Position numbers and translations under genes: made by a program
Part shown: positions 1 through 64,000 of the stretch, piece by piece
How the letters are laid out: each line of letters opens with the position of its first letter
Numbering within the stretch: the first letter of the stretch is position 1
The notes under the pieces: generated by a model
Database searches by the model: none
What the model saw: only the letters and a program-made list of their open reading frames with translations
What the model was told of the DNA's origin: nothing
Virus record (IMG/VR): IMGVR_UViG_651324045_000004
Location: 1 to 64,000 of that record
Source: a virus
DNA length: 64,000 nucleotides
Direction: 5' to 3' (one strand)

Positions 1-116
1 AAAGGGCCGACCGCTAAGATTCTTATGGAATGGTGATTAAGCAAAACAAAATAATACAAGGCGAGAAAGAATATACATCAATAAGTATTTACTTATCAAG
101 GCATAATTCATCTTTT

Positions 117-983
117 TTAGAAAAAGTGACGCCCGATTACTGAGTCAATTGCCATATCAACGAATTTTGACAAATCAGCCGACTCATAAGTTGGCGACTT
201 CAGGATTTTGCCATCGGAAATTCGATATCCGATCATACCATCCCGACCTTCAGCAACACGGAATGCCAGGTCATCTTTGTCGTATTTGCACTTCGCAACC
301 AACTTCATGCGCAGTTCGGCGTCAGCCGGCCAAAGTTTCGTCATATTGCTGCGATGGACTTCGGCCACCAGATCAACGACAGGGACATTCATCAAATCCG
401 CCAGGTGATAAACCATCTGTGACGCCACGTAGATGCGATTCATTGCGCCACGCAAATCCACGGCTAAACTGGTGGAGTCTGCATACCCAGAGCGGATTTT
501 GGCCGCAATAACCTCAAGCTCTTCTGCGGCCACCCCAAACTGAGACAGCCCGAGGATGATATCTTCCTGCGGCTTTTTGCTATGAGCGTGGACGTAGCTG
601 GTGTAAATATCTTCGCTCTGTTCTTTTGTGAAGTGAGCCATGGCGTTAACCACACCGCCACGCACGCTGATCAATGTGCCAATACCAACGTATAAACCAT
701 CGGCCATAGCATCCAGAACTTTATCCATGTCCAGATGTTCAACAGCTTCGGCAGCTTCGTCTACAGCCTCTTCACGGATGAGACCAGCACGAAGCTCTAA
801 AAGCTCAGGCGTGATGTCGGCTGCGATCGGATGTTGAAATAGTTCGTGAAACTCTGACACCATCTCGCCGATTTTCATCGTAATGTCGGAGCCACCAGGG
901 TAGATCTCGTAAAGCGTGTCTATTTTTGCGCCATTTTTGGCTTCAGATTTCAGGCGAGATTTCTCTAATACTTTCTTTAACAT
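117..983 (-). CDS. MazG-like nucleoside triphosphate pyrophosphohydrolase (tandem MazG repeats). The likely true start is the internal Met (MLKKVLEK), not the ORF-track start at 1106, which would overlap nrdB.
   Basis: Two EExxE/ADL-type helical repeats (EEAVDEAAEAVEHLD...; EELEVIAAKI...HLADLM) typical of MazG/HisE-like NTP-PPases. The position next to nrdAB is consistent with nucleotide metabolism. Confidence 0.45.
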   Translation of the reverse strand: MLKKVLEKSRLKSEAKNGAKIDTLYEIYPGGSDITMKIGEMVSEFHELFQHPIAADITPELLELRAGLIREEAVDEAAEAVEHLDMDKVLDAMADGLYVGIGTLISVRGGVVNAMAHFTKEQSEDIYTSYVHAHSKKPQEDIILGLSQFGVAAEELEVIAAKIRSGYADSTSLAVDLRGAMNRIYVASQMVYHLADLMNVPVVDLVAEVHRSNMTKLWPADAELRMKLVAKCKYDKDDLAFRVAEGRDGMIGYRISDGKILKSPTYESADLSKFVDMAIDSVIGRHFF

Positions 984-1056
984 TTTTAATTCCGTGCATT
1001 TGAATGATGTGATTATTGTGACCCAGAGAGCCAGGCCACAAAATAAATCAAAAGGC

Positions 1057-2199
1057 TTACAGGTCGCCAAATCCGCCAAGCATTGATGTATCAACGGCTG
1101 CGTCAATTTGCCCCACCAGATACGAAGGGATCTCCGTTTCCTGCGGCGCCACCTGAACGTTGTCGGTGAACAGCCAGCTGTTCATCCACGGCAGCGGATC
1201 GAAAGTGACATCGTCAAACAGAGGGTTGAGATGAAGTCGCTTCATCGCCAGATTTGTGCGGTACTTCACGTACTGTTTCAGGATCTTCGCATTCAGACCA
1301 ATCATCGAGCCGTCTTTGAACAGATAATCAGCCCAACGCATTTCCTGCTCGGCCACGTCGAGCATCGTCTGGTAGACAAACGGCTCTTCTTCTTCGGCGA
1401 TCTGCTTCCACAGCAAACCTTCGCGACCATTTCGCATATTTCGCAACATGCGCTCAGTGCCTTCGCAGTGTAGCGCCTCGTCACGCGCAATCAGTCGCAT
1501 AATCTTCGCGTTGCCTTCCAGCAGCTTTCGCTCGCCAAACGCGAACGTGCAGGCAAAACTGACATAAAAACGAATCGCTTCCAGCGCGTTTACAGACACG
1601 AGAGTACGGAACAGCTGGCGTTGCATCGGGTATGGCTTCCCGTCGAACTCAGACGCGTACAGACGCTCAAATTCATCTTCCCCGAGATGCTCGCGAGCGC
1701 AGACCATTTGATAAAGCTTGTCGTACTCTGCCGATACGCTCGATGCGCGGCTGATAATCTGTTCATCAGTTACGATGCCGTCGAAAATCTCGCTTGGATC
1801 ATCAACCATGCCTCGAATGATATGGGTGTAGCTGCGGCTGTGAATGGTCTCGGAGAAGGCCCAGGTTTCAATCCACGTTTCAAGCTCCGGGATGGAAGCC
1901 AGCGGCAGCAGCGTAACGTTAGGGCTACGGCCTTGAACGCTGTCTAATAGTGTCTGGTAGCGCAGGTTACTGTTGAAGATATGCCGCTCATGATCGGCCA
2001 ATTTCGTCATGTAGTCGATTCGGTCTTGCGAGATATCCACCTCTTCCGGGCGCCAGAAGAATGACAGCTGTTTCTCGATCAGCTTCTCAAATTCACGGTA
2101 TTTCTGGATGTCATACCGTGAAACGTTGACTGAATTGCCGAGGAACATCGGCTCTTTCGTCGCGTCGTTTGCGCCGAGACGGAAAGTTGAATAAGACAT
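1057..2199 (-). CDS. nrdB: Ribonucleotide reductase class Ia small (beta) subunit
   Basis: Diiron/tyrosyl-radical motifs ([18 protein letters not shown]-terminal acidic tail). The conserved RBS CATGTGTTTCCC is at the start. Confidence 0.95.
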
Positions 2200-2318
2200 G
2201 TGTTTCCCTTTGTTATTTAATAAATTCTATGCCACTTCAGCTATCGATAACGCCATGATATGTGGACTTAACAGGCTCTCAAACGGAGAAGAAAGGTGGG
2301 CTTTCGCCCACCTGGTTA

Positions 2319-4658
2319 TCAAATTTTGCAAGCGCCACCGCACTCGTCTTCCTCCTCGATAAATTCGGTCGACGATGGAAGATGGGCCTGATGTGTGATC
2401 TTGTCGTCTTCGCGAGAGCCGGCACCATCGCGGGTGTTGTGGTAATAAAGCGTCTTCACACCCATGCGATACGCATCCAACAAATCAGTCAGCATCTTTT
2501 GCATTGGCACGCGACCGGAAGCAAAGCGCGCCGGGTCATAGTTGGTATTGGCAGAAATAGACTGGTCGATGAACTTCTGCATGATCGCTACTTTTGTCAG
2601 ATAGCCAAAGTTATCCTCGATGTCCCACAGGTACTCGTAAGCGTCGCCGATGCGAGAAAATTCCGGCACGACCATCTTCACAACACCATCTTTGGACGAC
2701 TTCACGGATACCGGGCCACGCGGTGGCTCAATGCCATTGGTGGAGTTGGTGATCTGACTGGACGTCTCGCAAGGCATTTGGGCGGACAGAGTGGAGTTGC
2801 GTAGACCGTATCGCTCAATATCTTTTCGCAACCCATCCCAATCCAGAAGAAGAGGGTGGTTGGCATTCAGTTCTGAGGCGTCCAGCTGCTTGCGGTAGTG
2901 ATCGATAGGCAGCAAGCCTTTCGCATATTTCGTCTGACCAAACCATTCACATGCTCCCTTATCTGATGCAAGCAGGTTACTGGCCTTCAGCAAATAGAAC
3001 TGAACCGCTTCAAATGTTTCGTGAACCAGTTTGTTTCCATCAACGCCGGAATACTTCGCGCCGTTCTTAGCCAGCCAGTAAGCGAAGTTGGTTACACCAA
3101 TCCCTAAGCTACGACGCGCCTTGGCTGGTGTTTCCGCTGCAAACATCGGATAGTCCTGATAATCAAGCAGACAGTCCAGCGCAGAGACAGCGTAGAAGGC
3201 TACTTCTTCCAGATCTGCCAGAGACTCAAGGGCGCCAAGATTGAATGCGGACAGAGTACACAGCGCGATTTCGCCGTTCGGATCGTCAGTAAATGCCAGC
3301 GGCTTAGTCGGCAGGGCAATTTCGGCGCAAAGGTTCGATTGCTTAATGGGTGCCACAGCCTCATCAAAAGCGCCATGCGTATTCATATGGTCGATGTTGG
3401 CGATGTAGATGCGACCGGTCGATGCACGTTCCTGCATAAGCGAAGAGAACAGATCCACTGCAGGCACAGACTCTTTGCGGATTGACGGGTCATTTTCGTA
3501 CTGAACATACAGACGCTCAAACTCATCCTGGTCAGCATAGAAGGCATTCAGAAGACCGGGGACATCGTGAGGGCTAAACAGCGTGATAGCCCCACCCTCG
3601 ATCAAACGACGGTACATTAAGCGGTTCAATTCAACACCGTAGTCCATGTGACGCACGCGGTTACTGTCAACGCCGCGGTTGTTCTTCAGTACCAGCAGAC
3701 TATTTGCTTCCAGGTGCCACAGTGGATAGTAAGCCGTTGCCGCCCCGCCACGGACACCGCCTTGAGAGCAGGACTTCACTGCCGCCTGAAACAGCTTCAG
3801 GAACGGAATAACACCCGTATGGGTCGCTTCACCGTTGCGAATAGGACTACCCAGCGCACGGATGGAACCGAAGTTAACGCCAATGCCGGCACGCTGGGAG
3901 ATGTACTCCACAATGGCCGAGGTCGTTGCGTTGATGGACTTCAGTGAATCACCGGACTCGATCAGAACGCAGCTTGAGAACTGGCGAGTAGGGGTGCGAA
4001 CGCCAGCCATGATCGGGGTGGGCAATGACAGCTTGAACGTACTGGTTACGTCATAGAAACCTTTGACCATTTCCAGACGGGTTTTGCCCATATCGCCATT
4101 ATTCCAGTCCTGATATAGACACATGCCCACCAGCATGTAGATATGTTGAGGTGACTCATAAATTTCCCCGTTTACTCGATGTTGTACCAAATATTTGCCG
4201 CGCAGCTGGGTCGTTGCTGCATAGCCGAAATTATCGTCACGTTCAGGTTTCATGTACGCGCCCAGCTCGTCGATCTCTTCGCAGCTGTATTTATGCATGA
4301 TTTCGCTATCATAAACGCCGCGAGTAACGTTCTTCAGGATGTGCTCGTAGAAGTCCGGGTATTCGTATTGGCCGTGAGCATCTTTGCGAATTTTGAAAAT
4401 ACTCAGACGCGCTGCAACCTGGCTGTAGTTAGGGGAGTCGGCACTGATAAGATCGGCGGCAGCTTTGATTAGAGCGTCGTGTACCTGGCTAGTCGTCATA
4501 CCGTCAACGATACTCGCCGCGGCCCCCATGGCGACGGCAGAGGCGCTTACGCCATCAACGCCGTCCGTTGCCCACATAACGACGCGGTTATACTTCTCTT
4601 CAGACAGTGCTTCGGCACTGCCATTCCGTTTGATGATTCGAATCATGTTGTTGTCCAA
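2319..4658 (-). CDS. nrdA: Ribonucleotide reductase class Ia large (alpha) subunit with N-terminal ATP-cone
   Basis: 779 aa. Active-site signatures NLCAEIALPT and CVLIESGDSL, and a C-terminal Cys pair (EDECGGACKI). Confidence 0.95.
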   Translation of the reverse strand: MDNNMIRIIKRNGSAEALSEEKYNRVVMWATDGVDGVSASAVAMGAAASIVDGMTTSQVHDALIKAAADLISADSPNYSQVAARLSIFKIRKDAHGQYEYPDFYEHILKNVTRGVYDSEIMHKYSCEEIDELGAYMKPERDDNFGYAATTQLRGKYLVQHRVNGEIYESPQHIYMLVGMCLYQDWNNGDMGKTRLEMVKGFYDVTSTFKLSLPTPIMAGVRTPTRQFSSCVLIESGDSLKSINATTSAIVEYISQRAGIGVNFGSIRALGSPIRNGEATHTGVIPFLKLFQAAVKSCSQGGVRGGAATAYYPLWHLEANSLLVLKNNRGVDSNRVRHMDYGVELNRLMYRRLIEGGAITLFSPHDVPGLLNAFYADQDEFERLYVQYENDPSIRKESVPAVDLFSSLMQERASTGRIYIANIDHMNTHGAFDEAVAPIKQSNLCAEIALPTKPLAFTDDPNGEIALCTLSAFNLGALESLADLEEVAFYAVSALDCLLDYQDYPMFAAETPAKARRSLGIGVTNFAYWLAKNGAKYSGVDGNKLVHETFEAVQFYLLKASNLLASDKGACEWFGQTKYAKGLLPIDHYRKQLDASELNANHPLLLDWDGLRKDIERYGLRNSTLSAQMPCETSSQITNSTNGIEPPRGPVSVKSSKDGVVKMVVPEFSRIGDAYEYLWDIEDNFGYLTKVAIMQKFIDQSISANTNYDPARFASGRVPMQKMLTDLLDAYRMGVKTLYYHNTRDGAGSREDDKITHQAHLPSSTEFIEEEDECGGACKI

Positions 4659-4726
4659 AAGAAAAAAGCCACTAAATGTAGTGGCCTATAGTAATAAGTA
4701 AATGTTTACTTATCAATGAAGCAAAC

Positions 4727-5299
4727 TTAAAAGAATGCTCTCATCATAGAAACAGCTTGGCGGTATTGATCTGTTTCCAGTCCGGTGTAAACAGCAGCCA
4801 ATGCGTCAGCCGGGTGCTCGTTTTTACTGACAATGCTCACTTCACCTTTAACCTTCTTCGTAAACCAGCCAGCATCCGGGTGTTTAGATACTGCCCACTC
4901 AATGATGGTATTTTTGGAGGTGTCTTTTTTTCCGCCGATATGCATTTTGATGTCATTTGGTGTCAACTGAATAATAGGTTTATCGATACACGCCAGAACA
5001 CCGAGGCACAGGCCGTAGGATGTTTGGGCGCGGGAGGACTGGCTACCCACTGGCAGCTCCGCAAACACGATATTTACGCTATCAACGATGGGCTTAATGC
5101 CGCGCCAGATTTCGTTTGCTCGACGCAGATCGTCGCTATTGGTTCGAACAGTTTTTTTTGCTGAAGTTGCCTCTGTTTCAATCAGTTTAATTGACACGTC
5201 GGTCACTTCAGCAGTATCCAGATTCAGCGAACCAGTGACGATCCCAAAGTTACGCAGACTTGGGTCAAACCCTGCGAATTTAATAATTTTATTACTCAT
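4727..5299 (-). CDS. RuvC-like Holliday junction resolvase
   Basis: N-terminal FAGFDPSLRNFGIVTG (RuvC catalytic Asp motif) and C-terminal HPADALAAVYTG (RuvC HxxDA motif). Conserved RBS present. Confidence 0.7.
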   Translation of the reverse strand: MSNKIIKFAGFDPSLRNFGIVTGSLNLDTAEVTDVSIKLIETEATSAKKTVRTNSDDLRRANEIWRGIKPIVDSVNIVFAELPVGSQSSRAQTSYGLCLGVLACIDKPIIQLTPNDIKMHIGGKKDTSKNTIIEWAVSKHPDAGWFTKKVKGEVSIVSKNEHPADALAAVYTGLETDQYRQAVSMMRAFF

Positions 5300-5315
5300 G
5301 TGCTTTCCTTTGTTG

Positions 5316-6014
5316 TTACCACGTTCCCCAAATGGGGTTAGCTTTGCGAAGCTCTATCACCTCGCTAAATTCATCAAGTTCGCATCCCGATGCCTGAATC
5401 TCTGAGAAACCGGCAATGACATCGGGCCACATTTCAGCGATGCAAACGGCCAGTTTTTTCATAGTTTCACTGGCGTACTGAAGGCTCTCTTTTGCGTCAT
5501 CTGGGACGGCAGTCGACACGATGAAACCTGTTTCAACTTTGTCATCGAAGCGTATGCCGAAGTGAAGAACACCATCGCCAATCAGCGTTACCGGCATTTC
5601 CACCTTCGAAAATGCCTTTGATTTATGTCGTTGCCCAAATCGAGCCATGTCATTCTGAACGCGACGAACAGCCATCCTCGCGCTCATATGCTGGATACGG
5701 TCAGACAAATGGGCAGACTTCACCTGGTTAAAAACAATATCAGTATCTTCCTTGCTCGAAACGATTATGCCGCCACCCATATGATCGGCACCAAATACAT
5801 TCCCCATGTAGACAAGCGCTGAATCACCTATCCACTGAGCATCAAACAAGGCTTCGCTTGCCTCAATAATGCGCTGGCGTGTCAGCTCGTCTTTGTAATG
5901 GCTTGTGAAAGAGCCAAAATCTACAATACCGCCAAAGCGCATAGCCATTACCCGCGCTGCAGCAACGCAGGTAACGATCTGACCAAACTGATTGCCAGTC
6001 GGATTAAACGACAT
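5316..6014 (-). CDS. hypothetical protein
   Basis: 232-aa ORF sitting between the resolvase and the SbcC-like gene, with a start overlap to sbcC. No recognisable motif. Confidence 0.5.
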   Translation of the reverse strand: MSFNPTGNQFGQIVTCVAAARVMAMRFGGIVDFGSFTSHYKDELTRQRIIEASEALFDAQWIGDSALVYMGNVFGADHMGGGIIVSSKEDTDIVFNQVKSAHLSDRIQHMSARMAVRRVQNDMARFGQRHKSKAFSKVEMPVTLIGDGVLHFGIRFDDKVETGFIVSTAVPDDAKESLQYASETMKKLAVCIAEMWPDVIAGFSEIQASGCELDEFSEVIELRKANPIWGTW

Positions 6015-7920
6015 AGCTGCGACCCTCTTTGATCTCCAGCGTCACCGTTTCGCGGAACCACGACTTCATCTCCTTGTGCGAGACAATCATCACCGTGCCA
6101 CGCTCACGTGCCTTCGCCTCCAGAATCCCCATTAGACGCTCAAGTCCTGCCGAATCCAGCGCATCGTCGATCTCATCGCCGATAAACAACTGAATGCTTT
6201 TGCTGGCCCGGTTCGCGACCATATCCTGAAGCGCCAGCGCACAAGCCAGACGCACTTTCCGCTTTTCACCACCGGACAGACCACGGAAGTCTTTGCTGAA
6301 CCCAGCCTTCTCAACGGCAATGTTGAACTTGTCGCGGATCTCTCCTTTCTTCGTGGTGTCCATCGTTGACCATACCGCAGAGATATTGCCATCCGACATC
6401 GTACTCAGGTACTCCGCCGTTCTGTCGTTCAGGAATGGTGTTACTGCCGTCAGAATGTGCGAGCGAACGCCGGATGGGGAGTAAATCTGACGTGCCTTCT
6501 CAAGCAAAAGCGCCTGATCTTTCATCCCTTCGATTTCGCGTCGGATCTCTTTCAGCTTCTCTTTGTGGATTGCCAGATTTTCGCGATGACGGGAAATGGC
6601 TGCATTGTGAGGGTTAACTTCTTCCGAGATCGCTTTCACTTGTGCGTTTGCGCGAGCCAGAGCACTCTCTGCCGCTTTTATTTCGACTTGCCGTGACTTT
6701 ACGTTACCCAGACTGCGGGTAAGCTCAGAAATGCGCTCAGTGATTGCGGAGACGTCGGGGGTCGAGGCGACAAGACGATCACGCAGCACGACGATTTTAT
6801 CGTGACGCTCCGTTTTGGCCGCTAAATCCGCTGTTAGTGATTTAGCTTCGTCTACATACTTACGGACTTCGCCGACGTAGTTGTCATGAACGTGAGACAG
6901 ATCACCGCTAGTGTATGGCTTACCGCACGTCGAGCATGGCTTGCCTACGCTTGAATTGACATTATCCGCATTCAGCTTGGCTTTTTTTGCTGCGCTAACG
7001 GCTCTGTCGCGGGCTGATTCAGTCGCTCGGATCTCCGCCGCTGCATCAGCCACCATTGTGTTCGCTGCCTGAACTTTCTTATCATGTTCAGCCCTGCCGG
7101 AAAGCTTTTTCTTTTCATCCGTGATTTGGTTCTCAATTTTGTTGATGGTGGCCGGGATGTCGGCCATTTCCATGCTGGCCTCCGTTACCTTGACTTCGAT
7201 CAGCGTCGCTTCGGCTCGTGCTTCATCGAGCCTAACGGAACGTGTTCTCTCCCACGCCTCGGCAGCGGCTGTACTGGTCTCAATCTCCGTCTCTGTTGAA
7301 GTGATAAGCGATACTGTGCTTTCAGCCTGAGCGTTGGCTCTGTCGAGTCGAGCGCTCATCGCATTAGCTCTGTCGCGGGCGATAGCATAAGCCTTTGTCA
7401 GACGGTCGATGCCAGCTGCTTCTTCAACAATCGCCTTCAGGTTTTTATCCGTCATACCTGGCAAATCCGGCATGGCTTCCTGACTGGCATAGATGGATGC
7501 CATGAATACTTCTTTCGAAGAGCCGATCAGCCGCTCAACCAGTTCCTGAGTCAGCGTGTCCTTGCCTTTGGTCAAATCACCGTCTTCACTGCGGACAATG
7601 AGACGATTTTTGAATTCTTTGTGAGCACGGTGACGAATTACCGCATATTGCTTACCTTCGTCTTCAATGGTCACGGAAACGCGGCAGTTCTTTGGCGTCG
7701 TTGAGTTTAGAACGTCATCGCCCTTGTATCCAGTGGCTGTTTCCCCGTACAAACACCACATCAAAGCATTCATCAGCGTTGATTTGCCGGCGCCATTACT
7801 CGCTGCACTGGAGTCCGCGGCGTTAATGCCCTGAATCAGAACCAAGCCTCGGCTATCCAAATCAACGCTGGCCTCAGCAATGACCATAAAGTTTTCAACT
7901 TTCAGATTTAGGAATTTCAT
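6004..7920 (-). CDS. SbcC/Rad50-like recombination ATPase (T4 gp46-like)
   Basis: Walker A GAGKSTLMNALMWCLYG, long coiled coil with CxxC zinc-hook-like CSTCGKP, ABC signature LSGGEKRKVRLACALAL, Walker B/D-loop LFIGDEIDDALD. Confidence 0.85.
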   Translation of the reverse strand: MKFLNLKVENFMVIAEASVDLDSRGLVLIQGINAADSSAASNGAGKSTLMNALMWCLYGETATGYKGDDVLNSTTPKNCRVSVTIEDEGKQYAVIRHRAHKEFKNRLIVRSEDGDLTKGKDTLTQELVERLIGSSKEVFMASIYASQEAMPDLPGMTDKNLKAIVEEAAGIDRLTKAYAIARDRANAMSARLDRANAQAESTVSLITSTETEIETSTAAAEAWERTRSVRLDEARAEATLIEVKVTEASMEMADIPATINKIENQITDEKKKLSGRAEHDKKVQAANTMVADAAAEIRATESARDRAVSAAKKAKLNADNVNSSVGKPCSTCGKPYTSGDLSHVHDNYVGEVRKYVDEAKSLTADLAAKTERHDKIVVLRDRLVASTPDVSAITERISELTRSLGNVKSRQVEIKAAESALARANAQVKAISEEVNPHNAAISRHRENLAIHKEKLKEIRREIEGMKDQALLLEKARQIYSPSGVRSHILTAVTPFLNDRTAEYLSTMSDGNISAVWSTMDTTKKGEIRDKFNIAVEKAGFSKDFRGLSGGEKRKVRLACALALQDMVANRASKSIQLFIGDEIDDALDSAGLERLMGILEAKARERGTVMIVSHKEMKSWFRETVTLEIKEGRSYVV

Positions 7921-9002
7921 TCAGACGTCCCCGCGCTTTCCGCTTCTAATAGGATTTCGTTGCATAGTGAGTCGAGCTTAGCCAGATCGAAGCCGCCATC
8001 CGTATCGTGGACAACCTTGCAGTAGGCACTGATTGATTCAGAGAGACTGTCGATTTTGCTGGTGGATTCGGTGCTTGCAGTTCCAGCCATCATCGACGCT
8101 TTTTTGATGAGATTTGTCACAACACCCACGGCACCCAGCGTTGCCAGTTGCTCTTTTATTTGCACTGCCTCGGCGTCGTTCTCAATGACTGCGCGATAGC
8201 GAACATAATTGCCGCGAATGTCGTCTTCAGTCACATCGCCTTCCAGAGATACAAACTTCGGTGCCGATGTTTCGTGCTGCGTGAATGAACCGTCTTCCTG
8301 AACCAACATAAACCCGGCCAACGTACCAACGTCGCCCCAATTCTGGTGGGTTAACGCACCGACTGACACGACACCAGGGATTATCTCTTTGTGATTGTGA
8401 TAGTGGCCGGAAAGAACCAGACGGAAGCCGAGTTCCTTCAGATCGTTTGCCTCAATCCCTGCGTCTGGCATTGTCGGTATGGCTTTGTTGATGCCTGTGT
8501 GGATCACAATGTCGTGAATGCCTGGGCCAGCTTTCTCACGAAGAGATTTCATATCCGCCAGCAATTCGGCATGACTGTTACGCCAGCTGATAAAGTGGAC
8601 TGTTACATCATCAATTTTCACGCTCTGTGCCGGGCCACAGACGATATTTACGCCAATCGACTGCAATGATGCCGCCGCATTTGCCGAAAATACTGAGTCA
8701 TTGGTTTCCAGGTCGTGGTTGCCGGCCAGCATCCAGACTTCCAGACCGATTTCGTTAACAATGGTTTTGTACGTTTCAGTGACGAAGTGGAGCACGGAAG
8801 GGGTGATTGAGCCGCGCGTATGGAATGTGTCGCCAGCAACAAACATGTATTTTGCGCCAGAAGCTTTGATCGCTTTTGCCGCCTCGATGGTTGCATCGAG
8901 CTGAATTTTTAAACGAGAATTCAGACCGCTGACGCTGATTGTCGAGAACGCAGACCAGCTATGATAGTGTGGGTCTGAAATCACACCGTATATCGTTTTC
9001 AT
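7917..9002 (-). CDS. SbcD/Mre11-like nuclease (T4 gp47-like)
   Basis: Calcineurin-like phosphoesterase motifs (FVAGDTFH, GNHD, SGHYHN). ATGA start/stop overlap with the SbcC-like gene. Confidence 0.9.
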   Translation of the reverse strand: MKTIYGVISDPHYHSWSAFSTISVSGLNSRLKIQLDATIEAAKAIKASGAKYMFVAGDTFHTRGSITPSVLHFVTETYKTIVNEIGLEVWMLAGNHDLETNDSVFSANAAASLQSIGVNIVCGPAQSVKIDDVTVHFISWRNSHAELLADMKSLREKAGPGIHDIVIHTGINKAIPTMPDAGIEANDLKELGFRLVLSGHYHNHKEIIPGVVSVGALTHQNWGDVGTLAGFMLVQEDGSFTQHETSAPKFVSLEGDVTEDDIRGNYVRYRAVIENDAEAVQIKEQLATLGAVGVVTNLIKKASMMAGTASTESTSKIDSLSESISAYCKVVHDTDGGFDLAKLDSLCNEILLEAESAGTSE

Positions 9003-9210
9003 GTGTTTTCCTGTTGTTGTTTTATTCGATGATAGAGTGGGTTAACAGGCCACCAAGCGACTTCATCAGGTGCATATTAAACACCAACAATAAGTAACCA
9101 CTTATTTATCTAAGAGCATGATACCGAAGTGCGATAGGCTATGCTATATCTTTTGAGAGGGGGAGGTATGGCAAGGAGGTGGGTAGTCTATTGGCTACCC
9201 AGTTTGAATT

Positions 9211-9591
9211 TTAACCTCTGTGGATAATAGCTTCGTTGAGGTGGTGGATAACGCTATCGATGTAGCTTTTATCCGTACTGGTTAAGGCTTGGGACTCACC
9301 AGAAGCGCTATTTAAAAAGACAAGATATTCTGTTTTGAGGCCCTTGAACCAGAAGATGGCAAAGAGAACGACCAGTACACCGATTGCTTTAAACATCAGC
9401 GTAGCTGCTAAGAAAATCATTAAGATACCAATGATGCCAGTAATAATTGGGCCAACCTTGGATGGAATCTTTTCTCCGCGCTTTACTGACGTAACACCAT
9501 GCATAGCGTAAGTCGTGCTGCCTACCATAAAACGAGCGTTAGTGATACTCACATTACCATTACGATAAAACTCTATTTCTTTATCTTCCAT
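9211..9591 (-). CDS. hypothetical membrane protein
   Basis: 126 aa with two adjacent hydrophobic helices (PIITGIIGILMIFLAATLMFKAIGVLVVLFAIFWF). Confidence 0.5.
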   Translation of the reverse strand: MEDKEIEFYRNGNVSITNARFMVGSTTYAMHGVTSVKRGEKIPSKVGPIITGIIGILMIFLAATLMFKAIGVLVVLFAIFWFKGLKTEYLVFLNSASGESQALTSTDKSYIDSVIHHLNEAIIHRG

Positions 9592-9813
9592 TGTTTATAC
9601 CTATGTGCATACATGTACATTAGAAACAAATTGTAATTGTATTACGATAATAAGTGAATTTTTAAGATGTGCAATGTATGCCGTTGTTTTTTTGAAGATA
9701 CACAATAAGAAAGCCCCTAAAACGCTCCCCTGAGAGATTTAGTGGTTACTTTGGGCGAGTTGGGGGTTAGAGAGAAGGCCCCTCAGAATAGCGGAGGGGC
9801 TGAATATGCGCGG

Positions 9814-10461
9814 TTAAATCTTCTCTTCGAATCTACGTCTTAACTCATCGAGACTCACGACGTTATCTGGCGGGGTGACGTCCTCCATCATTCGAATTTC
9901 TTCTTCGGTGTGATATTCCCAATCGTGCTCGTGCTTTAGACTCTTCAGGTAGATTACCGTCAGCAAGCTGTCTTCTTTCAGGAAGTGGCCGTATGACTTT
10001 TGGATAACGGTTTTTACCTCGTCCTGAGTTTTTCCGCCGAGACATAGATGGTTGAACCTGGCGTTTATCTTGAGCATTTTGTCGACGGGGCCAGAGAACA
10101 CCTTTGCGACGCGCGCAAAGCGTATGATCTCACCGTTCTCAGCACCAACCAGGCAAACAATAGAATTTTCACTAACGCGGTTGACCCAGGTTACGCCGCT
10201 GCGCATTGTGTTGAAGTATGCCTCCTTTAAACCAAGATAAGGTTTTCTGAAGGAGATGAGCGGGACGTATCGTTTGCATGTATTGATTTCAAATGACGCT
10301 CCCTGTTCCAGCAGTGATGCCCGAGTCTTGTAGATCGGGCAGGCGGTTTTGATGCCGCAAACCTCACACATGTCCCTGGAAGCAACCAGTTTAGAGTCAG
10401 GCTTGATGGTGTAAGTCCCATCTTCAAGTCTTCTGATGTAACGCGACTGTTTGATATTCAT
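9814..10461 (-). CDS. hypothetical protein
   Basis: 215-aa ORF. A hairpin/terminator-like element lies downstream (9777-9805). Confidence 0.5.
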   Translation of the reverse strand: MNIKQSRYIRRLEDGTYTIKPDSKLVASRDMCEVCGIKTACPIYKTRASLLEQGASFEINTCKRYVPLISFRKPYLGLKEAYFNTMRSGVTWVNRVSENSIVCLVGAENGEIIRFARVAKVFSGPVDKMLKINARFNHLCLGGKTQDEVKTVIQKSYGHFLKEDSLLTVIYLKSLKHEHDWEYHTEEEIRMMEDVTPPDNVVSLDELRRRFEEKI

Positions 10462-10534
10462 TTGATGCTTGGCCTTGTATTTTTTATCACATTAAACCAA
10501 AAACAAGGCTCACGTACTAAAATGCCTTGAAAAG

Positions 10535-10615
10535 TTATCCACATATCAACTGGATAGATCCCAATAATAAGATCCCTATATAGATCATACATTAGATCAA
10601 AAGAGATCCCCGATC
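10535..10615. promoter_or_regulatory. Replication-origin control region: consensus DnaA box (TTATCCACA, 10535-10543) followed by six GATC (Dam) sites within 59 bp
   Basis: Read directly from the sequence. This is the same architecture as the P1 oriR and oriC methylation-sensitive origins, immediately upstream of the iterons and repA. Confidence 0.7.
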
Positions 10616-10656
10616 CTCGCAACCCGCGCCACGCCTGCTCTGAAAGACCATTGGCG

Positions 10657-10756
10657 TATGCTGTCAGCGGAAAAATATATGCTGCGAGCGGCGTGCGATA
10701 TGCTGTGGACTGTTTTGTGTATGCTGCTAACGGTAAATGAAGTATGCTACCAGCGG
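10657..10756. repeat. Five direct 14-bp iterons (consensus TATGCTGYCAGCGG, about 20-bp periodicity) upstream of repA (origin iterons)
   Basis: Copies at about 10657, 10678, 10699, 10719 and 10743. Confidence 0.8.
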
Positions 10757-10777
10757 TTTAAGCAATGAGGTGTCCAC

Positions 10778-11890
10778 ATGTCCACAGGCAAAAAAAAGAA
10801 GAAAGAAAACATACCGTTAATCGATGATGATGACGCGATCGACGAAAGTGTTCCGGCGTTATTCACAGGCGACCTCACCCCTAACAGCAACAATACCGTA
10901 CAACCCATTGCGTTGATGAGACTTGGATTGTTCGTTCCCACGCTCAAAGGCACGAAGAATAGTAAACGAAATAACTCCAACCAGATAGACGCCTCAAAAG
11001 AACTGGTGCAACTGGAGGTTGCGAGATCTGAGGGTTATTCCGATATCAAAATAACCGGCCCACGTCTCGATATGGATCACGACTTCAAGACGTGGGTTGG
11101 TGTCGTCCGATCACTTGCCGAGTATGGGGAGGCCAGTGGGCGCGTTGAGCTAAGCATCACGAAGTTTGCCAAGTTCTGTGGGTATCCATCTTCCCAGATA
11201 CGCAAGACGCTGCGAGACAGGATTACGAACAGCCTGCTGAAGATAATGCGCACAACGCTTTCGTTCCAGCGCACATACGAAGAGAAGAACGTGGACGGCT
11301 CGAACAAGATATCTCTGCTCATGGTTCATCTGGTGAATAGCGTGGATTACAATGAGAAAAATGACACCATCATATTTCACGCCGAACCAAAGCTGTCAGA
11401 GCTATACCGGTTTGACCACAAAGTTCTTCTCCAACTGAAGGTCATCAACAAACTTCCACGTAAAGAAACCGCCCAGGCGCTATACACCTTCATTGAAAGT
11501 CTTCCGGCGCGGCCGGCGCCAATATCTCTGGCTCGTTTGCGTGCGAGGTTGAATCTGAATAGCTCAAGCATCAGCTCCCAAAATCAGACCATTCGAAACG
11601 GTCTGAAGTCTCTTAAAGAGCTTGGCTACCTCGATTACTCAGAGGTGAAGCGTGGTCGCTCTGTATTTATTCAGATTCATGGACGCAACCCGAAACTTAA
11701 AGTCATTGGTGAAGAGAAGCCGTCGAAGCCTGAGAAGCCTGCAGAGCAAGTGGAAGGGCCACAAGAGAACGGCGAGCTGGAAGTCGTAAAACAAAACATG
11801 ATCAAGAAGATAGCTGAACTTTCTGCGGATTTGACGCCTGAGAATATAAAGCTAATTGAGATACTTAGTAACGGTCTGAAGTTGCTTTGA
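10778..11890 (+). CDS. repA: Iteron-binding plasmid replication initiator (RepA-like, P1/RepFIB-type architecture)
   Basis: 370-aa plus-strand gene flanked by iteron arrays on both sides, with a DnaA box and GATC cluster upstream. A terminator follows inside the downstream iterons. Confidence 0.75.
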   Translation: MSTGKKKKKENIPLIDDDDAIDESVPALFTGDLTPNSNNTVQPIALMRLGLFVPTLKGTKNSKRNNSNQIDASKELVQLEVARSEGYSDIKITGPRLDMDHDFKTWVGVVRSLAEYGEASGRVELSITKFAKFCGYPSSQIRKTLRDRITNSLLKIMRTTLSFQRTYEEKNVDGSNKISLLMVHLVNSVDYNEKNDTIIFHAEPKLSELYRFDHKVLLQLKVINKLPRKETAQALYTFIESLPARPAPISLARLRARLNLNSSSISSQNQTIRNGLKSLKELGYLDYSEVKRGRSVFIQIHGRNPKLKVIGEEKPSKPEKPAEQVEGPQENGELEVVKQNMIKKIAELSADLTPENIKLIEILSNGLKLL

Positions 11891-12142
11891 TATGCTCTGA
11901 GCGGTGCAATATATGCTGTGAACGGCAAATGGTATGCTGCCAGCGGTGATTTGACTATTAGATATGCTGTCAGCGGTGATTAGGAAGGTCTGGAATCGTT
12001 TATTCACACCAAATTTAAGCCCTCGAATAGAGGGCTTTTTTATTTCGTATGCTGTCAGCGGTTGTGGATATGCTGTCAGCGGCTCAATGTATGTTGCCAG
12101 CGGTAATTGATATGCTGTCAGCGGTACGCTATGCCGCCAGCG
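11891..12142. repeat. Nine direct copies of the same 14-bp iteron downstream of repA (incA-like copy-control array)
   Basis: Copies at about 11891, 11913, 11933, 11963, 12048, 12068, 12089, 12110 and 12129. Two are slightly degenerate (TATGTTGCCAGCGG, TATGCCGCCAGCGG). Confidence 0.8.
12017..12041 (+). terminator. Rho-independent terminator for repA
   Basis: Hairpin AAGCCCTC-GAATA-GAGGGCTT followed by TTTTTTATTT. Confidence 0.65.
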
Positions 12143-12188
12143 GTGACTTCGATCAGGAGTCATTTTTAGAGGGTTCCATTTAGCCCCC

Positions 12189-12239
12189 TAGTGGTTACTA
12201 ACCTGTGAGACGTTGATATCAAAGGGTTAGTAACCACTA
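12189..12239. repeat. Perfect 15-bp inverted repeat (TAGTGGTTACTAACC / GGTTAGTAACCACTA) separated by 21 bp
   Basis: Seen directly in the sequence, just distal to the incA-like iterons. Function unknown (protein-binding site or long hairpin). Confidence 0.5.
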
Positions 12240-12253
12240 ACATTTATCTAATG

Positions 12254-12469
12254 TCAGGTGATCGATGAGAGAAGATTGTAGAGACGATGTGATTTAGCCT
12301 TCGCCTTCGTCTCACCATTTTCAATCATCTGCCACGAGCGGTAGCGATACACAATCTGGCAGTCGTCACGCTCCAGTCTTGTTGAGAAGTCTTCCGGGCG
12401 AGTAAATCCTTTTGCACGCCAGTATGGTCTAATTTTTTCAATTTCCATGCTGTTAGCGATGTTGTTCAT
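12254..12469 (-). CDS. hypothetical protein
   Basis: 71-aa ORF. Its start overlaps the stop of the upstream ORF (ATGA). Confidence 0.4.
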   Translation of the reverse strand: MNNIANSMEIEKIRPYWRAKGFTRPEDFSTRLERDDCQIVYRYRSWQMIENGETKAKAKSHRLYNLLSSIT

Positions 12470-12807
12470 TACGCAACCTTTTCACATTCATCAAACACAT
12501 ATCCGAAGTCATCGTAAATAACACCAAAGGTGTCTTTACGCATAAAGTAAGCGGCGCCAGAATGGTAAGCGGCCAAATTGCCTTTGTTCTCCGATAGTAT
12601 AGGTGAGCTGATTATTCTCTCACCTACAACAGCGTAGAACTGGTGAGCATCTGCCGTCAGGATAGCTTCAGCAACACGATGTGGCGTGCCTGACATTTCG
12701 CCATTTTCTATGCGCATAATGTTCATCTGGCATTTCATCACGGCTGAGTTGCCTGCATTCGGTAGTGCAATCAGGATAGCCAGGGTAGCTGCAAAAATCG
12801 TTTTCAT
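12469..12807 (-). CDS. hypothetical secreted protein (N-terminal signal peptide)
   Basis: MKTIFAATLAILIALPNAGNSAV signal-like N-terminus. 112 aa. Confidence 0.5.
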   Translation of the reverse strand: MKTIFAATLAILIALPNAGNSAVMKCQMNIMRIENGEMSGTPHRVAEAILTADAHQFYAVVGERIISSPILSENKGNLAAYHSGAAYFMRKDTFGVIYDDFGYVFDECEKVA

Positions 12808-12996
12808 GATTAGAAGAGCTTCCCAAGAGTGATAGCCAGAAACACGCCCACCAAAACATCTACAATCCGACCATTAACCGGCGCTAATGCTTTTCTAAAA
12901 CTGCCAACGAATACGCTATCAAAGAGCAAAAAAACTGATGTAGCTAAATACAGGAACGGCATAATACACCTTATTAGATAAATGTCTACTTATCAA

Positions 12997-13269
12997 TTAG
13001 AACGAGGAAAGACCAAGGATGCGGGTCAAATGTGCCGCATCTTCGTCGCTAATAAAGCGTAAGTCCTCGATATACCAGCATTCGCCGTTACTCCAGCAAA
13101 CACCATCCTCGTCAACCGTAACGGTATCTTCGCTACCATAAAGCGATGGCAGGATCTGATTAGCGATTACCTGCAGGTCATCATCGCTCGTTCCTTCAGG
13201 CACGTCTAAAATAGAATAAGGTGAATATGACGTATTAAGTGATGCGCAAACTTGTAATAAAGCCTTCAT
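12997..13269 (-). CDS. hypothetical acidic protein
   Basis: 90-aa ORF with the conserved RBS CATGTGCTTTCCTTTG at its start and the AAACAAGTTGTT operator-like palindrome upstream. Confidence 0.5.
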   Translation of the reverse strand: MKALLQVCASLNTSYSPYSILDVPEGTSDDDLQVIANQILPSLYGSEDTVTVDEDGVCWSNGECWYIEDLRFISDEDAAHLTRILGLSSF

Positions 13270-13370
13270 GTGCTTTCCTTTGTTGTAATAAACAAGTTGT
13301 TATCTTATGTGTCTAAATGAGGTTGCAAAAATAAGTGACACGGTCACAGAATTATCTTTCTACTCACCTA

Positions 13371-13568
13371 TTACTCTGTAATGTCACTGTTTTTTACCTC
13401 TGTGAATGTGCCATGAAGGGACGCAGCAAAAAAGACGAACGTATCGCGACCGAAGTCGTCTTTCGTGTGTATAGCCTGCCCATCAGCGTCTGAGTAACCG
13501 GAGTATGTTTTCCCCGGAGTAAACCAGTTGATGCCTGGGCGTGTGCCGGTGCATTCGATAGTGATCAT
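13371..13568 (-). CDS. hypothetical protein
   Basis: 65-aa ORF in the minus-strand gene series. Confidence 0.35.
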   Translation of the reverse strand: MITIECTGTRPGINWFTPGKTYSGYSDADGQAIHTKDDFGRDTFVFFAASLHGTFTEVKNSDITE

Positions 13569-13613
13569 GTTTTGCCTTTTATAGTTACAACATACTTTTA
13601 GGTAAGAGCTACA

Positions 13614-13766
13614 TCACGCAGCAGCCGCGGATTTTTCTTGGCGTTGCTTTAGCACGCATTCGGCGTGAATGACTCGGAATCGACCTGCGAAGCGTTCAAA
13701 ATGGCCTTCACCTTTGGCGACCCAATTTTTGCAGTAGTAGCAGCAACCTGGATATTTGTTACGCAT
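13614..13766 (-). CDS. small Cys-rich (zinc-ribbon-like) protein, 50 aa, below the ORF-track length cutoff
   Basis: My own translation: MRNKYPGCCYYCKNWVAKGEGHFERFAGRFRVIHAECVLKQRQEKSAAAA. It is preceded by AAAGGACACCAAATG, which resembles the window-wide conserved RBS. Confidence 0.35.
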   Translation of the reverse strand: MRNKYPGCCYYCKNWVAKGEGHFERFAGRFRVIHAECVLKQRQEKSAAAA

Positions 13767-13849
13767 TTGGTGTCCTTTCGTGCTTAGTGGAGAACGTGTT
13801 TAAAAAGGCTTCCTGCTGGTGGGCGCTCAACTCGCCGTTGAGCTGGATA

Positions 13850-14587
13850 TTAGGCGTCATCACGAGCCTCCAGCATAAGTCTGATTGACTCGTTGAGATC
13901 GATGTCTGGCGCTGAAGTTATTTGCTCAAGACCCAGACGCATCGCGGCACCAGCCACATACGCCTCAACCTCTGCTTTGCCAGCTGAGACGATGTTATCG
14001 ACAGCTTCCTGCGTGAGTTCCGCGCCGAACGCCATATTGCCTGGAAGATTGATTACCGCTCTGGACAGTGATTCGTAAATGGCGCGGAGATCGCGCTTGC
14101 CAGCCTTACCGGTAGCAATCAACGCACCGAGCTGGTCGACGAGATTCTCGATGTCGGCAACGTCTTTCCGAACCCGTGCAGCAATATCTTTAGAGAACCG
14201 CTCGTGCATCGTCTCAGCCTTCTCTATTTCGGGAAGGTGAACCAGCTTTCCGTCGCGGATCGATGAAAGAGTACATGGGACGCCCTCGCCAACGCCGAAA
14301 CTGGACACCATCGCCGCCCACTGTGCTGCGCTGAGTTGAACCACCATAAGAGCGCTACGGTCTTCTGACTTTGTGATCCGGTAGCTGTAGCCATCTCGTT
14401 CGATAGCCGCTCGATGGAACGTTAATTCAATCAGCTCACTATGATCGATGTCTGAGTCGAACAGATTTGTACCGGACGAACTGACCCGGCCAACACGCAC
14501 CAGGCCAAACGCTGGGTGCGTCACCATATCCCGGCCTTTGAACGATTCGCCGCTTCTCTCTTCAGGCTTCTGTTTAATTCTCGCCAT
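13850..14587 (-). CDS. hypothetical protein (the ORF-track start at 14602 is a GTG; the ATG at 14587, MARIKQ, is more likely)
   Basis: About 245-aa ORF immediately downstream of the HUH Rep-like gene and a small zinc-ribbon ORF. No motif recognised. Confidence 0.5.
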   Translation of the reverse strand: MARIKQKPEERSGESFKGRDMVTHPAFGLVRVGRVSSSGTNLFDSDIDHSELIELTFHRAAIERDGYSYRITKSEDRSALMVVQLSAAQWAAMVSSFGVGEGVPCTLSSIRDGKLVHLPEIEKAETMHERFSKDIAARVRKDVADIENLVDQLGALIATGKAGKRDLRAIYESLSRAVINLPGNMAFGAELTQEAVDNIVSAGKAEVEAYVAGAAMRLGLEQITSAPDIDLNESIRLMLEARDDA

Positions 14588-14723
14588 TGTCTTCTCCTTC
14601 ACACATTACGGGGTTTGAATCAGGCTCTGAGTAGTCGTAAGTTTCAGAGTCTGCATTGGGGCAGTGGATGACTCTCTGGTAGCCGTCACCCTCCATGGTT
14701 TCACCACAGTTCTTACAGACCAT
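14574..14723 (-). CDS. small CxxC...HC...C zinc-ribbon protein, 49 aa, translationally coupled to the upstream HUH gene
   Basis: My own translation: MVCKNCGETMEGDGYQRVIHCPNADSETYDYSEPDSNPVMCEGEDNGEN. Its ATG is embedded in the last codons of the upstream gene (TATGGTCTGTAA) and its stop overlaps the next gene. Confidence 0.35.
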   Translation of the reverse strand: MVCKNCGETMEGDGYQRVIHCPNADSETYDYSEPDSNPVMCEGEDNGEN

Positions 14724-15426
14724 AAAAATCTCTGCTCACCTCTGCGGTATCAAACTTGGACTCCACCCAACCTCTTGAACAACCTGTGACGCTAATTACT
14801 GACCAATCCTTGCCCGTTGCTATTGTTCTGGCGTTGAACTCGTCCGGCGTCTGTTTCGACATGTAGTTAAATAGCCCGTGGGCATCGTAGACGGGTCTGG
14901 CGTCATGCTTGATTCTGGCGTTGGGGTTCTTCGGCGTTTTCTTTAGCCAATAACGGATAACCCCCTCTGCAAATGCCTCCACCTCTGCGGGCGTATTTCC
15001 GGGGATATTGGCGACAAGGTGAATATGCGGCATCCTCTCGTGCTCTGCCCATTCCAGCGCGTAGATATATTCTGCGCTGGCGGTTCTTAGACGCTTTATT
15101 AACCCTGTCATTGCCTCGTTGAAATATTCCGGTTCAATGTCGCACAAAGGCTTCAGCGTGAAGAAGTAAGGCGTGCCGGGTGTTTTGTTCAGATCGATAA
15201 GGCGGGCGTTTTTCCTGAACGTTATACGCTTTGCCGCGCTGTGCGAGAGCCGTCTGGCTTTTCTTTCGGCTTTGCCTGCTTCCATTAATGCCCGATGCTC
15301 CGCTGTAATGGTATGTCCTTTTCTGAACGCACCCACGCGAGCCACGCGGCCAGTTTTGGGTGTAGATACTTCCTCAATCGGTACGGCAATCAGGTTTTTG
15401 TCGATCCACGATTTATTCATACACAC
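14713..15426 (-). CDS. HUH-superfamily rolling-circle replication initiator-like protein (pC194/Rep_trans-like motifs)
   Basis: Motif I YFFTLKP, motif II (HUH) MPHIHLVANI, motif III Tyr/Lys NYMSKQ. The AAACAAGTTGTT palindrome lies upstream and a bidirectional terminator beyond it. Confidence 0.55.
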   Translation of the reverse strand: MCMNKSWIDKNLIAVPIEEVSTPKTGRVARVGAFRKGHTITAEHRALMEAGKAERKARRLSHSAAKRITFRKNARLIDLNKTPGTPYFFTLKPLCDIEPEYFNEAMTGLIKRLRTASAEYIYALEWAEHERMPHIHLVANIPGNTPAEVEAFAEGVIRYWLKKTPKNPNARIKHDARPVYDAHGLFNYMSKQTPDEFNARTIATGKDWSVISVTGCSRGWVESKFDTAEVSRDFYGL

Positions 15427-15465
15427 TCTCTAAACAAGTTGTTTTCTTATGGCTGATATTTTACG

Positions 15466-15500
15466 GAGAAAGAAAAGGCGCCAGAAGTGGCGCCTTTGGG
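15466..15500. terminator. Bidirectional rho-independent terminator (AAAAGGCGCCAGAAGTGGCGCCTTT)
   Basis: Perfect GC-rich hairpin flanked by A- and T-tracts between the SPFH and HUH transcription units. Confidence 0.6.
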
Positions 15501-15509
15501 ACTGTTCGA

Positions 15510-16337
15510 TTACTTGACGGTAACGAATGGGGTACTGGTCCCTGCGGTCATATACTGCGGTAGGGTGCCATTCCACTTATTGATGGCCTCCAGCTGCATA
15601 ACTTCCGGGTTCTGGCGGAGAGCCTCGCCGCGGATGCGGATAGATTCAGCATCAGCCTTAGCCAGAGTTTCCTTGGCGTCAGCTTCACCCGCTGCCTGAG
15701 CGCGAACCATGTTTGCTTCAGCTTCTTTTTGCTTAACCTGCTGCTCACGTTGCAGCGTGGTCTGGTTCGCCGTTACTTTGGCGTTAATGGACTCGATAAC
15801 GCTCGGCGGGTACTCCGGTTTACCCATCCAAGACAGACTGAGAACCTGAATTCCAACCGGCCCCATTTCGGTCTGAATAGCTTTCAGTGAATTATCCAAA
15901 AGTTCAGTTTTGCCGCCGTCGATAAAGCGGTCAGTGGTCATGCGACTGGCCTGTTTAATCAGTACGTCTGCGATCTTCTGCTTCAGATCGGTTTCGGTGA
16001 TATCGTCGACGCCTTTACGGTAGGTCTGGAAGATGGTGGTGACTTTGGTCGGGTCTACTTTGTAAGTTACACCAATGTGGTAGCCGATCGCTGTACCATC
16101 GCTCATTTGGAAGTTGAAGGCGTCTTCATACGACTTCATCTGCTTGAAGGTAGGGAAGGTGTACAGAGTGGTATTCCAGCCAATCCATTGACGGCCAACG
16201 CCAACAACTTCACCAACACCTTTGTCGTCACCTAATTTGTTGACCTTGATACCCACTTCACCAGGCTTAACGTACTCACAGCCGGTCAGCATGGTCATTG
16301 AGGCTACGATAGCCAGTGCGATAATTCCCTTTTTCAT
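15510..16337 (-). CDS. SPFH/band-7 (stomatin/HflC-like) lipoprotein
   Basis: Lipobox LTGC after the signal peptide. SPFH-like core followed by an E/A/Q-rich coiled coil. Confidence 0.8.
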   Translation of the reverse strand: MKKGIIALAIVASMTMLTGCEYVKPGEVGIKVNKLGDDKGVGEVVGVGRQWIGWNTTLYTFPTFKQMKSYEDAFNFQMSDGTAIGYHIGVTYKVDPTKVTTIFQTYRKGVDDITETDLKQKIADVLIKQASRMTTDRFIDGGKTELLDNSLKAIQTEMGPVGIQVLSLSWMGKPEYPPSVIESINAKVTANQTTLQREQQVKQKEAEANMVRAQAAGEADAKETLAKADAESIRIRGEALRQNPEVMQLEAINKWNGTLPQYMTAGTSTPFVTVK

Positions 16338-16537
16338 TTTGTTTTTCCTGTAATTAGTTGATGGATAATGCTTTTAGCCGCTTTATAGGAAGCGAAGGGG
16401 GTTGCGAACATCAGCACGAAGCCAATCAGGACAGTGATGTCGCTTTTTTGAGAGATGAGATAGGGGATAACTAACCCTACCATCGTCATCGCAAACCCGA
16501 TCGTGACGCAGATTTTCAAATACAGTTTTGTGGTCAT
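16334..16537 (-). CDS. small two-TM membrane protein, putative NfeD-like partner of the SPFH protein (start placed at the internal Met with the conserved RBS)
   Basis: MTTKLYLKICVTIGFAMTMVGLVIPYL...VLIGFVLMFATPF. The conserved CATGTGTTTTCTCTTG lies at 16535. Its stop overlaps the SPFH start (ATGA). Confidence 0.45.
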   Translation of the reverse strand: MTTKLYLKICVTIGFAMTMVGLVIPYLISQKSDITVLIGFVLMFATPFASYKAAKSIIHQLITGKTK

Positions 16538-16659
16538 GTGTTTTCTCTTGTTGAAAAGCTTACACATAATAGATAAGCACTTACTTATCATCAAGCAAAA
16601 CATATTGAACCCAGTTTTTATCCTGCATAACATGGTCTTTTTAGCGGCCGGGAAGACGA

Positions 16660-17385
16660 ATGACAGACAGAGAGTTGGCGGGGTTAAAAGCCATTGAGCT
16701 ATGGGAGAATGGGGCCTTTGATGCTGACATGATCCTTATGGTGTTAGGAAAACGAATGGGCATGAGTTCTTCAGCTGAACTCGTTCATTGGCTTTCATCA
16801 CAAGGCACGATCCGAGGCTCCAAGTCCAAAGAAAAAATTAATGAAAACAGGCATAAAGCTGCCGCGTTATGGATTTCAGGTCTGTATAGCGCTCCCGAAT
16901 TACTTGAAATGTTTAAAGGCCGTCTGGGTATACAGCGCAAGGGATCTCTTCTTTTCTGGTTCCGGCAAAATGGATACGTAAGAAACTCGGAGTCGCCCGA
17001 CGCTCCGAAGAATCCGCGAGCAACTTTGAGAGAAAGAGCCGTGGAGTTAAGGAAAGCCGGCCAGCACACAACCCGACAAATCTTTGATGAACTCTCTCCC
17101 GAGTTAGGTATGAAAAACGTCGGCGCACTTAGACGCTGGTTTAAGAAAAATGGCATCGTACCTGAGCATCCGAGAAAACCTCGTGAGAAGCCCCCTAAAC
17201 CGAAACCGGTAAATCCTCGTGTTCAACTTAGAGCTGTATGTACTGATATGTGGGCATCTGGCGAATATACAGGTAAGGACATTCGGTCTCAAATGGGCGA
17301 AAAATTTCCATTTGCCAGCCTTGGCGCAATGTATGGTCATTTCTCTAAAGTTGGTGTTAGAAAGGGAAGTAAAGAGAGCGACTGA
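16660..17385 (+). CDS. hypothetical protein with tandem basic helix-turn-helix-like repeats (WFxxNGxV)
   Basis: Plus-strand gene convergent with recA. The terminator hairpin GAGAGCGAC-TGAG-GTCGCTCTC at 17376-17399 closes both units. Confidence 0.5.
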   Translation: MTDRELAGLKAIELWENGAFDADMILMVLGKRMGMSSSAELVHWLSSQGTIRGSKSKEKINENRHKAAALWISGLYSAPELLEMFKGRLGIQRKGSLLFWFRQNGYVRNSESPDAPKNPRATLRERAVELRKAGQHTTRQIFDELSPELGMKNVGALRRWFKKNGIVPEHPRKPREKPPKPKPVNPRVQLRAVCTDMWASGEYTGKDIRSQMGEKFPFASLGAMYGHFSKVGVRKGSKESD

Positions 17386-17402
17386 GGTCGCTCTCTAGTG
17401 AT

Positions 17403-18470
17403 TTACGCGTCAGCTGGCTCTAATTCGTCCTTTGACTTCATCTTCGCCTGAATCGACTTAATAGCCTTCACGATTTCGCCCAAATCCTTCTCGCGGTACA
17501 TATCGACGATCTGGGACTTTGTATACTTCTTATCGCCAATCTCGATGCGCCCGGTGGACGTCTTCGGAATGTATCCCTTATCAAGCATGTACTCTACAAG
17601 CGATTCTACGACGTCCAGACCACGCGAAGGGTCGAAGTAGAAGTTCCATTCACATTTCTGGAACGGTGGCGCCACTTTGTTTTTGACGCACTCTGCTTTA
17701 ACCAACTGACCAACACGATCGCCGCCTTCTTTCAACTGACCGCCACCCAGCTTGATGCGGACGGAAGCGTAGAATTTCGGAGAGTCGCCGCCTGGGGAAG
17801 TGGTAGGGTCTCCGAACATTACGCCCATTTTTGTACGAACTTGGTTCAGGAAAATGAGACAGGCATTGTATTTCTGCGCCCACTTAGCCAGCGTTGGTAG
17901 ATTTGCCGAAGTCGCGCGAGCCAGTGCCGTGTTGTCGTTCATATTCAGCTCGTCTTTCTCTTTGGCCGTGCCATCCGCCATCTTCTCGAACTTCTCGAAC
18001 TTCTGGCGCGGAACCATTGAGGCCAGCGAGTCATAGACAATGACGATGGGCGCTTCAGCTGGGATCAGACTCTCCTTGCGAACCAGAGACAAGATTTGCC
18101 CGGTCAAGTCGATGGCGTCCTCAAAGGTGTCTGGCTGCTTATAGACCCAATTACCTTCATCTTCATCAGATTGAAGTCCCATAACTTCAGCCAGACCAAC
18201 GTCAAAACTGTTTTCATGATCGAGGAATACGGCGATACCTCCGACCTTCTGCGCTGCAATCATCGCGCGGGTTGCGAGGAAAGTTTTGCCTGCAGACGGA
18301 GGTCCAAAAATCTCCACAATACGCCCACAAGGAAGACCGCCTTCCAGATCACCAGAAACGGCTTCGTTTAACGGGGGAAAACCGGTGTCCAGCCATTGCT
18401 CGACTTTCTGGATCTCATCATTTCCGCCGATACGTTTTTTCATGGCTACTGCTAATGGTGACTTTTTCAT
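17403..18470 (-). CDS. RecA/UvsX-family recombinase
   Basis: Walker A GPPSAGKT, RecA core, KNKVAPPF motif. Conserved RBS at the start. Confidence 0.85.
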   Translation of the reverse strand: MKKSPLAVAMKKRIGGNDEIQKVEQWLDTGFPPLNEAVSGDLEGGLPCGRIVEIFGPPSAGKTFLATRAMIAAQKVGGIAVFLDHENSFDVGLAEVMGLQSDEDEGNWVYKQPDTFEDAIDLTGQILSLVRKESLIPAEAPIVIVYDSLASMVPRQKFEKFEKMADGTAKEKDELNMNDNTALARATSANLPTLAKWAQKYNACLIFLNQVRTKMGVMFGDPTTSPGGDSPKFYASVRIKLGGGQLKEGGDRVGQLVKAECVKNKVAPPFQKCEWNFYFDPSRGLDVVESLVEYMLDKGYIPKTSTGRIEIGDKKYTKSQIVDMYREKDLGEIVKAIKSIQAKMKSKDELEPADA

Positions 18471-18486
18471 GTGTTTTCCTTTGGTT

Positions 18487-18747
18487 TTATTTAGTTATGC
18501 CGATTTCTTTCTCGGCTTGTTCACGATTAAACGTGATGGTGTCGCAGTTCATCATTTTTGCGGATCGCTCAATGATGGTGAGAATATGGCCTTTCACGAT
18601 ATCTACTTCACGTGCTGTCAGAGCGATTTTGTGACCGACGATGCACGCGTTAAAATCAGACACAACATACTCGCCATAGGTGAAGACTAACTCCTTCGCC
18701 AGCGCGGTCGGCGTAGTGGATTTTCCAGTAATAATTGACGCAATCAT
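18487..18747 (-). CDS. hypothetical protein
   Basis: 86-aa ORF between the FEN and recA genes. Confidence 0.4.
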   Translation of the reverse strand: MIASIITGKSTTPTALAKELVFTYGEYVVSDFNACIVGHKIALTAREVDIVKGHILTIIERSAKMMNCDTITFNREQAEKEIGITK

Positions 18748-19721
18748 TCAGCCACCAACCCGCAGCGCTTAACGAACGGCACGACAAAAACATCCATATC
18801 GCTGATGATTGACTGGAAACTTAACTGCATACAGATTTGCTTAAATGTTTCCAGGCTTTGCTCACCGCGAATAATCTCCAGCTTCTCCGGGGCGAATTTG
18901 GTGTCGATGAGATCCATCAACTTAATATTCCGCATAAACGCTTCAAGCATCCGACAGCCGGTTTTCTCATTGAAAGCGTTCTTTGCCAGGTTATTCACTG
19001 CCGTTTTGTTGCGACCTTTGTCCATGACAATAGATCCATCGCAAATCCCCTTAACCAGCGTAACAATGGAGCCATACTCGTTAATCAGATCCATCGCGCC
19101 TTTGTCGCCAATACCGCCGACTTGCTGAATGTTGTCCGACTTATCACCCTGCAGCGCTTTACCTTCCAGATAGCCGCGTGGTGTTGGGTAGCCGGTTAAC
19201 TCAGAAAACGCCTCGATATTGATGCGCTTATGCTTAGCATCCTCGCGCAAACTGACCCATGTTACCTTTTCGTCAACCAGCTGAATCCAGTCGGAGTCCG
19301 CGGTTAACAGGTAGATGTGCTCGACGTCTTTCGACGCAACATAACGCTTCTTCAGAATTCCGGCTAAATCGTCAGCTTCACCGTCGATTGCAGTAATCTG
19401 ATCAACACCCAGCGAGGTGATTGCTTTTTTGATGAAGGGCTTTTGGACTGCAAAACCTTCTTTCATCTGTTTCATTTCTGCGTTGTCGTCACGATTGGCT
19501 TTGTAGTCCGGGTAAAACTCGCGACGCTTGTCGCTGAAACCATCCCACAGAACTATTGGTCGAGCCTTCAGAAGCGAAGCATAGCGGCGCATGTTGGTGA
19601 TAAAACCAAACACTGCGTGGGTCTCCATATCGCCGCTATGGAGTTTTTTTGGTTGCTGCTGGTGGTAGTAACCGAGGCTATTTCCGTCGATTATTAAAAT
19701 GTTCACGGCATTGTTCTCCAC
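18744..19721 (-). CDS. 5'-3' exonuclease / flap endonuclease (T4 RNase H / T5 D15-like)
   Basis: PIN-like motifs IIDGNSL, YKANR, EADD, GDKSDNI. H3TH element GIGDKGA. Confidence 0.85.
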   Translation of the reverse strand: MENNAVNILIIDGNSLGYYHQQQPKKLHSGDMETHAVFGFITNMRRYASLLKARPIVLWDGFSDKRREFYPDYKANRDDNAEMKQMKEGFAVQKPFIKKAITSLGVDQITAIDGEADDLAGILKKRYVASKDVEHIYLLTADSDWIQLVDEKVTWVSLREDAKHKRINIEAFSELTGYPTPRGYLEGKALQGDKSDNIQQVGGIGDKGAMDLINEYGSIVTLVKGICDGSIVMDKGRNKTAVNNLAKNAFNEKTGCRMLEAFMRNIKLMDLIDTKFAPEKLEIIRGEQSLETFKQICMQLSFQSIISDMDVFVVPFVKRCGLVAE

Positions 19722-19766
19722 GAATAAATAAGGCGTCCGAAGACGCCTTTAAAATCAACGGCTGGC

Positions 19767-20744
19767 TTACATTGAAAGCGCGTTAAGTTGCGCGTAAATG
19801 TCATCCAGATCTTCGTTTTCCGGCTCAGCTGCTGGCTCGCTTGCTGGCGCTTCTTTTACTTCTTTTACCTCTTTCTCTTCTGGTTCGAATACGGTTTCTT
19901 TCGCGTATTCAACTTCTTTATCCAGTAAAGAGGCTTCGGCAGTTGAGTCATCTACGCCAGTAATGGACATGCCTGGAAGAGATGCAGCTGCTTTGCCGGT
20001 TGGGGTTGGCAGAGCGCCGGCGCTTGAACCCATAGACGCTGGCAGTGCGATTCCGGTCGCGCGAGCAATCATTTTGGAGGTCGCCATCAGTTTTGTCGGA
20101 TCGGTCTGGTTTACAAACTGTTCCAGAGACGGCTGGTTGTCCCAGAACTTAGCCGGAACGGCTGTTTTGTTTTTACGCATCGGTTTGACTTTGTAGTCAG
20201 TATCCAGACCAGATCCGGTGCGAGTAATTTGATACGCGTAACCTTTTTCGCGGCTCAGCGGTTCGCCGATCTCATCGTTCATATCCTGCATAATGGCGTC
20301 CATCAGGTCGTCAAACACGGACATAGGCATATCGATGAGAGAAGTCTTGTCGGTGTCGCTGAAGTCTTCTTTCTGAGACCACATGCCGACAACAGCCATG
20401 CGCGGAGAGGCACGCATATCGTCAATGACTTTTTCCATGGCTTTGTTGCCTTTGTACTTCGCTTTAGCTTCCATAACCATTTCGCACATTTCGCACGGCT
20501 TATCATGGGTATGCTGAAAGCACAGATGAGCGCTGTATACGTCCTTCCCATCTTCGCCTTTAGATTTGGCATAGTGAATGCCGTACTTGTGGGAGAATGG
20601 AATATTGTCAGGGTCGTCTTTGTTCAGGATGATGCGAACGTAGTTTTCGCCTGGTTGCATCTTTTGCAGATCGTTCCCGCGATTGCCGCGTGCGTTTTTC
20701 GCAACTTCTTGGCTTTTCTTCAGAAGGTTCATTAAAGCGGACAT
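19767..20744 (-). CDS. gp32-like single-stranded DNA-binding protein (zinc-binding, acidic C-terminal tail)
   Basis: His-Cys3-type cluster HLCFQHTHDKPCEMCE reminiscent of the T4 gp32 zinc site. Acidic C-terminus EPENEDLDDIYAQLNAL. Conserved RBS present. Confidence 0.6.
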   Translation of the reverse strand: MSALMNLLKKSQEVAKNARGNRGNDLQKMQPGENYVRIILNKDDPDNIPFSHKYGIHYAKSKGEDGKDVYSAHLCFQHTHDKPCEMCEMVMEAKAKYKGNKAMEKVIDDMRASPRMAVVGMWSQKEDFSDTDKTSLIDMPMSVFDDLMDAIMQDMNDEIGEPLSREKGYAYQITRTGSGLDTDYKVKPMRKNKTAVPAKFWDNQPSLEQFVNQTDPTKLMATSKMIARATGIALPASMGSSAGALPTPTGKAAASLPGMSITGVDDSTAEASLLDKEVEYAKETVFEPEEKEVKEVKEAPASEPAAEPENEDLDDIYAQLNALSM

Positions 20745-20810
20745 GTGTTTTCCTTTATTGTTAATGGCTTTTATTGCACTTGGTTATGATAGATAAGCGA
20801 TCACTTATTA

Positions 20811-21251
20811 TCAAGATACATTTTTAGGGGCGTTAAATCGTTCAACACCTGTTCTTTCGTATTCGGAAATTGCCTTTTTAGACGCCTGAACGATCATGTC
20901 TCGACGGTGTCCGAGTGCGTTTACAACCTGCTTGTAAAACTCAGCGAGATACTTCGCGTCATCGTACTTTTGGCGAGCCGAAAGATACGCCGGAGACGAC
21001 TTTATTTTGGCTTCAATCGTCGATTCGCTGATCTTCACACCGTCGAAACTCAGACCGGCACGCGTCGTCGAATAGAGACGTGCTTCGATGGATTCTAAAT
21101 CTCGCTTTGCAGCATTCGCGGCGCTTTCAGCCTCAACCTGTTTAAAACCATAAATGGCGACAAGCTCCGGCTGACGACGCCAGACAGCGTCCAAATCATG
21201 CGTATCAAGCCTGATGTCATCCATCACTTCTTTGATGATCGCCTTATCCAT
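20811..21251 (-). CDS. hypothetical protein
   Basis: 146-aa ORF whose start codon overlaps the stop of the small membrane ORF upstream (TAATG). Confidence 0.5.
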   Translation of the reverse strand: MDKAIIKEVMDDIRLDTHDLDAVWRRQPELVAIYGFKQVEAESAANAAKRDLESIEARLYSTTRAGLSFDGVKISESTIEAKIKSSPAYLSARQKYDDAKYLAEFYKQVVNALGHRRDMIVQASKKAISEYERTGVERFNAPKNVS

Positions 21252-21415
21252 TACCAGCTCCAGAAAGCGCTAACAAACAGTCCAATCGGCCAGAAGATGC
21301 AGCCGATTATCTTCAGCTCAACATCACCGCAACTCGCCGCTTCAGACCAGATTTTCGCGAAACCGATGCCAGCGATTAAGTAGGCTAAAACGAACATTGG
21401 AATGGTTAAATCCAT
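21251..21415 (-). CDS. small hydrophobic membrane protein (54 aa, below the ORF-track cutoff)
   Basis: My own translation: MDLTIPMFVLAYLIAGIGFAKIWSEAASCGDVELKIIGCIFWPIGLFVSAFWSW. Stop/start overlap with the downstream gene. Confidence 0.35.
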   Translation of the reverse strand: MDLTIPMFVLAYLIAGIGFAKIWSEAASCGDVELKIIGCIFWPIGLFVSAFWSW

Positions 21416-21460
21416 AGTAAATCCTTACTTATCTTTGAGCTTAAATATTAACACGAACAA

Positions 21461-21883
21461 TTAGGCTACGTACATTTCTGCCAGCGTTCTTTTTCCGACT
21501 CCCCGCCCGGTAATGGCTATACGCTGAGCACGCTGGAGACGGTAGTCTTTGACGCTGGCCGCTTTACCTACCTCGACAAATTCCTCCGCAACCTTTGATA
21601 TCAGTCGGTCTCGATAAGCCTCAAACTCAGCAAGATGTTTTTTGACATTGCTTGATTTAGCTATCACAGCGACATAATCTCGAACCATCGGGTCGCGCAC
21701 GCGCTTCAGAATTATCTTTGCTGCGCTACGTGCTGCGCTATTCGCTCGGCGCCCATCAAGCTCCGCCTGCCGCATAGCGAGACGAATGGTGACGGGACAG
21801 TCTGCGAACTCCCAGAATGCTGACTTATTTAGAGCGATAATGGCCTTATCGATATACTCCTGTGACACTGTAACCTCGCTCAT
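21461..21883 (-). CDS. hypothetical protein
   Basis: 140-aa ORF. Its start overlaps the stop of the dnaE C-terminal part. Confidence 0.5.
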   Translation of the reverse strand: MSEVTVSQEYIDKAIIALNKSAFWEFADCPVTIRLAMRQAELDGRRANSAARSAAKIILKRVRDPMVRDYVAVIAKSSNVKKHLAEFEAYRDRLISKVAEEFVEVGKAASVKDYRLQRAQRIAITGRGVGKRTLAEMYVA

Positions 21884-23042
21884 GACAATGCTTCCTTAAT
21901 GTCTTCCATAATAAGTTCCAATTTCTCACCTTCTTCCGGTCTGAAGTGAAGTATGCCCGGATTGAATCCGTAAAACACGGTCAAGTCCATTGCGCCAAAG
22001 TATTCCTTGCGTCCGACCAAATCCGTTGCCTTGGTTTTGTCGTTGAAGAGACTGGCCGATAGGCGACCACACGTCAGGACGTAGGTTGGTTTAACCAGCT
22101 CAAGCTCTTTCTTCATAAACTCGATGTAGGTGTTCTCTGCGTCGCGGGACAGTGGCAACTTCTTATCTTGCTTAATGACGCCGGTAACGTACACCTCGCT
22201 CATGCGCAGATCGCCATTAACGAGCATTTTCGCCTTAAAATCTTCGTAGCCGTTCTCCATGAAGATCCCCGTCCTGATATCGTTGCCGTTTGCTGTGTCG
22301 AGGATAATCATTATTTTTGGCGATACGCCGATATGCGGAGTAACCAGATCTTCGCCCACCCCGACCTCTTTACGCAGCTCTTCCATCAACATCGATACTT
22401 CTGCCTGGCGTTTCGGATTCATCTCGAACGGGCGACTCACTTTTACCGCATCGATAATGAGGCTTCCCATCAGCTCTGATTGAGCCTTGCGGCGGGATTC
22501 CGCCATCGCTGGTTCGCTGCCAGGCTCAATACTGGCAAATGCACCAACGGCGTCCAGCGCTTCCTGTACACGGATATTGCACAGTCTGGCTTCGATCGCC
22601 TCTTTGAATTGTGCTCTGGACTCAAACTTACCACCTACACGCTCGCGAGCACGCATAATGGCTAAGCTGCCTTTTTCAGAACAACCTTTGACAGCTGAGA
22701 AGGGGGCATATAGCGCCGCCCGGCCATCCTTCAGTTCGACTATTTCGATGCGGTCAGTTGAGAGATTGATGTCTGGCGGCATCACGATAACGCCGCGTGC
22801 CAGTGCATCCTTTACAACAGCTCGGTGTTTTTCATCATCCTGAATTGTCAGTGCGGCGGCGAAGAATGCAGCCGGATGGTGAGTCTTCAGATACATTGCC
22901 TGGTAGCTGATTGCGGTATAGGCCACGGCGTGTGATTTGTTAAAGCCATACGACCCGAATTTCTCGAAAGCATCCCAGACCTCTTTTGCTTTTGATTCGC
23001 TGAGTCCGGGCTTCTCTGAGATGATTTTAGTAATCTTCATGT
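21880..23042 (-). CDS. dnaE: DNA polymerase III alpha (DnaE-type) C-terminal part, encoded as a separate gene
   Basis: GSYGFNKSHAVAYTAISYQAMYLKTHHPAAFFAA (DnaE fingers/HhH region) and an OB-like tail. Its own conserved RBS CATGTGTTTTCCTTTG is at 23040, so the start is MKITKIISEK, not the ORF-track start at 23100. Confidence 0.8.
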
Positions 23043-23110
23043 GTTTTCCTTTGTCATTAAACAAGTTGTTTTCAGAAACTAAAAAACAACTTGTTTTCAC
23101 ATTTTACTTA

Positions 23111-25483
23111 TTACTTAGAGGTGTCAAATTCAATAATGTCGGCATCTTCTTTCATGGCTTGCTCGACAGTGCGCTTCTTACCATCAGAGCACGGATGAAG
23201 CGCGGCGCGATGAACAGTGACAATCTGGCCGTCGTCAGTCTGGACTTCCAACCAACCAAGCTGCGCACGATCTGAAAAGTCGGCGCCAATCTTTTTCATC
23301 TTCTCGATGTCTTTTTTACCAATCGCCTTCCTTACCATATCTGCTTCCGACAGAGAGAAGCCGGCGAGGATCTGCGACGCTTTCATGATTTGTTCCTGAT
23401 AGACCAAAACCCCGTTGGTTTCTTTGGTCAATTCGTCAAGGCTTGGGTGAAGTGAGTGAGCGTCCTCATAACCACGCGCAACGCTGACGTAGGTGTCCAT
23501 CATGCCGGACTGCATTGGGCCTGGGCGATATAGCGCGGTAGTTGCGACGGCCATTTCAAACGACATTGGTTTGATGCCGCTTCCAAGGTTTTTAAGCAGG
23601 TTTCTCATGCCGCCAGACTCGAACTGGAACACGCCAGTTGTTTCACCCAACGCCATACCCTCAAGGACGCGTTTATCATCGAGAGGGATTGCGTCGAGGT
23701 TAACGTCGATCCCCTCGTTCTCTTTGATGTAGCGTTTAGCGAGAGCCAGTAGATCGAGCGTAGCCAGCCCTAACACGTCCAGCTTGATAAGCCCCATTGA
23801 TTCACAGAAACGCTTGTCAAACGCGATACAGCGCACCCCGTTGCGTAACTCGACTGGTGTTCGCTCAGTCAGTGGTACGCCAGAAACGATGACACCCGCG
23901 GCGTGCTTACCATAGCTGCGCATCAGTGACTGGAGTTTGCACGCGGCGTCGAATGCTTCCGGGTTTGCTTTCGCGTATTTGTCGAGGGCGCCCAGCTGCT
24001 CGCGCGTCTCTTCGAGAGTTAATCCCTCATCATCGAATGGCTTCAGCTGCTTAGATACCGCCATATCTTCCGTTGACACGCCGTAGATACGCGCTGTGTC
24101 TCGGAGTGCCGACGCCATACCCAGATAAGAGAAGTTAGGAATGCCGGCCACGTATTTTTCGCCGTAGTGCTCTTCGAGATATTCAAGTACCCGAGGTCGT
24201 TGCGCCTGACTGAAGTCCAGATCCGCGTCAGGCAAGTCCAGACGTTCAGGGTTGATGAAACGCTCAAACAGGAGACCGTGGCGTAGCGGGTCGATGTTGG
24301 TGATCCCAATCGCCCACGCAACAAGTGAACCGGCGGACGATCCGCGACCCGGCCCGACCGGGATATCCTGTTTACGCGCCCATGACAGTAGATTTTCAAC
24401 CATCAGGAAGTAGCCGCAAAATCCCAGCTTTTTCAGAACACTCAACTCATAACGTAAACGGTTGATGTAAACCTGATACTGCTCTGCTGGTGGCTTCCAA
24501 CCAAATTCAAGCGTTGTTAAACGACGCTTCAATCCTTCTGCCGCCATTCGCGTCAACGTATCACCCTCATCTTCCGCCATAACTGGCAGACTGACCGGCA
24601 TCTCATGCCAGCGCCAGCTGCACGCCGCAATGATTTCGTCCTGAGTCTCGTTAACCATCGCGGAACTAATACCCTCGATACCCATGCGTTTCGAGAATTC
24701 CATCAAGCGAACCAGCAAATGCTTGCGGTTCTGGATAGAGTTGTCGCGCTGGTGTGGGATGTGAAAACGATATGGCTGATCCGTTTTGATGTTATTGATA
24801 ACCATATGCGCAATGTCGCGCAGGTCTGCGTCCTCTTCTTTCTCGTAATAAGCTGGATAGAACGCAACAGGGGCGATTTTAAGCGCATTAGCCACCTTCA
24901 TCGCCTTCATGTTCAACTGATCGTAGAGAGGCGTAGCAATCGGATACACAACGCTGTAGAAGTTGTCACGCCCACCAACCTCCAGCAATTTAGTCAGGAT
25001 TTTAACGAAGTCCTGCCGATGAAATATGCTATCGCGATCAGACGTCAGTAGAAGGATGTTGCCCTTTGAATACGTTTCGGCCAGCTGCTCCAACGAGATG
25101 CGCGGGAAAAAGTGAAACTGCTCGCGGCGGTTGCCCAACGTCATCAGCTCACAGAGATCTTTGTATCCTTCATCGTTCTTTATCAGCGCGGTGAAGCTGT
25201 ACAGGCGCCCAAGTTTGCATACCGGGATCTCTGAACCTTCCTCTTTGGCTTTTCTGACCGCTGCTTCATAAAAAGGATTGTCACTAATGACCAGACGGAC
25301 GCCGCAAATAACAGCCAGGTCATCGCCAGCCGACTGCTGCAGCGGGATGATTGAAGCCAGACTCATTGTGTCTGCGCTGATAATGGCTGAATAACCTAAC
25401 TCTTTCGCAGCCTTCGCTACGCGGCTTGCTTTCAGCGCCGATTCACCAAGAGAAAAATCGGTGCGTACCATTAATGCCTTCAT
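23111..25483 (-). CDS. dnaE: DNA polymerase III alpha (DnaE-type) N-terminal part: PHP domain plus palm/thumb/fingers
   Basis: PHP N-terminus (MKALMVRTDFSLGESAL), polymerase core (GFCGYFLMVENLLSWARKQDIPVGPGRGSSAGSLVAWAIGIT). It ends with TAA 65 bp before the C-terminal part. Confidence 0.85.
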   Translation of the reverse strand: MKALMVRTDFSLGESALKASRVAKAAKELGYSAIISADTMSLASIIPLQQSAGDDLAVICGVRLVISDNPFYEAAVRKAKEEGSEIPVCKLGRLYSFTALIKNDEGYKDLCELMTLGNRREQFHFFPRISLEQLAETYSKGNILLLTSDRDSIFHRQDFVKILTKLLEVGGRDNFYSVVYPIATPLYDQLNMKAMKVANALKIAPVAFYPAYYEKEEDADLRDIAHMVINNIKTDQPYRFHIPHQRDNSIQNRKHLLVRLMEFSKRMGIEGISSAMVNETQDEIIAACSWRWHEMPVSLPVMAEDEGDTLTRMAAEGLKRRLTTLEFGWKPPAEQYQVYINRLRYELSVLKKLGFCGYFLMVENLLSWARKQDIPVGPGRGSSAGSLVAWAIGITNIDPLRHGLLFERFINPERLDLPDADLDFSQAQRPRVLEYLEEHYGEKYVAGIPNFSYLGMASALRDTARIYGVSTEDMAVSKQLKPFDDEGLTLEETREQLGALDKYAKANPEAFDAACKLQSLMRSYGKHAAGVIVSGVPLTERTPVELRNGVRCIAFDKRFCESMGLIKLDVLGLATLDLLALAKRYIKENEGIDVNLDAIPLDDKRVLEGMALGETTGVFQFESGGMRNLLKNLGSGIKPMSFEMAVATTALYRPGPMQSGMMDTYVSVARGYEDAHSLHPSLDELTKETNGVLVYQEQIMKASQILAGFSLSEADMVRKAIGKKDIEKMKKIGADFSDRAQLGWLEVQTDDGQIVTVHRAALHPCSDGKKRTVEQAMKEDADIIEFDTSK

Positions 25484-25674
25484 GTGCTTTCCTTCGTGGT
25501 TCTTTTTTTATTTTTAACGCTGTCAATCGGGAATCCGATAAACTTCCCAAACATAGCCTCAATGTTTTTACGGGCTTCATCATGACAGCGAGATCTGTCA
25601 CCACATCGGGCGCAGATCTCGCTTTTTTCTGAGGCTGTCAATGCTGAGCCAAAGCAACCTTTATTCATCACCAA
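25480..25674 (-). CDS. small Cys-containing hypothetical protein
   Basis: 64-aa ORF (CARCGDRSRCH). Its stop overlaps the dnaE start. Confidence 0.3.
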   Translation of the reverse strand: MVMNKGCFGSALTASEKSEICARCGDRSRCHDEARKNIEAMFGKFIGFPIDSVKNKKRTTKEST

Positions 25675-26911
25675 AGACGCGCTGCGCTATCTCGGTTGCG
25701 GATACCGCACTGGTGGACGGTAATTTATTGATGAAAGACTTCGTAACGCCTTTCTTGAAGTTTTTGTGCGCCATCCCGATCATTGCTGCATTGCGCAGTT
25801 CACGCGGCCCGATGGGTTGGCTAATATTTCCTGCCTCATACCCGCTACGGATTCGGGTTGCGAAATCGATAAGCATGGTTGCGTACACTTTCGGCAAACC
25901 CATTTTCTCAAGCATCGCGGACTCATGAGACCTATCCATGTACTTGACGTGTGAGACGATACCGAAACGAGAGAAGTTCGCTGCGTTCTGGATATTCGTA
26001 CCCTGGTACAATCCAGTTTCATCACCGGAGCCATTGGTGTTGCCGGTTCCGATGAAAGCGAATCGTTTATGTGGCTCGACGTAGCGCCACTCCGGGGTTG
26101 CTTCTTTGATGATCAGTGGTTCACCTTCCAGCACTGGCTGGTAAACGCCAAGGATTTGCGGGAATGCGAAATCATATTCATCGGCCAGATAAACCCACCC
26201 GTTACGCATTGCACTTGCCAGAAGACCTGGCTCGAAATAAGTTGCACCACCACGCACAAGAATCTGGCCGCAGATGTGCGACTCTTCAGTGGACGCGGTG
26301 TGCTGCGCACGGATGATCGGTCGGTTTAGTCGAGCGCAAAGCTGAGTTGGTAGCGTACTCTTGCCGGTTCCTGCGTGACCCCACAGATATCCAGGGATAC
26401 GCATCTCGATCATCATAAGCACGTCTTTAAGCAGCTCGATGTCGCCGAACACATAGTCAGGGTTTACTTTTGGCACAAACTCCGGGAATGGCTTATTGAT
26501 GTTTACGGTGATGCGCAGCGGCTCGCCAGATGCCGTCTTCAGTAAGTCAGCATCGAGACCGAGTATTTCATGTACTGCGACCTTTTCGACCATATAGTCT
26601 TCGAAGCCGGCGTACCCAACGTGAACTGCAGCCGGTTCTTCTTTCTTTTTGGCCTGATGTTCTTTTAGACGTTTGGCGGCAGCGGCGGACATAGTCGGCG
26701 CTTCAGGAAATGCAGCAACATAGATTTTCATCAATTCATTAGGCGTCTTGTCTTCGTGTTCTTTCGGGATGCCAGAGCATTTTTTGCCAATAAAATGAGA
26801 ACCGACATGATGGGTCTCGCCGCCACACCATTTGCACGAAATAGGCGTTTCTTCGATCTCGCGAGATTTTTCTTGTTCAGCGACTGTTTTGTTCTGCATT
26901 TCGACCGACAT
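25661..26911 (-). CDS. CobS-like AAA+ (MoxR-family) ATPase
   Basis: Walker A GHAGTGKST, Walker B VYLADEYDF, and an N-terminal CxxC/HH zinc-like segment. Paired with the downstream vWA protein. Confidence 0.75.
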   Translation of the reverse strand: MSVEMQNKTVAEQEKSREIEETPISCKWCGGETHHVGSHFIGKKCSGIPKEHEDKTPNELMKIYVAAFPEAPTMSAAAAKRLKEHQAKKKEEPAAVHVGYAGFEDYMVEKVAVHEILGLDADLLKTASGEPLRITVNINKPFPEFVPKVNPDYVFGDIELLKDVLMMIEMRIPGYLWGHAGTGKSTLPTQLCARLNRPIIRAQHTASTEESHICGQILVRGGATYFEPGLLASAMRNGWVYLADEYDFAFPQILGVYQPVLEGEPLIIKEATPEWRYVEPHKRFAFIGTGNTNGSGDETGLYQGTNIQNAANFSRFGIVSHVKYMDRSHESAMLEKMGLPKVYATMLIDFATRIRSGYEAGNISQPIGPRELRNAAMIGMAHKNFKKGVTKSFINKLPSTSAVSATEIAQRVFGDE

Positions 26912-27009
26912 GTGTTTTCCTTTTGAAGTAGTTCTGATGTGTCAATGATACTTATATATAACAGGCAAGGAAATAAGTATTTACTTATCATCCTTGCCCA
27001 AAAAAACGG

Positions 27010-29022
27010 CTACGAAAGTAGGCGTTGCATTTGCTTGATGAGCGTTTCGGCTAAATCACCAACATTGTTCAGACAGATGTTGTCGCGGTAGAAGTGACGC
27101 GGAGCGTCTGTCAAAATCCCGATCCCCAGAAGATGGATATCGGTATCCTGCTCAATCTGTTTTGTGACCATTTTCAGGTGGCCAGTCAAACCACGCCCCT
27201 GAGCCGCTGGACTTCCGTCACTAAGCACAATCATGATTTTGCGATCTTCCTGGCGGCCAGAGAAATGTTGAAGCAAGGCCAGTATGCTTTCTCCATCGAT
27301 ATTTTCAGCCAGTATCATCGTACCTGCGAGAGCGCCAAGGTTGCATATCGTTTGTTTGCTGGATATCGGCGTCTCCCACCCCTTGATAATTGGCAGAAAA
27401 AGCGCTTCAGAGCGGTTAAACTCGGACTTCCCAGGCATCGCCAGAGAAGATGTTGTGAAGCCGGTTATCATAGTTTTCACGTTGATACGCGCCAATGCAT
27501 CCGCCAGTGTGTAGGCTGCTGCACAAGCTGTCTTGATTTTTTGCCCTCTCATGGAGCCAGACATATCAATAACAATCTGCACGCATGAGTTGACCGCGCG
27601 TTTGACCTCCAGCTTGCGAAAAACTCGGTCATCATCGACGGACAGGCGATACAGACTTGGGCCATGCAGTCGGCCGCGACGCTGACCTGGGACAAACTGA
27701 TTGCGGTTCTGGCTGGCTATCGTTCGCTCAAGATCTTTAGCGAGTGTCGCGACGATGTCATCGCCAATTAGAGGCTTAATATTCTTATTGAAGACGGCCT
27801 CATGTTTTGGGATCACCATGTAGTTATCAGCGTCACCGTACATGTGGAACCCTTTCGGCGAAGTGGCCAGAACGTTTCTGAAGAACTCCGATGCGTGCTC
27901 AAGCCTCCCCATAAAGTCGTAAGTGCGCTCATACGGACGATAGCCGGTCGACAATTCGGATTCGCTGGAAATAATCATCTTCATTGCCCCTTCCATAGAC
28001 ATATCCATGGCGCCTTTTGGTAGTTTGGTCGACTCCAGCTTTTCCAGATCGCCTTTTGTTGGTTTGGGAATATCACCCGTTCCGCTTTCTGCATCGCTCG
28101 GTTCGTCCCCGATACCATCTGACTTTTTGTCTTCTTCGGATTCAGCAGAACCGCCATCTCCTGCATCGGCCGATGCAGCTTCACTTCCTTCGCTCTCGGA
28201 TGATTCCGGGGAACCATTTTCCTCCCCATCTCCAGGTGCGTCTGATTGTTCTTGCTCGTCAGACTCATCATGCCAGGGCAGATCGCTGCCACTACCACAA
28301 TCGTCTTCGGACGGTTCGCTTGACGATTTCCCTTTTCCTTTTTCTTTGCTATCTGAACCGTCAGGTTCTTTGCTTTCCATTGGCTTGTCGACCAGCAGTC
28401 GGACAATTAGCGCGGCCACTGCCACACTGTCGCTCGTGCTGCTTATTTTGGGGATCATCTTATCGACACCATGTTTAATCAGGATTGATACCGGCTCTTT
28501 AACGCTTTCCCAGCGGTCTTCCATGTAGTCGATGAACGGCGTTTGATCATTCCAAGCACGCAGCACGGGAACCAGATAGAACTCCATAAACATGCGGGTC
28601 TGATCGCCCAGCTTTTCAGCAATGGCCTCCATTTCTTTAGGAATGAAAACCGTATCGATGACATGCTTTTGTGTGTTGATGAGGTTTGCTCTGGAGCCTT
28701 TGAACATCTCCCCCATTTTTCGCTCAATGAAGGTGTCTTCTACGGCGTTCCAGACGAAGCTGGTGGCTTTCGTACTGTCTGTGAAAAGGACGTGAGCGAC
28801 TTCGTGATCGATGAATCCGCGTACCGCCATCAGGAACTTGTCGCTGGCGTCGTCGGGTATTGATGGTATGCAGATGCAGAGAGGTTCGCCGGCTTTGTTG
28901 TATTCAACATATGCCTTATCTCCACGTTCTATGACGGGGATGTTGCGTGCTACCAGCATTGAAACGACGTTTTTAATCGCCTCGCGAAACTTAGTGATAT
29001 CTTTAACTGAAGTCTTTTTCAT
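27010..29022 (-). CDS. CobT-like protein with a central poly-acidic S/E/D-rich region and a C-terminal von Willebrand A domain
   Basis: MIDAS motif QIVIDMSGSM. A roughly 100-aa acidic low-complexity segment. It is the partner of the CobS-like ATPase. Confidence 0.7.
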   Translation of the reverse strand: MKKTSVKDITKFREAIKNVVSMLVARNIPVIERGDKAYVEYNKAGEPLCICIPSIPDDASDKFLMAVRGFIDHEVAHVLFTDSTKATSFVWNAVEDTFIERKMGEMFKGSRANLINTQKHVIDTVFIPKEMEAIAEKLGDQTRMFMEFYLVPVLRAWNDQTPFIDYMEDRWESVKEPVSILIKHGVDKMIPKISSTSDSVAVAALIVRLLVDKPMESKEPDGSDSKEKGKGKSSSEPSEDDCGSGSDLPWHDESDEQEQSDAPGDGEENGSPESSESEGSEAASADAGDGGSAESEEDKKSDGIGDEPSDAESGTGDIPKPTKGDLEKLESTKLPKGAMDMSMEGAMKMIISSESELSTGYRPYERTYDFMGRLEHASEFFRNVLATSPKGFHMYGDADNYMVIPKHEAVFNKNIKPLIGDDIVATLAKDLERTIASQNRNQFVPGQRRGRLHGPSLYRLSVDDDRVFRKLEVKRAVNSCVQIVIDMSGSMRGQKIKTACAAAYTLADALARINVKTMITGFTTSSLAMPGKSEFNRSEALFLPIIKGWETPISSKQTICNLGALAGTMILAENIDGESILALLQHFSGRQEDRKIMIVLSDGSPAAQGRGLTGHLKMVTKQIEQDTDIHLLGIGILTDAPRHFYRDNICLNNVGDLAETLIKQMQRLLS

Positions 29023-29108
29023 GACATACCCATAAATAAATGCTTATTATTTATGGGTATGATAATCACAATCAATGAAAGTATAAAGCCAAAAAGGAAG
29101 GGTAAATC

Positions 29109-29327
29109 TTAGTTGGTGTGAATGCAAATGAGAGTGTAGTTCGAAATTCCCTGTACTAAAGCGAAATCCTTATCTAGATGATTAATATGGAAAAAAAGAT
29201 CATCGGAGCCTGCTATGTGTCCATCTTTCGCGCCCAGTTCGCAAATGATGTCGGCTCCGATCTGGTCACTCAAAGATATTGCTGATAGTTTTGTCGCCGT
29301 CGACATCCAGTTCAAAATTGCATTCAT
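29109..29327 (-). CDS. hypothetical protein
   Basis: 72-aa ORF at the edge of an AT-rich regulatory region. Confidence 0.35.
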   Translation of the reverse strand: MNAILNWMSTATKLSAISLSDQIGADIICELGAKDGHIAGSDDLFFHINHLDKDFALVQGISNYTLICIHTN

Positions 29328-29548
29328 GTTAATACCATTAAATAGTTTATTGCTTATTAGTATGTCTTAAATGATTCATGTCAAAGTTACTATTATTTTT
29401 TTAAGATTACAACAAATTTGCACCAAAAAAGCAGACTTAGCCTATTGATTTTTATTCTATTTTGTGGTTATTTAGCGCCGTCACCCAAAGTTGGCGGTGT
29501 GTATTTACATTTTTGGTTCAGTGGTTTAGTCTTGAACAATACGTAAAT

Positions 29549-29610
29549 ATGTGATTACTTACTAAAATGATTTAATAGTATGTGGTTACTTACTAAAATA
29601 ATTCAATACA
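29549..29610. repeat. Two tandem 31-bp direct repeats (ATGTGRTTACTTACTAAAATRATTYAATA) in the promoter region of the XRE-family gene
   Basis: Seen directly: 29549-29579 and 29580-29610. Confidence 0.6.
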
Positions 29611-29625
29611 AGGCAGACTATAACA

Positions 29626-29930
29626 TGTACGAACCCAAAGGGCGTTACCGTCCGTTTATGACCGCAGCGATGCTCACCTGTGGCAAAACACAAGCTCAGA
29701 TTGCAAAAGAAGTTGGATTTGAGAACGCTAACAACATTTCTCTCATCAAATCTGGCCGTGCTCATCTTTCGTTAGACAAGGTCATCCCATTCGCGAGAGC
29801 TGTTGGTGCGCCGCCAGACGATTTTATGATGATGTACTTATCCGAGAGATTTCCCGAAATATATGAATTTGTTAAAAAAATAAAGAATGAAAATGATGCT
29901 CTGAAGAGCAAGTTAGGCATTACTGATTGA
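29626..29930 (+). CDS. XRE/Cro-C1-type helix-turn-helix transcriptional regulator
   Basis: HTH segment CGKTQAQIAKEVGFENANNISLIKSGR. Start set at ATG 29626 (MYEPKG) with an AAGG SD, not the ORF-track start inside the repeat. Confidence 0.6.
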
Positions 29931-30954
29931 TCTTACATGTTTCAATTAAGAATTCAGAGTATGCTGACATTGCCTCGGACATCCGGTCAAGATAGTCGTG
30001 TCTGTCATAGACGCGATCTATTCCCTCAAGACTGTGGTTCATGATTTTACGAGCCACGTCTTGCTCTACACCGAGTCGAGAGAGTGTACTTCTGGCCGTC
30101 CTTCGTAAATCTCTGATTTCGAAGGGTGCCGGAAGGTTATCGGAAAGATAACCTCTACTCATAATTCTTCTTGATGCCTGAGCTATCAGAACCTTAGATG
30201 CAGGCTTCATTGCATTCTTTGGGGAGGGAACCAGCCAATCGCTGTTCCCGGCTGCGGCCATCATTTTATTAATGCACAGCTTCATTATGGGGCTAATGGG
30301 TAGTGAATGTTCACGACCAGACTTATTCCTACTACCCTGATTCCATACATCATTATTGAGATCGAATTCAGCTCGTTTAGCCCGGAGCACTTCATCCGGC
30401 CGTCTGGCTGAGCAGAGCACGAAACGCGCGGCCCAACGCGTGCTCTCTGAAACATCGGCAAAGTCCCACATGTGCCAAAATTTTTCCAGCTCATCATCCG
30501 ACAACACACGCTCCCGCGGTCTTGGCTTCAGTCCACCGGCTACTTTGTTAAGAGACATCGCTCCAAGTGGGGAAGTCTCGATCACACCCTGGAACTCACA
30601 CCACCCAAGGAACTGTTTTAAAACAGAAAAAACGCGCCGGCTTTGTACTAACTTGCCATCCAACACCAGGGCATTAATTAGTCTGTTAACTGTGAGGCGG
30701 TTGATGTCCGAAACTTTTTTGTTGCCGATCGCCGGCATTGCGTGAACGAGAATACAGTGAACACCTAGCTCTGGGCGCCGGCGCGTCACAAGGAGTGATA
30801 AGCGCGTGAAAAACATAAAGGCTTCACTGAATTTCGAATCGGCATCCATGGTCATCATTTGCGAACCGGTCATGGCTTGGCAGCGCTGGAGATATTGAAC
30901 TGTTTCAGCAGAACAATTTTCCAAAGCTTTATCGATTTCGAACGAATTTAACAT
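29920..30954 (-). CDS. int: Tyrosine recombinase / phage integrase (P4-like family)
   Basis: C-terminal catalytic residues (R...HDLRRT...RVYDRHDY). Start chosen at MLNSFEIDKA, preceded by GGAGG. The ORF-track N-terminal extension is unlikely. Confidence 0.9.
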   Translation of the reverse strand: MLNSFEIDKALENCSAETVQYLQRCQAMTGSQMMTMDADSKFSEAFMFFTRLSLLVTRRRPELGVHCILVHAMPAIGNKKVSDINRLTVNRLINALVLDGKLVQSRRVFSVLKQFLGWCEFQGVIETSPLGAMSLNKVAGGLKPRPRERVLSDDELEKFWHMWDFADVSESTRWAARFVLCSARRPDEVLRAKRAEFDLNNDVWNQGSRNKSGREHSLPISPIMKLCINKMMAAAGNSDWLVPSPKNAMKPASKVLIAQASRRIMSRGYLSDNLPAPFEIRDLRRTARSTLSRLGVEQDVARKIMNHSLEGIDRVYDRHDYLDRMSEAMSAYSEFLIETCKINQ

Positions 30955-31038
30955 CGCTGCCTCCATGTAACTGTATGCATATACAGTATTTAACGGTATT
31001 TTAGTTATAAGGTCAACCAAAGATAACTGGTTTTTTAC

Positions 31039-31071
31039 TGTGATTCCATACCTATAGAGTATGGAATCACA
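31039..31071. promoter_or_regulatory. Perfect 13-bp-arm palindrome TGTGATTCCATAC-ctataga-GTATGGAATCACA upstream of int. A second palindrome, ACTGTATGCATATACAGT, lies at 30970-30987.
   Basis: Seen directly. The position between the divergent int and cargo genes suggests an operator or recombination (att core-type) site. Confidence 0.5.
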
Positions 31072-31131
31072 AAAGGGCGATTTGAATAAATTTAGAGGCT
31101 GTAGCACAATGGTTGTACATAACATTGGAGA

Positions 31132-31722
31132 ATGCATATGGGCCTTGTGTCACCCATTGAAGAAGATGTTTATCTTGAGGAATCGGGATTCCGACGGAAA
31201 AAGTTTGTCTATGACAAGCGCGTTCATCATAGTTATATCTTTGTTGCCGGCGGTGAGGTTTACACCGTAGTTTTCGGGAGCATTAAAGATGAGAAGACGT
31301 TTCAGAAAATTGGCTACAGCTTAGAGCCTGGCATGGCTTTCCCTCACAATGGGATGTCAGAGGTTTACTTCGATATTTGGATTGATCGTGAGTCTTTCGG
31401 AGATTTCCGGCACGTAAAATTCAAAGGGTTGGCGGGTGGTGTTGTATTGGAACAAGTAGCTTTAGCAATGCTTCAACATTATCAAACCTTTGATATTGGA
31501 GGGTTTGTTTTCCAAGCTGCTTCCGGTGGCGTAGCCGATATTGATAGGAAAACTTCCCTCGAAGAGACATACGATTATATTCTTGGGTTAAAACACGAAC
31601 AACGTTATAATAAGAAAACAGGATTACCTAAAGGTAAACCCAGGAAGCTCCTTCCAGACTTCCTGAAAGTTTACAAAGATGACTCAACCGGGAGGGCTTG
31701 TTATGCCGTTACGTCGCAATAA
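31132..31722 (+). CDS. hypothetical protein (integrase-adjacent cargo)
   Basis: 196-aa plus-strand ORF. Confidence 0.45.
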   Translation: MHMGLVSPIEEDVYLEESGFRRKKFVYDKRVHHSYIFVAGGEVYTVVFGSIKDEKTFQKIGYSLEPGMAFPHNGMSEVYFDIWIDRESFGDFRHVKFKGLAGGVVLEQVALAMLQHYQTFDIGGFVFQAASGGVADIDRKTSLEETYDYILGLKHEQRYNKKTGLPKGKPRKLLPDFLKVYKDDSTGRACYAVTSQ

Positions 31723-31996
31723 ACAGAAGCGTGCACTGGTGCAGAATGGTGAGAAACACCTGCTGCAAAGCCTTGCTGCGGCTACTGCAGCGACCCGCAA
31801 CGAACAAGTTCTGGTCTTAACGCCAGAAGGTGTTAAATATTGCAACATCATTAGAGAAGGTGGCAATGTTTCAACTACCTCATCCATGGAAGCTTTACAC
31901 AATAGCTTTGCCCAAAGACAGAAGAAATCCTCTGCTACCATGTTGCGTCGAAAACTGAGCCAGGTATCTCTCAAACGAGAATTCCAGGAAATATAA
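31679..31996 (+). CDS. hypothetical basic protein
   Basis: Plus-strand ORF ending at the bidirectional terminator. The true start is possibly the internal MPLRRNKQ. Confidence 0.35.
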   Translation: MTQPGGLVMPLRRNKQKRALVQNGEKHLLQSLAAATAATRNEQVLVLTPEGVKYCNIIREGGNVSTTSSMEALHNSFAQRQKKSSATMLRRKLSQVSLKREFQEI

Positions 31997-32022
31997 ACAA
32001 AGGCCCTGTTCGGGCCTTTGTT
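31996..32022. terminator. Bidirectional terminator (AAAGGCCCTGTTCGGGCCTTT)
   Basis: GC hairpin with flanking A/T runs between convergent gene sets. Confidence 0.6.
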
Positions 32023-32026
32023 GTTT

Positions 32027-32350
32027 CTACCATTTATTGAATCCAAACTCATCCTTTTCACGCAGCAGTGGTTCGCCACGATACCGGTGTCCTTTCAATG
32101 AATCGCGCTTAGTTGGCACTTCATCATAATCAACAGCTGTCTCGAAAAAGTGATGCGCCTCACTCGGATCAGCAAAACACCAGCGATACCGGAATGGGGA
32201 GACCTCGTCAATATCCATACAGACTGACGTCGTGAATGCCAGTTTCAGCACGCCAATCCAGCTATCGTCGGCCAGCTGCCGCACTCTCAAAAAACCTTGC
32301 TGTAAAAGGTATTCATGCATCTCTTCGGGTGTCATTCGTTTAAAGCTCAT
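32027..32350 (-). CDS. hypothetical protein
   Basis: 107-aa ORF. Confidence 0.45.
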   Translation of the reverse strand: MSFKRMTPEEMHEYLLQQGFLRVRQLADDSWIGVLKLAFTTSVCMDIDEVSPFRYRWCFADPSEAHHFFETAVDYDEVPTKRDSLKGHRYRGEPLLREKDEFGFNKW

Positions 32351-32439
32351 TACGTGATCTCATTGGTTTGTGTCGTTTAATTTTAAGCGACTCAAAAAGG
32401 TTGACCATGAAAGAAGAGAGGGGCCAAGCGGCCCCTTTC

Positions 32440-32700
32440 TTAAAGGATGGATGCGATGGTCGCCAGTTCGGTGTATCCGCCAATCGGCTCGCCCTCGACG
32501 AAGATCTGCGGAACCGTTCGCACCGGCTTCCCGACCAGCTCGCCCAGAGCGACAGCGTCAATGCCGGCTTCGACAATGTCGATATACTCATAGTCACCAT
32601 GACCCTGAGATTTTAACTGCTTAGCCAGCTCTACCGCACGTTTGCAGTAAGAGCAGCTGTCCTTTCCATAAATAACGATTTTCATGCTTTCCCTTAGCAA
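32440..32700 (-). CDS. Glutaredoxin (NrdC/NrdH-like)
   Basis: CSYC active site, TVPQIF, GGY motif. 86 aa. Confidence 0.75.
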   Translation of the reverse strand: MLRESMKIVIYGKDSCSYCKRAVELAKQLKSQGHGDYEYIDIVEAGIDAVALGELVGKPVRTVPQIFVEGEPIGGYTELATIASIL

Positions 32701-32903
32701 GATAAAGATGTGATGCTTTGACCAATGGGGCCACCACGCATTGACGCCAGTACGCCGATACTAGACGTCTGAACAGGCGGGGTCACTTTTTCAAACACCG
32801 TTTTCAGGTGATCTTTAATGCTATCCCACTGCGCTTCCGTTGGGATCTGACCGCCCAGCTCGACGAATCCCTGAAGCCAATATGCAAATTGCTCTGATGT
32901 CAT
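32694..32903 (-). CDS. hypothetical protein
   Basis: 69-aa ORF coupled to the flanking genes. Confidence 0.35.
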   Translation of the reverse strand: MTSEQFAYWLQGFVELGGQIPTEAQWDSIKDHLKTVFEKVTPPVQTSSIGVLASMRGGPIGQSITSLSC

Positions 32904-32910
32904 ATCAGCC

Positions 32911-33180
32911 TCAAAAAGTGGTCGGTTTTGCGATGCTGCGGATCACGGCCATAAAGCCTTTCTGCAGGTCAGTTTTACCGATAGCCAGCCAGCGTTTATC
33001 CGGCAGCTGAAGTGAGTTTTTGGCAAACTCCGCACGTTCCAGTTTCTCGACGAACTCACCCACTTTCTGGGCCAGCTCTTTGCCTTCGTTCATCAGAGCG
33101 ATTTCTTCGGCCGACAGGTCGCGATAGCCTTTAATTTTGGTGTGCTGATCTTTCACGGCACCATCTCCACAATTACCCAA
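32911..33180 (-). CDS. hypothetical protein
   Basis: 89-aa ORF. Confidence 0.4.
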   Translation of the reverse strand: MGNCGDGAVKDQHTKIKGYRDLSAEEIALMNEGKELAQKVGEFVEKLERAEFAKNSLQLPDKRWLAIGKTDLQKGFMAVIRSIAKPTTF

Positions 33181-33698
33181 TCCTCGGCCAGCATGTCAGT
33201 CTGGGATGCCAGCCATGGCACAAATTTGCCGTCAGCTGTTTTCATACCAATCCAGGGCGCCAGCTCCAGATCGCGAGCAATGCCGCAAGCGACGTCGTAT
33301 TGTTTGCCGGACACCATGCGCAAGAACATACCTTTGCCGTTCCAACCTTTGCGAGCTACGCGATGGCCATCTTTCAGCATCTCGATTGCGATGCCAAAAG
33401 ATGCACCTACCCTGGCGGCGTGAATAGTGGTTTCGACTGACAAATAGCCCGATTCAAACGGCCCTTTTGGCGAGTAGGACTCATAACCGTTTTCATAGCG
33501 GACGAAATATCCACCAACTTGAGGCTGGTGCTTGTCGAGATAAGTCTGATCTACTTCGACTTTTGCCACATGCTTGCGGAAGGATAACAGCATTGTCTGC
33601 CCCTCGATTTTCGCAATCTCAGCAGCTTCCACGATTTTAATGCTTTGGTACTGCGGTAATTTAACTTTTGTCATTTCAATATCCCTATTGATAGGCAT
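33153..33698 (-). CDS. hypothetical phage protein (DGHRVARKGWNGKG motif, possibly a DUF2829-like domain)
   Basis: 181-aa ORF directly downstream of phoH. Confidence 0.45.
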   Translation of the reverse strand: MPINRDIEMTKVKLPQYQSIKIVEAAEIAKIEGQTMLLSFRKHVAKVEVDQTYLDKHQPQVGGYFVRYENGYESYSPKGPFESGYLSVETTIHAARVGASFGIAIEMLKDGHRVARKGWNGKGMFLRMVSGKQYDVACGIARDLELAPWIGMKTADGKFVPWLASQTDMLAEDWVIVEMVP

Positions 33699-34515
33699 TT
33701 AAAGCCACTTTGCAGAGTTCAGAGCGGACGCAATCGTCGGCTTCAAACTCAATCAACCCAACGTGCGCGTTTGGTTTAAAGCGGCGCAGTGCGTCGGATA
33801 GCCCGGACTCTTTATTACCAGGCAGGTCACACTGCGTCACATCGCCGTTCACGATAACCGTAACGTTCTCACCCATGCGGGTCAGGAACATCTTCATCTG
33901 TGACGGTGTAACGTTTTGCGCTTCATCCAGAATAACCACTGCGTTTTCGAACGTCCGGCCACGCATGTAAGCGAACGGGGCGATTTCTACTTTGGCAATC
34001 TCTGGCTTGAGACAGTATTCGAGGAAGGATGCGCCCAGACGCTTCTGGAGAACGTCATAGACGGGGCGGAAGTATGGGGCGAACTTCTCACCCACATCTC
34101 CCGGAAGGAAGCCCAGATCTTCGTCAGCTTGCAATACGGGGCGAGTGACGATGATTTTGCGGACGTCTTTATCCAACAGCTTCTGCGCGGCGACAGCCGT
34201 GGCAAGGAACGTTTTGCCGCAGCCGGCTTCACCGGTGGCGAACGTCAGAGGCTTGTTTTCGATGCTGATAAGATAATGCGCCTGAGCCTCGTTACGAGCC
34301 TCAACTGGCGTATTGTCTCGCTTTGGTCGTGGGGTCTGAGCGTCGGTCAGCTCATCGACAATAACGTAATCAACACGACGGCCGCGGAACGCACGATTCT
34401 CTTTTACTGCTTTACGCGCTACCTTACGCGCATGTTTGCGTGATGTACCCATTTTGATTCCTTTCAAATGGTTAGGTGTCGCAATAAATATAACTGCATT
34501 GGATAAGTAAATCAT
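33685..34515 (-). CDS. phoH: PhoH-like ATPase
   Basis: Walker A GEAGCGKTFLA and PhoH core VILDEAQNVTPSQMKMFLTRMGENVTVIVNGDVTQCDL. Confidence 0.85.
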   Translation of the reverse strand: MIYLSNAVIFIATPNHLKGIKMGTSRKHARKVARKAVKENRAFRGRRVDYVIVDELTDAQTPRPKRDNTPVEARNEAQAHYLISIENKPLTFATGEAGCGKTFLATAVAAQKLLDKDVRKIIVTRPVLQADEDLGFLPGDVGEKFAPYFRPVYDVLQKRLGASFLEYCLKPEIAKVEIAPFAYMRGRTFENAVVILDEAQNVTPSQMKMFLTRMGENVTVIVNGDVTQCDLPGNKESGLSDALRRFKPNAHVGLIEFEADDCVRSELCKVALNAYQ

Positions 34516-34681
34516 TACTTATTTTTGAAATAACAAAAAGGAGCCGCGAGGCTCCTTTGATTATTTGCGCTAAAAGTGTCTATCGTGATGCTCAATGGTC
34601 GCTGTGGGTCGAAGTACAGCTTAAAGGCCAATGTCGCCATCAGTCTTTAAGCTGTAGCCTCCGAAGAGGCTACGGCCACAA

Positions 34682-35293
34682 TCAGTTCTTACCGGCGTTA
34701 ACCACAACACCTGCACGACCGGCATCAGCTTTGGCGATTTCGAGGCGGGTTTCGCGCTCTGCGGTAATCTGTCCACGCAGCTCTGCAACTTGCGCTTCCA
34801 GATCGGAGATGCGTTGGTTTTTAGCAGTAGCCTGGGCTTTGTGCTCCGCCAGCTCAACTTTATGCTGGGATACCAGATCGCGGTTCTCAGCGCCAAATTT
34901 AGCAGCAGCAGCCTGATAACCAGCTTCACGCGCTTCGGATACTGCGTACTCGTTGTCGGTTTTGGCCGCGACCAGGTCGGAGTTTAGTGCATCCAGATCA
35001 GCGTGAGTGATAACGGCATAACCGCGTGCTTTCATCAGCTCGGCCAGAACCTTGTCTTCGTTTTCGATTACACGCAGACGCAGCTGGGCTTTGGATTCGC
35101 GCTCGGAGGCAGCGATCTGGTTTTCGATATCAGCCAACTGGCCCTGCTTAAATTCGATTTCTTCAGTCAGAGTTACGGTTGACTGAGACAGAGCGGCCAG
35201 ATCAGCGAACAGCTTTTGGCCGTCGGCAACAACTTTAACCAGTGCTTTAGTAGAACGCTCAGCTACGGTAATAATCTTTTTGACTTCAGACAT
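34682..35293 (-). CDS. hypothetical coiled-coil protein
   Basis: 203 aa, A/E/Q-rich heptad-like sequence. Conserved RBS at the start. Confidence 0.5.
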   Translation of the reverse strand: MSEVKKIITVAERSTKALVKVVADGQKLFADLAALSQSTVTLTEEIEFKQGQLADIENQIAASERESKAQLRLRVIENEDKVLAELMKARGYAVITHADLDALNSDLVAAKTDNEYAVSEAREAGYQAAAAKFGAENRDLVSQHKVELAEHKAQATAKNQRISDLEAQVAELRGQITAERETRLEIAKADAGRAGVVVNAGKN

Positions 35294-35493
35294 GTGTTTT
35301 CTCTTTGTAGTTTATTTGTATGGTTCGCAGCGTTACTTTTCTGACCGTACAGTCTGAATTTCACGCTACTTGCACTTTACGTTAGTGCCAGACGAGGCTT
35401 GTGGCTCGGGCCTAATGGCTGTTTATGCGGTTGATGGCCGCACCATTTTGGCCTCGACACTAAGAGATGTATGGAATCACATCATCTTAGATT

Positions 35494-35569
35494 TGGTGCC
35501 CAAGCAGGTGTTGAACCTGCATCATCGGACTCAGCATCCTCTCGACTTACCGTTTTGTCGCATTGGGCA
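35494..35569 (-). tRNA. tRNA-like element 1: 7-bp acceptor stem (TGCCCAA/TTGGGCA), D-stem CGAC/GTCG, T-arm GCAGG-TTCAACA-CCTGC. The anticodon arm is imperfect.
   Basis: Folded by hand. The anticodon stem has mismatches, so this may be a degenerate or unusual tRNA. Confidence 0.35.
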
Positions 35570-35605
35570 TTCAATCTGAAGGACTCTCGAAAAAGCCCTT
35601 TAGGT

Positions 35606-35688
35606 TGGCGCAAACAAGCGGAATCGAACCACTCTCTACCGGATAAGACGTCTTCCTCGGTCGCAGTCAACCAGACTGCTTTGTTTGC
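35606..35688 (-). tRNA. tRNA-like element 2: perfect acceptor (GCAAACA/TGTTTGC) plus GCCA 3' end, D-arm GCAG-TCTGGTTGA-CTGC, T-arm AGTGG-TTCGATT-CCGCT. The central region contains the palindrome GAAGACGTCTT instead of a clean anticodon arm.
   Basis: Folded by hand. About 83 nt, so it could be a class-II-like or aberrant tRNA. Confidence 0.35.
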
Positions 35689-36094
35689 TTGCACCTCTTT
35701 TATCGTTAAGAGGAAACGGACTGAGCCTGTCACCAAACAGCGGAGGCATATTTGATGGCCTGGAGTAAAGATCGAGGCGATGAAAAAACCTCTTCAATCG
35801 ACTAACATCTCAGTCTGCCGGTGTTCGCCACCTCCGGCTGGGCTATGGCCTACATATCAAGCTCTAAACGAGTCTATCAATAGCAGAAGAAAGTCCGATC
35901 GTTAGCACGCACTTTCTCAAAACCTTCTGCACGCTTTGAGAAAGGCGCTGCGTCGCAATTTCAAATTAACCCAAGATGAAATGAGACATTAAGTAATCAC
36001 ACACGACGCAGCTGTTTGGGCGGTCAGTTGCGGACTGAAACCGGGATATGGTTATTGAAAATGCTCCTAACCACCCAAACAGCTGAAACGTGGG

Positions 36095-36125
36095 AGAGTG
36101 ACGCGGGAATCGAACCCGCAATCCT
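36095..36125 (-). other. Isolated tRNA 3'-half-like element: perfect T-arm GCGGG-TTCGATT-CCCGC plus acceptor-like 3' strand. No matching 5' half was found.
   Basis: Seen directly. It resembles the tRNA 3' fragment typical of att sites or tRNA remnants. Confidence 0.3.
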
Positions 36126-36534
36126 CAGCCTCAAATATGCTATTTGCATTTCACACATCAGGCATCGGAATAAACCTTTAAGTCACCAGACTTCGCTCGC
36201 CGACGCTATGCACAGCTAATCGACAAACTAAAAGGCCATCACCCATGTTCGCAGAGACTCGCCGTCTGACTCTATCGCGTGGTTAAGGGTACGTGGGTCA
36301 GTATCGCCTATTCACCAGCAAGTCTCTGCTATCCATTAGTAATCACACCGGATCAGTGCGCCGAATTTTTTAATGAGGAATCGGAAGACCTCACTGACTT
36401 ATAGGCTGTTAAGCCGCCATCAGAACTACATCATCGTTTGCATTTACTTTGTTGGTCAGTTTCTAAAAAACCGCAAAGCCGCTTAACGTCGAAAACGAGT
36501 TAATCTTAGTGAAAACTTATAAATAAGTAAACAC

Positions 36535-36786
36535 TTATTTATCTTTGTTTTTATTTTTTTTGACGGTTACGATGTAACCCTTTGTTGTTACTGTGTAACT
36601 TCTATCGTCTCGAATCCCATCCCAGCGGAGAGATGTTAAGCTAATCAACCTCGATACGACGTTTTCCATCATGTCGTCATTAACGAAAAACTTAACCGTC
36701 ACCATATCGACGATCCGAGATACAGCTCTCGTCACGGTGTAAAAAACACAAACTAGAATAAATGCGAGCAAAATATAGTCTGTCAT
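36535..36786 (-). CDS. hypothetical membrane protein
   Basis: 83 aa with an N-terminal TM helix. Confidence 0.4.
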   Translation of the reverse strand: MTDYILLAFILVCVFYTVTRAVSRIVDMVTVKFFVNDDMMENVVSRLISLTSLRWDGIRDDRSYTVTTKGYIVTVKKNKNKDK

Positions 36787-36937
36787 TTAACATTCCTTAT
36801 GTCAGTTGAGTGAACCACTCGATATACGCGCCGCCCAAAGCAAATGACGCCAGTTTTAATTTCCTGCTTAATCAAATCGTGGGTAACAACTACGCCGAGT
36901 AGAAACCCGGCGATAGCTCCCATCAAAAGATATGGGA

Positions 36938-37153
36938 TCAACTAAAAGCTCCTGCGTTGACAAGTTCAGCCAGAACAACCCTGCCTCTGGTCGTCAGCTG
37001 AAAATTCTTTTGCTTCCCTTCAGGGGAGATATTTTCAACGAATCCCATCCGCTCCAGTTTTGCACGAGTCTTCGGGCGCCAGTGTTCGTAGAATCTCTCC
37101 CACTGGCTTATTTCTCGAAGCGTGCTTTTTTCCAACTTACTTAACTGGATCAT
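36938..37153 (-). CDS. small putative winged-helix DNA-binding protein
   Basis: 71 aa, basic, with helix-rich sequence. Confidence 0.35.
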   Translation of the reverse strand: MIQLSKLEKSTLREISQWERFYEHWRPKTRAKLERMGFVENISPEGKQKNFQLTTRGRVVLAELVNAGAFS

Positions 37154-37337
37154 CTACACCTCCCACAGCTAATCCCTTTGCCTCAGAGGTCACATCGACG
37201 ATTCGGTAGATTCGACCTCTGAACTCCATAACCCCAGCCTTGATACTGTCCTTCTTTATCGACACAAAAAACATTCCACCCAAAACAAAGCCCAGCAAAA
37301 AGGTCGACAGACCAAAGCCAATAAGGTCACTTATCAT
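37137..37337 (-). CDS. small membrane protein
   Basis: 66 aa with a TM segment. Stop/start coupling with the neighbouring genes. Confidence 0.35.
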   Translation of the reverse strand: MISDLIGFGLSTFLLGFVLGGMFFVSIKKDSIKAGVMEFRGRIYRIVDVTSEAKGLAVGGVDDPVK

Positions 37338-38662
37338 TCCTTATCCCCTATGCGGTCTTCAGTGTCACGCAGACAGGACGGCCATTTCAGACGAGGGTGA
37401 CGCAAACTGCCGTCTGGCGTCTCTTCGTGGGCATTGACCTTCACGATGCGCCCGATGTACTTGTCCTGGTTGTTCCAGATCTCATCCAGGTACATGTGCT
37501 TAATGCCCGATGCCTCGACCTCAACACCGTTCTCCAGGCGAATAGTTACCGAGCCGAGAGTGTGGGCGAATGCCGAATCCTCTTTACCTGGCTTGAAGCC
37601 GATAATCTCACCGTCAGCTTCGATCTCGTCCTTCATCTTCCACCAGCTCTTGGTGCGCTTAAACTCGTAAACGGAGAACGGATCTTTCGCCATATAGCCT
37701 TCTTCGTTGGCGTCCAGAGCCGCCATGAACAAGTCGATAAACTCTTTATGGCTATGTACTAACTGGAAGTCATGCAAACGCACGTCGCCTTTGTACTGAC
37801 TGTCCGGGCGGCTCTTCCAGTTTGTCCAGCTGCACAAGTCGATATGGCGGTCTTTTAACTTGCGGCCTTCTTTCTTGTACTCCTTGGTTTTGGCAATGGC
37901 TTTCCATTCCGGCAAGAAGTAATCGAAGACGTGGAATACGGCGCCAATAGCTGATACGCCTTTTTTACGCAGTGCTGAGATGGAATCGTTGAACGAACCG
38001 GCCGTCGCTTCGCCATCAAAGAAGATGTGCTTATGCGGCGTCATACGCGCCAAATCTAATACCGCTGGCTTCAGATGGTCGAGAGACGTTACCGGGTTGC
38101 CGGTACGAGACAGGAAGTTAACCTCTGCCTCGTCAACGATGACTTCGGCAATGACGCGCATCCCGTCCAGCTTGAGGCTGGCAATCATCGGGAACTTGGC
38201 TTTCGGGTTTTCCTTGAACGGGTACTTGTCGCCTTTTTCTTTGTACGACGTCGCCAGCTGAACCTCGAACACCGGAATCGGGTTGTCGAAGATTTTATTG
38301 CACAGGCTAATACCGATGCCGGCCTTCGGATCTTTAATCAGGAAGCGGCGGAACACGTCTTGCCCTTCCTCTGTCATGTCTGAAATAGCCTGCTCCACCA
38401 TCGCAATAGCGCTGTTACCAGTGAGCTTACGGCTGGCCAAGGAGTTGAGAATATCGATAGCGTCTTCATCAGAGATTTTATTCTCAAGCGCAGGCTCCGC
38501 GACGCTGTATTTCTTCACCCCGAATCGGATGAATGGGTTAAGCATCAGTGACACCATGCTTTGTTCGAATGCGTCCAGCTCAGCCAGGGCTACTTTCTTG
38601 GCATTGGTTCCCATAGCTTTAATGGCGTCTAGTTTTCCACGCAGAGCAATCAACTTTTCCAT
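37334..38662 (-). CDS. ATP-dependent DNA ligase
   Basis: Adenylation motif I ASLKLDGMR (KxDG) and further NTase/OB-fold motifs. 442 aa. Confidence 0.85.
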   Translation of the reverse strand: MEKLIALRGKLDAIKAMGTNAKKVALAELDAFEQSMVSLMLNPFIRFGVKKYSVAEPALENKISDEDAIDILNSLASRKLTGNSAIAMVEQAISDMTEEGQDVFRRFLIKDPKAGIGISLCNKIFDNPIPVFEVQLATSYKEKGDKYPFKENPKAKFPMIASLKLDGMRVIAEVIVDEAEVNFLSRTGNPVTSLDHLKPAVLDLARMTPHKHIFFDGEATAGSFNDSISALRKKGVSAIGAVFHVFDYFLPEWKAIAKTKEYKKEGRKLKDRHIDLCSWTNWKSRPDSQYKGDVRLHDFQLVHSHKEFIDLFMAALDANEEGYMAKDPFSVYEFKRTKSWWKMKDEIEADGEIIGFKPGKEDSAFAHTLGSVTIRLENGVEVEASGIKHMYLDEIWNNQDKYIGRIVKVNAHEETPDGSLRHPRLKWPSCLRDTEDRIGDKE

Positions 38663-39132
38663 TATTGAAGCTCTCCCGCAACAACGACAGGCTCATCCTG
38701 AGAATCGAGGATGTCGCACTGTTCCCTTTGCTCTACCATCGGTAGATCACTCGGTTTTGGTTCGTAGGCATCAAGAAAATCGACGGCGTCCATGGAGAAA
38801 ATCTCATTGTCTTTGTTTTTGAAAATGACAGTCAAAGGGAAACCGGGCTTGGCGGTAAGCACGTTGCTAAGGCACACCATCTCGTAGACGTCGTCAGAGT
38901 CCTTAGCGGCCCACAGCTTACATTCAGGAACGATCGGGCGGAAAACGATGTTGCGGTTAATCTGGAAGCTGTCGAACCAGAGTGTTCTTTCACCTTCGTT
39001 GACAATGTCAATGCTCACGGCAATACCATGAGACGATGCTGCCTTTGGCAAGCAATTAATCCATTGCGGAACGTCCGCGGTAGTGTAGATCATCTGGCAT
39101 ACTTGGCCTACTTGTGGCTCGAACTGACTCAT
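38662..39132 (-). CDS. hypothetical protein
   Basis: 156 aa. Conserved RBS at the start. Confidence 0.5.
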   Translation of the reverse strand: MSQFEPQVGQVCQMIYTTADVPQWINCLPKAASSHGIAVSIDIVNEGERTLWFDSFQINRNIVFRPIVPECKLWAAKDSDDVYEMVCLSNVLTAKPGFPLTVIFKNKDNEIFSMDAVDFLDAYEPKPSDLPMVEQREQCDILDSQDEPVVVAGELQ

Positions 39133-39584
39133 GTGTTTTCCTCTGTTTTATTAACTTCTGCGTTTACCGCTTCGGCGTAAATGTCGACGAGAACGGTTGG
39201 TTTTTTGATTTCCGGCTTTGGCGTCACTCTTGAGCCAAACGTCGCAGCACGCTTGTTGCGCGTTGCGCTTTTAGCTGCACGACTCTCAATTTCCTCTCTC
39301 AGCTTACGCATCTCTTCGAGGCCATCGATGAAGTAAATCCGCTCGCCTGTTTTAACTTCTTCCAACATCATCTTGACCGCACGACACTTGCCGGCACGAA
39401 TGGCTGTCGCGCACGAATCGAATGAACCAGGCGGGAGTCGATTCTCTTTAAATGCCAGTACGGTGTGCTGACACACCGTATAGGAAGAGCGCGTCGGCGA
39501 TCCGTTGATTAGAAGTTCCTCGCACAGCATCGAATAGCTATTACTGCCGCTAATTGACGGAAATTTGCTAAAGTTGGTTTTCAT
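39129..39584 (-). CDS. hypothetical protein
   Basis: 151 aa. Confidence 0.4.
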   Translation of the reverse strand: MKTNFSKFPSISGSNSYSMLCEELLINGSPTRSSYTVCQHTVLAFKENRLPPGSFDSCATAIRAGKCRAVKMMLEEVKTGERIYFIDGLEEMRKLREEIESRAAKSATRNKRAATFGSRVTPKPEIKKPTVLVDIYAEAVNAEVNKTEENT

Positions 39585-39668
39585 AGATACTTATAGTAAA
39601 TGTTTACTTATCATTGCGCCAGTCTAATGCTCTGGCGCAGGCTTGAAAGATTTTTTACGAGGGGATTG

Positions 39669-40586
39669 TTACCAAGAACCCCAAAGAGGGTTTTCCGCGA
39701 CGAGGCTGTGTACTTCTGCATGTTTTATCGCTTCACGGACGTGAGCGAGAGCGTAGCTTTTGCCTTCTGAGAGCATGGCAGCTTTGTCATAACCAAGACG
39801 GGTAATCATTTCACCAGGTCTTGCGAAAAGACCGCCGAAGCACTTCGACACGGCCTTAACCGACTCAATCTCATCCATTTCCCCGTCGTATTCGCTGAAG
39901 AGCTGCATTTCAATGCTTTCATTGAAACGGTTTTTTGCCAGAGACGACTTCTGGTCTAGGATCGCGTCAATGATGCCGCCAGGTGCTTTAAGTGAAAAGG
40001 CACGAGAATAGCCTGGCGTCTCGAATGCGCTCGAATGCACGGCAGACAAAGCCATTGCCCCGGTCATTGATACATCATCTACAACTTTAGGGATGTCCGG
40101 CATTGAAACAACTTCTGTCGTCATCGTAGCCCTAAGTGAGCGCAGGACGCGATCAAACTCTGGAGCCTGCAGGACGCCGCTTTCCAGCATATAGTTAGCG
40201 AAGTTTTTTACCGCTGCAGGGCCGACGTATGATTCATAATCCTCGGCTTTTATCATTATCGACTTCTCGTAGAGTGACATCGCCGGCCGCGGGCTTCCTG
40301 CATAAAAAATACCTTGGAACACCTTCGCCTTCAGATAGTCCTCGGCGACGTCAGTAAGGTTGACGATGACGAACAGCTCGAAGTTCCGATCAGCCGTTAA
40401 AGTTGACGAAATGTAAATCCAAGGCTCGTTAGGGGTGGATATGGTGACAGGCATCTTAATGCTGATGCGTTGATTCGCCTTTTCACAAGCCTCTTTAACT
40501 ATCCGTTCTACATCTCCATCTTTAAAGATGTGCGCCGCTTCGCTAATGGCTTTTCTGACGGCTTCGTCGATGCTCTTGATATACAT
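39669..40586 (-). CDS. hypothetical protein
   Basis: 305 aa. Confidence 0.5.
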   Translation of the reverse strand: MYIKSIDEAVRKAISEAAHIFKDGDVERIVKEACEKANQRISIKMPVTISTPNEPWIYISSTLTADRNFELFVIVNLTDVAEDYLKAKVFQGIFYAGSPRPAMSLYEKSIMIKAEDYESYVGPAAVKNFANYMLESGVLQAPEFDRVLRSLRATMTTEVVSMPDIPKVVDDVSMTGAMALSAVHSSAFETPGYSRAFSLKAPGGIIDAILDQKSSLAKNRFNESIEMQLFSEYDGEMDEIESVKAVSKCFGGLFARPGEMITRLGYDKAAMLSEGKSYALAHVREAIKHAEVHSLVAENPLWGSW

Positions 40587-40648
40587 GTGCTCTCCTTTTT
40601 TTATGAATCTTATACAAAATGATAAGTAAGTGCTTATCTTTTTTACGG

Positions 40649-41812
40649 TCAGAGAAGTGCTTTAATACCGTGTAGTTTCGCCATCATTTCGAGCATCTTG
40701 GTGTATGGCTTCGCTCGATAGTAGGCTTTCAGAACCTGCTCGATTGTCGCATCGCCTGGGTCTAAGCCTTCCTCTCCGAGACACGCGATTTTCACACGTA
40801 ACCCGATGCCGGCTAATCGCTTGGCTGCACCAAACGTGTTGTGTATTGCCTGTTTTTCGGAGTCCCACATCATGACGACCGTCTCTAATCCCTTTTGCTT
40901 CAATCTCAAGAATGCGCCAAGCTGATCCTCGGTTTCACCATCCAGCGTGCCGGACAAGTGCATACCGAACGTTCCTATCGGCTCCACATACTCTCTCAGC
41001 GATTCCTCAGCAAAAAGAGCACGCTTTATGCCCATAACGTCAAAAGCGCCCTCAGAAACGATTACAGTGCGCTTCCCGATGGCATTGTGTCCGTTGTAGA
41101 GGAACTTGCCAGATGCCGGCAGTGATATTGGAAAGAGATAACGACGATCTGACTCACCAGTAACGTCGCGCCCCTGAAACGTCCGCATTTTGCCGTCCAA
41201 ATCGTAAATGGGGATCAAGATGCGCATATCGAAAGACTGGACGTGCGGTCGTCCATTTCGCTCATCGAGATAAACGTGCGTACCCTCGACGCAGTACCGC
41301 AGATCAAAGTAGGTCGCCAGCTCCGGGGAGATGTCACGATCAACAAGATACGTTGGAAGTTGGCCTTCAATTGGCAGCTGATAATGTGGAGGCAGGATAA
41401 CTTCAGACGTCAGCTCAACATCCGACTTTAGCTCAATCTCTTCTTCTTTTGGGCGCCAGCCTTGCTGCATCAGTTCGTTGCGGATGTAACGCTGCAATCC
41501 GCGCCATGATTCGCCGGTATGGTATTTGATGAAGTTCAGCTTGTTAAACTGCACCTCCTCCGGGTGATCACCGGCGAAACACTTGCCAAGGCCAGTAGTC
41601 AGGTTGAAGTAAACCTTCCACTTACTACTTTTGCAGCACGGACATTCACGGATGTTGACTTCACGCCCCTTTGAAGTCCTTGAGCCACGACGATACGAGA
41701 TCCCCTCTGTATCAAGCCACTGCTCAAAGTCGAATTCTTCCATTAGTTCTTTTAATTCTGACATTTGATAAACCTTGCATTTAGCCGGCCATAGATTAAT
41801 ATGGCAGTACAT
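40649..41812 (-). CDS. DnaG-like DNA primase (zinc-binding domain plus TOPRIM)
   Basis: CPCC...C zinc ribbon near the N-terminus. TOPRIM acidic motifs (VIVSEGAFDVMG, MMWDSE). Conserved RBS at the start. Confidence 0.8.
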   Translation of the reverse strand: MYCHINLWPAKCKVYQMSELKELMEEFDFEQWLDTEGISYRRGSRTSKGREVNIRECPCCKSSKWKVYFNLTTGLGKCFAGDHPEEVQFNKLNFIKYHTGESWRGLQRYIRNELMQQGWRPKEEEIELKSDVELTSEVILPPHYQLPIEGQLPTYLVDRDISPELATYFDLRYCVEGTHVYLDERNGRPHVQSFDMRILIPIYDLDGKMRTFQGRDVTGESDRRYLFPISLPASGKFLYNGHNAIGKRTVIVSEGAFDVMGIKRALFAEESLREYVEPIGTFGMHLSGTLDGETEDQLGAFLRLKQKGLETVVMMWDSEKQAIHNTFGAAKRLAGIGLRVKIACLGEEGLDPGDATIEQVLKAYYRAKPYTKMLEMMAKLHGIKALL

Positions 41813-41902
41813 GTGTTTTCTTTTGTGGTTTTATTAGCAAAAGAAAGCTTGAATTTCTGTATTGAAATTAAGGCGTTCCGCTTTGGAGCGCCTTCATTTT
41901 TC

Positions 41903-43264
41903 CTACATAACGTCAATGATTCGCTTAATAAATCGCATCTGTTCCAGATCCTGAAGCACTCGCAGACTTACCCCGCCTTTCTGGTTACGAGAACCAGCAA
42001 AATACAGACGCGCCTCGCCTTTAGCTTCTTCCTCTTCGGTCTTGTTGATTGAGATAATCAGGTCACAGATACGCACCTTCTCGATGTTGTCCGCGGCGTG
42101 CATCATCGTCGCAACTTCAGAGGAACCACCTTCACGGTTGGTCTGGGACGCTGTCATACCCGCCACATCGTGCTTATCCATGACAGCACGTAAGTCGGTG
42201 TAGATATCCTTCACATCATTGCGCGGGTCTTTGGTTGGCGTGGTGGCACGCATCAGATCCGCATAGTCGACAATGACCATGTCAGGTATCATGCCATTCA
42301 CTTTCATGTTGCTGAGTAAGCGGTCAAGGTCTGCAGGTGAAAATGTATTGGCGCGACGCTCAACAATCCACATGCTTCCGATTTTCCCATCAGCACCCAC
42401 AGAGCGAAGCTTTTCCGCAATATCATCGCGGCGCTCAATAAGTTTTGACATTTCTGTTTCGGAGATACGGGCGTCCCAGCGATCTGACAGGATGTCTTTA
42501 TGTACCTCCAGTGAGACATACAGGACGTTGTAGCCTTTCAGCGTGGCATTGATGCCGAACTCACCCATGGCCGTCGATTTGCCCGATTTTGCGAAGCCCA
42601 TGAACAGAACCAGTTCTTTACGCCCCCAGCCTTTTTGGTGAAGCATTTTGTCCAGTAACGGAATGCCTGTTGTTACGCTGTTAGGCACGAAGTCATCGGA
42701 CGCCTCGTATTCGCGACGCTCATGTCGTTCGCCGGAACGTTCATAGAAGCTGTACACGTCATCCATATCGGATGCGCCGACCATGTCCACCTTCTGCATG
42801 ACCTGCATCGCACGCTCAAACTCGCCTTTCTCCTTCAGCTCCGCCGCCTTGATGAACGCATCATCAAAAGCAACCGAACGCGCAAAAGTCACGACGCGGT
42901 CAATCATGTAGCCGGTGTCTTCCAGCTTCTCGGTCAAAATACGCTTCATCGCATTAACGACTTCAGGCACGAACTCTTCTCGAATCTTTCCGCGCTTCTT
43001 CGCCTCCTTAATCATGTCGATGATGAACTCTTTCGACGGGGAGCTTTTGTACGAGCGGAAATAGCCGGCCACAATGCTGACCAGGTATCCATTTGCCTTG
43101 TTGGAGAATTGCTCAGGGAGAACCAGATCGCCGGCTCTGATCAGAAACTCTCTGTCTCGGCAGTAGTACGCAGTCAGGCGATCTTCAAACCCAGCGTCAA
43201 ATTCTTCCGATAGCGGTCGTCCTGTGTGAACAGGCGTCTCAAGCGCTGAAGAGGTAGTGGTCAT
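41903..43264 (-). CDS. DnaB-family replicative DNA helicase
   Basis: Walker A GFAKSGKST, Walker B MVIVDYADLM, and a DnaB N-terminal domain. Conserved RBS and AAACAACTTGTTT palindrome upstream. Confidence 0.9.
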   Translation of the reverse strand: MTTTSSALETPVHTGRPLSEEFDAGFEDRLTAYYCRDREFLIRAGDLVLPEQFSNKANGYLVSIVAGYFRSYKSSPSKEFIIDMIKEAKKRGKIREEFVPEVVNAMKRILTEKLEDTGYMIDRVVTFARSVAFDDAFIKAAELKEKGEFERAMQVMQKVDMVGASDMDDVYSFYERSGERHERREYEASDDFVPNSVTTGIPLLDKMLHQKGWGRKELVLFMGFAKSGKSTAMGEFGINATLKGYNVLYVSLEVHKDILSDRWDARISETEMSKLIERRDDIAEKLRSVGADGKIGSMWIVERRANTFSPADLDRLLSNMKVNGMIPDMVIVDYADLMRATTPTKDPRNDVKDIYTDLRAVMDKHDVAGMTASQTNREGGSSEVATMMHAADNIEKVRICDLIISINKTEEEEAKGEARLYFAGSRNQKGGVSLRVLQDLEQMRFIKRIIDVM

Positions 43265-43308
43265 GTGCTTTCCTTATTGTTTTAAACAACTTGTTTTCTT
43301 AATTATGT

Positions 43309-44049
43309 TCAATCTTCGCAGGCGCTCAAATACAAGCCTTGAGCATCCTGAATAAGCTTTGGATACCGCTTTGCTGCCACAGCTTCCGGGATAAGACGAC
43401 GGAGATAGACGGCTGACAGGACACCATTGACACGCAACGAAGGCTTCATCGCGTCAATGTGCTTAATGACCCACATGCAGTAATCTTTCTGCATTTCCGG
43501 GGCCACCAACTGCGGCATGTTGTGGTAGCTGAAGATGCTGTCATCGATGCGGATCTGAGAGCGGCGGGAAAGCTTCTGCTCAAATATCTCAACAAGATCG
43601 TCTTGCCAAAGATGCTGGGGGCGAGGGAGATTAGCCCACAGGCGCTGCGCCGCGATGCTCAGTATCGTTGAGATGTAATACTCATACGAACAGCAATACT
43701 TGTCCGCAAACTGGCGAGCACGCCACAGCGAGGTTTTTACCCCCATTCCGTGATCCTGATAGGCGACGCGCTTTAGTCCGGTACGATACGGAGCACGCTG
43801 GAAGTCGTCGCGACCGTGAGTCAGCATGATGCGTGCGTACTCGATCTTATAGATTTCAGAGAAAAGACAGGTGGCCACCAGCGGATGCATATTGCGGTAA
43901 TCGAACCACTTTGTCGCAAACAACTCCGTCTCACCTGAGCAGCGAGAGAGACCAATGTTTTCGGATACCCATCTGTCCATGTCTGAGGTCGTCATCTCCT
44001 GCATGAACGCGTACTTTTCGCCGTCTGGTGTGTTTAATAATCTGTCCAT
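43309..44049 (-). CDS. hypothetical protein
   Basis: 246 aa. Confidence 0.5.
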   Translation of the reverse strand: MDRLLNTPDGEKYAFMQEMTTSDMDRWVSENIGLSRCSGETELFATKWFDYRNMHPLVATCLFSEIYKIEYARIMLTHGRDDFQRAPYRTGLKRVAYQDHGMGVKTSLWRARQFADKYCCSYEYYISTILSIAAQRLWANLPRPQHLWQDDLVEIFEQKLSRRSQIRIDDSIFSYHNMPQLVAPEMQKDYCMWVIKHIDAMKPSLRVNGVLSAVYLRRLIPEAVAAKRYPKLIQDAQGLYLSACED

Positions 44050-44377
44050 ACCTAAATAAGCTCTTACTTACTTTTTGGGGAGATGATAAACGCTGGCGTG
44101 GGGTTTTGAAAGCGGAAAAGACAGGTTGTTTGCTTGAGGCCCAAGGCGGTGATTCTGGCTTCCGTCATACCCCTTTATGTTTTAAAAACAAAGAAGAGAT
44201 ATATAATAACTACCAGAGCAAGGCTTTTAAATAACACCCCAGACACAAAGAATAAGGCGCTGGAAGCGCCTGATTCTTTCAGTATTCTGGGAGTTTTAGG
44301 AACCAAAACAGTGCCTGGCTCCTATATTATTTAATAGCTTTTTAAAGTCTTTAAAAGATAAAGGGGGGATCGCCGAT

Positions 44378-44749
44378 CTACTGCTTCTGCTCCAGCTCAC
44401 GGCGGATTTGTTCGCCGCGCATTTCTGCTTCAGACGCTGGAGTCTCGCGAAGCACGGCAATGGTTTCCGCAATACGCTCAGGCGATTCGCTGGCCAGATT
44501 CATGATGGCGGCACGAATAACGTCTGAACGCGTGAAGCGATTCCAGCGGTCAACGTTCTCCATGACAGAGATAAGGCTGATGAACTCATCCTCGATGCTC
44601 ATCGTCCGGCTCTTGATACTGGACTTCCCACGAGTAGGTCTTCCCTGTGGTCGAGTCGGGGAGCGCATCGGTTGTTTTACTTCTGACTCCGTGGATTGCG
44701 AAACTTCTTCCGCGGCTTGTGGCTTTTTAGCCAGATCACCCATTTTCAT
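44378..44749 (-). CDS. putative centromere-binding partition protein (ParG/ParB-like, RHH-like C-terminus)
   Basis: Small basic protein immediately downstream of parA, with a 1-bp gap. Confidence 0.45.
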   Translation of the reverse strand: MKMGDLAKKPQAAEEVSQSTESEVKQPMRSPTRPQGRPTRGKSSIKSRTMSIEDEFISLISVMENVDRWNRFTRSDVIRAAIMNLASESPERIAETIAVLRETPASEAEMRGEQIRRELEQKQ

Positions 44750-44750
44750 T

Positions 44751-45419
44751 TTACTGCGCCTCCAGACTCATCAAATAATCAACCAACTCTTCAATCTCCG
44801 ACTCCGCCTTTTTATCGCGGTCTTTTCCTTTCATTTCGAAGATAGACCGTCCAGCCTCTTCTGCATCGTCATACACGTTACGAGTGTAGATATTGGTTGG
44901 AACACATTTAATGCCGAAAGACTCGATAATATCTTTGGACGAAAGGATACGAGACACCTGAGACGGCAGTGACGGGCACTGATTCAAGACGGCACGAATT
45001 TGAACTTCCGGGTTTGATGATTTTACGCTTTCGAGCACAGTGTCCAGATCTCGCAGTGACTTCAGATCGCGCCGCTTTGGTCTGAGCGGTAGCAGAACGA
45101 TGTCGGCAATAAGCATGGCCTCACGCTGAATTTCTGAGTCGAAGCCGCCAGCATCAACAACGATGTACTCATACCGGCCATTCAAAGACTGAAGGTGCTT
45201 TACAATGTCATTCTCAATGTAAGAAAAGGCGATGAGATCGAGATTTTTATTATTGCGGCGCTCTTCGCACCATGAGGTTGTCGTCTGCTGGATGTCGATG
45301 TCGGTAATGTGAACCTTTTTACCTCTCTTCAGTTGCAGACCTGCTGCTACCTGCTGGGCGACCGTAGACTTACCCGGCCCACCCTTCGTCCCGCCGACGA
45401 TGATGAGTTTGGTTTCCAT
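44751..45419 (-). CDS. parA: ParA-family partition ATPase (small type Ib)
   Basis: Deviant Walker A GGTKGGPGKST. ParA fold. Imperfect inverted repeats upstream (45425-45480). Confidence 0.9.
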   Translation of the reverse strand: METKLIIVGGTKGGPGKSTVAQQVAAGLQLKRGKKVHITDIDIQQTTTSWCEERRNNKNLDLIAFSYIENDIVKHLQSLNGRYEYIVVDAGGFDSEIQREAMLIADIVLLPLRPKRRDLKSLRDLDTVLESVKSSNPEVQIRAVLNQCPSLPSQVSRILSSKDIIESFGIKCVPTNIYTRNVYDDAEEAGRSIFEMKGKDRDKKAESEIEELVDYLMSLEAQ

Positions 45420-45582
45420 GATTATGCCTTGTAGTTTGTTTATTTTGAAAACAAGATGTTTTCTTATGTTTCTTATAGCCTAAAACAAACAAGGTATAGT
45501 GACAACAAAAACCATTCAACTAACTGGACGTATACTGGTCTATGTTAAAAACGCCCCTAAGCGATTTTGGGGCGTTTTCTCT

Positions 45583-45816
45583 TTAACTGGTGTGATTGCT
45601 TCTCCCCCATCCACAAACACGCTCACCGACGACGTCATGCGCCAGAATCTGTCTTTTGGTCTCCTGAGTCAGTACATCGTCTCGGGAAATGTATATCGGA
45701 CTGGCCGTCTCACAGAATGAAAGGCTTTGATGTTGCTTAATCACGCATCCAGTTAGCAGAAAGCTCATCGTCCACAGCGCCATCACCCATGCGCCTGATC
45801 TTATCAGTCGTTTCAT
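45583..45816 (-). CDS. o-spanin (Rz1-like outer-membrane lipoprotein), partially overlapping the i-spanin gene in another frame
   Basis: Signal peptide plus lipobox LLTGC. Small Cys-containing mature part. Overlaps 45737-45816 with the Rz-like gene. A terminator lies at 45547-45580. Confidence 0.6.
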   Translation of the reverse strand: MKRLIRSGAWVMALWTMSFLLTGCVIKQHQSLSFCETASPIYISRDDVLTQETKRQILAHDVVGERVCGWGRSNHTS

Positions 45817-45988
45817 TTTTTACCTCAATAGTCGTGCTTAGCCGCTTATTCTCTTCACGTTGATTTTTAATCTCCGCCGATCGACGAGCTGCGCGGCCAC
45901 CCAAAATATACGCCCCAAAAAGTACCGCAATGACGGCCGAAGCCGTCATTACGAACGCTTTGATACGGGCAATTAAGCCTTCAATCAT
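45737..45988 (-). CDS. i-spanin (Rz-like; N-terminal TM plus coiled coil)
   Basis: TM helix TASAVIAVLFGAYILG followed by a charged helical region. Position in the lysis cassette. Confidence 0.55.
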   Translation of the reverse strand: MIEGLIARIKAFVMTASAVIAVLFGAYILGGRAARRSAEIKNQREENKRLSTTIEVKNETTDKIRRMGDGAVDDELSANWMRD

Positions 45989-46698
45989 TGCGCAACACCT
46001 CGCTGATACTTCCGCACCTGGGCTATGGCGATGAATACCGCTACGGCGATTGTCGCGATCCCAAAGACAATGCGAACAGTATCCCCGCTCGAAATATTGC
46101 CCTGAGCCTTATCCATTGCCGCACTGATCTGCGGAGCAACGTCGGCCAGTTGCGCCAGACCGATACCTGCCGTGACGGTTGCGCCGGCCGTTTCCTTAGT
46201 GACCGGAATGGATGCGGTGGTCTTCACGGGCTTAACGACACCAGCCCGGCGCAACCCTTCGTCAATGACGTCGATGTTGTACCAGGTGTTATCAGTTCGC
46301 AGCGGGCCTTTGCCGTTCTCATGGCGAATGATTGCCTCAACGGTCGGTCGCATAATCTCGTACTGATGCAGATCGATTTCCATATCAGGAGAAACGCCTA
46401 CCGCTTTGGCGACAGTCTGAACATACGCCTCGGTGTCGTTTTCACTCGGCGGCGCCCAGCGTTCGATGACTTCGCGGATCGTGTCGATTCGTGAGCCGTC
46501 TTTTGCTTTGCGCTTGTCGTGATAGGTAATGAGCGTAACGGCCAGCGCACGCACACCCCACGTCGGATCTTTAAAGGTGGCAAAACGAGGCTCTGTCGGG
46601 TTTGTCACCAGACCTTGCCACGGATTCGTGTTATCCAGATTGCCTGGGTTGTTGTTGCGTATTCCTCTTGGAGTCATCCTTTTCCCCTTAGTTTCCAA
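45985..46698 (-). CDS. putative endolysin / cell-wall hydrolase with a C-terminal hydrophobic segment (assigned mainly by position)
   Basis: It sits between the holin-like and spanin genes. Conserved N-terminal motif RGIRNNNPGNL. The enzymatic class was not determined. Confidence 0.35.
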   Translation of the reverse strand: METKGKRMTPRGIRNNNPGNLDNTNPWQGLVTNPTEPRFATFKDPTWGVRALAVTLITYHDKRKAKDGSRIDTIREVIERWAPPSENDTEAYVQTVAKAVGVSPDMEIDLHQYEIMRPTVEAIIRHENGKGPLRTDNTWYNIDVIDEGLRRAGVVKPVKTTASIPVTKETAGATVTAGIGLAQLADVAPQISAAMDKAQGNISSGDTVRIVFGIATIAVAVFIAIAQVRKYQRGVAQ

Positions 46699-47002
46699 TG
46701 CCGCTTTTTACGCCATACGCTGCCAGTCCCAGCAGCAAGGCGGTGATCAGGAAAGAAGTAACTTTGGACACGACACCGCCGAAGAACCCACTTGAGATGG
46801 CGTCCATTCGGTTTAGTAACTTGTCCAGATTGGCGTGCTGAATACTGTGCTGGGTCGCGGTCATATCTCCCAGGTACGCTTTCAGTCGCTTATCAACTTC
46901 TTCCCCAACCTCGTCGCGGAGACCTTGCAAGACCTCTCTCGCGACAATTTGAGCGATGCGCTCCACCTCCTTGTGGCTCACACCGGGTGTTTCGTTTGAC
47001 AT
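46688..47002 (-). CDS. putative holin / lysis-timing membrane protein
   Basis: 104 aa with a single C-terminal TM (VTSFLITALLLGLAAYGV). First gene of the lysis cassette. Confidence 0.3.
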   Translation of the reverse strand: MSNETPGVSHKEVERIAQIVAREVLQGLRDEVGEEVDKRLKAYLGDMTATQHSIQHANLDKLLNRMDAISSGFFGGVVSKVTSFLITALLLGLAAYGVKSGIGN

Positions 47003-47084
47003 TGTTAGCCCTCCATGACTGTCAAACCAAAATTCACCCGGTTATACCATATTCCTTAGATTAAGGTAAGTAAATGCTTACTAA

Positions 47085-48626
47085 CTATTTAAGCGTAAGT
47101 AAATTGCGAAGCTCTGTATTCTCTCGTCTGATTTCTTCCATCTCACGTGACAGCACCTGGATAGCGCCAATAGCGTCCATCATCAAGGGGTTAGTGTCTA
47201 GTACAAGTTTTTCAATTGTCTCTATACGTTCTGGCTCAATCTCATTACCACTTTCATCCAAGATGGCAGGATGGTTTATTACTCCTTTGCTAACCTTCAC
47301 ATAACATGGGTCAATTTTCTGAATTTGTTGAGCAATAACACCTCGACGCAGACGCTGGCGTTCATCGTCGTTATAGATAAATGTAACCAGATCCATAGCG
47401 TTGATATTCTGCAATGACTGTAAACCATCAGTGGGTTTAATATCACGCTTGAAATTTTTATCTGAAGTTGCTGCCCATGCCACATCCCCACGTTGACTAT
47501 TCCAAATCATCCCATCGCTGCGATGATGCCAATACTGAACCGCCGCACCATATCCCTTGACCTGAGTTACTAAACGGTGGTTATAACCTATGTGTTCCTC
47601 AAACCAAAAATTCGCGCCAGCGTTCCCGTTTCCATCAGAGCCTACAGTTGCGAATTGGCTACACAAGATTGGGGCAACTCGAATATCACCGATATTTCCG
47701 CCGGGGTCACTGTCATATTGCGCAATTAAACCAGCCCTACTCGCAGCGCGTACATACTTATCGGCTTTGATACCCTCCTGCGCGCGAATATTTTTGGAAA
47801 CTCGAAGACTGCACTCGAACCCTAATGCGACCGGGTCATCCGCAATAATTCGGTGAGTATAGTCTGCCGTGCTATTCCCATAATGGAAGTCGATATACGG
47901 TGTTGTATAGGAAAGCTCGATACTTTGCGATCTAACCTGATAATCACTTTGTATAATACCTTTAGCATAAAGTGAATTCGCGACTTTGACGTCACCGTTA
48001 GCTTCAACGCCAAAAATTTCAGTCTGCCCATCAGTTGCCGATATCCGGTCTTGATCACTTCGAACGACTGAGAATCGAGATGATTTTCCCACCATAACCT
48101 TCCCATAGGTTCCGCTTTTCTTGATAAGACCTATGTCGCCATTTTTTCCGAGGATAAAACCGGAGTCGTCACTGTCGAGACTTTGTGTGCCGGTGTAATT
48201 ATTACCTCCGGCAAGCTTCGCCATTCCCTTAATAGCAGGAACAGTAACTGACGTTCCGGTAATAGGATCAGTCATTGTAATGTTGCCTGTCGACGTCAGC
48301 GCGGTCGACCATCCTTCAACAACACTCCGCCACAGAGAAAAGGCGCTGGCGAGTTGGTTTGCAAATGCGGAGGTGCTGGCTGTCTCTGATGTGATAATGC
48401 CATAGGACGCCCCAGAGAACGCTGTCGTGATGTCTCGGGTAAGGGTCAGCTGCGTGTCACTGTCGACGGATTTAATCGCGTACAAGTCCGCGCTCCCGTT
48501 CCGATACACGACAAGAATGGAACCCTGTTGAACGCCAAGAGCGGTCTGCGACCACTTAGTCGTTACACCGGTCACTTTCGCCTGATTTGCAGCACCAGTT
48601 ACGGTGCCTACTTCATACATACTCAT
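47085..48626 (-). CDS. Tail fiber / side fiber protein with a C-terminal peptidase S74 intramolecular chaperone (autoproteolytic) domain
   Basis: C-terminal SDKNFKRDIKP...LVTFIYNDDE (Ser/Lys dyad module), preceded by a Gly/Ser/Thr-rich fibrous region. Confidence 0.8.
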   Translation of the reverse strand: MSMYEVGTVTGAANQAKVTGVTTKWSQTALGVQQGSILVVYRNGSADLYAIKSVDSDTQLTLTRDITTAFSGASYGIITSETASTSAFANQLASAFSLWRSVVEGWSTALTSTGNITMTDPITGTSVTVPAIKGMAKLAGGNNYTGTQSLDSDDSGFILGKNGDIGLIKKSGTYGKVMVGKSSRFSVVRSDQDRISATDGQTEIFGVEANGDVKVANSLYAKGIIQSDYQVRSQSIELSYTTPYIDFHYGNSTADYTHRIIADDPVALGFECSLRVSKNIRAQEGIKADKYVRAASRAGLIAQYDSDPGGNIGDIRVAPILCSQFATVGSDGNGNAGANFWFEEHIGYNHRLVTQVKGYGAAVQYWHHRSDGMIWNSQRGDVAWAATSDKNFKRDIKPTDGLQSLQNINAMDLVTFIYNDDERQRLRRGVIAQQIQKIDPCYVKVSKGVINHPAILDESGNEIEPERIETIEKLVLDTNPLMMDAIGAIQVLSREMEEIRRENTELRNLLTLK

Positions 48627-48673
48627 TATCTCTTCCTTGAGATGCCGCCCACTTCCTGTAGGCGGCTTTAGTT

Positions 48674-51600
48674 TTAGAAAATCCCCATCCTCACACGGAG
48701 ACGGTTGTTTGAATCATAGACTTCGATTTTACCGTTTGTAATTACCGTTCTGGAACTACCCGGCCCTGAGCCATTTATATTCATCGTTCCATCGCGAGAG
48801 ATTCGCCAACCTCTAACGTTTTCTTGGAAACCCGAACTCATCAAATCACCGACCTTGGCGCTACCTATTGACCCATCCTTGATGAAAGCCGCGTTCATAT
48901 AGGTTACACCATTATCAATCACAAACGGAGTCGTCGTATTGCCGTTCGATGTATTAATTAGCGCGAAGCGGTCTGCCTGAACCAAGAACTGGCTCTGCAT
49001 ATTTTTACCATCAACACCGAGAGCGATACCCGCCGCATACTTCTGCCCGTTGTTGTTGGTTTGCATTTTCACCATCCAGGTACTGTTCAGCGCGTCATTG
49101 TTTGAAACAGCCTCTTGCAGCGTCTGGATAGATGCAGATTGACTATTCAATGATGCGGTCATGTCAGTCTGCGTTTTTGCCATTGCGCTAATCTGAGTCG
49201 CCTGAGTCGCCTGAGTCGATTTGATAGACGCGATACTCGTTGTCGCCGAGTTCAGATCAGCCTGGTTTTTGATGTTGGCCGAAGCCTGGGCATCAATCTG
49301 AGACTGAAGACTGGTGTTCAACGATGCCTGAGTGCTCTGACTGTCCGAAATGGTCTTAGACAGCTGATCCACTTTCGAAGAAGACGCGTCTACCTTCGAC
49401 TGCATGGAAGACAGTTGCGACGTTTGGGCAGTCACTTTCCCATCGATGTCGCTGACCTTCGTCTGCAACGATGAGATTGCTGTTGCGTTTGCATCCGCCG
49501 TAGCCTGTGCATCCGCAGCATCAGTGATATCGGTAATGACGAAATCATCAATGTACACCGCGTATCCAGGTGTGTTGGAGCCACTCTGACCACGAGTAGA
49601 AATCCATACATGGCTACGGGTAACGCTCGGACTCACTTTCACTACACCAGTAAACTTAACCCACTGGTCGCGACCGCCAAGACCAGCCTCGTTGAACGTA
49701 ATGCCCTGCCAGTCATTCCCACCATCTTTGTTGATGGAGTGCAGACCAACGACCACAGTCCAGCCAGACGGCGGGGCTTCACTTGCCGGCATCATAGCCC
49801 AAAACTCAACGCGATATTTCGCGCTCTGGCGTACCGCAGAATAAGAGCCGATCGTCTTGTCGGAATTCCCACTGGTATTGGCCGGGCGAGTAACCTTCAG
49901 ACATTTGTTGCCGCTGCTCTTGAAGTCCGTCGTAACAATCGCAGTGCTGCCGCCCAACTGCTGATTGTTGTCATAGGTTTCGAAAGTACCGTCGATCCAC
50001 GGGTTACTCTGGACCTTCAGCGTATTCAGGCTACTCTTCAGGTCAGTGACACTGTCGCTCGCAGAAGACAAGTCTTTGCCTTGCTGCGTAACCGTGTTCT
50101 GCAGTGACTGAAGTGCCGAAGCGTCGGCCTTGCCAGAAACCGTGTTATTCAACGAATTAAGGCTATTGCTCAGATTCGTGATGCTTCCGGTGTGACTGGA
50201 AACAGTACCTTCTGCACTGGTAACTCGCGAAGTCAGACTAGCAACCGCATTGCTCGTCGCGTTGATGTTCACTATGTCAGTGATATCGATGAAGTAAAAA
50301 TCATCGAAATACTGATTACCTGATTTGAGGGACGAGTTGATAGAGACATCAACACTACCAGATACCGTCGCCTTCCAAGTCCCGGAGATCTCCTTCCAGG
50401 TCGAGCCAGTAGGAAGGTCTGTCGGCTTAAACATGAAATCAGCGAGCAGAGACGAGTTGCCGATACGCAGTTTGTTATTGCTCTGATTATCGACAACGGT
50501 GCCAGACTGACAGCGAGCAAACACGCCGATTTTGTAGGTGCGATCTTTCGTCACTGCGATGCTTTGGGAGACTGTCCCCGTACCGGCCCCACATGACAGG
50601 ATCTTACTTCCCGAATTTGGCGACTGAGCATCAATAACCTTTATAAATGACGCGCCGCCGCTGAAACCTTCCAGACCGCGCTCAAACGATGAGTTGGTCA
50701 GAAGGTTTCCAATGATTTTTTTCGACGCGTCACTGTCCGCAACCAGATTGGCAAGTCCGGTATTCGTGGCACTCAGGCTGTTCTGCAGGTTGGTGACATT
50801 ACCGCTCTGCGTGGAAATATCCTTACCTTGCTGTGTTACCGTGTTCTGGAGTGACTGAAGCGCCGTTGCGTCAGCTTTCTTGTCGATGTTGCTGTTCGCT
50901 GCTACCAGTCCATTCTGGAGACTCGTGATTGCGCTACTGGACGAGGTAATATCTTTACCTTGCTGCGTTACTGTGTTCTGGAGTGTGGTAATCGCCGATG
51001 CGTTTGCATCTGCTTTCATCATCACGCCACCAGCTGCTCCAAGCCCCATCATTACGCCGTTCACGAACTCGACTGAGGTCGAAATGTGGGCGGTGCCGTC
51101 GCCACCGGTTGGCGCACGCAGTTCCAGACCATCGCCCGGTTTCATGCCTTTGCGGCCAAGGAGGATATAGGCACCACGATACGGCAGAGAGTTGACTACT
51201 TCGGATGTACCACCAAGAGATTCCAGAGCAGACAATATCTTACCTCGGTTGCCAGATGGCTCATCGAATGTCAGGACGCAAACGTAAGTGCCACTAGCCA
51301 ACGCCTCGATATCAGCCGACATCGTGGCGCCATTATTCGCGCTACCAAAGACATCGTATGTTTTGGAGGTCGCAATCACCGTTGATCCGTCGCTTTGTTT
51401 TGCAAAAGTGACCAACGCCCAGCTGCGACCAGGGGTAAACAGGTTCTTGCCGCTTTCATCAAAAACCCCAGGAGTTACGCTGTTGCCATTCCCTTTCGCC
51501 GTTACCGTAAATACAGTGCGACGAGTCAGTGACGCTTGCATGGAGGTAATGTTAGTGCCAGCGGCAGAAATGTCTTTTCCCTGCTGCGTGACGGTGTTCT

Positions 51601-54600
51601 GAAGTGTCTGAACCGTAGTGGAATCAGCCTTCTTAGACACGTTGTCATTCGTCGTCTTCAGACTGTTTTCCAGAGATGTCGTCCGACCGCCCACAGAGCT
51701 GATTGCATCACCCTGCGTCTGAACCGTACTGGTCAGCGAATCAATAGCGGAACTATTGGCCATAGTTCCTGCGTCTCGACGAGTGACGACGACGTTATAG
51801 ACTGTCAGACTCGCGGTAGCGCCAGTGTTCGGTTGCAGCCTTGCTGTGGTCGCGCCGACAGGAACGACAAACGTACCGCTTACAGCCTTCTTCTCACCAG
51901 CTTGATAACTCAAGTTGCTTGCGTAGATGGTGGCGTTAGAGAGACTAGGGCCGTCAAAACGCAACCCCCATCCCACAGTAATTGCCTGACCCGCAAGACA
52001 CATCATGCTTAAATCCAGTGTATCACCCGGTGTCACTTCAAACAGTGGTGAGACTGGCTGCCATCCAGCTGAACTATTTACAGCCGCGTAACCGTCGACA
52101 GTTGTCGCCGCCCCACCCCAGCCCTGTGCGCCGTTGAGCATCTTGGCGTTAGGGATGAGGTTGGCGCCAGACGTCAGACTATTCTCGATGGACGTCACAC
52201 GAGTTCCCTGGCTGGAAATATCTTTGCCCTGCTGCGTCACCGAGTTCTGTAGCGTCTGAAGCGCAGCTGAATCAGCCTTTGTCGAAACCAGATTGTTAGT
52301 GGTCGACAAATCACCCTGAAGCTTAGTGATCGCGGTATTCTGCGTGGAGATATTGTCTTCAGTTTTCTGGACACGAGAGGTCACAGACTGAATGGAGCTG
52401 CTATTCGCATCAACCGTAGTCTTCAGCGATGACAGATCGTTAGACGATGCCATATCGCTCGGCGCCGGAGACCACTCTGTAGGCATATTGCCAACTTCCA
52501 GCTTAGGGCTGGTGATAGAGACAGTCTGATCTTTCGTCGAAGATGCTTGGATGCGTGCAAGGATTATTCTCTTAGATCCAGTTCCCGGCTTCTGTTTCCA
52601 CTTAACCCAATAACGAACCCACTCAGTTGTCAAAGTGAATGACATACGACCATCAACACTGCCGTCTGACACACCTTGACTACTAACCCCAGATGTCGTC
52701 GAGTTAGGGTTGTAGAAGTAAGCGGTCATGCTTTGACCGTTCTCACCACCTTTTGCAAAGAAACTGTAAACGTACTCTGCATTGTCGACTGGAGCGTCGA
52801 GAGTAATCTCCTTGAGATCTCGGTAGGAACTGCCCGCTTTAGTAGTCGCGCTAATCACCGCATTGCCACGGAAGATTTCATTGGTTTTACCAGACCACCC
52901 GGCCATGTCGCCTGAGTTTTTGATCAGGTTGACGCCACCAATAGAAACGTTACTTAGTGCGTTGCTGAGATTCGTAACACTGTCGCTTTGGCTTGCAATA
53001 TCCTTACCTTGCTGAGTAACCGTGTTTTGCAGCGTCTGAAGAGCCGAAGCGTCCGCTTTCTTAGCCACAGCAGAGTCGGTATCACTCAGACTGTTCTTCA
53101 GAGAGGTGATCGCCGCGCTGTTGCTTGAAGTCTGATCTCCAACCTTATTGACATTCGAGTTGATCGAATTAATTGCCGTAGACAGAGAAGAAACACCCAG
53201 ACCGGAATATAGTTCGGCAACTTTGTCACCCAGCTTGAAGCCCAGATTAATATAGGCGTTTCCCGTCCACTGATTCACCAAAAATTCAACGGTGTTCCAG
53301 CCCGAAGACAGTACAAAGCCAAGAGTAGCGGTGCCTGATATAGCGACTGCCTGACGCACGCCATTAACGTACACAGCGCCAGAATCATCAAATACGCGAG
53401 AACCCGGAGACACCGAGATGGTGGTATCCGCAGCAACACGAACCATTGCCTTGTAGTGCGCAACTACATATGAACCTGCACCCGAGAAATCCAGTTTTGC
53501 GGCGTCGGCAACTTCATCCATGAATACCGGGGAAAGTCCCTGAATATCGCTAAATGTAGGCTCAGCAGCGGCGCTGGATAACTGGCATTTATAGATGCGG
53601 CGTGACCAGGTGCCTTGCTTGCCGTTAACAATCTGATTAGACAGAGCGGTGATATTGCTGGTGTTAGAAGCAACATCTTTTCCCTGCTGATTGACGGCAT
53701 TTTGCAACGTTTGCAGTGCTGATGCATCGGCCTTTGTGCCAATGGCTTTGTTTGCCGTAGCCAGGCCATTATTCAGGGTTGTGATGCTGTCGCCCTGCGA
53801 GGTGATGCTGTCACCTTGCTTGGACACGGTCGTCTGTAGCGTCGACACCGCACTCGCCGTCGCATCGGCTGTCTGCTGCGCATTGTAGGCATCAGTGACA
53901 TCGGTGATGACGAGATCGTCGATCAGGAAGGAGTTTCCAGCCTTAACGCTGCTAACGTTAGGAATAGAAATACGCGCCATCGCCTGCTTGATGCCGCTCT
54001 TACTACTTTTCAGATAGCCACTGACTTTCGTCCAAGAGTCGGCGGACAGATCTTTCGCCGACTTAATGAGCGCCGGCCACTGCCACGAGTTGTCCTGGTA
54101 CTGCAACGACATCCCGATCGCAATCTGAACTGCCCCGTCCATCGTCGTGCTCTTAGCATCCAACTTCACCCAGCACTCAACATAAAACACCGCATTATCT
54201 CGAACCTGGAATCCGCTGAAAATGTGGTTATCACTGTTGTCGGTCGCATTGGCATTGTAGTCGTTCGGACGCGTCACACGGATACATTTGTTTCCGCCGT
54301 GAGAATCGTCAGTAGTCACGATGACGCGACCATTGGTGATATTGTACCCGCTCGAATAGCTCTCGAACGTCCCGTCTGGCAGGATGTTTGCGCCGCGCTT
54401 AGACTGCTGATTCAGCGAGCTGTTCAACGAAGTGATGGCGTCACTGCTGCTGCTAATCTTATCTTCGGCATTACTAACCCGAGTGGAGAGGTTATTTAAA
54501 GCTGTCGCATCCGCTTTCTTAGCCACATCACCCTTTACAGTGTCAACGGTGTTGGTCAGAGTCGTGATTGCATTGCCTTGGCTGATCAGCGTTTTACCCT

Positions 54601-57600
54601 GATCAGTAACGGTGTTCTGCAACGTCTGCAACGCAGAGGCGTCTGCCTTTTTCGACACATCGGTCTTCGTAGAAGTCAGATCGTTTTGTAGCTTGGTGAT
54701 CGACGTTCCCTGAGAACTAACCGTGTCACCTTGCTTGGTCACTTTCGTTGACAGATCGCTCAACGCGCTGGCCGTTGCATCGTTATTGACTGCATCAGTA
54801 ATATCGAACACCTGGAATGAATCAATCCAGATTTCCGCGTTACTTGGGTGGCAGTAGATACCAAAAGCCTGACCATCCGCGCCAGTTCTCGGAGAGAAAG
54901 ACGTATCCCATGTAATAGTCTGCCAGTCGCTCGTTAGCGTGACGTTTTTATCTTCGTAATTACCCTCAGCAGACCCATTGAAGTTCCAGCGGCGCAGAAG
55001 CATGTTCATCGAACCCGACACACCCTTGGCGCGAACGATATAGCGGAATTTGCGAGAGCCATTTACCGGGGTTGGTTTTTTACCATTGGCAAAAAGACCC
55101 GGAGAGGTTGCATTCACTTTCAGCATTCGAGCGCCAGCCGAGTTTTCACCGTATGCACCAAATGCAACAATGCTGCCTGTCGTGCCGCTGTTCTGCTGCG
55201 TCCTGAACGCTGAGCCATCACCTTCAAGATTGGCATCCTGAATCAGATTGTCGCCCATGTTCGTCATGGCGCCGACGCTGTTGTTCAGACTGGTGATCGC
55301 GTCACTGGCTGAAGTGATGTCCTTACCCTGCTGCGTTACTGTATTCTGGAGGGTATCCACCGCAGATGCGTCTGCCTTCTTCGAGACGTTCGCGTCTGTG
55401 GTCTTGAGATTGTTTTCCAGGTTCGTTGTGCGATTACCAACGCTGCTCAAATCTTTGCCCTGCTGCGTCACCGTACTCTGTAACGAAGACAGCGCAGAAG
55501 AGTCCGCTTTTTTAGCAACGTTTGCATCAGTTGTCGCCAGACTATTCTTCAGTAAAGAAATATCGCTGGACGCCGACGTTATATCCTTGCCCTGCTGAGT
55601 CACTGTGTTCTGCAGCGAGGCCAGTGCAGAGGCATCCGCCTTCTTGCTAACGTTAGCATTCGTCGCGGTCAGCTCATTCTGAAGCTGGGTGATGCTGTTG
55701 CCTTGAGACGTGATTGAGCCTTCGGCTTTAGTCACACGGCTATCAAGACTACTCAGCGCCTGACTATTGCCAGAAATCGCGTCAGACAGATCCTCGGAAG
55801 CCGGCGACCACGAGGTGCCCTTATTCCCTTCTTCCAGTTTCACCTGGTAGATCTGACAACCGGTCTTCTGGGACTTATCTTCAAACAGGAATCGCAATCC
55901 GGCAACGCCTACGAAAAGCGTCGAACCAGATTCAGCTGTAATTGTTCCAACCCATTTGTACAAGTCACCATCACGCGTAACGATGCCGTTCTGCGAATAG
56001 TAACGCAGAGACCATGAGTCAGTCCCGACAGCGGAACGACCGATGACTGCAGAAGTGAACGGCTTAGTTGTTCCGAAGCCATCCGCGTACTCTTTAAACC
56101 AAAGAGTCATCGTGTACTGAGTTTTAACAGCGATATTTTTACCAACCAGACCCGTAATCGCTTTCAGCTCATAACTGGTGAAGCCGGAAGTCGGAGACAG
56201 ACACAGAGCCGGGGCGCCGCTCTTATCGGAGTTACGAAGAAGGTTGCTCGCGCCAATAGACAAGCTATCAACGTCGTTTTTAAGCTGGGTGATACTGTTA
56301 CCCTGAGACGAAATGGAGCTACCCTGCTGCGTCACGGTGTTCTGGAGAGCGTTCAGCGCCGTCGCATCAGCTTTCTTTGCAACGTTGGCATTGGTGGTGC
56401 TCAGGTTGTTCTGCAGGCTTGCAATGCTGCTTGAGGCTGAAGCAATGTCTTTGCCCTGCTGGGTAACCGTATTTTGCAGCGTAGACAGCGCCTGTGCATC
56501 TGCCTTATTCGCTAGATTAGCGTTGGTCTGTTCGAGGCTGTTTCGCAGATCAGTAACGCTCTGCGAGGTGCTCGTGACGCGATCACCTACGGTGCTGACG
56601 TTTGAGGTGACGGCGCTAATGGCATTCGAAAGCGCGTTCATCCCAAGAGCAGAATTCAGCTGGGCTACCTTCTCGGACAGTTTAAAGCCGAGGTTAATGT
56701 AAGCCTGACCAGTCCATTGGTTTACCAGGAACTCAACCGTGCTCCAGCCAGCTTTCAGATCAAAGCTAACCGTATTCCAGCCTGCATTACCAAAGGCAAC
56801 CCTAACACCGTTCACGTACACGGCGCCCGTATCATCAAAAACACGGGACCCTGGTGCCATAGTGATGGTGGTATCAGCATTAACCTTCACGAAGGCTTTG
56901 TAATGCGCGATCACGTAACTGCCGGCGCTCGCAAAGTCCAGTTTTGCCGCGTCAGGAACCTCATCGATCGAGATTGGCGCCTTACCGTTGATATCGCTAA
57001 AAGTCGGCTCGGTGGTATTGTTCGCCAGTTGTACGCTGTATACGCTACGCACCCACATGTTCTGGCGGCCGTTAACCATCTGGTTTGACAGCGAAGTGAT
57101 GCTGGTGGACTGCGACGCAATATCTTTACCCTGCTGGGTTACAGTATTCTGGAGAGAAGACAATGCGGAGGCGTTGGCGTCGATTTTGACACTATCTGTC
57201 ACATCGATGACATAGAAATCATCAAAGCAACGACTCCCGGCTGTCAAATAGTTACTCAGCGTAACCGGAAGCTTGGCTGTCTCCGTAGCCTTCCAGCGAC
57301 CGGAAATCAGCGTCCAGTCGGAACCGATCGTCCCGCTATTGTACGGTCGCTCAAACACCGGCTGACCAGCGGAGTTACCGATCCGCAGTTTGTTGTTGCC
57401 TGCTCCGTTATCAGTGGTCGCTCCGAGATCCTTAACCCATACCCCGATTTCATACGTCCGACCCTGTACAAAGCTTACATACTGTCCCGGTGACACATTA
57501 CCAGCATCAACCTTCAGCGCCCGTGTCCCACCATGTGGAGTGGAAATCTCAACCACACTGGTTGCCGCTGACCGTCCGGTATAACCATCCAGTCCTCGCT

Positions 57601-60600
57601 CAAACGACGGGTTTACGATGAGGTTATTCGGCATCGCGGCGGACGCGTCAGTATCGGCGATCGCGTTGTTCAGTGAGTTGTTCAGTTGAACGATGCTGTC
57701 CGCCTGGCTGGATGCTTTATCCTCGGTTGCGCTAACACGAGATGTCAGATCATTGACCGCAGTCGCGTCCGCCTTCTTCGCCACATTGCTGTTTGTGGTG
57801 TCGAGAGACGTTTTGAGATTGGTGATGCTGCTATTCGCGGCGGAAATGTCTTTACCCTGCTGCGTCACTGTTCCCTGCAGTGCGGTCAGCGCTGTCTGGT
57901 CGGCCTTTTTACTAACATTGGCGTTGGTAGTGCTCAGGTCATTTTGCAGTTTGGTGATCGACTGACCCTGAGTCGAAATGCTCGAACCCTGCTGATCCAC
58001 TGACGTCTTCAGAGTCTGCAATGCAGAAGCGTCAGCCTTGTCCTTCAGGGATGATTTAAGACCGGTGATGTCCGACGCCATCGCTTTATCCTGAGTGTTC
58101 AGGGTGTCGAGGGACTTGTTGATGTTAGAGACGCTGTCGTCCACCTTTGTCTCAAGAGACTGGCGAGCCATGGCCTCTGCCTTATCCGCGGTGACACGCG
58201 CCAGCTGCTCCTGGAAGATAAGACCGGAACCCACTTTAGAAAGATCATTGCCTTCGTAAGATCCGCGCATCTGGACGGCCAAGGCATTGCGGTTCGCAGC
58301 TTCAGCGGCATCAGCGTCCACACGAGCGGACTTCTCATCCTGCAGAGCGGCCATGCCGGCGCCAGGCGTCGGGCGCCCTACTGCAACCCAGTCAATCAAC
58401 AGGTTGTTTGTGTCGCTCTGGTTCTTCAGGAAATCAAACCGGAAACGGCGAATGGTCGTGGAAGCCCGCCAGTCAATGTCGTGAATGGTCAGCGTGGCAA
58501 CGCCATTAGCATCATATTCTGGCTCGTCGATAACGAGAGAGCGAGACTCACTCCAGCCCTGCTCTGATGCCCCGATCCAGTACAGTTTGCCTGACCATGT
58601 CGGTTTACCTACTTTCTTGATGCGCAGCTTTAGGAAACGATAGGCATTGGCGTCGATAACCATGTTATTTGGCGAGCGGCAAGAAGCTGTGCTGTTTGAA
58701 GACTTCAACCAACCATCATCGGTAACGGACATTGGGACAGTGCCACCGTCGTCTTCTGTCCATCCCTCACTGTTGGTATCAAAGTACCAAATTTTCAGGC
58801 TATCGAACTGTTCACCGGTGCCAGCGGCAATCTGGGAAATTTGCTGAGCCAGAGATTCGTTAACCGTCTGCACCTGCGTAGACAAGTTGCTAATCTCGGA
58901 CTGGCGATTATTCTTCTCTTGAAGAAGAGCGTCAGCACGGGCGCGTGCTTCGTCCTCAATGCTCGAAATTCGATTTAAGGTTTCGGTATTGATTGCGTTT
59001 GCAGTTTTGATGTCCAGTGCGGAAACGGCCGACGCACGATCTCTGGCTTCTTTGCTGATTTTTGCATCGAGTGCGGCTGTTGCGTCCGAGACAGCCTTCG
59101 CACGGTTACTTGCTTCAACCGCAACGGAGTCTGTAATCGCTGAGGCACGAGCAATCGCTTCATCGGAGACAGCTTTCGCGCGCGCGGTCGCTTCATCGGC
59201 AACGGCTTTGGTTCGAGCCTCCACTTCCGCCGCAATCGCATTGGTACGCGCGGTTACTTCGTTTGAGATGGCAGTGGCGCGTATAGACGCCTCATCTGCG
59301 ATAGCTTTATTACGTGCGGTCGTTTCATTAGCAATGGCTTGTGCGCGATCCTTAGTCTCTTTGTCGATGGCGGTGCTTAGCGCTTCCTTGGCCGACTTGA
59401 CAGCGTTAGCCGCCTCAGTGCGAGCGTCATCAACCTGGGCCTTAGTCTCACTTTTCGCTTCATCTATGGCCGCGTCCACCTCCGTCGCCACAGCCTTGCT
59501 GTTAATGTCAGCAATCAGATCCTGACCCAGCTCGGACTCGGTGATTTTATTTTGCAGGAACGAAAGAACGTCGCGCGTCGTTGCGACCGTCGCTAGTGGA
59601 GAGTTCAGCGCACTGAGCATTCCACGTTTGTTGGCTGCACGTACCCAATAATACCAGGTGACAGAGTCTTCAAGACCGTTGTGACTGAAGGTTGTGCCAG
59701 ATACCTTGGCAATCAGCTGCGCTTTAGACTTATCGTTGGTCTTGGATGCCAGAACCTCGATGTGATCCAAGTCAACGGAAGCCGGGTTTACCCAATTCAG
59801 AACAATTGAACGATAATCGCCTACCGCAGTTAGACCGGTCGGGGCATCAGGCGCCGTCATGGTTCCCAGAACTTTGTAGGTGATGCTGATAGGATCAGTT
59901 TTGCGACCACCAACAGAAACAGCGTACACCTGGAAGTCGTACTGGCCGTTCTCCGCTACTCCACGAAGTTCGAACTGTTCTTCAGTTACGCGCTCAGATT
60001 TCCAGTTTGAAACATTCCCGGCATCGGAGCGGCGCCAGCTGATGTAATACTGAGCCGACTTGCCCTGCCATGTAGCGGTCAGAGAAACGGACAAGTTACC
60101 CGGAGAGGACAGATAAGTGCCTTCGGTAATCGCCAGACCTGACGGCTTTGAGAACGTTGGGTCAAGAACGGTCGTATTTTGCGGGATCAGCTGTGCGCCG
60201 CTATCAATAGCTTCGTATTTGGTCGGGTTGTTCTGAATAGCCGTGATATTGAACGACGTACCATCGTCACCCTCAGCAACGCTCACAACGCGTGCTTGTA
60301 GCGGAGTTAAGTCTGGTTGAGCAATGACCCACACTGCATCGCTTACCGGCGTCTCATTGGAGCTGAGAGCGGTTTTAAACGTGACGGTGGTGATGTTCTT
60401 CCCATTCTCCAAAATATCACGCCCAACCATTTTCCCTTCTGCGCTGAGGAAGGTGATATGGTTTCCAACTGAAGTCAGATCAACCGGAGCGTCCAGCTTG
60501 ATGCTATTGGAGGTGTAGCCGATAATACGACCACTGTTGCGACGGCCAGCGCGGAATTTATCTGCGATCAGCACGATGTCGCCAGGCATCAGGAATACAG

Positions 60601-62107
60601 AGTCCATACCTACTGCAAAGGTGATGACGTCAGATTCCATGCGAGATGTGTAGAGCGTCCAGAGACCAACACGATGCGCCTGGCCGCGTGAAGTACAGCC
60701 GAATGCGACTGACTCAGTTTTGCGGATGCCATAGCGTTTAATCGCTTCCTGATCTTCTACATACTCGACGCTCTGCTTGTAACCGTCCTCTTTGTTGTTG
60801 TAGGTGATAAGAGCAACGGAATAGCGATCTTTACGCGCCGAACCTTTGTATGCAAATGAGCCATTTACCACGTTGCTGTTGGAGAACAGCATCACAGGGT
60901 CTGCTGGAGAATCCTGCGTGATGTGAACCATGCCACCAGCCCAATAAACCATGCCACGGAATGCCCCTGCGATGTCCTGCACGACGCGATAAGCATCTTG
61001 GCGACTGGTAATCTGGGTGTTGATTGCGAAGCGCTTCTCTTTGCCACCGAAGCCATCATCAACGAACGCATCACAGTAGCGACCAATCTGATACAGCTCG
61101 CCGATGTTAATCATCGACTCCTGAACAAACTGACCCAGACCGTAACGAGTGTTCGTCAGCAAGTCGAAGAGAATCCACGCCGGGTTGGAGGATGATGCCA
61201 GCTTAAATGTACCGTCCCAATTGCCGTCGTAGGAGTTCGTGTCAGCGTTATAGTTTGACGGGACACGAATTTTCAAACCTTTAATCAGGTATGAACGAGT
61301 CGGCATTGAAGAACCGAACTGCTCTGAGTTGATTTTCAGGCCAACGAGCGCAGAGTTCGGATAGTTCAGGCTGGTATTGACAATCTCACCGATCGAATCG
61401 ATGTAGGTGTCATCGTAGAGATAGCTGTTATCGGTATGATCTTCAGTCAGACGAATGGCACGCAGAGTATATGCCTTTGCCGGCTTCGGTAAGTCCAGAA
61501 CATAACTACGGTAATAAACACCTGTCTTTTTCGCGGTCAGAGAAATGGTTGCGTTGGATTCTCCCTCTGCAACAACGTCAACAAAGCCGCCGCCATTACC
61601 TGCGTCGATCTGGAATTTAAACTGGACTGTCGTACCGTTAGTATCGCCGCTCTTTTTATCGATGCTGCGAAGTGAAGGAAACTTCATCACCACACGAACG
61701 CGATCGCTGTCCGCAGAATCCAGAGACACGTTAACCTGGCTCGTTTGCTTCAATTGACGCCCTACTGATTTCGGCGTTTCAATGAAGTCAAAACCATCGA
61801 TGACACTTTGATCCTGAGAACCGTCGCGGAACCACCAGGTTACACCGCTGAAGTTGTAGGAATTGTCGCTATTCTGGAGCGGCGTGTCGTTCAGGAAGAT
61901 GGATTTTGCCCCATCAATCAGACCACCGATAACACCCTCACCCAGCAAATCCAATACAGAAGCCATAGCGCGGCTGTTTACCGTGTCATTAGCCTCCACT
62001 GGCGTCCTTGAGCTACCGCCACCCTTACTGCCGCCGCGTCCTGAGATAATCAGGCCGTGCGCGACTAATTGCGAGAGACGGCTTTTTTTGAAATTTGGAA
62101 CTTCCAT
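48674..62107 (-). CDS. Giant central tail fiber / tail tip protein. It is a homolog of lambda gpJ, with about 3000 aa of inserted repetitive fibrous and carbohydrate-binding-like modules (4477 aa).
   Basis: Collinear with lambda J over the N-terminal roughly 1150 aa (LNDTPLQ...GVTWWF, NSALVGLKINSEQFGS, PSNYN...WDGTF, FGCTSRGQAHRVGLW). The C-terminal roughly 150 aa is also J-like. The interior has dozens of about 33-aa repeats (QNTVTQQGKDI...TTNANVAKKADA) and repeated NPSFE...FDDFYVIDVTD modules. Confidence 0.95.
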   Translation of the reverse strand: MEVPNFKKSRLSQLVAHGLIISGRGGSKGGGSSRTPVEANDTVNSRAMASVLDLLGEGVIGGLIDGAKSIFLNDTPLQNSDNSYNFSGVTWWFRDGSQDQSVIDGFDFIETPKSVGRQLKQTSQVNVSLDSADSDRVRVVMKFPSLRSIDKKSGDTNGTTVQFKFQIDAGNGGGFVDVVAEGESNATISLTAKKTGVYYRSYVLDLPKPAKAYTLRAIRLTEDHTDNSYLYDDTYIDSIGEIVNTSLNYPNSALVGLKINSEQFGSSMPTRSYLIKGLKIRVPSNYNADTNSYDGNWDGTFKLASSSNPAWILFDLLTNTRYGLGQFVQESMINIGELYQIGRYCDAFVDDGFGGKEKRFAINTQITSRQDAYRVVQDIAGAFRGMVYWAGGMVHITQDSPADPVMLFSNSNVVNGSFAYKGSARKDRYSVALITYNNKEDGYKQSVEYVEDQEAIKRYGIRKTESVAFGCTSRGQAHRVGLWTLYTSRMESDVITFAVGMDSVFLMPGDIVLIADKFRAGRRNSGRIIGYTSNSIKLDAPVDLTSVGNHITFLSAEGKMVGRDILENGKNITTVTFKTALSSNETPVSDAVWVIAQPDLTPLQARVVSVAEGDDGTSFNITAIQNNPTKYEAIDSGAQLIPQNTTVLDPTFSKPSGLAITEGTYLSSPGNLSVSLTATWQGKSAQYYISWRRSDAGNVSNWKSERVTEEQFELRGVAENGQYDFQVYAVSVGGRKTDPISITYKVLGTMTAPDAPTGLTAVGDYRSIVLNWVNPASVDLDHIEVLASKTNDKSKAQLIAKVSGTTFSHNGLEDSVTWYYWVRAANKRGMLSALNSPLATVATTRDVLSFLQNKITESELGQDLIADINSKAVATEVDAAIDEAKSETKAQVDDARTEAANAVKSAKEALSTAIDKETKDRAQAIANETTARNKAIADEASIRATAISNEVTARTNAIAAEVEARTKAVADEATARAKAVSDEAIARASAITDSVAVEASNRAKAVSDATAALDAKISKEARDRASAVSALDIKTANAINTETLNRISSIEDEARARADALLQEKNNRQSEISNLSTQVQTVNESLAQQISQIAAGTGEQFDSLKIWYFDTNSEGWTEDDGGTVPMSVTDDGWLKSSNSTASCRSPNNMVIDANAYRFLKLRIKKVGKPTWSGKLYWIGASEQGWSESRSLVIDEPEYDANGVATLTIHDIDWRASTTIRRFRFDFLKNQSDTNNLLIDWVAVGRPTPGAGMAALQDEKSARVDADAAEAANRNALAVQMRGSYEGNDLSKVGSGLIFQEQLARVTADKAEAMARQSLETKVDDSVSNINKSLDTLNTQDKAMASDITGLKSSLKDKADASALQTLKTSVDQQGSSISTQGQSITKLQNDLSTTNANVSKKADQTALTALQGTVTQQGKDISAANSSITNLKTSLDTTNSNVAKKADATAVNDLTSRVSATEDKASSQADSIVQLNNSLNNAIADTDASAAMPNNLIVNPSFERGLDGYTGRSAATSVVEISTPHGGTRALKVDAGNVSPGQYVSFVQGRTYEIGVWVKDLGATTDNGAGNNKLRIGNSAGQPVFERPYNSGTIGSDWTLISGRWKATETAKLPVTLSNYLTAGSRCFDDFYVIDVTDSVKIDANASALSSLQNTVTQQGKDIASQSTSITSLSNQMVNGRQNMWVRSVYSVQLANNTTEPTFSDINGKAPISIDEVPDAAKLDFASAGSYVIAHYKAFVKVNADTTITMAPGSRVFDDTGAVYVNGVRVAFGNAGWNTVSFDLKAGWSTVEFLVNQWTGQAYINLGFKLSEKVAQLNSALGMNALSNAISAVTSNVSTVGDRVTSTSQSVTDLRNSLEQTNANLANKADAQALSTLQNTVTQQGKDIASASSSIASLQNNLSTTNANVAKKADATALNALQNTVTQQGSSISSQGNSITQLKNDVDSLSIGASNLLRNSDKSGAPALCLSPTSGFTSYELKAITGLVGKNIAVKTQYTMTLWFKEYADGFGTTKPFTSAVIGRSAVGTDSWSLRYYSQNGIVTRDGDLYKWVGTITAESGSTLFVGVAGLRFLFEDKSQKTGCQIYQVKLEEGNKGTSWSPASEDLSDAISGNSQALSSLDSRVTKAEGSITSQGNSITQLQNELTATNANVSKKADASALASLQNTVTQQGKDITSASSDISLLKNSLATTDANVAKKADSSALSSLQSTVTQQGKDLSSVGNRTTNLENNLKTTDANVSKKADASAVDTLQNTVTQQGKDITSASDAITSLNNSVGAMTNMGDNLIQDANLEGDGSAFRTQQNSGTTGSIVAFGAYGENSAGARMLKVNATSPGLFANGKKPTPVNGSRKFRYIVRAKGVSGSMNMLLRRWNFNGSAEGNYEDKNVTLTSDWQTITWDTSFSPRTGADGQAFGIYCHPSNAEIWIDSFQVFDITDAVNNDATASALSDLSTKVTKQGDTVSSQGTSITKLQNDLTSTKTDVSKKADASALQTLQNTVTDQGKTLISQGNAITTLTNTVDTVKGDVAKKADATALNNLSTRVSNAEDKISSSSDAITSLNSSLNQQSKRGANILPDGTFESYSSGYNITNGRVIVTTDDSHGGNKCIRVTRPNDYNANATDNSDNHIFSGFQVRDNAVFYVECWVKLDAKSTTMDGAVQIAIGMSLQYQDNSWQWPALIKSAKDLSADSWTKVSGYLKSSKSGIKQAMARISIPNVSSVKAGNSFLIDDLVITDVTDAYNAQQTADATASAVSTLQTTVSKQGDSITSQGDSITTLNNGLATANKAIGTKADASALQTLQNAVNQQGKDVASNTSNITALSNQIVNGKQGTWSRRIYKCQLSSAAAEPTFSDIQGLSPVFMDEVADAAKLDFSGAGSYVVAHYKAMVRVAADTTISVSPGSRVFDDSGAVYVNGVRQAVAISGTATLGFVLSSGWNTVEFLVNQWTGNAYINLGFKLGDKVAELYSGLGVSSLSTAINSINSNVNKVGDQTSSNSAAITSLKNSLSDTDSAVAKKADASALQTLQNTVTQQGKDIASQSDSVTNLSNALSNVSIGGVNLIKNSGDMAGWSGKTNEIFRGNAVISATTKAGSSYRDLKEITLDAPVDNAEYVYSFFAKGGENGQSMTAYFYNPNSTTSGVSSQGVSDGSVDGRMSFTLTTEWVRYWVKWKQKPGTGSKRIILARIQASSTKDQTVSITSPKLEVGNMPTEWSPAPSDMASSNDLSSLKTTVDANSSSIQSVTSRVQKTEDNISTQNTAITKLQGDLSTTNNLVSTKADSAALQTLQNSVTQQGKDISSQGTRVTSIENSLTSGANLIPNAKMLNGAQGWGGAATTVDGYAAVNSSAGWQPVSPLFEVTPGDTLDLSMMCLAGQAITVGWGLRFDGPSLSNATIYASNLSYQAGEKKAVSGTFVVPVGATTARLQPNTGATASLTVYNVVVTRRDAGTMANSSAIDSLTSTVQTQGDAISSVGGRTTSLENSLKTTNDNVSKKADSTTVQTLQNTVTQQGKDISAAGTNITSMQASLTRRTVFTVTAKGNGNSVTPGVFDESGKNLFTPGRSWALVTFAKQSDGSTVIATSKTYDVFGSANNGATMSADIEALASGTYVCVLTFDEPSGNRGKILSALESLGGTSEVVNSLPYRGAYILLGRKGMKPGDGLELRAPTGGDGTAHISTSVEFVNGVMMGLGAAGGVMMKADANASAITTLQNTVTQQGKDITSSSSAITSLQNGLVAANSNIDKKADATALQSLQNTVTQQGKDISTQSGNVTNLQNSLSATNTGLANLVADSDASKKIIGNLLTNSSFERGLEGFSGGASFIKVIDAQSPNSGSKILSCGAGTGTVSQSIAVTKDRTYKIGVFARCQSGTVVDNQSNNKLRIGNSSLLADFMFKPTDLPTGSTWKEISGTWKATVSGSVDVSINSSLKSGNQYFDDFYFIDITDIVNINATSNAVASLTSRVTSAEGTVSSHTGSITNLSNSLNSLNNTVSGKADASALQSLQNTVTQQGKDLSSASDSVTDLKSSLNTLKVQSNPWIDGTFETYDNNQQLGGSTAIVTTDFKSSGNKCLKVTRPANTSGNSDKTIGSYSAVRQSAKYRVEFWAMMPASEAPPSGWTVVVGLHSINKDGGNDWQGITFNEAGLGGRDQWVKFTGVVKVSPSVTRSHVWISTRGQSGSNTPGYAVYIDDFVITDITDAADAQATADANATAISSLQTKVSDIDGKVTAQTSQLSSMQSKVDASSSKVDQLSKTISDSQSTQASLNTSLQSQIDAQASANIKNQADLNSATTSIASIKSTQATQATQISAMAKTQTDMTASLNSQSASIQTLQEAVSNNDALNSTWMVKMQTNNNGQKYAAGIALGVDGKNMQSQFLVQADRFALINTSNGNTTTPFVIDNGVTYMNAAFIKDGSIGSAKVGDLMSSGFQENVRGWRISRDGTMNINGSGPGSSRTVITNGKIEVYDSNNRLRVRMGIF

Positions 62108-62118
62108 TTATCCCACCG

Positions 62119-62730
62119 TTAAATCTGGTCAATAGTGATAGAGGAACTTGCGATTTGCGAGCCAACGAGAATTTCTTCGCCGTAGTTCAGCTGAACCGGG
62201 TTTCCCTGATTAGTAGTGTTTTGAGGCCCGTCGAAATAAAACGAGTCGGAGTTATCCGCTTGTCTCACTTCCGGGTTTTTTGCTTGTGGGGATAGGATCT
62301 GAGCCAGACCGCCCATCATCATGCTCATGCCGGCCACAACCAGCGCCGAGGATGTGCCTGCAGTGAAGATTTCTGTGAATGCACCAATGACCACCATCGC
62401 GGCGCCAATCGCGACCTGAACGTAGCCAAGCGTCTTCCCGCCACGTCCCTTTGGTATTGGCGTGATGCGTATTTTCTCAACATCCTTACCGGCGCCTTTC
62501 ATCATGTATTCGGTTTCGTCAACCGACCATGTGGCTCCACTTTTGGTTGTGATTTGAATGTGATAACGGTCGTAAACCTTCGCATTACGACGAATCCAGG
62601 CATTTAAGCCTGGTTTGTTTGCGTCGATAAGGTTGATGGCCTGCGCCGCATTTGATGCGCGGAGACGCCAGTGTCGGCCGAAGCGGTTTGCAAGTGCGCC
62701 GCCCAGCTGGACATGAACTAATTCAGACAT
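62119..62730 (-). CDS. Tail assembly protein I (lambda gpI-like)
   Basis: Similarity to lambda I, including a Gly/Ala-rich hydrophobic middle and the C-terminal GNPVQLNYGEEILVGSQ. Confidence 0.85.
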   Translation of the reverse strand: MSELVHVQLGGALANRFGRHWRLRASNAAQAINLIDANKPGLNAWIRRNAKVYDRYHIQITTKSGATWSVDETEYMMKGAGKDVEKIRITPIPKGRGGKTLGYVQVAIGAAMVVIGAFTEIFTAGTSSALVVAGMSMMMGGLAQILSPQAKNPEVRQADNSDSFYFDGPQNTTNQGNPVQLNYGEEILVGSQIASSSITIDQI

Positions 62731-63521
62731 TTTTCCTTCCCTGTTAATAACGCCCGATGACGCAAATGATGCGTAGTATTTTTCTGGTACATACCGCCGT
62801 AAGTGGCGTGACTGCTTAGCCTGTCGATTTGGTGATGCAGGATGCGGTTGTCACCAACGTAAACAGCGCAGTGATCTGGCATCTTCCCGTACTGAATGAA
62901 GAAGATGTCGCCCTTCTGAGGCTCTTCGCCATGGGCAAGACGGACGAGATTTTCATTGCGATAATTCAGGTCGAGAATGTCGTCGTCGCCCAGATACCAC
63001 GACGGGATATGCAGGTGAGCGTTGGCGTTGATCTCGATATTGAATTCGCGTTTCAGATAGTCTCGACACAGCATCCAGCAGTCGAAGATGCCAAAGACAT
63101 ACGGTCGGCCGGTGTACGGCATTTCAAAGCCATTGGGCGTGATCACTTCCATCTCGCTTAAACGAAACTCGGCATCAATCTCCGGGTTAAGATTTTTCGT
63201 GACGGAGAGGATGAGCCAAGGTAGCTCCGTTGCCTCACAACCAGCGCGGTCGGCGTCAGAGGCCACTGGAGGGCGATCAGTGTGGCTATGCCAGATAGCC
63301 ACAACCTCGCCCTCGTCTTCGGCAGCAATTACGTCTTCGTGATGCATGACAAACTCATTGGCCGGGTCTTCAGAGACGTTTCGCGCCTCAATAAAGCGAT
63401 ATTTCTCCCCCGATGTCTGGACGATGAACCCGCACGCCTCATTTGGATAACGGGCAATAGCGCATTGATATAGCGACTGCGTCACCGCGGAGCCGGCAAT
63501 GGATTTAATATCACTGAACAC
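62718..63521 (-). CDS. Tail assembly protein K (lambda gpK-like; JAB/MPN plus NlpC/P60 domains). Start inferred at a GTG with a GGGGG SD, because the ORF-track N-terminus runs into gpL.
   Basis: JAMM motif AIWHSHTDRPPVASDADRAG. PNEACGFIVQ (equivalent to lambda PRECCGVIAQ). C-terminal NlpC/P60-like Cys/His. Confidence 0.85.
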   Translation of the reverse strand: MFSDIKSIAGSAVTQSLYQCAIARYPNEACGFIVQTSGEKYRFIEARNVSEDPANEFVMHHEDVIAAEDEGEVVAIWHSHTDRPPVASDADRAGCEATELPWLILSVTKNLNPEIDAEFRLSEMEVITPNGFEMPYTGRPYVFGIFDCWMLCRDYLKREFNIEINANAHLHIPSWYLGDDDILDLNYRNENLVRLAHGEEPQKGDIFFIQYGKMPDHCAVYVGDNRILHHQIDRLSSHATYGGMYQKNTTHHLRHRALLTGKEKCLN

Positions 63522-64000
63522 GCGTTGCCCCCGGAAAGCCGCCAAAAGCAATGATTCCGTTGGCGAAGAAGTTTCGCCTGGCCTTGCACGCATCGAGACG
63601 CTTGGTGCAGTAGTCGTCGCTGAGCGATGTGACCTGATTGTTGTTCTTGTCGAAGTACGGGCCTGAGTAGCCACACTCCGCTCCGCGGTATTTCCACGGG
63701 CAGCTGTTTTTGATGATCTGACGTGCAGGTAACTGAACGCCCATCAAATCAAATACACTGGACAGCTCGAACTCAACGCTATCTTTAGTTTCCAGTGTCT
63801 TCTGCTCAACGAACCAGATTTCATCAGGGAAGTGCTGAGAAGCGTCGGCGGTCGCGTTTCCAGATGGGAAGTTCGACGCGTCGAGGAAACGAGCCAGCGT
63901 GCGACGACGCGTGATTGTGCAACCAACCAGATCGTCATTTGCCGCGACTTCGGCTGAAATTGTGCCGCCATAGTTAGAGACGGTCATCTTTGGTCGAGGC
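63511..64000 (-). CDS. Minor tail protein L (lambda gpL-like), truncated by the window end
   Basis: CGYSGP and NGIIAFGGF motifs (equivalent to lambda CGYSGP, NFGGF). The N-terminus lies beyond position 64000. Confidence 0.85.
   Translation of the reverse strand, partial: PRPKMTVSNYGGTISAEVAANDDLVGCTITRRRTLARFLDASNFPSGNATADASQHFPDEIWFVEQKTLETKDSVEFELSSVFDLMGVQLPARQIIKNSCPWKYRGAECGYSGPYFDKNNNQVTSLSDDYCTKRLDACKARRNFFANGIIAFGGFPGATRVQ

Follow-up and report, generated by a model that had tools for sequence, protein, structure and literature searches.

A trimmed-down tyrosine recombinase with its own lox-like site in SSU5-type phage-plasmids, most likely a system switched on by DNA damage that keeps the plasmid monomeric

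The locus described here belongs to a 108-kb Klebsiella pneumoniae phage-plasmid of the SSU5 type, of which a stretch of 64,000 nucleotides (the window) was analyzed. It displays a compact arrangement (Table 1): a tyrosine recombinase gene is headed by a LexA box, a promoter and a 33-bp inverted repeat, beyond which lie two cargo ORFs closed by a hairpin terminator, while on its other side it meets the gene of a helix-turn-helix (HTH) regulator, which is in turn divergent from orf72. The cargo pair, the HTH gene and the bidirectional terminator were all correctly recognized in a preliminary description of this DNA; however, the recombinase and HTH genes, there taken to be divergent, run toward each other and share 11 nt. 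The window has just four perfect inverted repeats whose arms measure at least 11 bp and whose spacers do not exceed 10 bp; three lie within 29025-32022, and shuffled sequence gave none with arms of at least 13 bp.

Table 1. Features of the recombinase module and its surroundings, in window coordinates
Feature	Position	Strand	Remarks
orf72	29109..29327	-	Divergent from HTH gene; first gene ahead of cobT, cobS, dnaE; position corresponds to CYRAN_46
Tandem 31-bp duplication 5' of HTH gene	29548..29608	+	Each unit contains TGTGRTTACTTA
HTH regulator, 101 aa	29625..29930	+	Pfam, PHROG, Cyrano comparison
Tyrosine recombinase, 344 aa	29920..30954	-	Pfam and NCBIfam matches, alignment, AlphaFold, Foldseek; PGAP coordinates identical in NZ_CP068974.1
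LexA/SOS box AACTGTATGCATATACAGTA	30969..30988	.	3 mismatches to 20-mer consensus; abuts recombinase promoter -10
Inferred recombinase promoter	30988..31016	-	-35 TTGACC (31016-31011), 17-nt spacer, -10 TTAAAT (30993-30988); read from sequence
Putative recombination core site, TGTGATTCCATAC-CTATAGA-GTATGGAATCACA	31039..31071	.	Perfect 13-bp inverted arms, 7-bp AT-rich asymmetric spacer
Semi-conserved ~25-bp flank, cargo side of site, AAAAGGGCGATTTGAATAAATTTA	31072..31095	.	Outward-facing TTGAAT inside
Cargo ORF, 194 aa	31138..31722	+	
Cargo ORF, 97 aa	31703..31996	+	
GC-rich hairpin closing cargo pair, terminator	31996..32022	.	11-bp stem, T-rich tails on both sides
Solitary exact copy of one 13-bp arm (TGTGATTCCATAC, then ATCTCTT)	35469..35481	-	14 nt from predicted tRNA-Gln

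The order cobT, small ORF, HTH gene, recombinase and site is kept throughout the SSU5 supergroup, pHCM2 and pMT1 included, and the module is part of the syntenic core of SSU5-type elements in every genus examined. It is thus a conserved component of these phage-plasmids and not a foreign island, as the interval 29109-32030 had been read at first. The annotations of the plasmid contain no site-specific recombinase other than this one.

The recombinase is matched by the Pfam Phage_integrase family (PF00589, E 1.8e-8) and partially by the NCBIfam model PRK09692, with the match starting only at profile position 138 of 413. It possesses core-binding and catalytic domains but no arm-binding domain, and its AlphaFold model (pLDDT 89, pTM 0.79) shows the corresponding two-domain fold. 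Relatives outside its own clade are at most 31% identical (range 23-31%); among those listed, nearly all measure 400-450 aa and possess a PF13356 arm domain, and the outgroup proteins show about 95 additional N-terminal columns relative to the entire clade. The closest of them are P4-type integrases (P4, SXT, CP4-57 IntA), which have the C-terminal DLRRT ... H ... Y-DRHDY signature in common with it. On sequence comparison, the recombinase is a descendant of P4-type integrases that has lost the arm-binding domain (PF13356/DUF4102), and its earlier label of P4-like tyrosine integrase holds for superfamily and descent but not for the defining domain. Membership among the P4-type heterobivalent integrases was rejected, given the missing arm domain and the absence of integrated chromosomal copies (0/255, see below). 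Unlike them, the protein is encoded only on plasmids, makes no use of a tRNA or chromosomal attB, and is accompanied by a simple symmetric core in place of a complex attP.

Homology to the Cre family was likewise rejected: a sequence search of the PDB gave no match, and in Foldseek the Cre chains rank 39th or lower (E ~0.03), whereas the best matches are the Tn1549 Int core, the lambda Int core, XerH and IntI (E 2e-7 to 1e-5 over ~310 columns, the first two at 2e-7), IntI being one among several equivalent fold matches. In an alignment of the clade with the P4-type outgroup, R185, K211, R284 and H307 are invariant or nearly so and the catalytic Tyr, whose possible loss had been raised earlier, is invariant as Y316. 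The catalytic residues are intact, yet at the His-II position (281) all members of the clade carry Arg in place of the His of the P4-type outgroup, so that recombinase activity is putative. The clade-wide Arg at His-II sits uneasily with a role in resolution.

The recombinase start codon is preceded, at a distance of 84 bp, by the inverted repeat at 31039-31071, which has the layout of a Cre/lox-type site, i.e. inverted arms of about 13 bp and an asymmetric spacer of 6-8 bp next to the gene. No such 13-7-13 repeat is expected by chance, and every one of the at least 20 lineages checked has one, 77-173 bp ahead of the recombinase gene. The inner 10 bp of the arms are invariant, while the outer bases co-vary symmetrically (TGT/ACA, AAT/ATT, TTT/AAA); the AT-rich spacer varies among lineages but retains an asymmetric CT...AA bias in either orientation. 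Most phage-plasmids have the arm TGATTCCATAC. In Pantoea, Rahnella, Erwinia, Ewingella and Xenorhabdus it is replaced by TGACTCCAGAC, with two symmetric substitutions and the 7-bp spacing kept; the cognate recombinases, from megaplasmids of the first four genera and a Xenorhabdus phage-plasmid, are 44-50% identical to that of the window. Thus, the arm sequence changes together with the recombinase clade. Of two perfect palindromes proposed upstream of the gene, this one stands; the other, 30970-30987 (CTGTATGCATATACAG), was rejected as a palindrome, as it consists of 7-bp arms (ACTGTAT / ATACAGT) around a non-palindromic GCAT and constitutes the LexA box considered further below.

Single arms also occur away from the site. 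Exact solitary copies are found kilobases away, one in the Klebsiella element and three in phage Cyrano, against an expectation of 0.05 exact copies of the arm 11-mer in the whole Cyrano genome. The Klebsiella copy and the Cyrano site at 38815 are orthologs, and the outer bases of this Klebsiella copy co-vary with those of the palindrome arms. Moreover, the 31-bp repeats 5' of the HTH gene match the arm at 11 of 13 positions. These solitary copies look more like dispersed operators and are superfluous to a simple resolution system. They invite the reading that the 13-7-13 repeat is itself an operator, for the HTH protein or some other factor, serving divergent recombinase and cargo promoters: it lies between two such promoters, directly upstream of the outward -35-like TTGAAT, the solitary copies are scattered in the manner of asymmetric operators, the HTH repeats carry the near-match, and the gene adjacent to the site in Cyrano is the highest-expressed gene of the lysogen (PMC9928086). 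We nevertheless hold this very doubtful: the repeat accompanies the recombinase gene in megaplasmids devoid of the HTH gene, its arms follow the recombinase clade, arms of 13 bp around 7 bp are tyrosine-recombinase geometry, and a symmetric dimer would not select for the spacer bias. A comparable case of scattered binding sites is provided by the phage repressors with a tyrosine-recombinase fold, SPbeta MrpR/YopR and phi3T SroF (the latter a weak match, 9rgl). However, in these the catalytic residues are gone and expression takes place in the lysogen, whereas the recombinase of the window retains them (R, K, R, H, Y) and is predicted to be under LexA repression.

The distribution seen is confined to plasmids. 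A tblastn search gave 971 plasmid records with the recombinase, of which 931 are non-mobilizable. With a Cyrano-type query comprising int and site, 252 of 5,426 complete E. coli genomes were positive at 255 places, all on plasmids and none on a chromosome. A search of host genomes for the sequence 31039-31071, suggested earlier, found no full site in representative Klebsiella, E. coli and Salmonella chromosomes. Beyond phage-plasmids, the recombinase and site occur as a pair on non-phage megaplasmids of 300-600 kb, from which the HTH gene, the LexA box and phage genes are all absent.

On the cargo side, homology to close relatives stops within the flank that follows the site, and a hypervariable region begins at the site: its occupants include the caf1 operon (pMT1), toxin-antitoxin, colicin immunity, type I R-M, Tad2/Acb2 and IS26 resistance regions. 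In the window, the 194-aa product belongs to a family restricted to Enterobacterales, found on plasmids and Mb-sized contigs; its AlphaFold model (pLDDT 80) has no significant fold match in the PDB, and the ORF is not homologous to the Cyrano gene in the same position. Between close relatives, cargo-swap breakpoints fall at ~31092 and ~32042, the former some 20 bp beyond the site and the latter within orf107, but not in the spacer, and no recombination product was observed, which counts against a role in resolution.

These observations bear on whether the module is an integrase or nested mobile element with a chromosomal or tRNA att site, or alternatively an integron-like platform capturing cargo at the site. 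Its P4-type ancestry, the exact arm copy beside the predicted tRNA-Gln, the start of the variable region at the site, the homology between pMT1 and pHCM2 that ends within ~3 bp of the arm, and a LexA control reminiscent of integron integrases would all fit. Both versions are highly improbable in light of the missing arm-binding domain, the uniformly plasmid-borne E. coli copies, the representative chromosomes lacking a full site, and the syntenic, core character of the module. Neither the module nor the cargo is flanked by a second site, the breakpoints avoid the spacer and part of the cargo was brought by IS26; the integron was rejected on the first two of these grounds as regards the cargo, and a nested element with its own att core is equally unsupported. 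Nor does the region contain the tRNA-like pieces mentioned earlier, the sole predicted tRNA being a tRNA-Gln at 35495-35569 that scores under the Rfam gathering threshold. The resemblance to integron IntI is limited to a LexA box at a tyrosine recombinase promoter and a gene divergent from variable cargo starting at the site; here there are no attC-type sites and no cassettes, and the breakpoints are away from the site.

The LexA box, missed in the preliminary description, matches CTGT-N8-ACAG with an AT-rich center at promoter position -10/+1 and is the only one in the entire 108-kb plasmid. It recurs at the same position in Cyrano, pHCM2, pMT1, the common K. pneumoniae type, Enterobacter, Serratia and Kluyvera, as well as in the relatives L151 and L141, and its position is kept in more than 10 lineages although the flanks diverge. 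The adjoining promoter was not flagged by a generic scan, and its TTGAY and TAATAT/TTAAAT blocks are conserved in the alignment of relatives. LexA is predicted to repress this promoter: with the operator directly after the -10, recombinase expression should be low in the lysogen and rise during SOS. A resolvase kept down by LexA in the lysogen would be an odd design for routine plasmid maintenance. Macrophages are an SOS-inducing setting, and in them the Cyrano homolog CYRAN_44 (int) rises from log2 5.6 to 10.3 (+4.7, ~25-fold) and CYRAN_46 (orf70) from 4.3 to 10.8 (+6.4); this is no specific proof of LexA control, because many other Cyrano plasmid genes rise too (PMC9928086, S1 Table).

Such timing suits lytic growth better than lysogenic maintenance, and this raises the alternative that the recombinase, once induced by SOS, joins monomeric circles at the site to supply multimers as packaging substrates, or cyclizes terminally redundant infecting DNA as Cre does in P1. 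P1 Cre cyclizes DNA and lambda red gam recA infections form dimers in an Int-dependent manner; a simple site without adjacent accessory sites should permit fusion and resolution alike. Still, this appears quite unlikely, since the same recombinase and site reside on megaplasmids that package nothing.

The HTH protein is matched by the XRE-type Pfam families HTH_3 and HTH_31 with bit scores of 21.3 and 19.4, short of their gathering scores (27 and 23), and by PHROG 8 'transcriptional regulator' (E 4e-7). It shares 48% identity with CYRAN_45, the 'putative repressor' of phage Cyrano, and is a probable immunity repressor. Its start at 29625 is conserved among relatives and no S24 peptidase (self-cleavage) domain was detected in its 101 residues by Pfam. 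The HTH gene faces orf72, cobT, cobS and dnaE on the far side of a 300-bp control region, which holds the tandem repeats noted previously (29548-29577 and 29579-29608, period 31, 27 of 30 bases identical) and a third, degenerate copy at 29462-29473. The duplication is limited to a sublineage (L019, L020); L141, an 82%-identical relative, has a single copy. A lysogeny switch, which had been among the earlier suggestions, is thus possible in another form than proposed: the switch-like divergent pair is HTH/orf72, not int/HTH.

A rival that we consider unlikely, though compatible with a recombination role, is that the LexA-controlled promoter serves as the DNA-damage input of the prophage switch. 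Upon LexA cleavage, a transcript would run through the recombinase gene, antisense to the HTH gene, into the co-oriented orf72-cobT-cobS-dnaE early operon, so that repressor synthesis falls and lytic replication starts; alternatively, the recombinase itself would act on the dispersed arm copies, in line with its weak structural echo of SroF in Foldseek. The lack of a self-cleaving domain in the HTH protein, the position of the plasmid's only LexA box, the 39-fold induction of Cyrano by ciprofloxacin (PMC9928086) and the joint rise of CYRAN_44 and CYRAN_46 in macrophages all favor it. So does the tail-to-tail overlap of recombinase and HTH genes in the 12 phage-plasmid loci with gene tables checked, which leaves no room for a terminator in between; however, a gap of 0-44 nt replaces the overlap in three further phage-plasmid loci (Xenorhabdus, Serratia, Chimaeribacter), and a weak terminator-like hairpin (29910-29897) follows the recombinase stop codon. 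Also in its favor, the box is missing from the recombinase promoter of Chimaeribacter phage-plasmids, yet one is present beyond the gene convergent on the recombinase; against it, the phage-plasmids of PO552, Nissabacter and Xenorhabdus lack the box at this promoter. Further against it, another SOS box of Cyrano precedes an S24 peptidase gene, no Cyrano virions are made in macrophages (PMC9928086) even as its recombinase gene is up 25-fold, and the megaplasmid homologs dispense with a phage switch altogether.

The reading we favor is that the recombinase and its site probably form a self-contained, Cre/loxP-like multimer-resolution module, SOS-gated in phage-plasmids and adjoining a cargo hot spot. 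Dimer resolution of a Cre/XerD-like kind had been one of the options offered at the outset, and it is favored by the absent arm domain, the single 13-7-13 site, the co-varying arms, the megaplasmid pair and the consistent absence from E. coli chromosomes. If Cre/loxP of P1 and ResD/rfsF of F are taken as models, two recombinase monomers would bind the inverted arms, two sites would synapse, and strand exchange would take place over the 7-bp spacer. In a plasmid dimer the sites are directly repeated, and recombination between them would therefore give back monomers, which the par system could then segregate. We infer both that the recombinase binds this site and that the reaction is resolution. 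Induction during SOS would coincide with increased RecA-driven multimerization and lytic replication, and the DNA just past the site is probably a permissive hot spot, occupied here by the two ORFs.

Precedents for this arrangement exist in Cre/loxP (P1) and Dre/rox (D6), where a phage-plasmid recombinase likewise has no arm-binding domain, its gene is closely preceded by one site in which 13-bp inverted repeats enclose a short asymmetric spacer, and the presumed role is also multimer resolution or cyclization. The homology to Cre is, however, limited to the superfamily fold, the spacer is 7 bp rather than the 8 of lox, and the LexA box and the His-II Arg set the present system apart. A gene beside its cis site is also seen in ResD/rfsF of F, Rsd/crs of the Salmonella virulence plasmid and TnpI/IRS of Tn4430, self-contained and host-independent systems of large low-copy plasmids; in contrast to TnpI/IRS and crs, the site in the window lacks adjacent direct-repeat accessory motifs.

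The 3.5 kb around the finding are 100% identical to the Klebsiella pneumoniae plasmid pfekpn2511-2 (NZ_CP068974.1; circular, non-mobilizable, 108,342 bp), and other 108-112-kb Klebsiella plasmids carry near-identical copies of this region. Elements of this type are SSU5-type phage-plasmids, which are common in clinical Enterobacterales; pfekpn2511-2 encodes RepB, ParB, tail, capsid, terminase, cobT/cobS, nrdAB, phoH and grxA. The order cobT, small ORF (orf72 in the window), HTH gene (a putative repressor gene), tyrosine recombinase gene and inverted repeat (the site) is shared with the E. coli phage Cyrano (OV696614.1), with Salmonella Typhi pHCM2 and with Yersinia pestis pMT1, where the caf1 operon replaces grxA. 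It likewise occurs in Klebsiella sp. PO552 and Enterobacter, in Xenorhabdus, Serratia and Nissabacter elements and in one uncultured element; the common K. pneumoniae type keeps the module order, but the small ORF is absent from its PLSDB table. By tblastn, the recombinase is matched in 971 PLSDB plasmid records, 931 of them non-mobilizable. This synteny agrees with the report that tyrosine recombinases are among the persistent genes of the SSU5 supergroup (PMC7969092), and the recombinase is part of the core gene set of that supergroup, rather than part of an integrase-regulator island as the preliminary description had it. The recombinase and HTH genes, there taken as divergent, are convergent with an 11-nt overlap. 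No serine resolvase is found among the plasmid annotations, where this recombinase is the sole site-specific one.

Features of the module in the window and of the loci compared with it (coordinates refer to the window or to the locus named)
Element	Feature	Coordinates	Strand
Window	cobT	27010-29022	minus
Window	orf72	29109-29327	minus
Window	HTH gene	29625-29930	plus
Window	tyrosine recombinase gene	29920-30954	minus
Window	two ORFs without assigned function, beside the site	31138-31722 and 31703-31996	plus
Window	hairpin	31996-32022	
Window	orf107	32027-32350	minus
Window	grxA	32440-32700	minus
L019, L020 (close relatives)	cargo: YafO toxin cassette		
L019	cargo: type I R-M, about 1.8 kb beyond YafO	8943-12196	
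Common K. pneumoniae type	cargo: colicin E1 immunity and YafO		
PO552	cargo: hypothetical ORF, then RelE/antitoxin		
Xenorhabdus (L146)	cargo: ParE/Phd and pyocin-type DNase with immunity	1-2166	
Uncultured element (L151)	cargo: Tad2-like and Acb2/Tad1 anti-defence genes, past two small ORFs without assigned function	1-1284	
E. coli plasmid pYY76-1-1 (L153)	cargo: IS26-bounded resistance region, blaTEM-1/sul2/aph	1-8749	
pMT1 (L004)	cargo: caf1 F1-capsule operon (caf1A, caf1)	1-2904	
Chimaeribacter (L012)	LexA box	7189-7208	
Chimaeribacter (L016)	LexA box	7683-7702	
Chimaeribacter (L010)	LexA box	182-201	
Amycolatopsis (L015)	13-7-13 palindrome	5430-5462	
Amycolatopsis (L017)	13-7-13 palindrome	7791-7823	
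Amycolatopsis (L018)	13-7-13 palindrome	3097-3129	

The recombinase matches Pfam Phage_integrase, and the P4-type NCBIfam model PRK09692 solely from profile position 138 on. Its database relatives form a tight clade (at least 44% identical, mostly 340-380 aa), whose named members come without exception from Enterobacterales; the loci examined all lie on plasmids or plasmid-sized contigs. The next relatives outside this clade are at most 31% identical, and nearly all of those listed are P4-type integrases of 400-450 aa with the arm-binding domain PF13356, which is missing from the clade. The alignment shows conservation of R185, K211, R284, H307 and Y316, the last being the nucleophile, the catalytic tyrosine on which the preliminary description had made its case depend; at the His position of the HxxR box, the clade has Arg throughout and the outgroup has His. 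In an AlphaFold model (pLDDT 89) the two-domain core resembles those of Tn1549 Int, lambda Int, XerH and IntI (E about 1e-7 to 1e-5), with a weaker match to Cre (E about 0.03). The sequence relatives, the loss of the arm domain and the fold matches together make the recombinase P4-like in descent and Cre-like in architecture, with Cre itself in a different family. The earlier label of a P4-like integrase thus holds for descent (PRK09692, closest outgroup) but not for the PF13356 arm domain.

The perfect inverted repeat at 31039-31071, with 13-bp arms and a 7-bp spacer, stood up to re-examination. Only four perfect inverted repeats with arms of at least 11 bp occur in the 64-kb window, three of them within this region, and shuffled sequence yields none with arms of at least 13 bp. 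In every homologue examined a 13-7-13 repeat is found 77-173 bp upstream of the start codon. The inner 10 bp of the arm, GATTCCATAC, are invariant across most phage-plasmids, and the outer bases co-change symmetrically: TGT/ACA here, AAT/ATT in the pHCM2, pMT1 and Cyrano types, and TTT/AAA in PO552. The spacer varies (CTATAGA, CTAAGAA, CTACTAT, CTATTAA, CTACCAA, CTTACAA, CTTCCAA, TTATATA).

Two natural arm specificities are seen, TGATTCCATAC and TGACTCCAGAC, the latter with the same geometry, two substitutions mirrored between the arms, and spacers such as TTAATAG and CTATTAA. Recombinases with TGACTCCAGAC arms are just 44-50% identical to that of the window and are encoded by Pantoea, Rahnella, Erwinia and Ewingella megaplasmids and a Xenorhabdus phage-plasmid. 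On the megaplasmids the gene and site are flanked by unrelated metabolic genes, and the HTH gene, LexA box and phage genes are all absent beside them. Thus, the pair is self-contained, and the arm sequence follows the recombinase and not the replicon or regulator. This tracking is the strongest argument that the 13-7-13 repeat is a putative core site bound by the recombinase, as opposed to an operator of the HTH protein. The two specificities might together yield new lox-like recombination tools, simple and orthogonal to each other, and a recombinase active on so simple a site would be a candidate genome-engineering tool unrelated to Cre.

The spacer is inverted between near-identical relatives, CTATAGA (31052-31058) as against TCTATAG in L019 (7159-7165) and L020 (6155-6161), whose flanks are 92-94% identical to the window, and both orientations are seen in each arm class. 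Such flipping is compatible with resolution, since the orientation of a resolution site relative to its flanks is irrelevant; template switching at the hairpin is one possible origin.

A scan for GATTCCATAC-N7-GTATGGAATC in one genome per species (185,579 species) recovered seven enterobacterial contigs, of 11.8-169 kb and mostly as long as phage-plasmids, together with three Amycolatopsis loci. The palindromes of the latter share the 10-bp core GATTCCATAC and the 13-7-13 geometry; they were set aside as coincidental and are probably operators, the copy whose context was examined (L015) lying between an HTH-TPR regulator gene and a gene for an unannotated 1017-aa protein. At one genome per species, the site is absent from Klebsiella, E. 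coli and Salmonella chromosomes, and the identical sequence that the preliminary description proposed to seek in the host genome is carried by no Klebsiella chromosome among the species representatives. Among 5,426 complete E. coli genomes, a query with the Cyrano-type recombinase and site had 255 matching places, spread over 252 genomes; every one was on a plasmid, none on a chromosome.

Multimer-resolution systems such as P1 Cre/loxP and F ResD/rfsF classically pair one simple site with an adjacent plasmid-borne recombinase that has no arm domain, and the single simple site adjoining the recombinase gene here resembles this arrangement. Given this layout, the lack of chromosomal copies and the position as sole annotated recombinase, we consider multimer resolution the fairly probable core function, with site binding, catalytic activity and reaction direction being predicted. 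The module is real and conserved and seems not to have been described before; it is a lox-like recombinase-site pair of P4-integrase ancestry, most likely used for multimer resolution, presumably SOS-gated in phage-plasmids and placed between the immunity region and the main cargo hot spot. The large module-bearing plasmids checked for site-specific fusion junctions gave no evidence of recombinase-mediated cointegrate formation: one had a normal context and one an IS26 resistance region beside the site. Phage-plasmids are said typically to lack integrases (PMC12977533), and the tyrosine recombinase has been named merely as a persistent gene (PMC7969092). The literature searched contained no description of the target site or regulation of an SSU5-type recombinase, the sequence of the site matched nothing there but unrelated primers, and no paper was found combining LexA, tyrosine recombinase and multimer resolution. 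The 33-bp site, the second natural specificity class and the conserved SOS box at the recombinase promoter are directly testable.

The sequence past the site on the cargo side varies among relatives (Table), and the terminal hairpin reported earlier is real. Relative to a 96%-identical relative, 31092-32042 is replaced, one breakpoint lying some 20 bp outside the site and the other within the final codons of orf107; no second site flanks the replaced cargo. Recombination between two identical sites would leave the homology break at the arm; the homology between pMT1 and pHCM2 stops no more than about 3 bp from the outer arm edge, and pMT1 carries one site, a second not being found. Thus, cargo lies beside the site as in an integron, yet with the breakpoints off the site and the sites single, integron-like capture was rejected and the DNA beyond the site is read, from these comparisons, as a permissive insertion hot spot. 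The main cargo hot spot of SSU5-type elements is thereby located right next to the site. No significant PDB match was obtained for the modelled structure of the 194-aa cargo protein, whose family is unannotated and confined to Enterobacterales; a GNAT- or toxin-like fold was dismissed on weak matches (TM about 0.3, E above 0.03). Neither the cargo ORFs nor orf72 have matches in PADLOC, Pfam, NCBIfam or PHROGs.

The supposed perfect palindrome at 30970-30987 reads ACTGTAT-GCAT-ATACAGT, i.e. CTGT-N8-ACAG, and is a LexA box (AACTGTATGCATATACAGTA, 30969-30988; three mismatches to the 20-mer consensus). No further CTG-N10-CAG 20-mer within six mismatches of the consensus occurs on the whole 108-kb plasmid. 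The box lies directly downstream of a promoter, P_int (-35 TTGACC, 17 nt, -10 TTAAAT), which we infer from the alignment of nine lineages, where the -35, -10 and LexA box are conserved blocks amid diverged sequence; a generic promoter scan did not flag it. Boxes with one to four mismatches occupy the same position in pHCM2, pMT1, the common K. pneumoniae type, Enterobacter, Serratia, Kluyvera and Cyrano, and are missing there from PO552, Nissabacter, Chimaeribacter and all TGACTCCAGAC-arm elements. In RNA-seq of E. coli LF82, the Cyrano recombinase gene rises from log2 5.6 (stationary LB) to 10.3 after 6 h in macrophages, whose interior the authors call genotoxic and SOS-inducing (PMC9928086). 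This rise fits LexA control without proving it, as an equally large increase is seen in several other plasmid genes. Cyrano has a second strong LexA box, TACTGTATGTGTATACAGTA (OV696614.1 89275-89294), directly upstream of CYRAN_98, a 129-aa S24 peptidase UmuD/HumD-like in appearance; the Klebsiella plasmid has no counterpart of this box. The phage-plasmid-like Chimaeribacter contigs, lacking a box at P_int, have one about 1.9 kb from the site, which in L012, where ORFs were examined, falls just past a 194-aa gene convergent on the recombinase.

The HTH protein is 48% identical to the "putative repressor" of Cyrano and has no match to the S24 cleavage domain; divergent from its gene, orf72 heads cobT, cobS and dnaE. 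The tandem 31-bp repeats described earlier are present (29548-29577 and 29579-29608, 27/30 identical), but the duplication is recent and sublineage-specific, an 82%-identical relative having one copy. RefSeq starts the HTH gene at an ATG inside the second repeat (29580-29930, 116 aa), and the start at 29625 (101 aa) is favoured by relatives and alignment. Lying in the 297-bp region between the HTH gene and orf72 together with a third, weaker copy of TGTGRTTAYTTA, the repeats are plausible operators.

The main rival to multimer resolution, which we regard as unlikely, is that P_int doubles as a prophage SOS sensor, LexA cleavage setting off transcription that crosses the repressor gene in antisense and continues into the early replication operon, which has the same orientation as P_int. 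The gene of a plasmid-maintenance recombinase may then have been co-opted as trigger, and dispersed arm copies may be further recombinase-binding sites in the switch. P_int is co-oriented with orf72-cobT-cobS-dnaE, and in 12 phage-plasmid loci with gene tables checked the recombinase and repressor genes overlap, at the 3' end of the latter; therefore, SOS-driven transcription could hinder repressor expression and enter the early genes. However, the Xenorhabdus, Serratia and Chimaeribacter loci have a gap of 0-44 nt in place of this overlap, there is a weak terminator-like hairpin just past the stop codon of the recombinase gene, and some phage-plasmids are without a LexA box at P_int. Ciprofloxacin induces Cyrano 39-fold, and in macrophages its gene in the place of orf72 goes from log2 4.3 to 10.8, yet no Cyrano virions appear there despite a 25-fold rise of the recombinase gene (PMC9928086), and the second Cyrano SOS box precedes an S24 peptidase gene. 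A P_int feeding the lysis-lysogeny switch would explain how repressors without a cleavage domain, as here, respond to DNA damage. Between the orf72 stop and cobT start lies a perfect hairpin (29025-29061; 15-bp stem, 7-nt loop, CATACCCATAAATAA / TTATTTATGGGTATG), which ends 2 nt short of the cobT ATG and has a minus-strand RNA folding z-score of -3.9; it may act in attenuation, in termination or by masking the RBS. Between the corresponding Cyrano genes, expression falls about 30-fold.

Solitary copies of the arm occur away from the site. An exact one at 35469-35481, whose outer bases equal the arms of this element, is orthologous to a Cyrano arm copy. Cyrano has three solitary 20-mers, AATGATTCCATACATC(T/A)CAT (OV696614.1 37803, 38815 and 47010), all less than 6 kb from its site, the outer two inverted and 9.2 kb apart, with one over a start codon and one within dnaE. 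The solitary copies share the extension TGATTCCATACATCTC, and the 11-mer core occurs five times in Cyrano (two being the palindrome arms) against 0.05 expected. Scanning viral contigs for the 14-mer TGATTCCATACATC gave chiefly chance matches, the real ones being the three known Cyrano-type solitary sites. A further exact copy, within the recombinase ORF (30338-30351, antisense strand), is largely explained by coding, as it encodes the conserved DVWNQ motif; pHCM2, pMT1, the common K. pneumoniae type, PO552, Enterobacter and Kluyvera all retain it down to the synonymous positions, and Cyrano, Serratia, Nissabacter and Chimaeribacter do not. Against Rfam, neither the window nor the Cyrano locus gave any match other than tRNAs. 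ARAGORN calls a tRNA-Gln at 35495-35569, where the Rfam tRNA model scores below gathering; the adjacent 35590-35680 resembles a degraded tRNA, and at the syntenic place Cyrano has three intact tRNAs.

Follow-up and report, generated by a model that had tools for sequence, protein, structure and literature searches.

What does a 1.2-kb stretch without protein-coding genes contribute to this element, and why does it carry three tRNA-like modules? The window (the whole 64,000 nucleotides analysed) gives a 99.9% match to non-mobilizable Klebsiella plasmids of ~108 kb, and therefore appears to derive from an extrachromosomal phage-plasmid. The first-pass annotation described positions 35294-36534 as noncoding, and this holds: the block is flanked by minus-strand open reading frames that end at 35293 and start at 36535. 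That reading overlooked a tmRNA-like tag module at 36496-36331. With very nearly even confidence, we read the block as a minus-strand ncRNA operon of a Klebsiella phage-plasmid, in which unit 1 would be a tmRNA-derived RNA with host tmRNA as its docking partner, and the mimics of tRNA in modules C, E and F would be maintained. In the direction of transcription, the block contains:

36503..36531, minus strand: putative sigma-70 promoter
36496-36331, minus strand: tag RNA (unit 1), ~165 nt, structured, with a resume context, a tag frame, a hairpin and two pseudoknots
36251..36329, minus strand: module B, a hairpin with closing stem GCAGAGACU/AGUCUCUGC
36091..36244, minus strand: module C (previously the third element), an acceptor-closed tRNA-like module of ~150 nt
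35948..36085, minus strand: module D, two long hairpins
35606..35688, minus strand: module E (previously the second element), a cloverleaf whose 14-nt anticodon loop holds the palindrome AAGACGUCUU
35495..35569, minus strand: module F (previously the first element), a marginal tRNA-Gln(CUG)-like cloverleaf
35294..35480, minus strand: structured leader, near-invariant in alignment, 5' of a 203-aa open reading frame (34682-35293)

The promoter and module B were read from the sequence, and module D from the sequence together with an alignment of relatives. The putative promoter comprises a -35 hexamer TTTACT (36531-36526), a 17-nt spacer and a -10 hexamer TAAGAT (36508-36503), with G36496 lying 7 nt 3' of the -10; relatives L005, L006 and L007 keep both hexamers around a variable spacer. 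The promoter scan tool was silent on 36503-36531 because the hexamers match 8 of 12 consensus positions and it requires 9.

The segment 36496-36331 specifies a predicted RNA of tmRNA origin, with no tRNA-like domain of its own. Its parts are:

36454..36496, minus strand: 5' domain, GUUUUCGACGUUAAGCGGCUUUGCGGUUUUUUAGAAACUGACC, antisense to host tmRNA nt 57-104
36442..36453, minus strand: A-rich linker of 12 nt, ending in AAAU and placing U(-5) and A(-4) before the resume codon
36409..36441, minus strand: tag reading frame, GCA AAC GAT GAT GTA GTT CTG ATG GCG GCT TAA, translated as ANDDVVLMAA*
36394..36423, minus strand: helix-5-like hairpin, CUGA...GGCU UAAC AGCC...UCAG, with the stop codon in its loop
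36361..36393, minus strand: pseudoknot 'PK2', stem UGAGG/CCUCA, loop CCGA with a downstream UCGG
36331..36358, minus strand: pseudoknot 'PK3', stem CACU/GGUG, loop AUCC with a GGAU that follows the linker UGUGAUUA(A/C)UAA

Of 94 variants, 88 have an A-rich linker of 12 nt and 6 have one of 13 nt; every variant carries A(-4), and 92 carry U(-5). The corresponding features of E. coli tmRNA are U85/A86 and a 12-nt spacing after PK1 (PMC2481249), and both the length of the phage linker and its U(-5)/A(-4) agree with these requirements. The frame that follows has 10 codons and a stop in every family instance (158/158), and specifies 17 related peptides that fit the pattern A-N-[DE]-[DEN]-x-x-L-x-[AV]-A. 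The commonest of these peptides is encoded by 8 nucleotide variants, which differ solely at synonymous sites or in the stop codon, and 14 of 23 single-nucleotide neighbour pairs across the frame are synonymous. These comparisons show a pattern of variation that resembles that of a translated peptide. Ordinary translation from an overlapping AUG was rejected, as in the family sequences that frame runs for 5-9 codons with variable content.

Downstream of the tag, pairing is preserved across 94 distinct sequences: 17 pairs of the module undergo two-sided changes, and 245 covarying cells are found versus 75 +/- 17 in shuffles, with slid controls far lower. Pair 85/108 of the helix-5-like hairpin is AU in 47 sequences and GC in 47, and helix 3 of the alignment is 96.5% paired. 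The stem of 'PK2' covaries (CG:40/UA:40, GC:60/AU:33, AU:73/GC:21), as does its second stem (GC:63/AU:17, AU:69/GC:10). In 'PK3', two-sided changes occur in all four second-stem pairs (4/4) and in two first-stem pairs; the linker is conserved, and length variants stay complementary, for example UCCCUGA/UCAGGGA and GGCGGGAG/CUCCCGCC.

The tag RNA shares much with standard tmRNA: a resume codon in a U85/A86-type context; a short frame with its stop; and, after the tag, helix 5 and pseudoknots, two rather than three. A complete molecule of either the standard or the permuted type was nonetheless rejected, on three grounds. The first is that no 5' acceptor strand lies upstream in SSU5-like, P1, Erwinia or N4-like contexts. 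In the window, the putative promoter abuts the position 5' of 36496 where such a strand would sit, and in the SSU5-like, P1 and Erwinia contexts promoters or terminators directly adjoin GUUUUCG. The acceptor piece of a permuted tmRNA (T-arm, CCA) is likewise absent 5' of the tag module, where a protein open reading frame is found instead. The second is that ARAGORN at default settings calls no tmRNA in any tag-module context. The third is that Rfam scores stay below gathering thresholds: RF00023 gives 7.5-17 bits (gathering score 47), and RF04321 (tmRNA_permuted) gives 39 bits over a wide stretch and 28 bits over a narrow one (gathering score 47). The RF04321 score stems from the tag region, with the tag consensus of the model aligned onto 36409-36441, and its tRNA-domain stems align to A/U runs alone.

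What, then, could bring this template to a ribosome? The first 43 nt of the tag RNA can form 38 bp with nt 57-104 of K. pneumoniae/E. coli tmRNA, in a predicted duplex that takes in, on the host side, one strand of PK1 (the 3' one), then A86 and the resume codon, and finally codons 2-5 of the tag. RNAduplex assigns -43.4 kcal/mol to the pairing of 36454-36496 with E. coli and K. pneumoniae tmRNA, versus -28.6 +/- 2.9 kcal/mol for dinucleotide shuffles (n=400), none of which reaches the observed energy (0/400; z about -5). For three variants of the 5' domain the energies are -43.4, -45.6 and -38.0 kcal/mol (z -5.2 to -6.0; 0/400 shuffles each), and all 42 distinct family variants target tmRNA nt 56-105. 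Among random 46-nt segments taken from the 64-kb window, 3.7% pair with tmRNA at -40 kcal/mol or below; the significance of the match therefore rests on the shuffles, which are matched in composition, and on the location of the target. With the tmRNAs of Proteus and Yersinia, which have differing tag codons, the energy weakens by 9-15 kcal/mol, toward the shuffled range. When the tag RNA and tmRNA are cofolded, the gain is 16.7 kcal/mol. Pairing of the 5' domain with the rest of the tag RNA yields -19.5 kcal/mol, and the other modules of the block show no comparable complementarity to this domain (z -0.4 to +1.7). Complementarity to tmRNA is in sum above chance and target-specific, as expected of the trans-acting antisense class proposed here.

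K. pneumoniae tmRNA equals that of E. coli over the first 130 nt, target included. Several observations qualify this match. The sole informative position is offered by Salmonella, whose GAAACC makes one mismatch with the phage GUUUUC (-38.9 kcal/mol). The phage sequence is invariant despite this difference, and host-phage covariation at that position was sought and not seen. The complementarity may also be inherited in part from tmRNA, because the 5' region of host tmRNA is itself weakly complementary to the same segment, at -23 kcal/mol only. Alternatively, the 5' domain could adopt an internal PK1-like fold through GUUUU/AGAAAC and CUUUG/CAAAG; in the alignment CUUUG/CAAAG is 67% paired, and GUUUU/AGAAAC never varies. 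The possibility that the 5' domain invades helix 2 of the host by pairing with its 3' strand was discarded, since at -13 to -18 kcal/mol it does no better than the host's own strand, and long-range pairings from whole-module RNAduplex runs were uninformative because their energies are inflated.

Taken together, these features suggest a mechanism, to which we assign a little less than even confidence: the tag RNA pairs with host tmRNA, masks its resume codon and causes the rescue machinery to add a phage-specified tag to stalled proteins. In this scheme, docking of the tag RNA on host tmRNA would put the duplex in place of PK1 and bury A86 of the host, together with its resume codon and codons 2-5 of its tag. 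At the end of the duplex that lies closest to helix 2 and the tRNA-like domain, the linker and resume codon of the phage would emerge, and the host alanyl-tRNA-like domain, with SmpB, would bring this template to ribosomes that have stalled. Their products would be tagged with ANDDVVLMAA rather than ANDENYALAA. The net result would be a parasitic two-piece tmRNA assembled in trans, with one piece from the host and one from the phage. For the phage, possible benefits are an altered fate of the tagged proteins or control of the load on ClpXP/SspB. A point against the scheme is that RNase III might merely cleave a duplex of ~38 bp.

The same antisense evidence, including the 42 of 42 variants and the shuffles, would also fit a pure anti-tmRNA inhibitor or sponge that blocks or cleaves its target, with the tag region as an untranslated leftover of an ancestral tmRNA. 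A predicted duplex over A86 and the resume codon should by itself inactivate tmRNA (PMC2481249). We consider simple inhibition unlikely. A leftover frame would not be expected to retain 10 codons and a stop in all 158 copies, nor to vary synonymously or conservatively while the overlapping AUG frame is scrambled, and antisense action needs neither a 12-nt linker with U(-5)A(-4) nor a stop-codon hairpin followed by two covarying pseudoknots.

If the phage template is used, the tRNA-like domain might instead come from the phage itself. Tag RNA and module C, or its counterparts, would then form a self-contained two-piece tmRNA that is independent of host tmRNA. The arrangement of the modules invites this reading: the order of tag module, closed hairpin and tRNA-like module recurs, with an acceptor-closed third member in SSU5-like, lambdoid, T1-like, N4-like and Ackermannviridae contexts, and module B occupies the position of the 'X' hairpins that lie 3' of the tag module in other phages. 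The T-arm of module C matches the tmRNA model, and ARAGORN at 95% thresholds calls loci L030 and L033 as low-scoring standard tmRNAs, although in both the 5' strand close by is at least as good a closing partner for the tRNA-like module. We nevertheless find a self-contained molecule improbable. Module C was rejected as a partner of the tag RNA, the complementarity between them being insignificant (z -0.4), and G3-U70 is absent from its natural register. A tether between the X-hairpin loop and the insert in the tRNA-like scaffold further downstream, both of them variable, was also discarded, as the two assort independently and cognate energies equal non-cognate ones (-28.35 versus -28.28). Finally, relative L005 retains the tag module with module C lost, and P1 and the N4-like S5 have a tag module without an adjoining acceptor-closed module; in P1, ordinary tRNA genes lie ~280 nt downstream.

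Among the known systems that resemble trans-assembly on host tmRNA are the two-piece (circularly permuted) tmRNAs of Alpha- and Betaproteobacteria and cyanobacteria (RF04321, RF01849-51), in which template and tRNA-like domain likewise sit on separate base-paired RNAs, as proposed here. The resume context and tag consensus are common to both, the tag region being what RF04321 aligns at 39 bits. In the known systems, however, both pieces come from one gene, and the coding piece has a 5' acceptor strand and pairs via the acceptor stem and helix 2. The tag RNA has no acceptor strand, is phage-encoded, and has as its proposed partner the mRNA-like region of an intact host tmRNA. Its likeness to E. 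coli SsrA (RF00023) extends over the A-rich linker, the U85/A86 equivalents, the resume codon (GCA), a tag of 10 residues that starts AN[DE]... and closes with AA or VA, the stop in the helix-5 loop and the downstream pseudoknots, with sequence similarity to E. coli tmRNA nt 13-35 and to the tag region. It differs from SsrA in lacking the acceptor, D-analogue and T-arm, in having two downstream pseudoknots only, and in the replacement of PK1 by a domain antisense to host PK1 and the start of the tag.

Mycobacteriophage DS6A supplies the opposite half: a CDS-less tmRNA that consists of the tRNA domain only and interferes with host trans-translation (PMC11915505), whereas the tag RNA is a template without a tRNA domain. 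Module C resembles the DS6A type in having a T-arm and acceptor with no usable tag frame, and differs from it in lacking G3-U70 in the natural register. A further parallel concerns regulation by pairing. Phages and prophages encode base-pairing sRNAs and anti-sRNAs, among them DicF, and also AgvB and AsxR of EHEC prophages. Like these, the tag RNA is a short phage RNA whose 5' end is complementary to an abundant host RNA, and the P1 copy adjoins a 'dicF-like region'. It departs from them in its target, tmRNA, and in the fusion of its antisense domain to a replacement coding template, a combination of which we know no other case.

The remaining structured parts of the block include the tRNA-like modules that had first drawn attention. 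Their T-arms are present as described, on the minus strand: GCAGG-TTCAACA-CCTGC; AGTGG-TTCGATT-CCGCT, followed by an acceptor 3' strand and GCCA; and GCGGG-TTCGATT-CCCGC at 36119-36103. The perfect 7-bp acceptor stems (UGCCCAA/UUGGGCA and GCAAACA/UGUUUGC) and the palindrome AAGACGTCTT were found as well. The statement that none of the modules makes a clean cloverleaf applies in part: E and F fold as cloverleaves in alignments with relatives, and their anticodon loops are indeed abnormal. The third element, taken for a mere tRNA 3' half, has a 5' acceptor strand after all, GGGUGAU at 36244-36238, which pairs with GUCACUC at 36102-36096. Between this strand and the T-arm lies an insert of ~118 nt, the 3' end reads GUCACUC-U-CCCA, and the fold has a z of -2.7. 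All three modules share a 7-bp acceptor stacked on a 5-bp T-stem with a T-loop, and in none of them is the anticodon arm a 5-bp stem that carries a loop of 7 nt with U33.

Are these modules decoders? The idea that they are working or decaying tRNAs (for example Gln-CUG and an intron-containing Lys or Phe) that supply phage codons draws on the prediction programs. ARAGORN reports a single tRNA at default settings, tRNA-Gln(CTG) at 35495-35569(-), and relaxed settings add 35606-35688(-), read as Lys(ctt) with a 7-nt 'intron' or as Phe(gaa). With Rfam, module F reaches 29.6 bits for tRNA in E-value mode against a gathering score of 29, is unlisted in the gathering-threshold search, and has a counterpart in relative L007 at 36.2 bits; module E gives no tRNA match (its best match is tRNA-Sec, 24.2 bits against a gathering score of 47), nor does module C, which has a local match to the T-arm of the tmRNA model (17 bits). 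Module E encodes its GCCA 3' end; module F has a T-loop UUCAACA and no encoded CCA. These points do not make a decoder convincing, and we give that explanation little credence. Module F has G33 in place of the near-universal U33, with an anticodon loop of 5 nt on a 4-bp stem (or 7 nt with G33), and in close relatives L004, L005 and L008 an unrelated, longer tRNA-like module takes its place. In module E the loop is 14 nt long and the palindrome within it is conserved, and an intron-type reading would need the splicing of short introns, of which, to our knowledge, there is no case in bacteria.

Decay is also disfavoured, because pairing is kept through compensatory changes. In module F, pair 2/72 of the consensus fold is GC in two sequences, AU in two and GU in two, and G2-C71 becomes A2-U71 in relatives. 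Module E has compensatory pairs 3/77 and 28/51 in its consensus fold; in relatives, A3-U70 becomes G3-C70 and A27-U43 becomes G27-C43, and the palindrome changes from GACGUC to GGCGCC. In module C, both partners of a pair differ together between phage Det7 and the window, in the T-stem (G49-C65 to U-A) as well as in the acceptor. Such changes in acceptor, T and anticodon stems of related phage-plasmids support the remaining suggestion of the first-pass annotation, tRNA-like ncRNAs. The 3' 64 nt of module C find a ~80% match in 201 phage records, including Ackermannviridae tRNA clusters; in L005, a deletion runs from a few nucleotides 5' of the module C 5' acceptor strand into the 3' tail.

A separate proposal held that the modules are tRNA-derived att remnants for a tyrosine recombinase. 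Many integrases target tRNA or tmRNA 3' ends, and a Phage_integrase-family open reading frame does lie ~5 kb from the block, at 29920-31137 (-) rather than at the 29920-30954 first given. A remnant of this kind should share ~15-45 nt exactly with the 3' end of a tRNA or tmRNA gene of the host. The comparison covered E. coli tRNA 3' ends and the first 130 nt of K. pneumoniae tmRNA, and no E. coli tRNA 3' end matched 36085-36140 (best ~84% over 43 nt, E >= 0.3). Module C, moreover, is complete in both strands of its acceptor and has a counterpart in phages of the Ackermannviridae, and the element matches extrachromosomal plasmids of ~108 kb. With E. coli tRNA genes as the reference, an att origin is extremely improbable.

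Judged by these compensatory changes, modules C, E and F are maintained structures, neither decay products nor att scars. Known tRNA-like processing marks include mitochondrial tRNA punctuation and MALAT1 mascRNA, and the small stable RNAs found in T4 tRNA clusters are a further parallel. Here too, the acceptor and T arms are intact and the anticodon arm is free to vary, and the modules sit between other RNAs of one transcription unit. They would then act not as decoders or att scars, but as marks for RNase P and 3'-end processing and as stabilising ends, dividing the operon into separate RNAs. The conserved palindromic loop of module E sets it apart and suggests an additional role.

The tag module extends far beyond this element. 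Matches to its ~165 nt occur in 680 phage records, in 603 plasmids and, among 5426 E. coli genomes, in 656; the phages inspected include P1, lambdoid, N4-like, T1-like and Ackermannviridae types, and the module mostly lies 5' of phage tRNA genes on the same strand. None of the rows inspected, P1 included, annotates an RNA there; in P1 the module has the 'dicF-like region' on one side and trnA on the other, and the ban promoters, which C1 controls, lie upstream of it. Full-text literature searches found no description of a template-only tag RNA, and the supplement of the tmRNA database paper gives no phage names. Hundreds of phage, prophage and plasmid records harbour an unannotated structured RNA, for which P1, with the module in its C1-controlled ban operon, is a ready model system.

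Trans-translation is the chief bacterial pathway of ribosome rescue and protein quality control, and several phages depend on it for reasons still debated. If the proposed docking is correct, re-programming of the tag, beyond the supply or block of tmRNA, would be a new form of viral takeover of host translation and natural proof that a tmRNA template works in trans. It could account for the retention of the same 165-nt sequence by such different phages, and would amount to a programmable tag delivered by a small RNA. The 'odd tRNAs' beside the tag module are probably not decoders, which bears on phage tRNA counts and on arguments from codon usage.

The two other structured regions of the block also recur elsewhere. 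Module D is formed by the hairpins CAGCUGUUUGGGUGG...CCGCCCAAACAGCUG (36085-36009) and CUGCGUCG...CGACGCAG (36011-35948), and a similar AGCUGUUUGGG hairpin lies directly 5' of the tag module in the Ackermannviridae phage L002. Within the structured leader, positions 35356-35408 find a ~94% match in distant pHCM2-type plasmids.

The block at 35294-36534 carries a series of small structured RNA modules on the minus strand. The block is noncoding, as the first-pass annotation held, with no long ORFs inside. That inventory overlooked the first module, the tag module.

36496-36331, minus strand: tag module (tag RNA), of which the first 43 nt (36496-36454) are the 5' domain
36329-36251, minus strand: module B, hairpin
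36244-36091, minus strand: module C, tRNA-like
36085-35948, minus strand: module D, hairpins
35688-35606, minus strand: module E, tRNA-like
35569-35495, minus strand: module F, tRNA-like

The Rfam permuted-tmRNA model matched 36409-36558 at 39 bits (gathering threshold 47), nearly all of the score coming from the tag consensus. The tag sequence reads ...AAGUAAAU GCA AAC GAU GAU GUA GUU CUG AUG GCG GCU UAA, encoding ANDDVVLMAA and a stop. Matches to the ~165-nt segment at ~78-88% identity occur in 680 phage records, 603 plasmids and 656 of 5426 complete E. coli genomes, where the copies lie mostly on P1-like plasmids and otherwise in lambdoid prophages, flanked by Q and the holin gene. Among GTDB species representatives the module is found in six genomes: five Enterobacterales and one doubtful MAG. 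The module is therefore a mobile-DNA element and not a host ssrA gene. In P1 (NC_005856.1, 68887-69065; 1201-1379 of the fetched locus L168) it encodes ANDDLMMVAA and is unannotated. There it directly follows the annotated 'dicF-like region' and terminator, ahead of trnA/trnT and downstream of the C1-controlled ban promoters P1ban/P2ban. The rows inspected carry no RNA annotation of the module, and some bear 'hypothetical protein'. No earlier description was found in full-text searches covering few subscription journals, in the tmRNA database paper or in the P1 annotation, so one may still exist elsewhere. As computed results, the tag-RNA family and its tag frame, structure and tmRNA complementarity are all solid.

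The tag template is fused to a domain complementary to the first pseudoknot (PK1) and resume region of host tmRNA. The first 43 nt of the tag RNA are complementary to nt 57-104 of E. coli K-12 tmRNA, as follows.

Pairing of the 5' domain with host tmRNA
Phage nt 1-7 with host nt 98-104: tag codons GAC GAA AAC
Phage nt 9-12 with host nt 93-96
Phage nt 15-20 with host nt 86-91: A86, the -1 triplet, resume-codon G90 and C91
Phage nt 21-33 with host nt 68-80: PK1 3' strand and A-run
Phage nt 34-35 with host nt 65-66
Phage nt 38-43 with host nt 57-62

In the window this duplex has 38 bp and an energy of -43.4 kcal/mol; dinucleotide shuffles of the 5' domain average -28.6 +/- 2.9 and none of 400 reach the observed value. 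Among random windows of the 64-kb sequence, taken without matching, 3.7% are at -40 or below. The same control gives z -5.2 for a lambdoid variant and z -6.0 for an N4-like one. All 42 distinct 5' domains choose tmRNA nt 56-105 (mean -40.6). Host tmRNA genes were taken from PLSDB 'plasmid' records of 4-5 Mb, evidently chromosomes (CP125156.1, NZ_OL790812.1, NZ_AP026896.1 and others). K. pneumoniae tmRNA is identical to that of E. coli over the first 130 nt, target included. Pairing with the tmRNAs of Proteus and Yersinia, which have other tag codons, is weaker by 9-15 kcal/mol and so nearer the shuffled range; in Yersinia the preferred site shifts elsewhere. On the same target the host tmRNA's own 5' region reaches only -23 kcal/mol, and the 5' domain reaches -19.5 on the tag RNA's own template. 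Alone, the 5' domain is almost unstructured (-5.3); the tag module and tmRNA are 16.7 kcal/mol more stable when cofolded than when folded separately. The variants GCGA to GCGG or GUGG, and CUUUG to UUAUG, read from the alignment, retain pairing with the fixed host sequence. The host's GACGAAAAC is absent from every phage tag, so the tag RNA avoids targeting itself. Salmonella GAAACC has no matching change in the invariant GUUUUC, and descent from tmRNA may account for some of the complementarity.

The tag RNA is a tmRNA-type template without a tRNA domain, selected both as coding frame and as structure. Two IMG/VR pattern scans and the fetched loci yielded 158 instances (94 distinct sequences), and in every instance exactly ten codons run from GCA to the stop. 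The 17 related peptides include ANDDVVLMAA, ANDDLMMVAA, ANEEMYLAVA, ANDEQFLAVA and ANDDLMLMAA. ANDDVVLMAA exists in eight nucleotide versions, whose differences are confined to synonymous sites and the stop codon; of 23 single-nucleotide neighbour pairs, 14 are synonymous. The GCA frame lacks a start codon; an overlapping AUG frame varies in both length and content. The main rival explanation, that the tag RNA simply inhibits tmRNA, leaves this coding-type conservation unexplained. The stop codon lies inside a hairpin loop and is followed by two H-type pseudoknots. Across the 94 sequences, both-sided changes occur in 17 of 35 proposed pairs, with 245 covarying cells where shuffles give 75 +/- 17, and 86% of cells are paired against 36-58% with partners slid. 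The linker before the resume codon is 12 nt in 88 of the 94 and 13 nt in six, with A(-4) invariant and U(-5) nearly so. In E. coli tmRNA the resume codon follows PK1 by 12 nt, frame choice requires A86 (position -4) with a contribution from U85, and the pseudoknots and tag sequence are replaceable (PMC2481249).

Together, these features suggest how the tag RNA might act. It would dock on host tmRNA, the duplex taking the place of PK1 and hiding both the host resume codon and the nucleotides that set the host frame. The phage strand would exit beside host nt 57, near helix 2, which would place the phage resume codon 12 nt from a helical element, like native tmRNA. Stalled ribosomes would then receive the phage template from the host tRNA-like domain and SmpB, and would add the phage tag. 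We infer such a tag swap with a confidence just short of an even call. Y7 and LAA, features that matter for degradation through ClpX and SspB recognition, are lost from the phage tags, which retain AN[DE] and a C-terminal AA or VA. The fate of tagged proteins may therefore change, which is speculation.

Conservation begins sharply at GUUUUCG. Upstream in the window lies a conserved putative -35/-10 pair (TTTACT, 17 nt, TAAGAT), too weak a match for the promoter scan tool, with G36496 seven nt downstream. An intrinsic terminator precedes the module in P1 and an Erwinia prophage, and tR' plus a hairpin in lambdoid prophages. ARAGORN at default called no tmRNA in any tag-module context. A frequent order is tag module, closed hairpin and acceptor-closed tRNA-like module, represented here by modules B and C. 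No acceptor-closed module adjoins the tag module in P1 or the N4-like phage S5, ordinary tRNA genes lying ~280 nt downstream in P1, and the relative L005 has lost module C. Tethering of the downstream modules to the tag RNA was rejected, complementarity to it being absent, as was tethering via hairpin and scaffold, the variable parts of which assort independently. At 95% thresholds ARAGORN calls low-scoring standard tmRNAs in L030 and L033 (IMG/VR lambdoid and T1-like contigs), relying on a second acceptor 5' strand copy, UGUGGCA or CGUGGUG, that precedes the tag module. The T1-like context has a similar copy, UGUGGUG, within strong promoter-like sequence (TTGACA, 17 nt, TAGATT). Some lineages may therefore have a cis tRNA domain.

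In lambdoid, T1-like and Erwinia prophage contexts (L003 3130-3370, L162, L163, L081, L083 and other related loci), the tag module is followed by two constant scaffolds with hypervariable cargo: an 'X' hairpin, AACAGGUAAGAGCA...UGCUCUUUCCGUUGUG, and a tRNA-like RNA, UGUGGUG AA UGCGC AGGCUGAU GCGC, insert, GCCGG AGAUCAGCG CCGGC CACCACA. In the tRNA-like RNA, D-loop GCUGAU is Watson-Crick complementary to T-loop AUCAGC; its inserts are wholly different from phage to phage and assort independently of those X loops. Salmonella phage Det7 (L068, 1313-1401) carries an annotated 'pseudo tRNA with possible 15-bp intron' (48.7 bits as tRNA, 22-nt anticodon loop), whose loop sequence GAGAACAAGGUGCCUG recurs in the insert of the lambdoid tRNA-like scaffold.

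All three T-arms described in the first-pass annotation are present on the minus strand, in modules C, E and F. ARAGORN at default calls a single gene across the whole window, module F, as tRNA-Gln(CTG) at 35495-35569. Relaxed thresholds make E a tRNA with a 7-nt intron. Rfam gives no match at gathering thresholds; in E-value mode, F scores 29.6 bits with the tRNA model, and the top matches are tRNA-Sec for E (24.2 bits) and tmRNA for the T-arm of C (17 bits). Aligned with relatives (five or six variants per element, from related plasmids and IMG/VR contigs), E and F do fold as cloverleaves. Module E has a 7-bp acceptor, 5-bp D stem, 5-bp anticodon stem, 14-nt loop, T-arm and GCCA, with both sides changed at pairs 3/70 and 27/43. 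Module F has a 4-bp anticodon stem and 5-nt loop (alternatively 7 nt with G33), and its pair 2/71 is GC, AU or GU. Module C is no 3' half: GGGUGAU (36244-36238) pairs with GUCACUC (36102-36096), and a 163-nt stretch is more stably folded than its shuffles (z -2.7). In L005 the deletion begins a few nt before the 5' acceptor strand and ends inside the 3' tail. In the Det7 homologue the first T-stem pair is altered on both sides, as are two acceptor pairs, pairing being kept partly via G-U wobbles. The modules are therefore real and kept by selection.

Normal decoding is beyond their anticodon regions. The modules may be processing or end-protection marks (RNase P, 3' trimming, CCA addition): their acceptor and T arms are intact, their anticodon arms odd or variable, and they lie inside one transcription unit. 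That the tag module usually directly precedes same-strand phage tRNA genes fits this too. Module C could instead be a tRNA-domain-only tmRNA mimic resembling the form mentioned for DS6A (PMC11915505); G3-U70 is absent from it in the natural register. The proposal of att remnants fails on comparison of 36085-36140 with E. coli tRNA 3' ends. The palindrome in the module E loop (35647-35656, minus strand) survives a double change, AAGACGUCUU to AGGCGCCU, in relatives; it is unable to form a hairpin, which hints at dimerisation of the RNA or a symmetric site for a protein, on the strength of a single evolutionary event. In module D, the motif GUGUGAUUACUUAAUG (36004-35988, minus strand) repeats the conserved linker GGUGUGAUUACUAAUGG (36351-36335) of PK3, the tag module's second pseudoknot.

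The stretch 34600-37400 is 99.9% identical to ~108 kb non-mobilizable Klebsiella pneumoniae plasmids, and shares short conserved pieces with Salmonella Typhi pHCM2, whose plasmid type is a phage-plasmid akin to phage SSU5. The phage collection yielded no close relative. The bounding ORFs, 34682-35293 and 36535-36786, matched no Pfam family. The neighbouring genes are:

37334-38662, minus strand: ATP-dependent DNA ligase
33685-34515, minus strand: PhoH-like ATPase, ~1-2 kb downstream of the RNA block
33153-33698, minus strand: Tad2-like anti-Thoeris protein, ~1-2 kb downstream of the RNA block
29920-31137, minus strand: tyrosine recombinase

Given the same-strand Tad2-like and PhoH-like genes, the RNA operon may belong to an anti-defence or host-takeover region. 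The leader of the 203-aa ORF (35294-35480, minus strand) is nearly invariant among relatives, and its 53-nt core (35356-35408) keeps ~94% identity in Salmonella and Enterobacter plasmids of the distant pHCM2 type. This suggests an operator or a regulatory RNA. The weak Rfam match here (FTHFS, 24.8 bits against a threshold of 72.6) is not meaningful. In relatives matched across the whole 2.8-kb query that surrounds the block (NZ_CP084809.1, NZ_CP057316.1), the match is annotated with an HNH endonuclease gene or an IS5 transposase. The relatives L004, L005 and L008 have a longer tRNA-like module in place of module F, and L008, from K. michiganensis, is without the tag module and modules B and C entirely.
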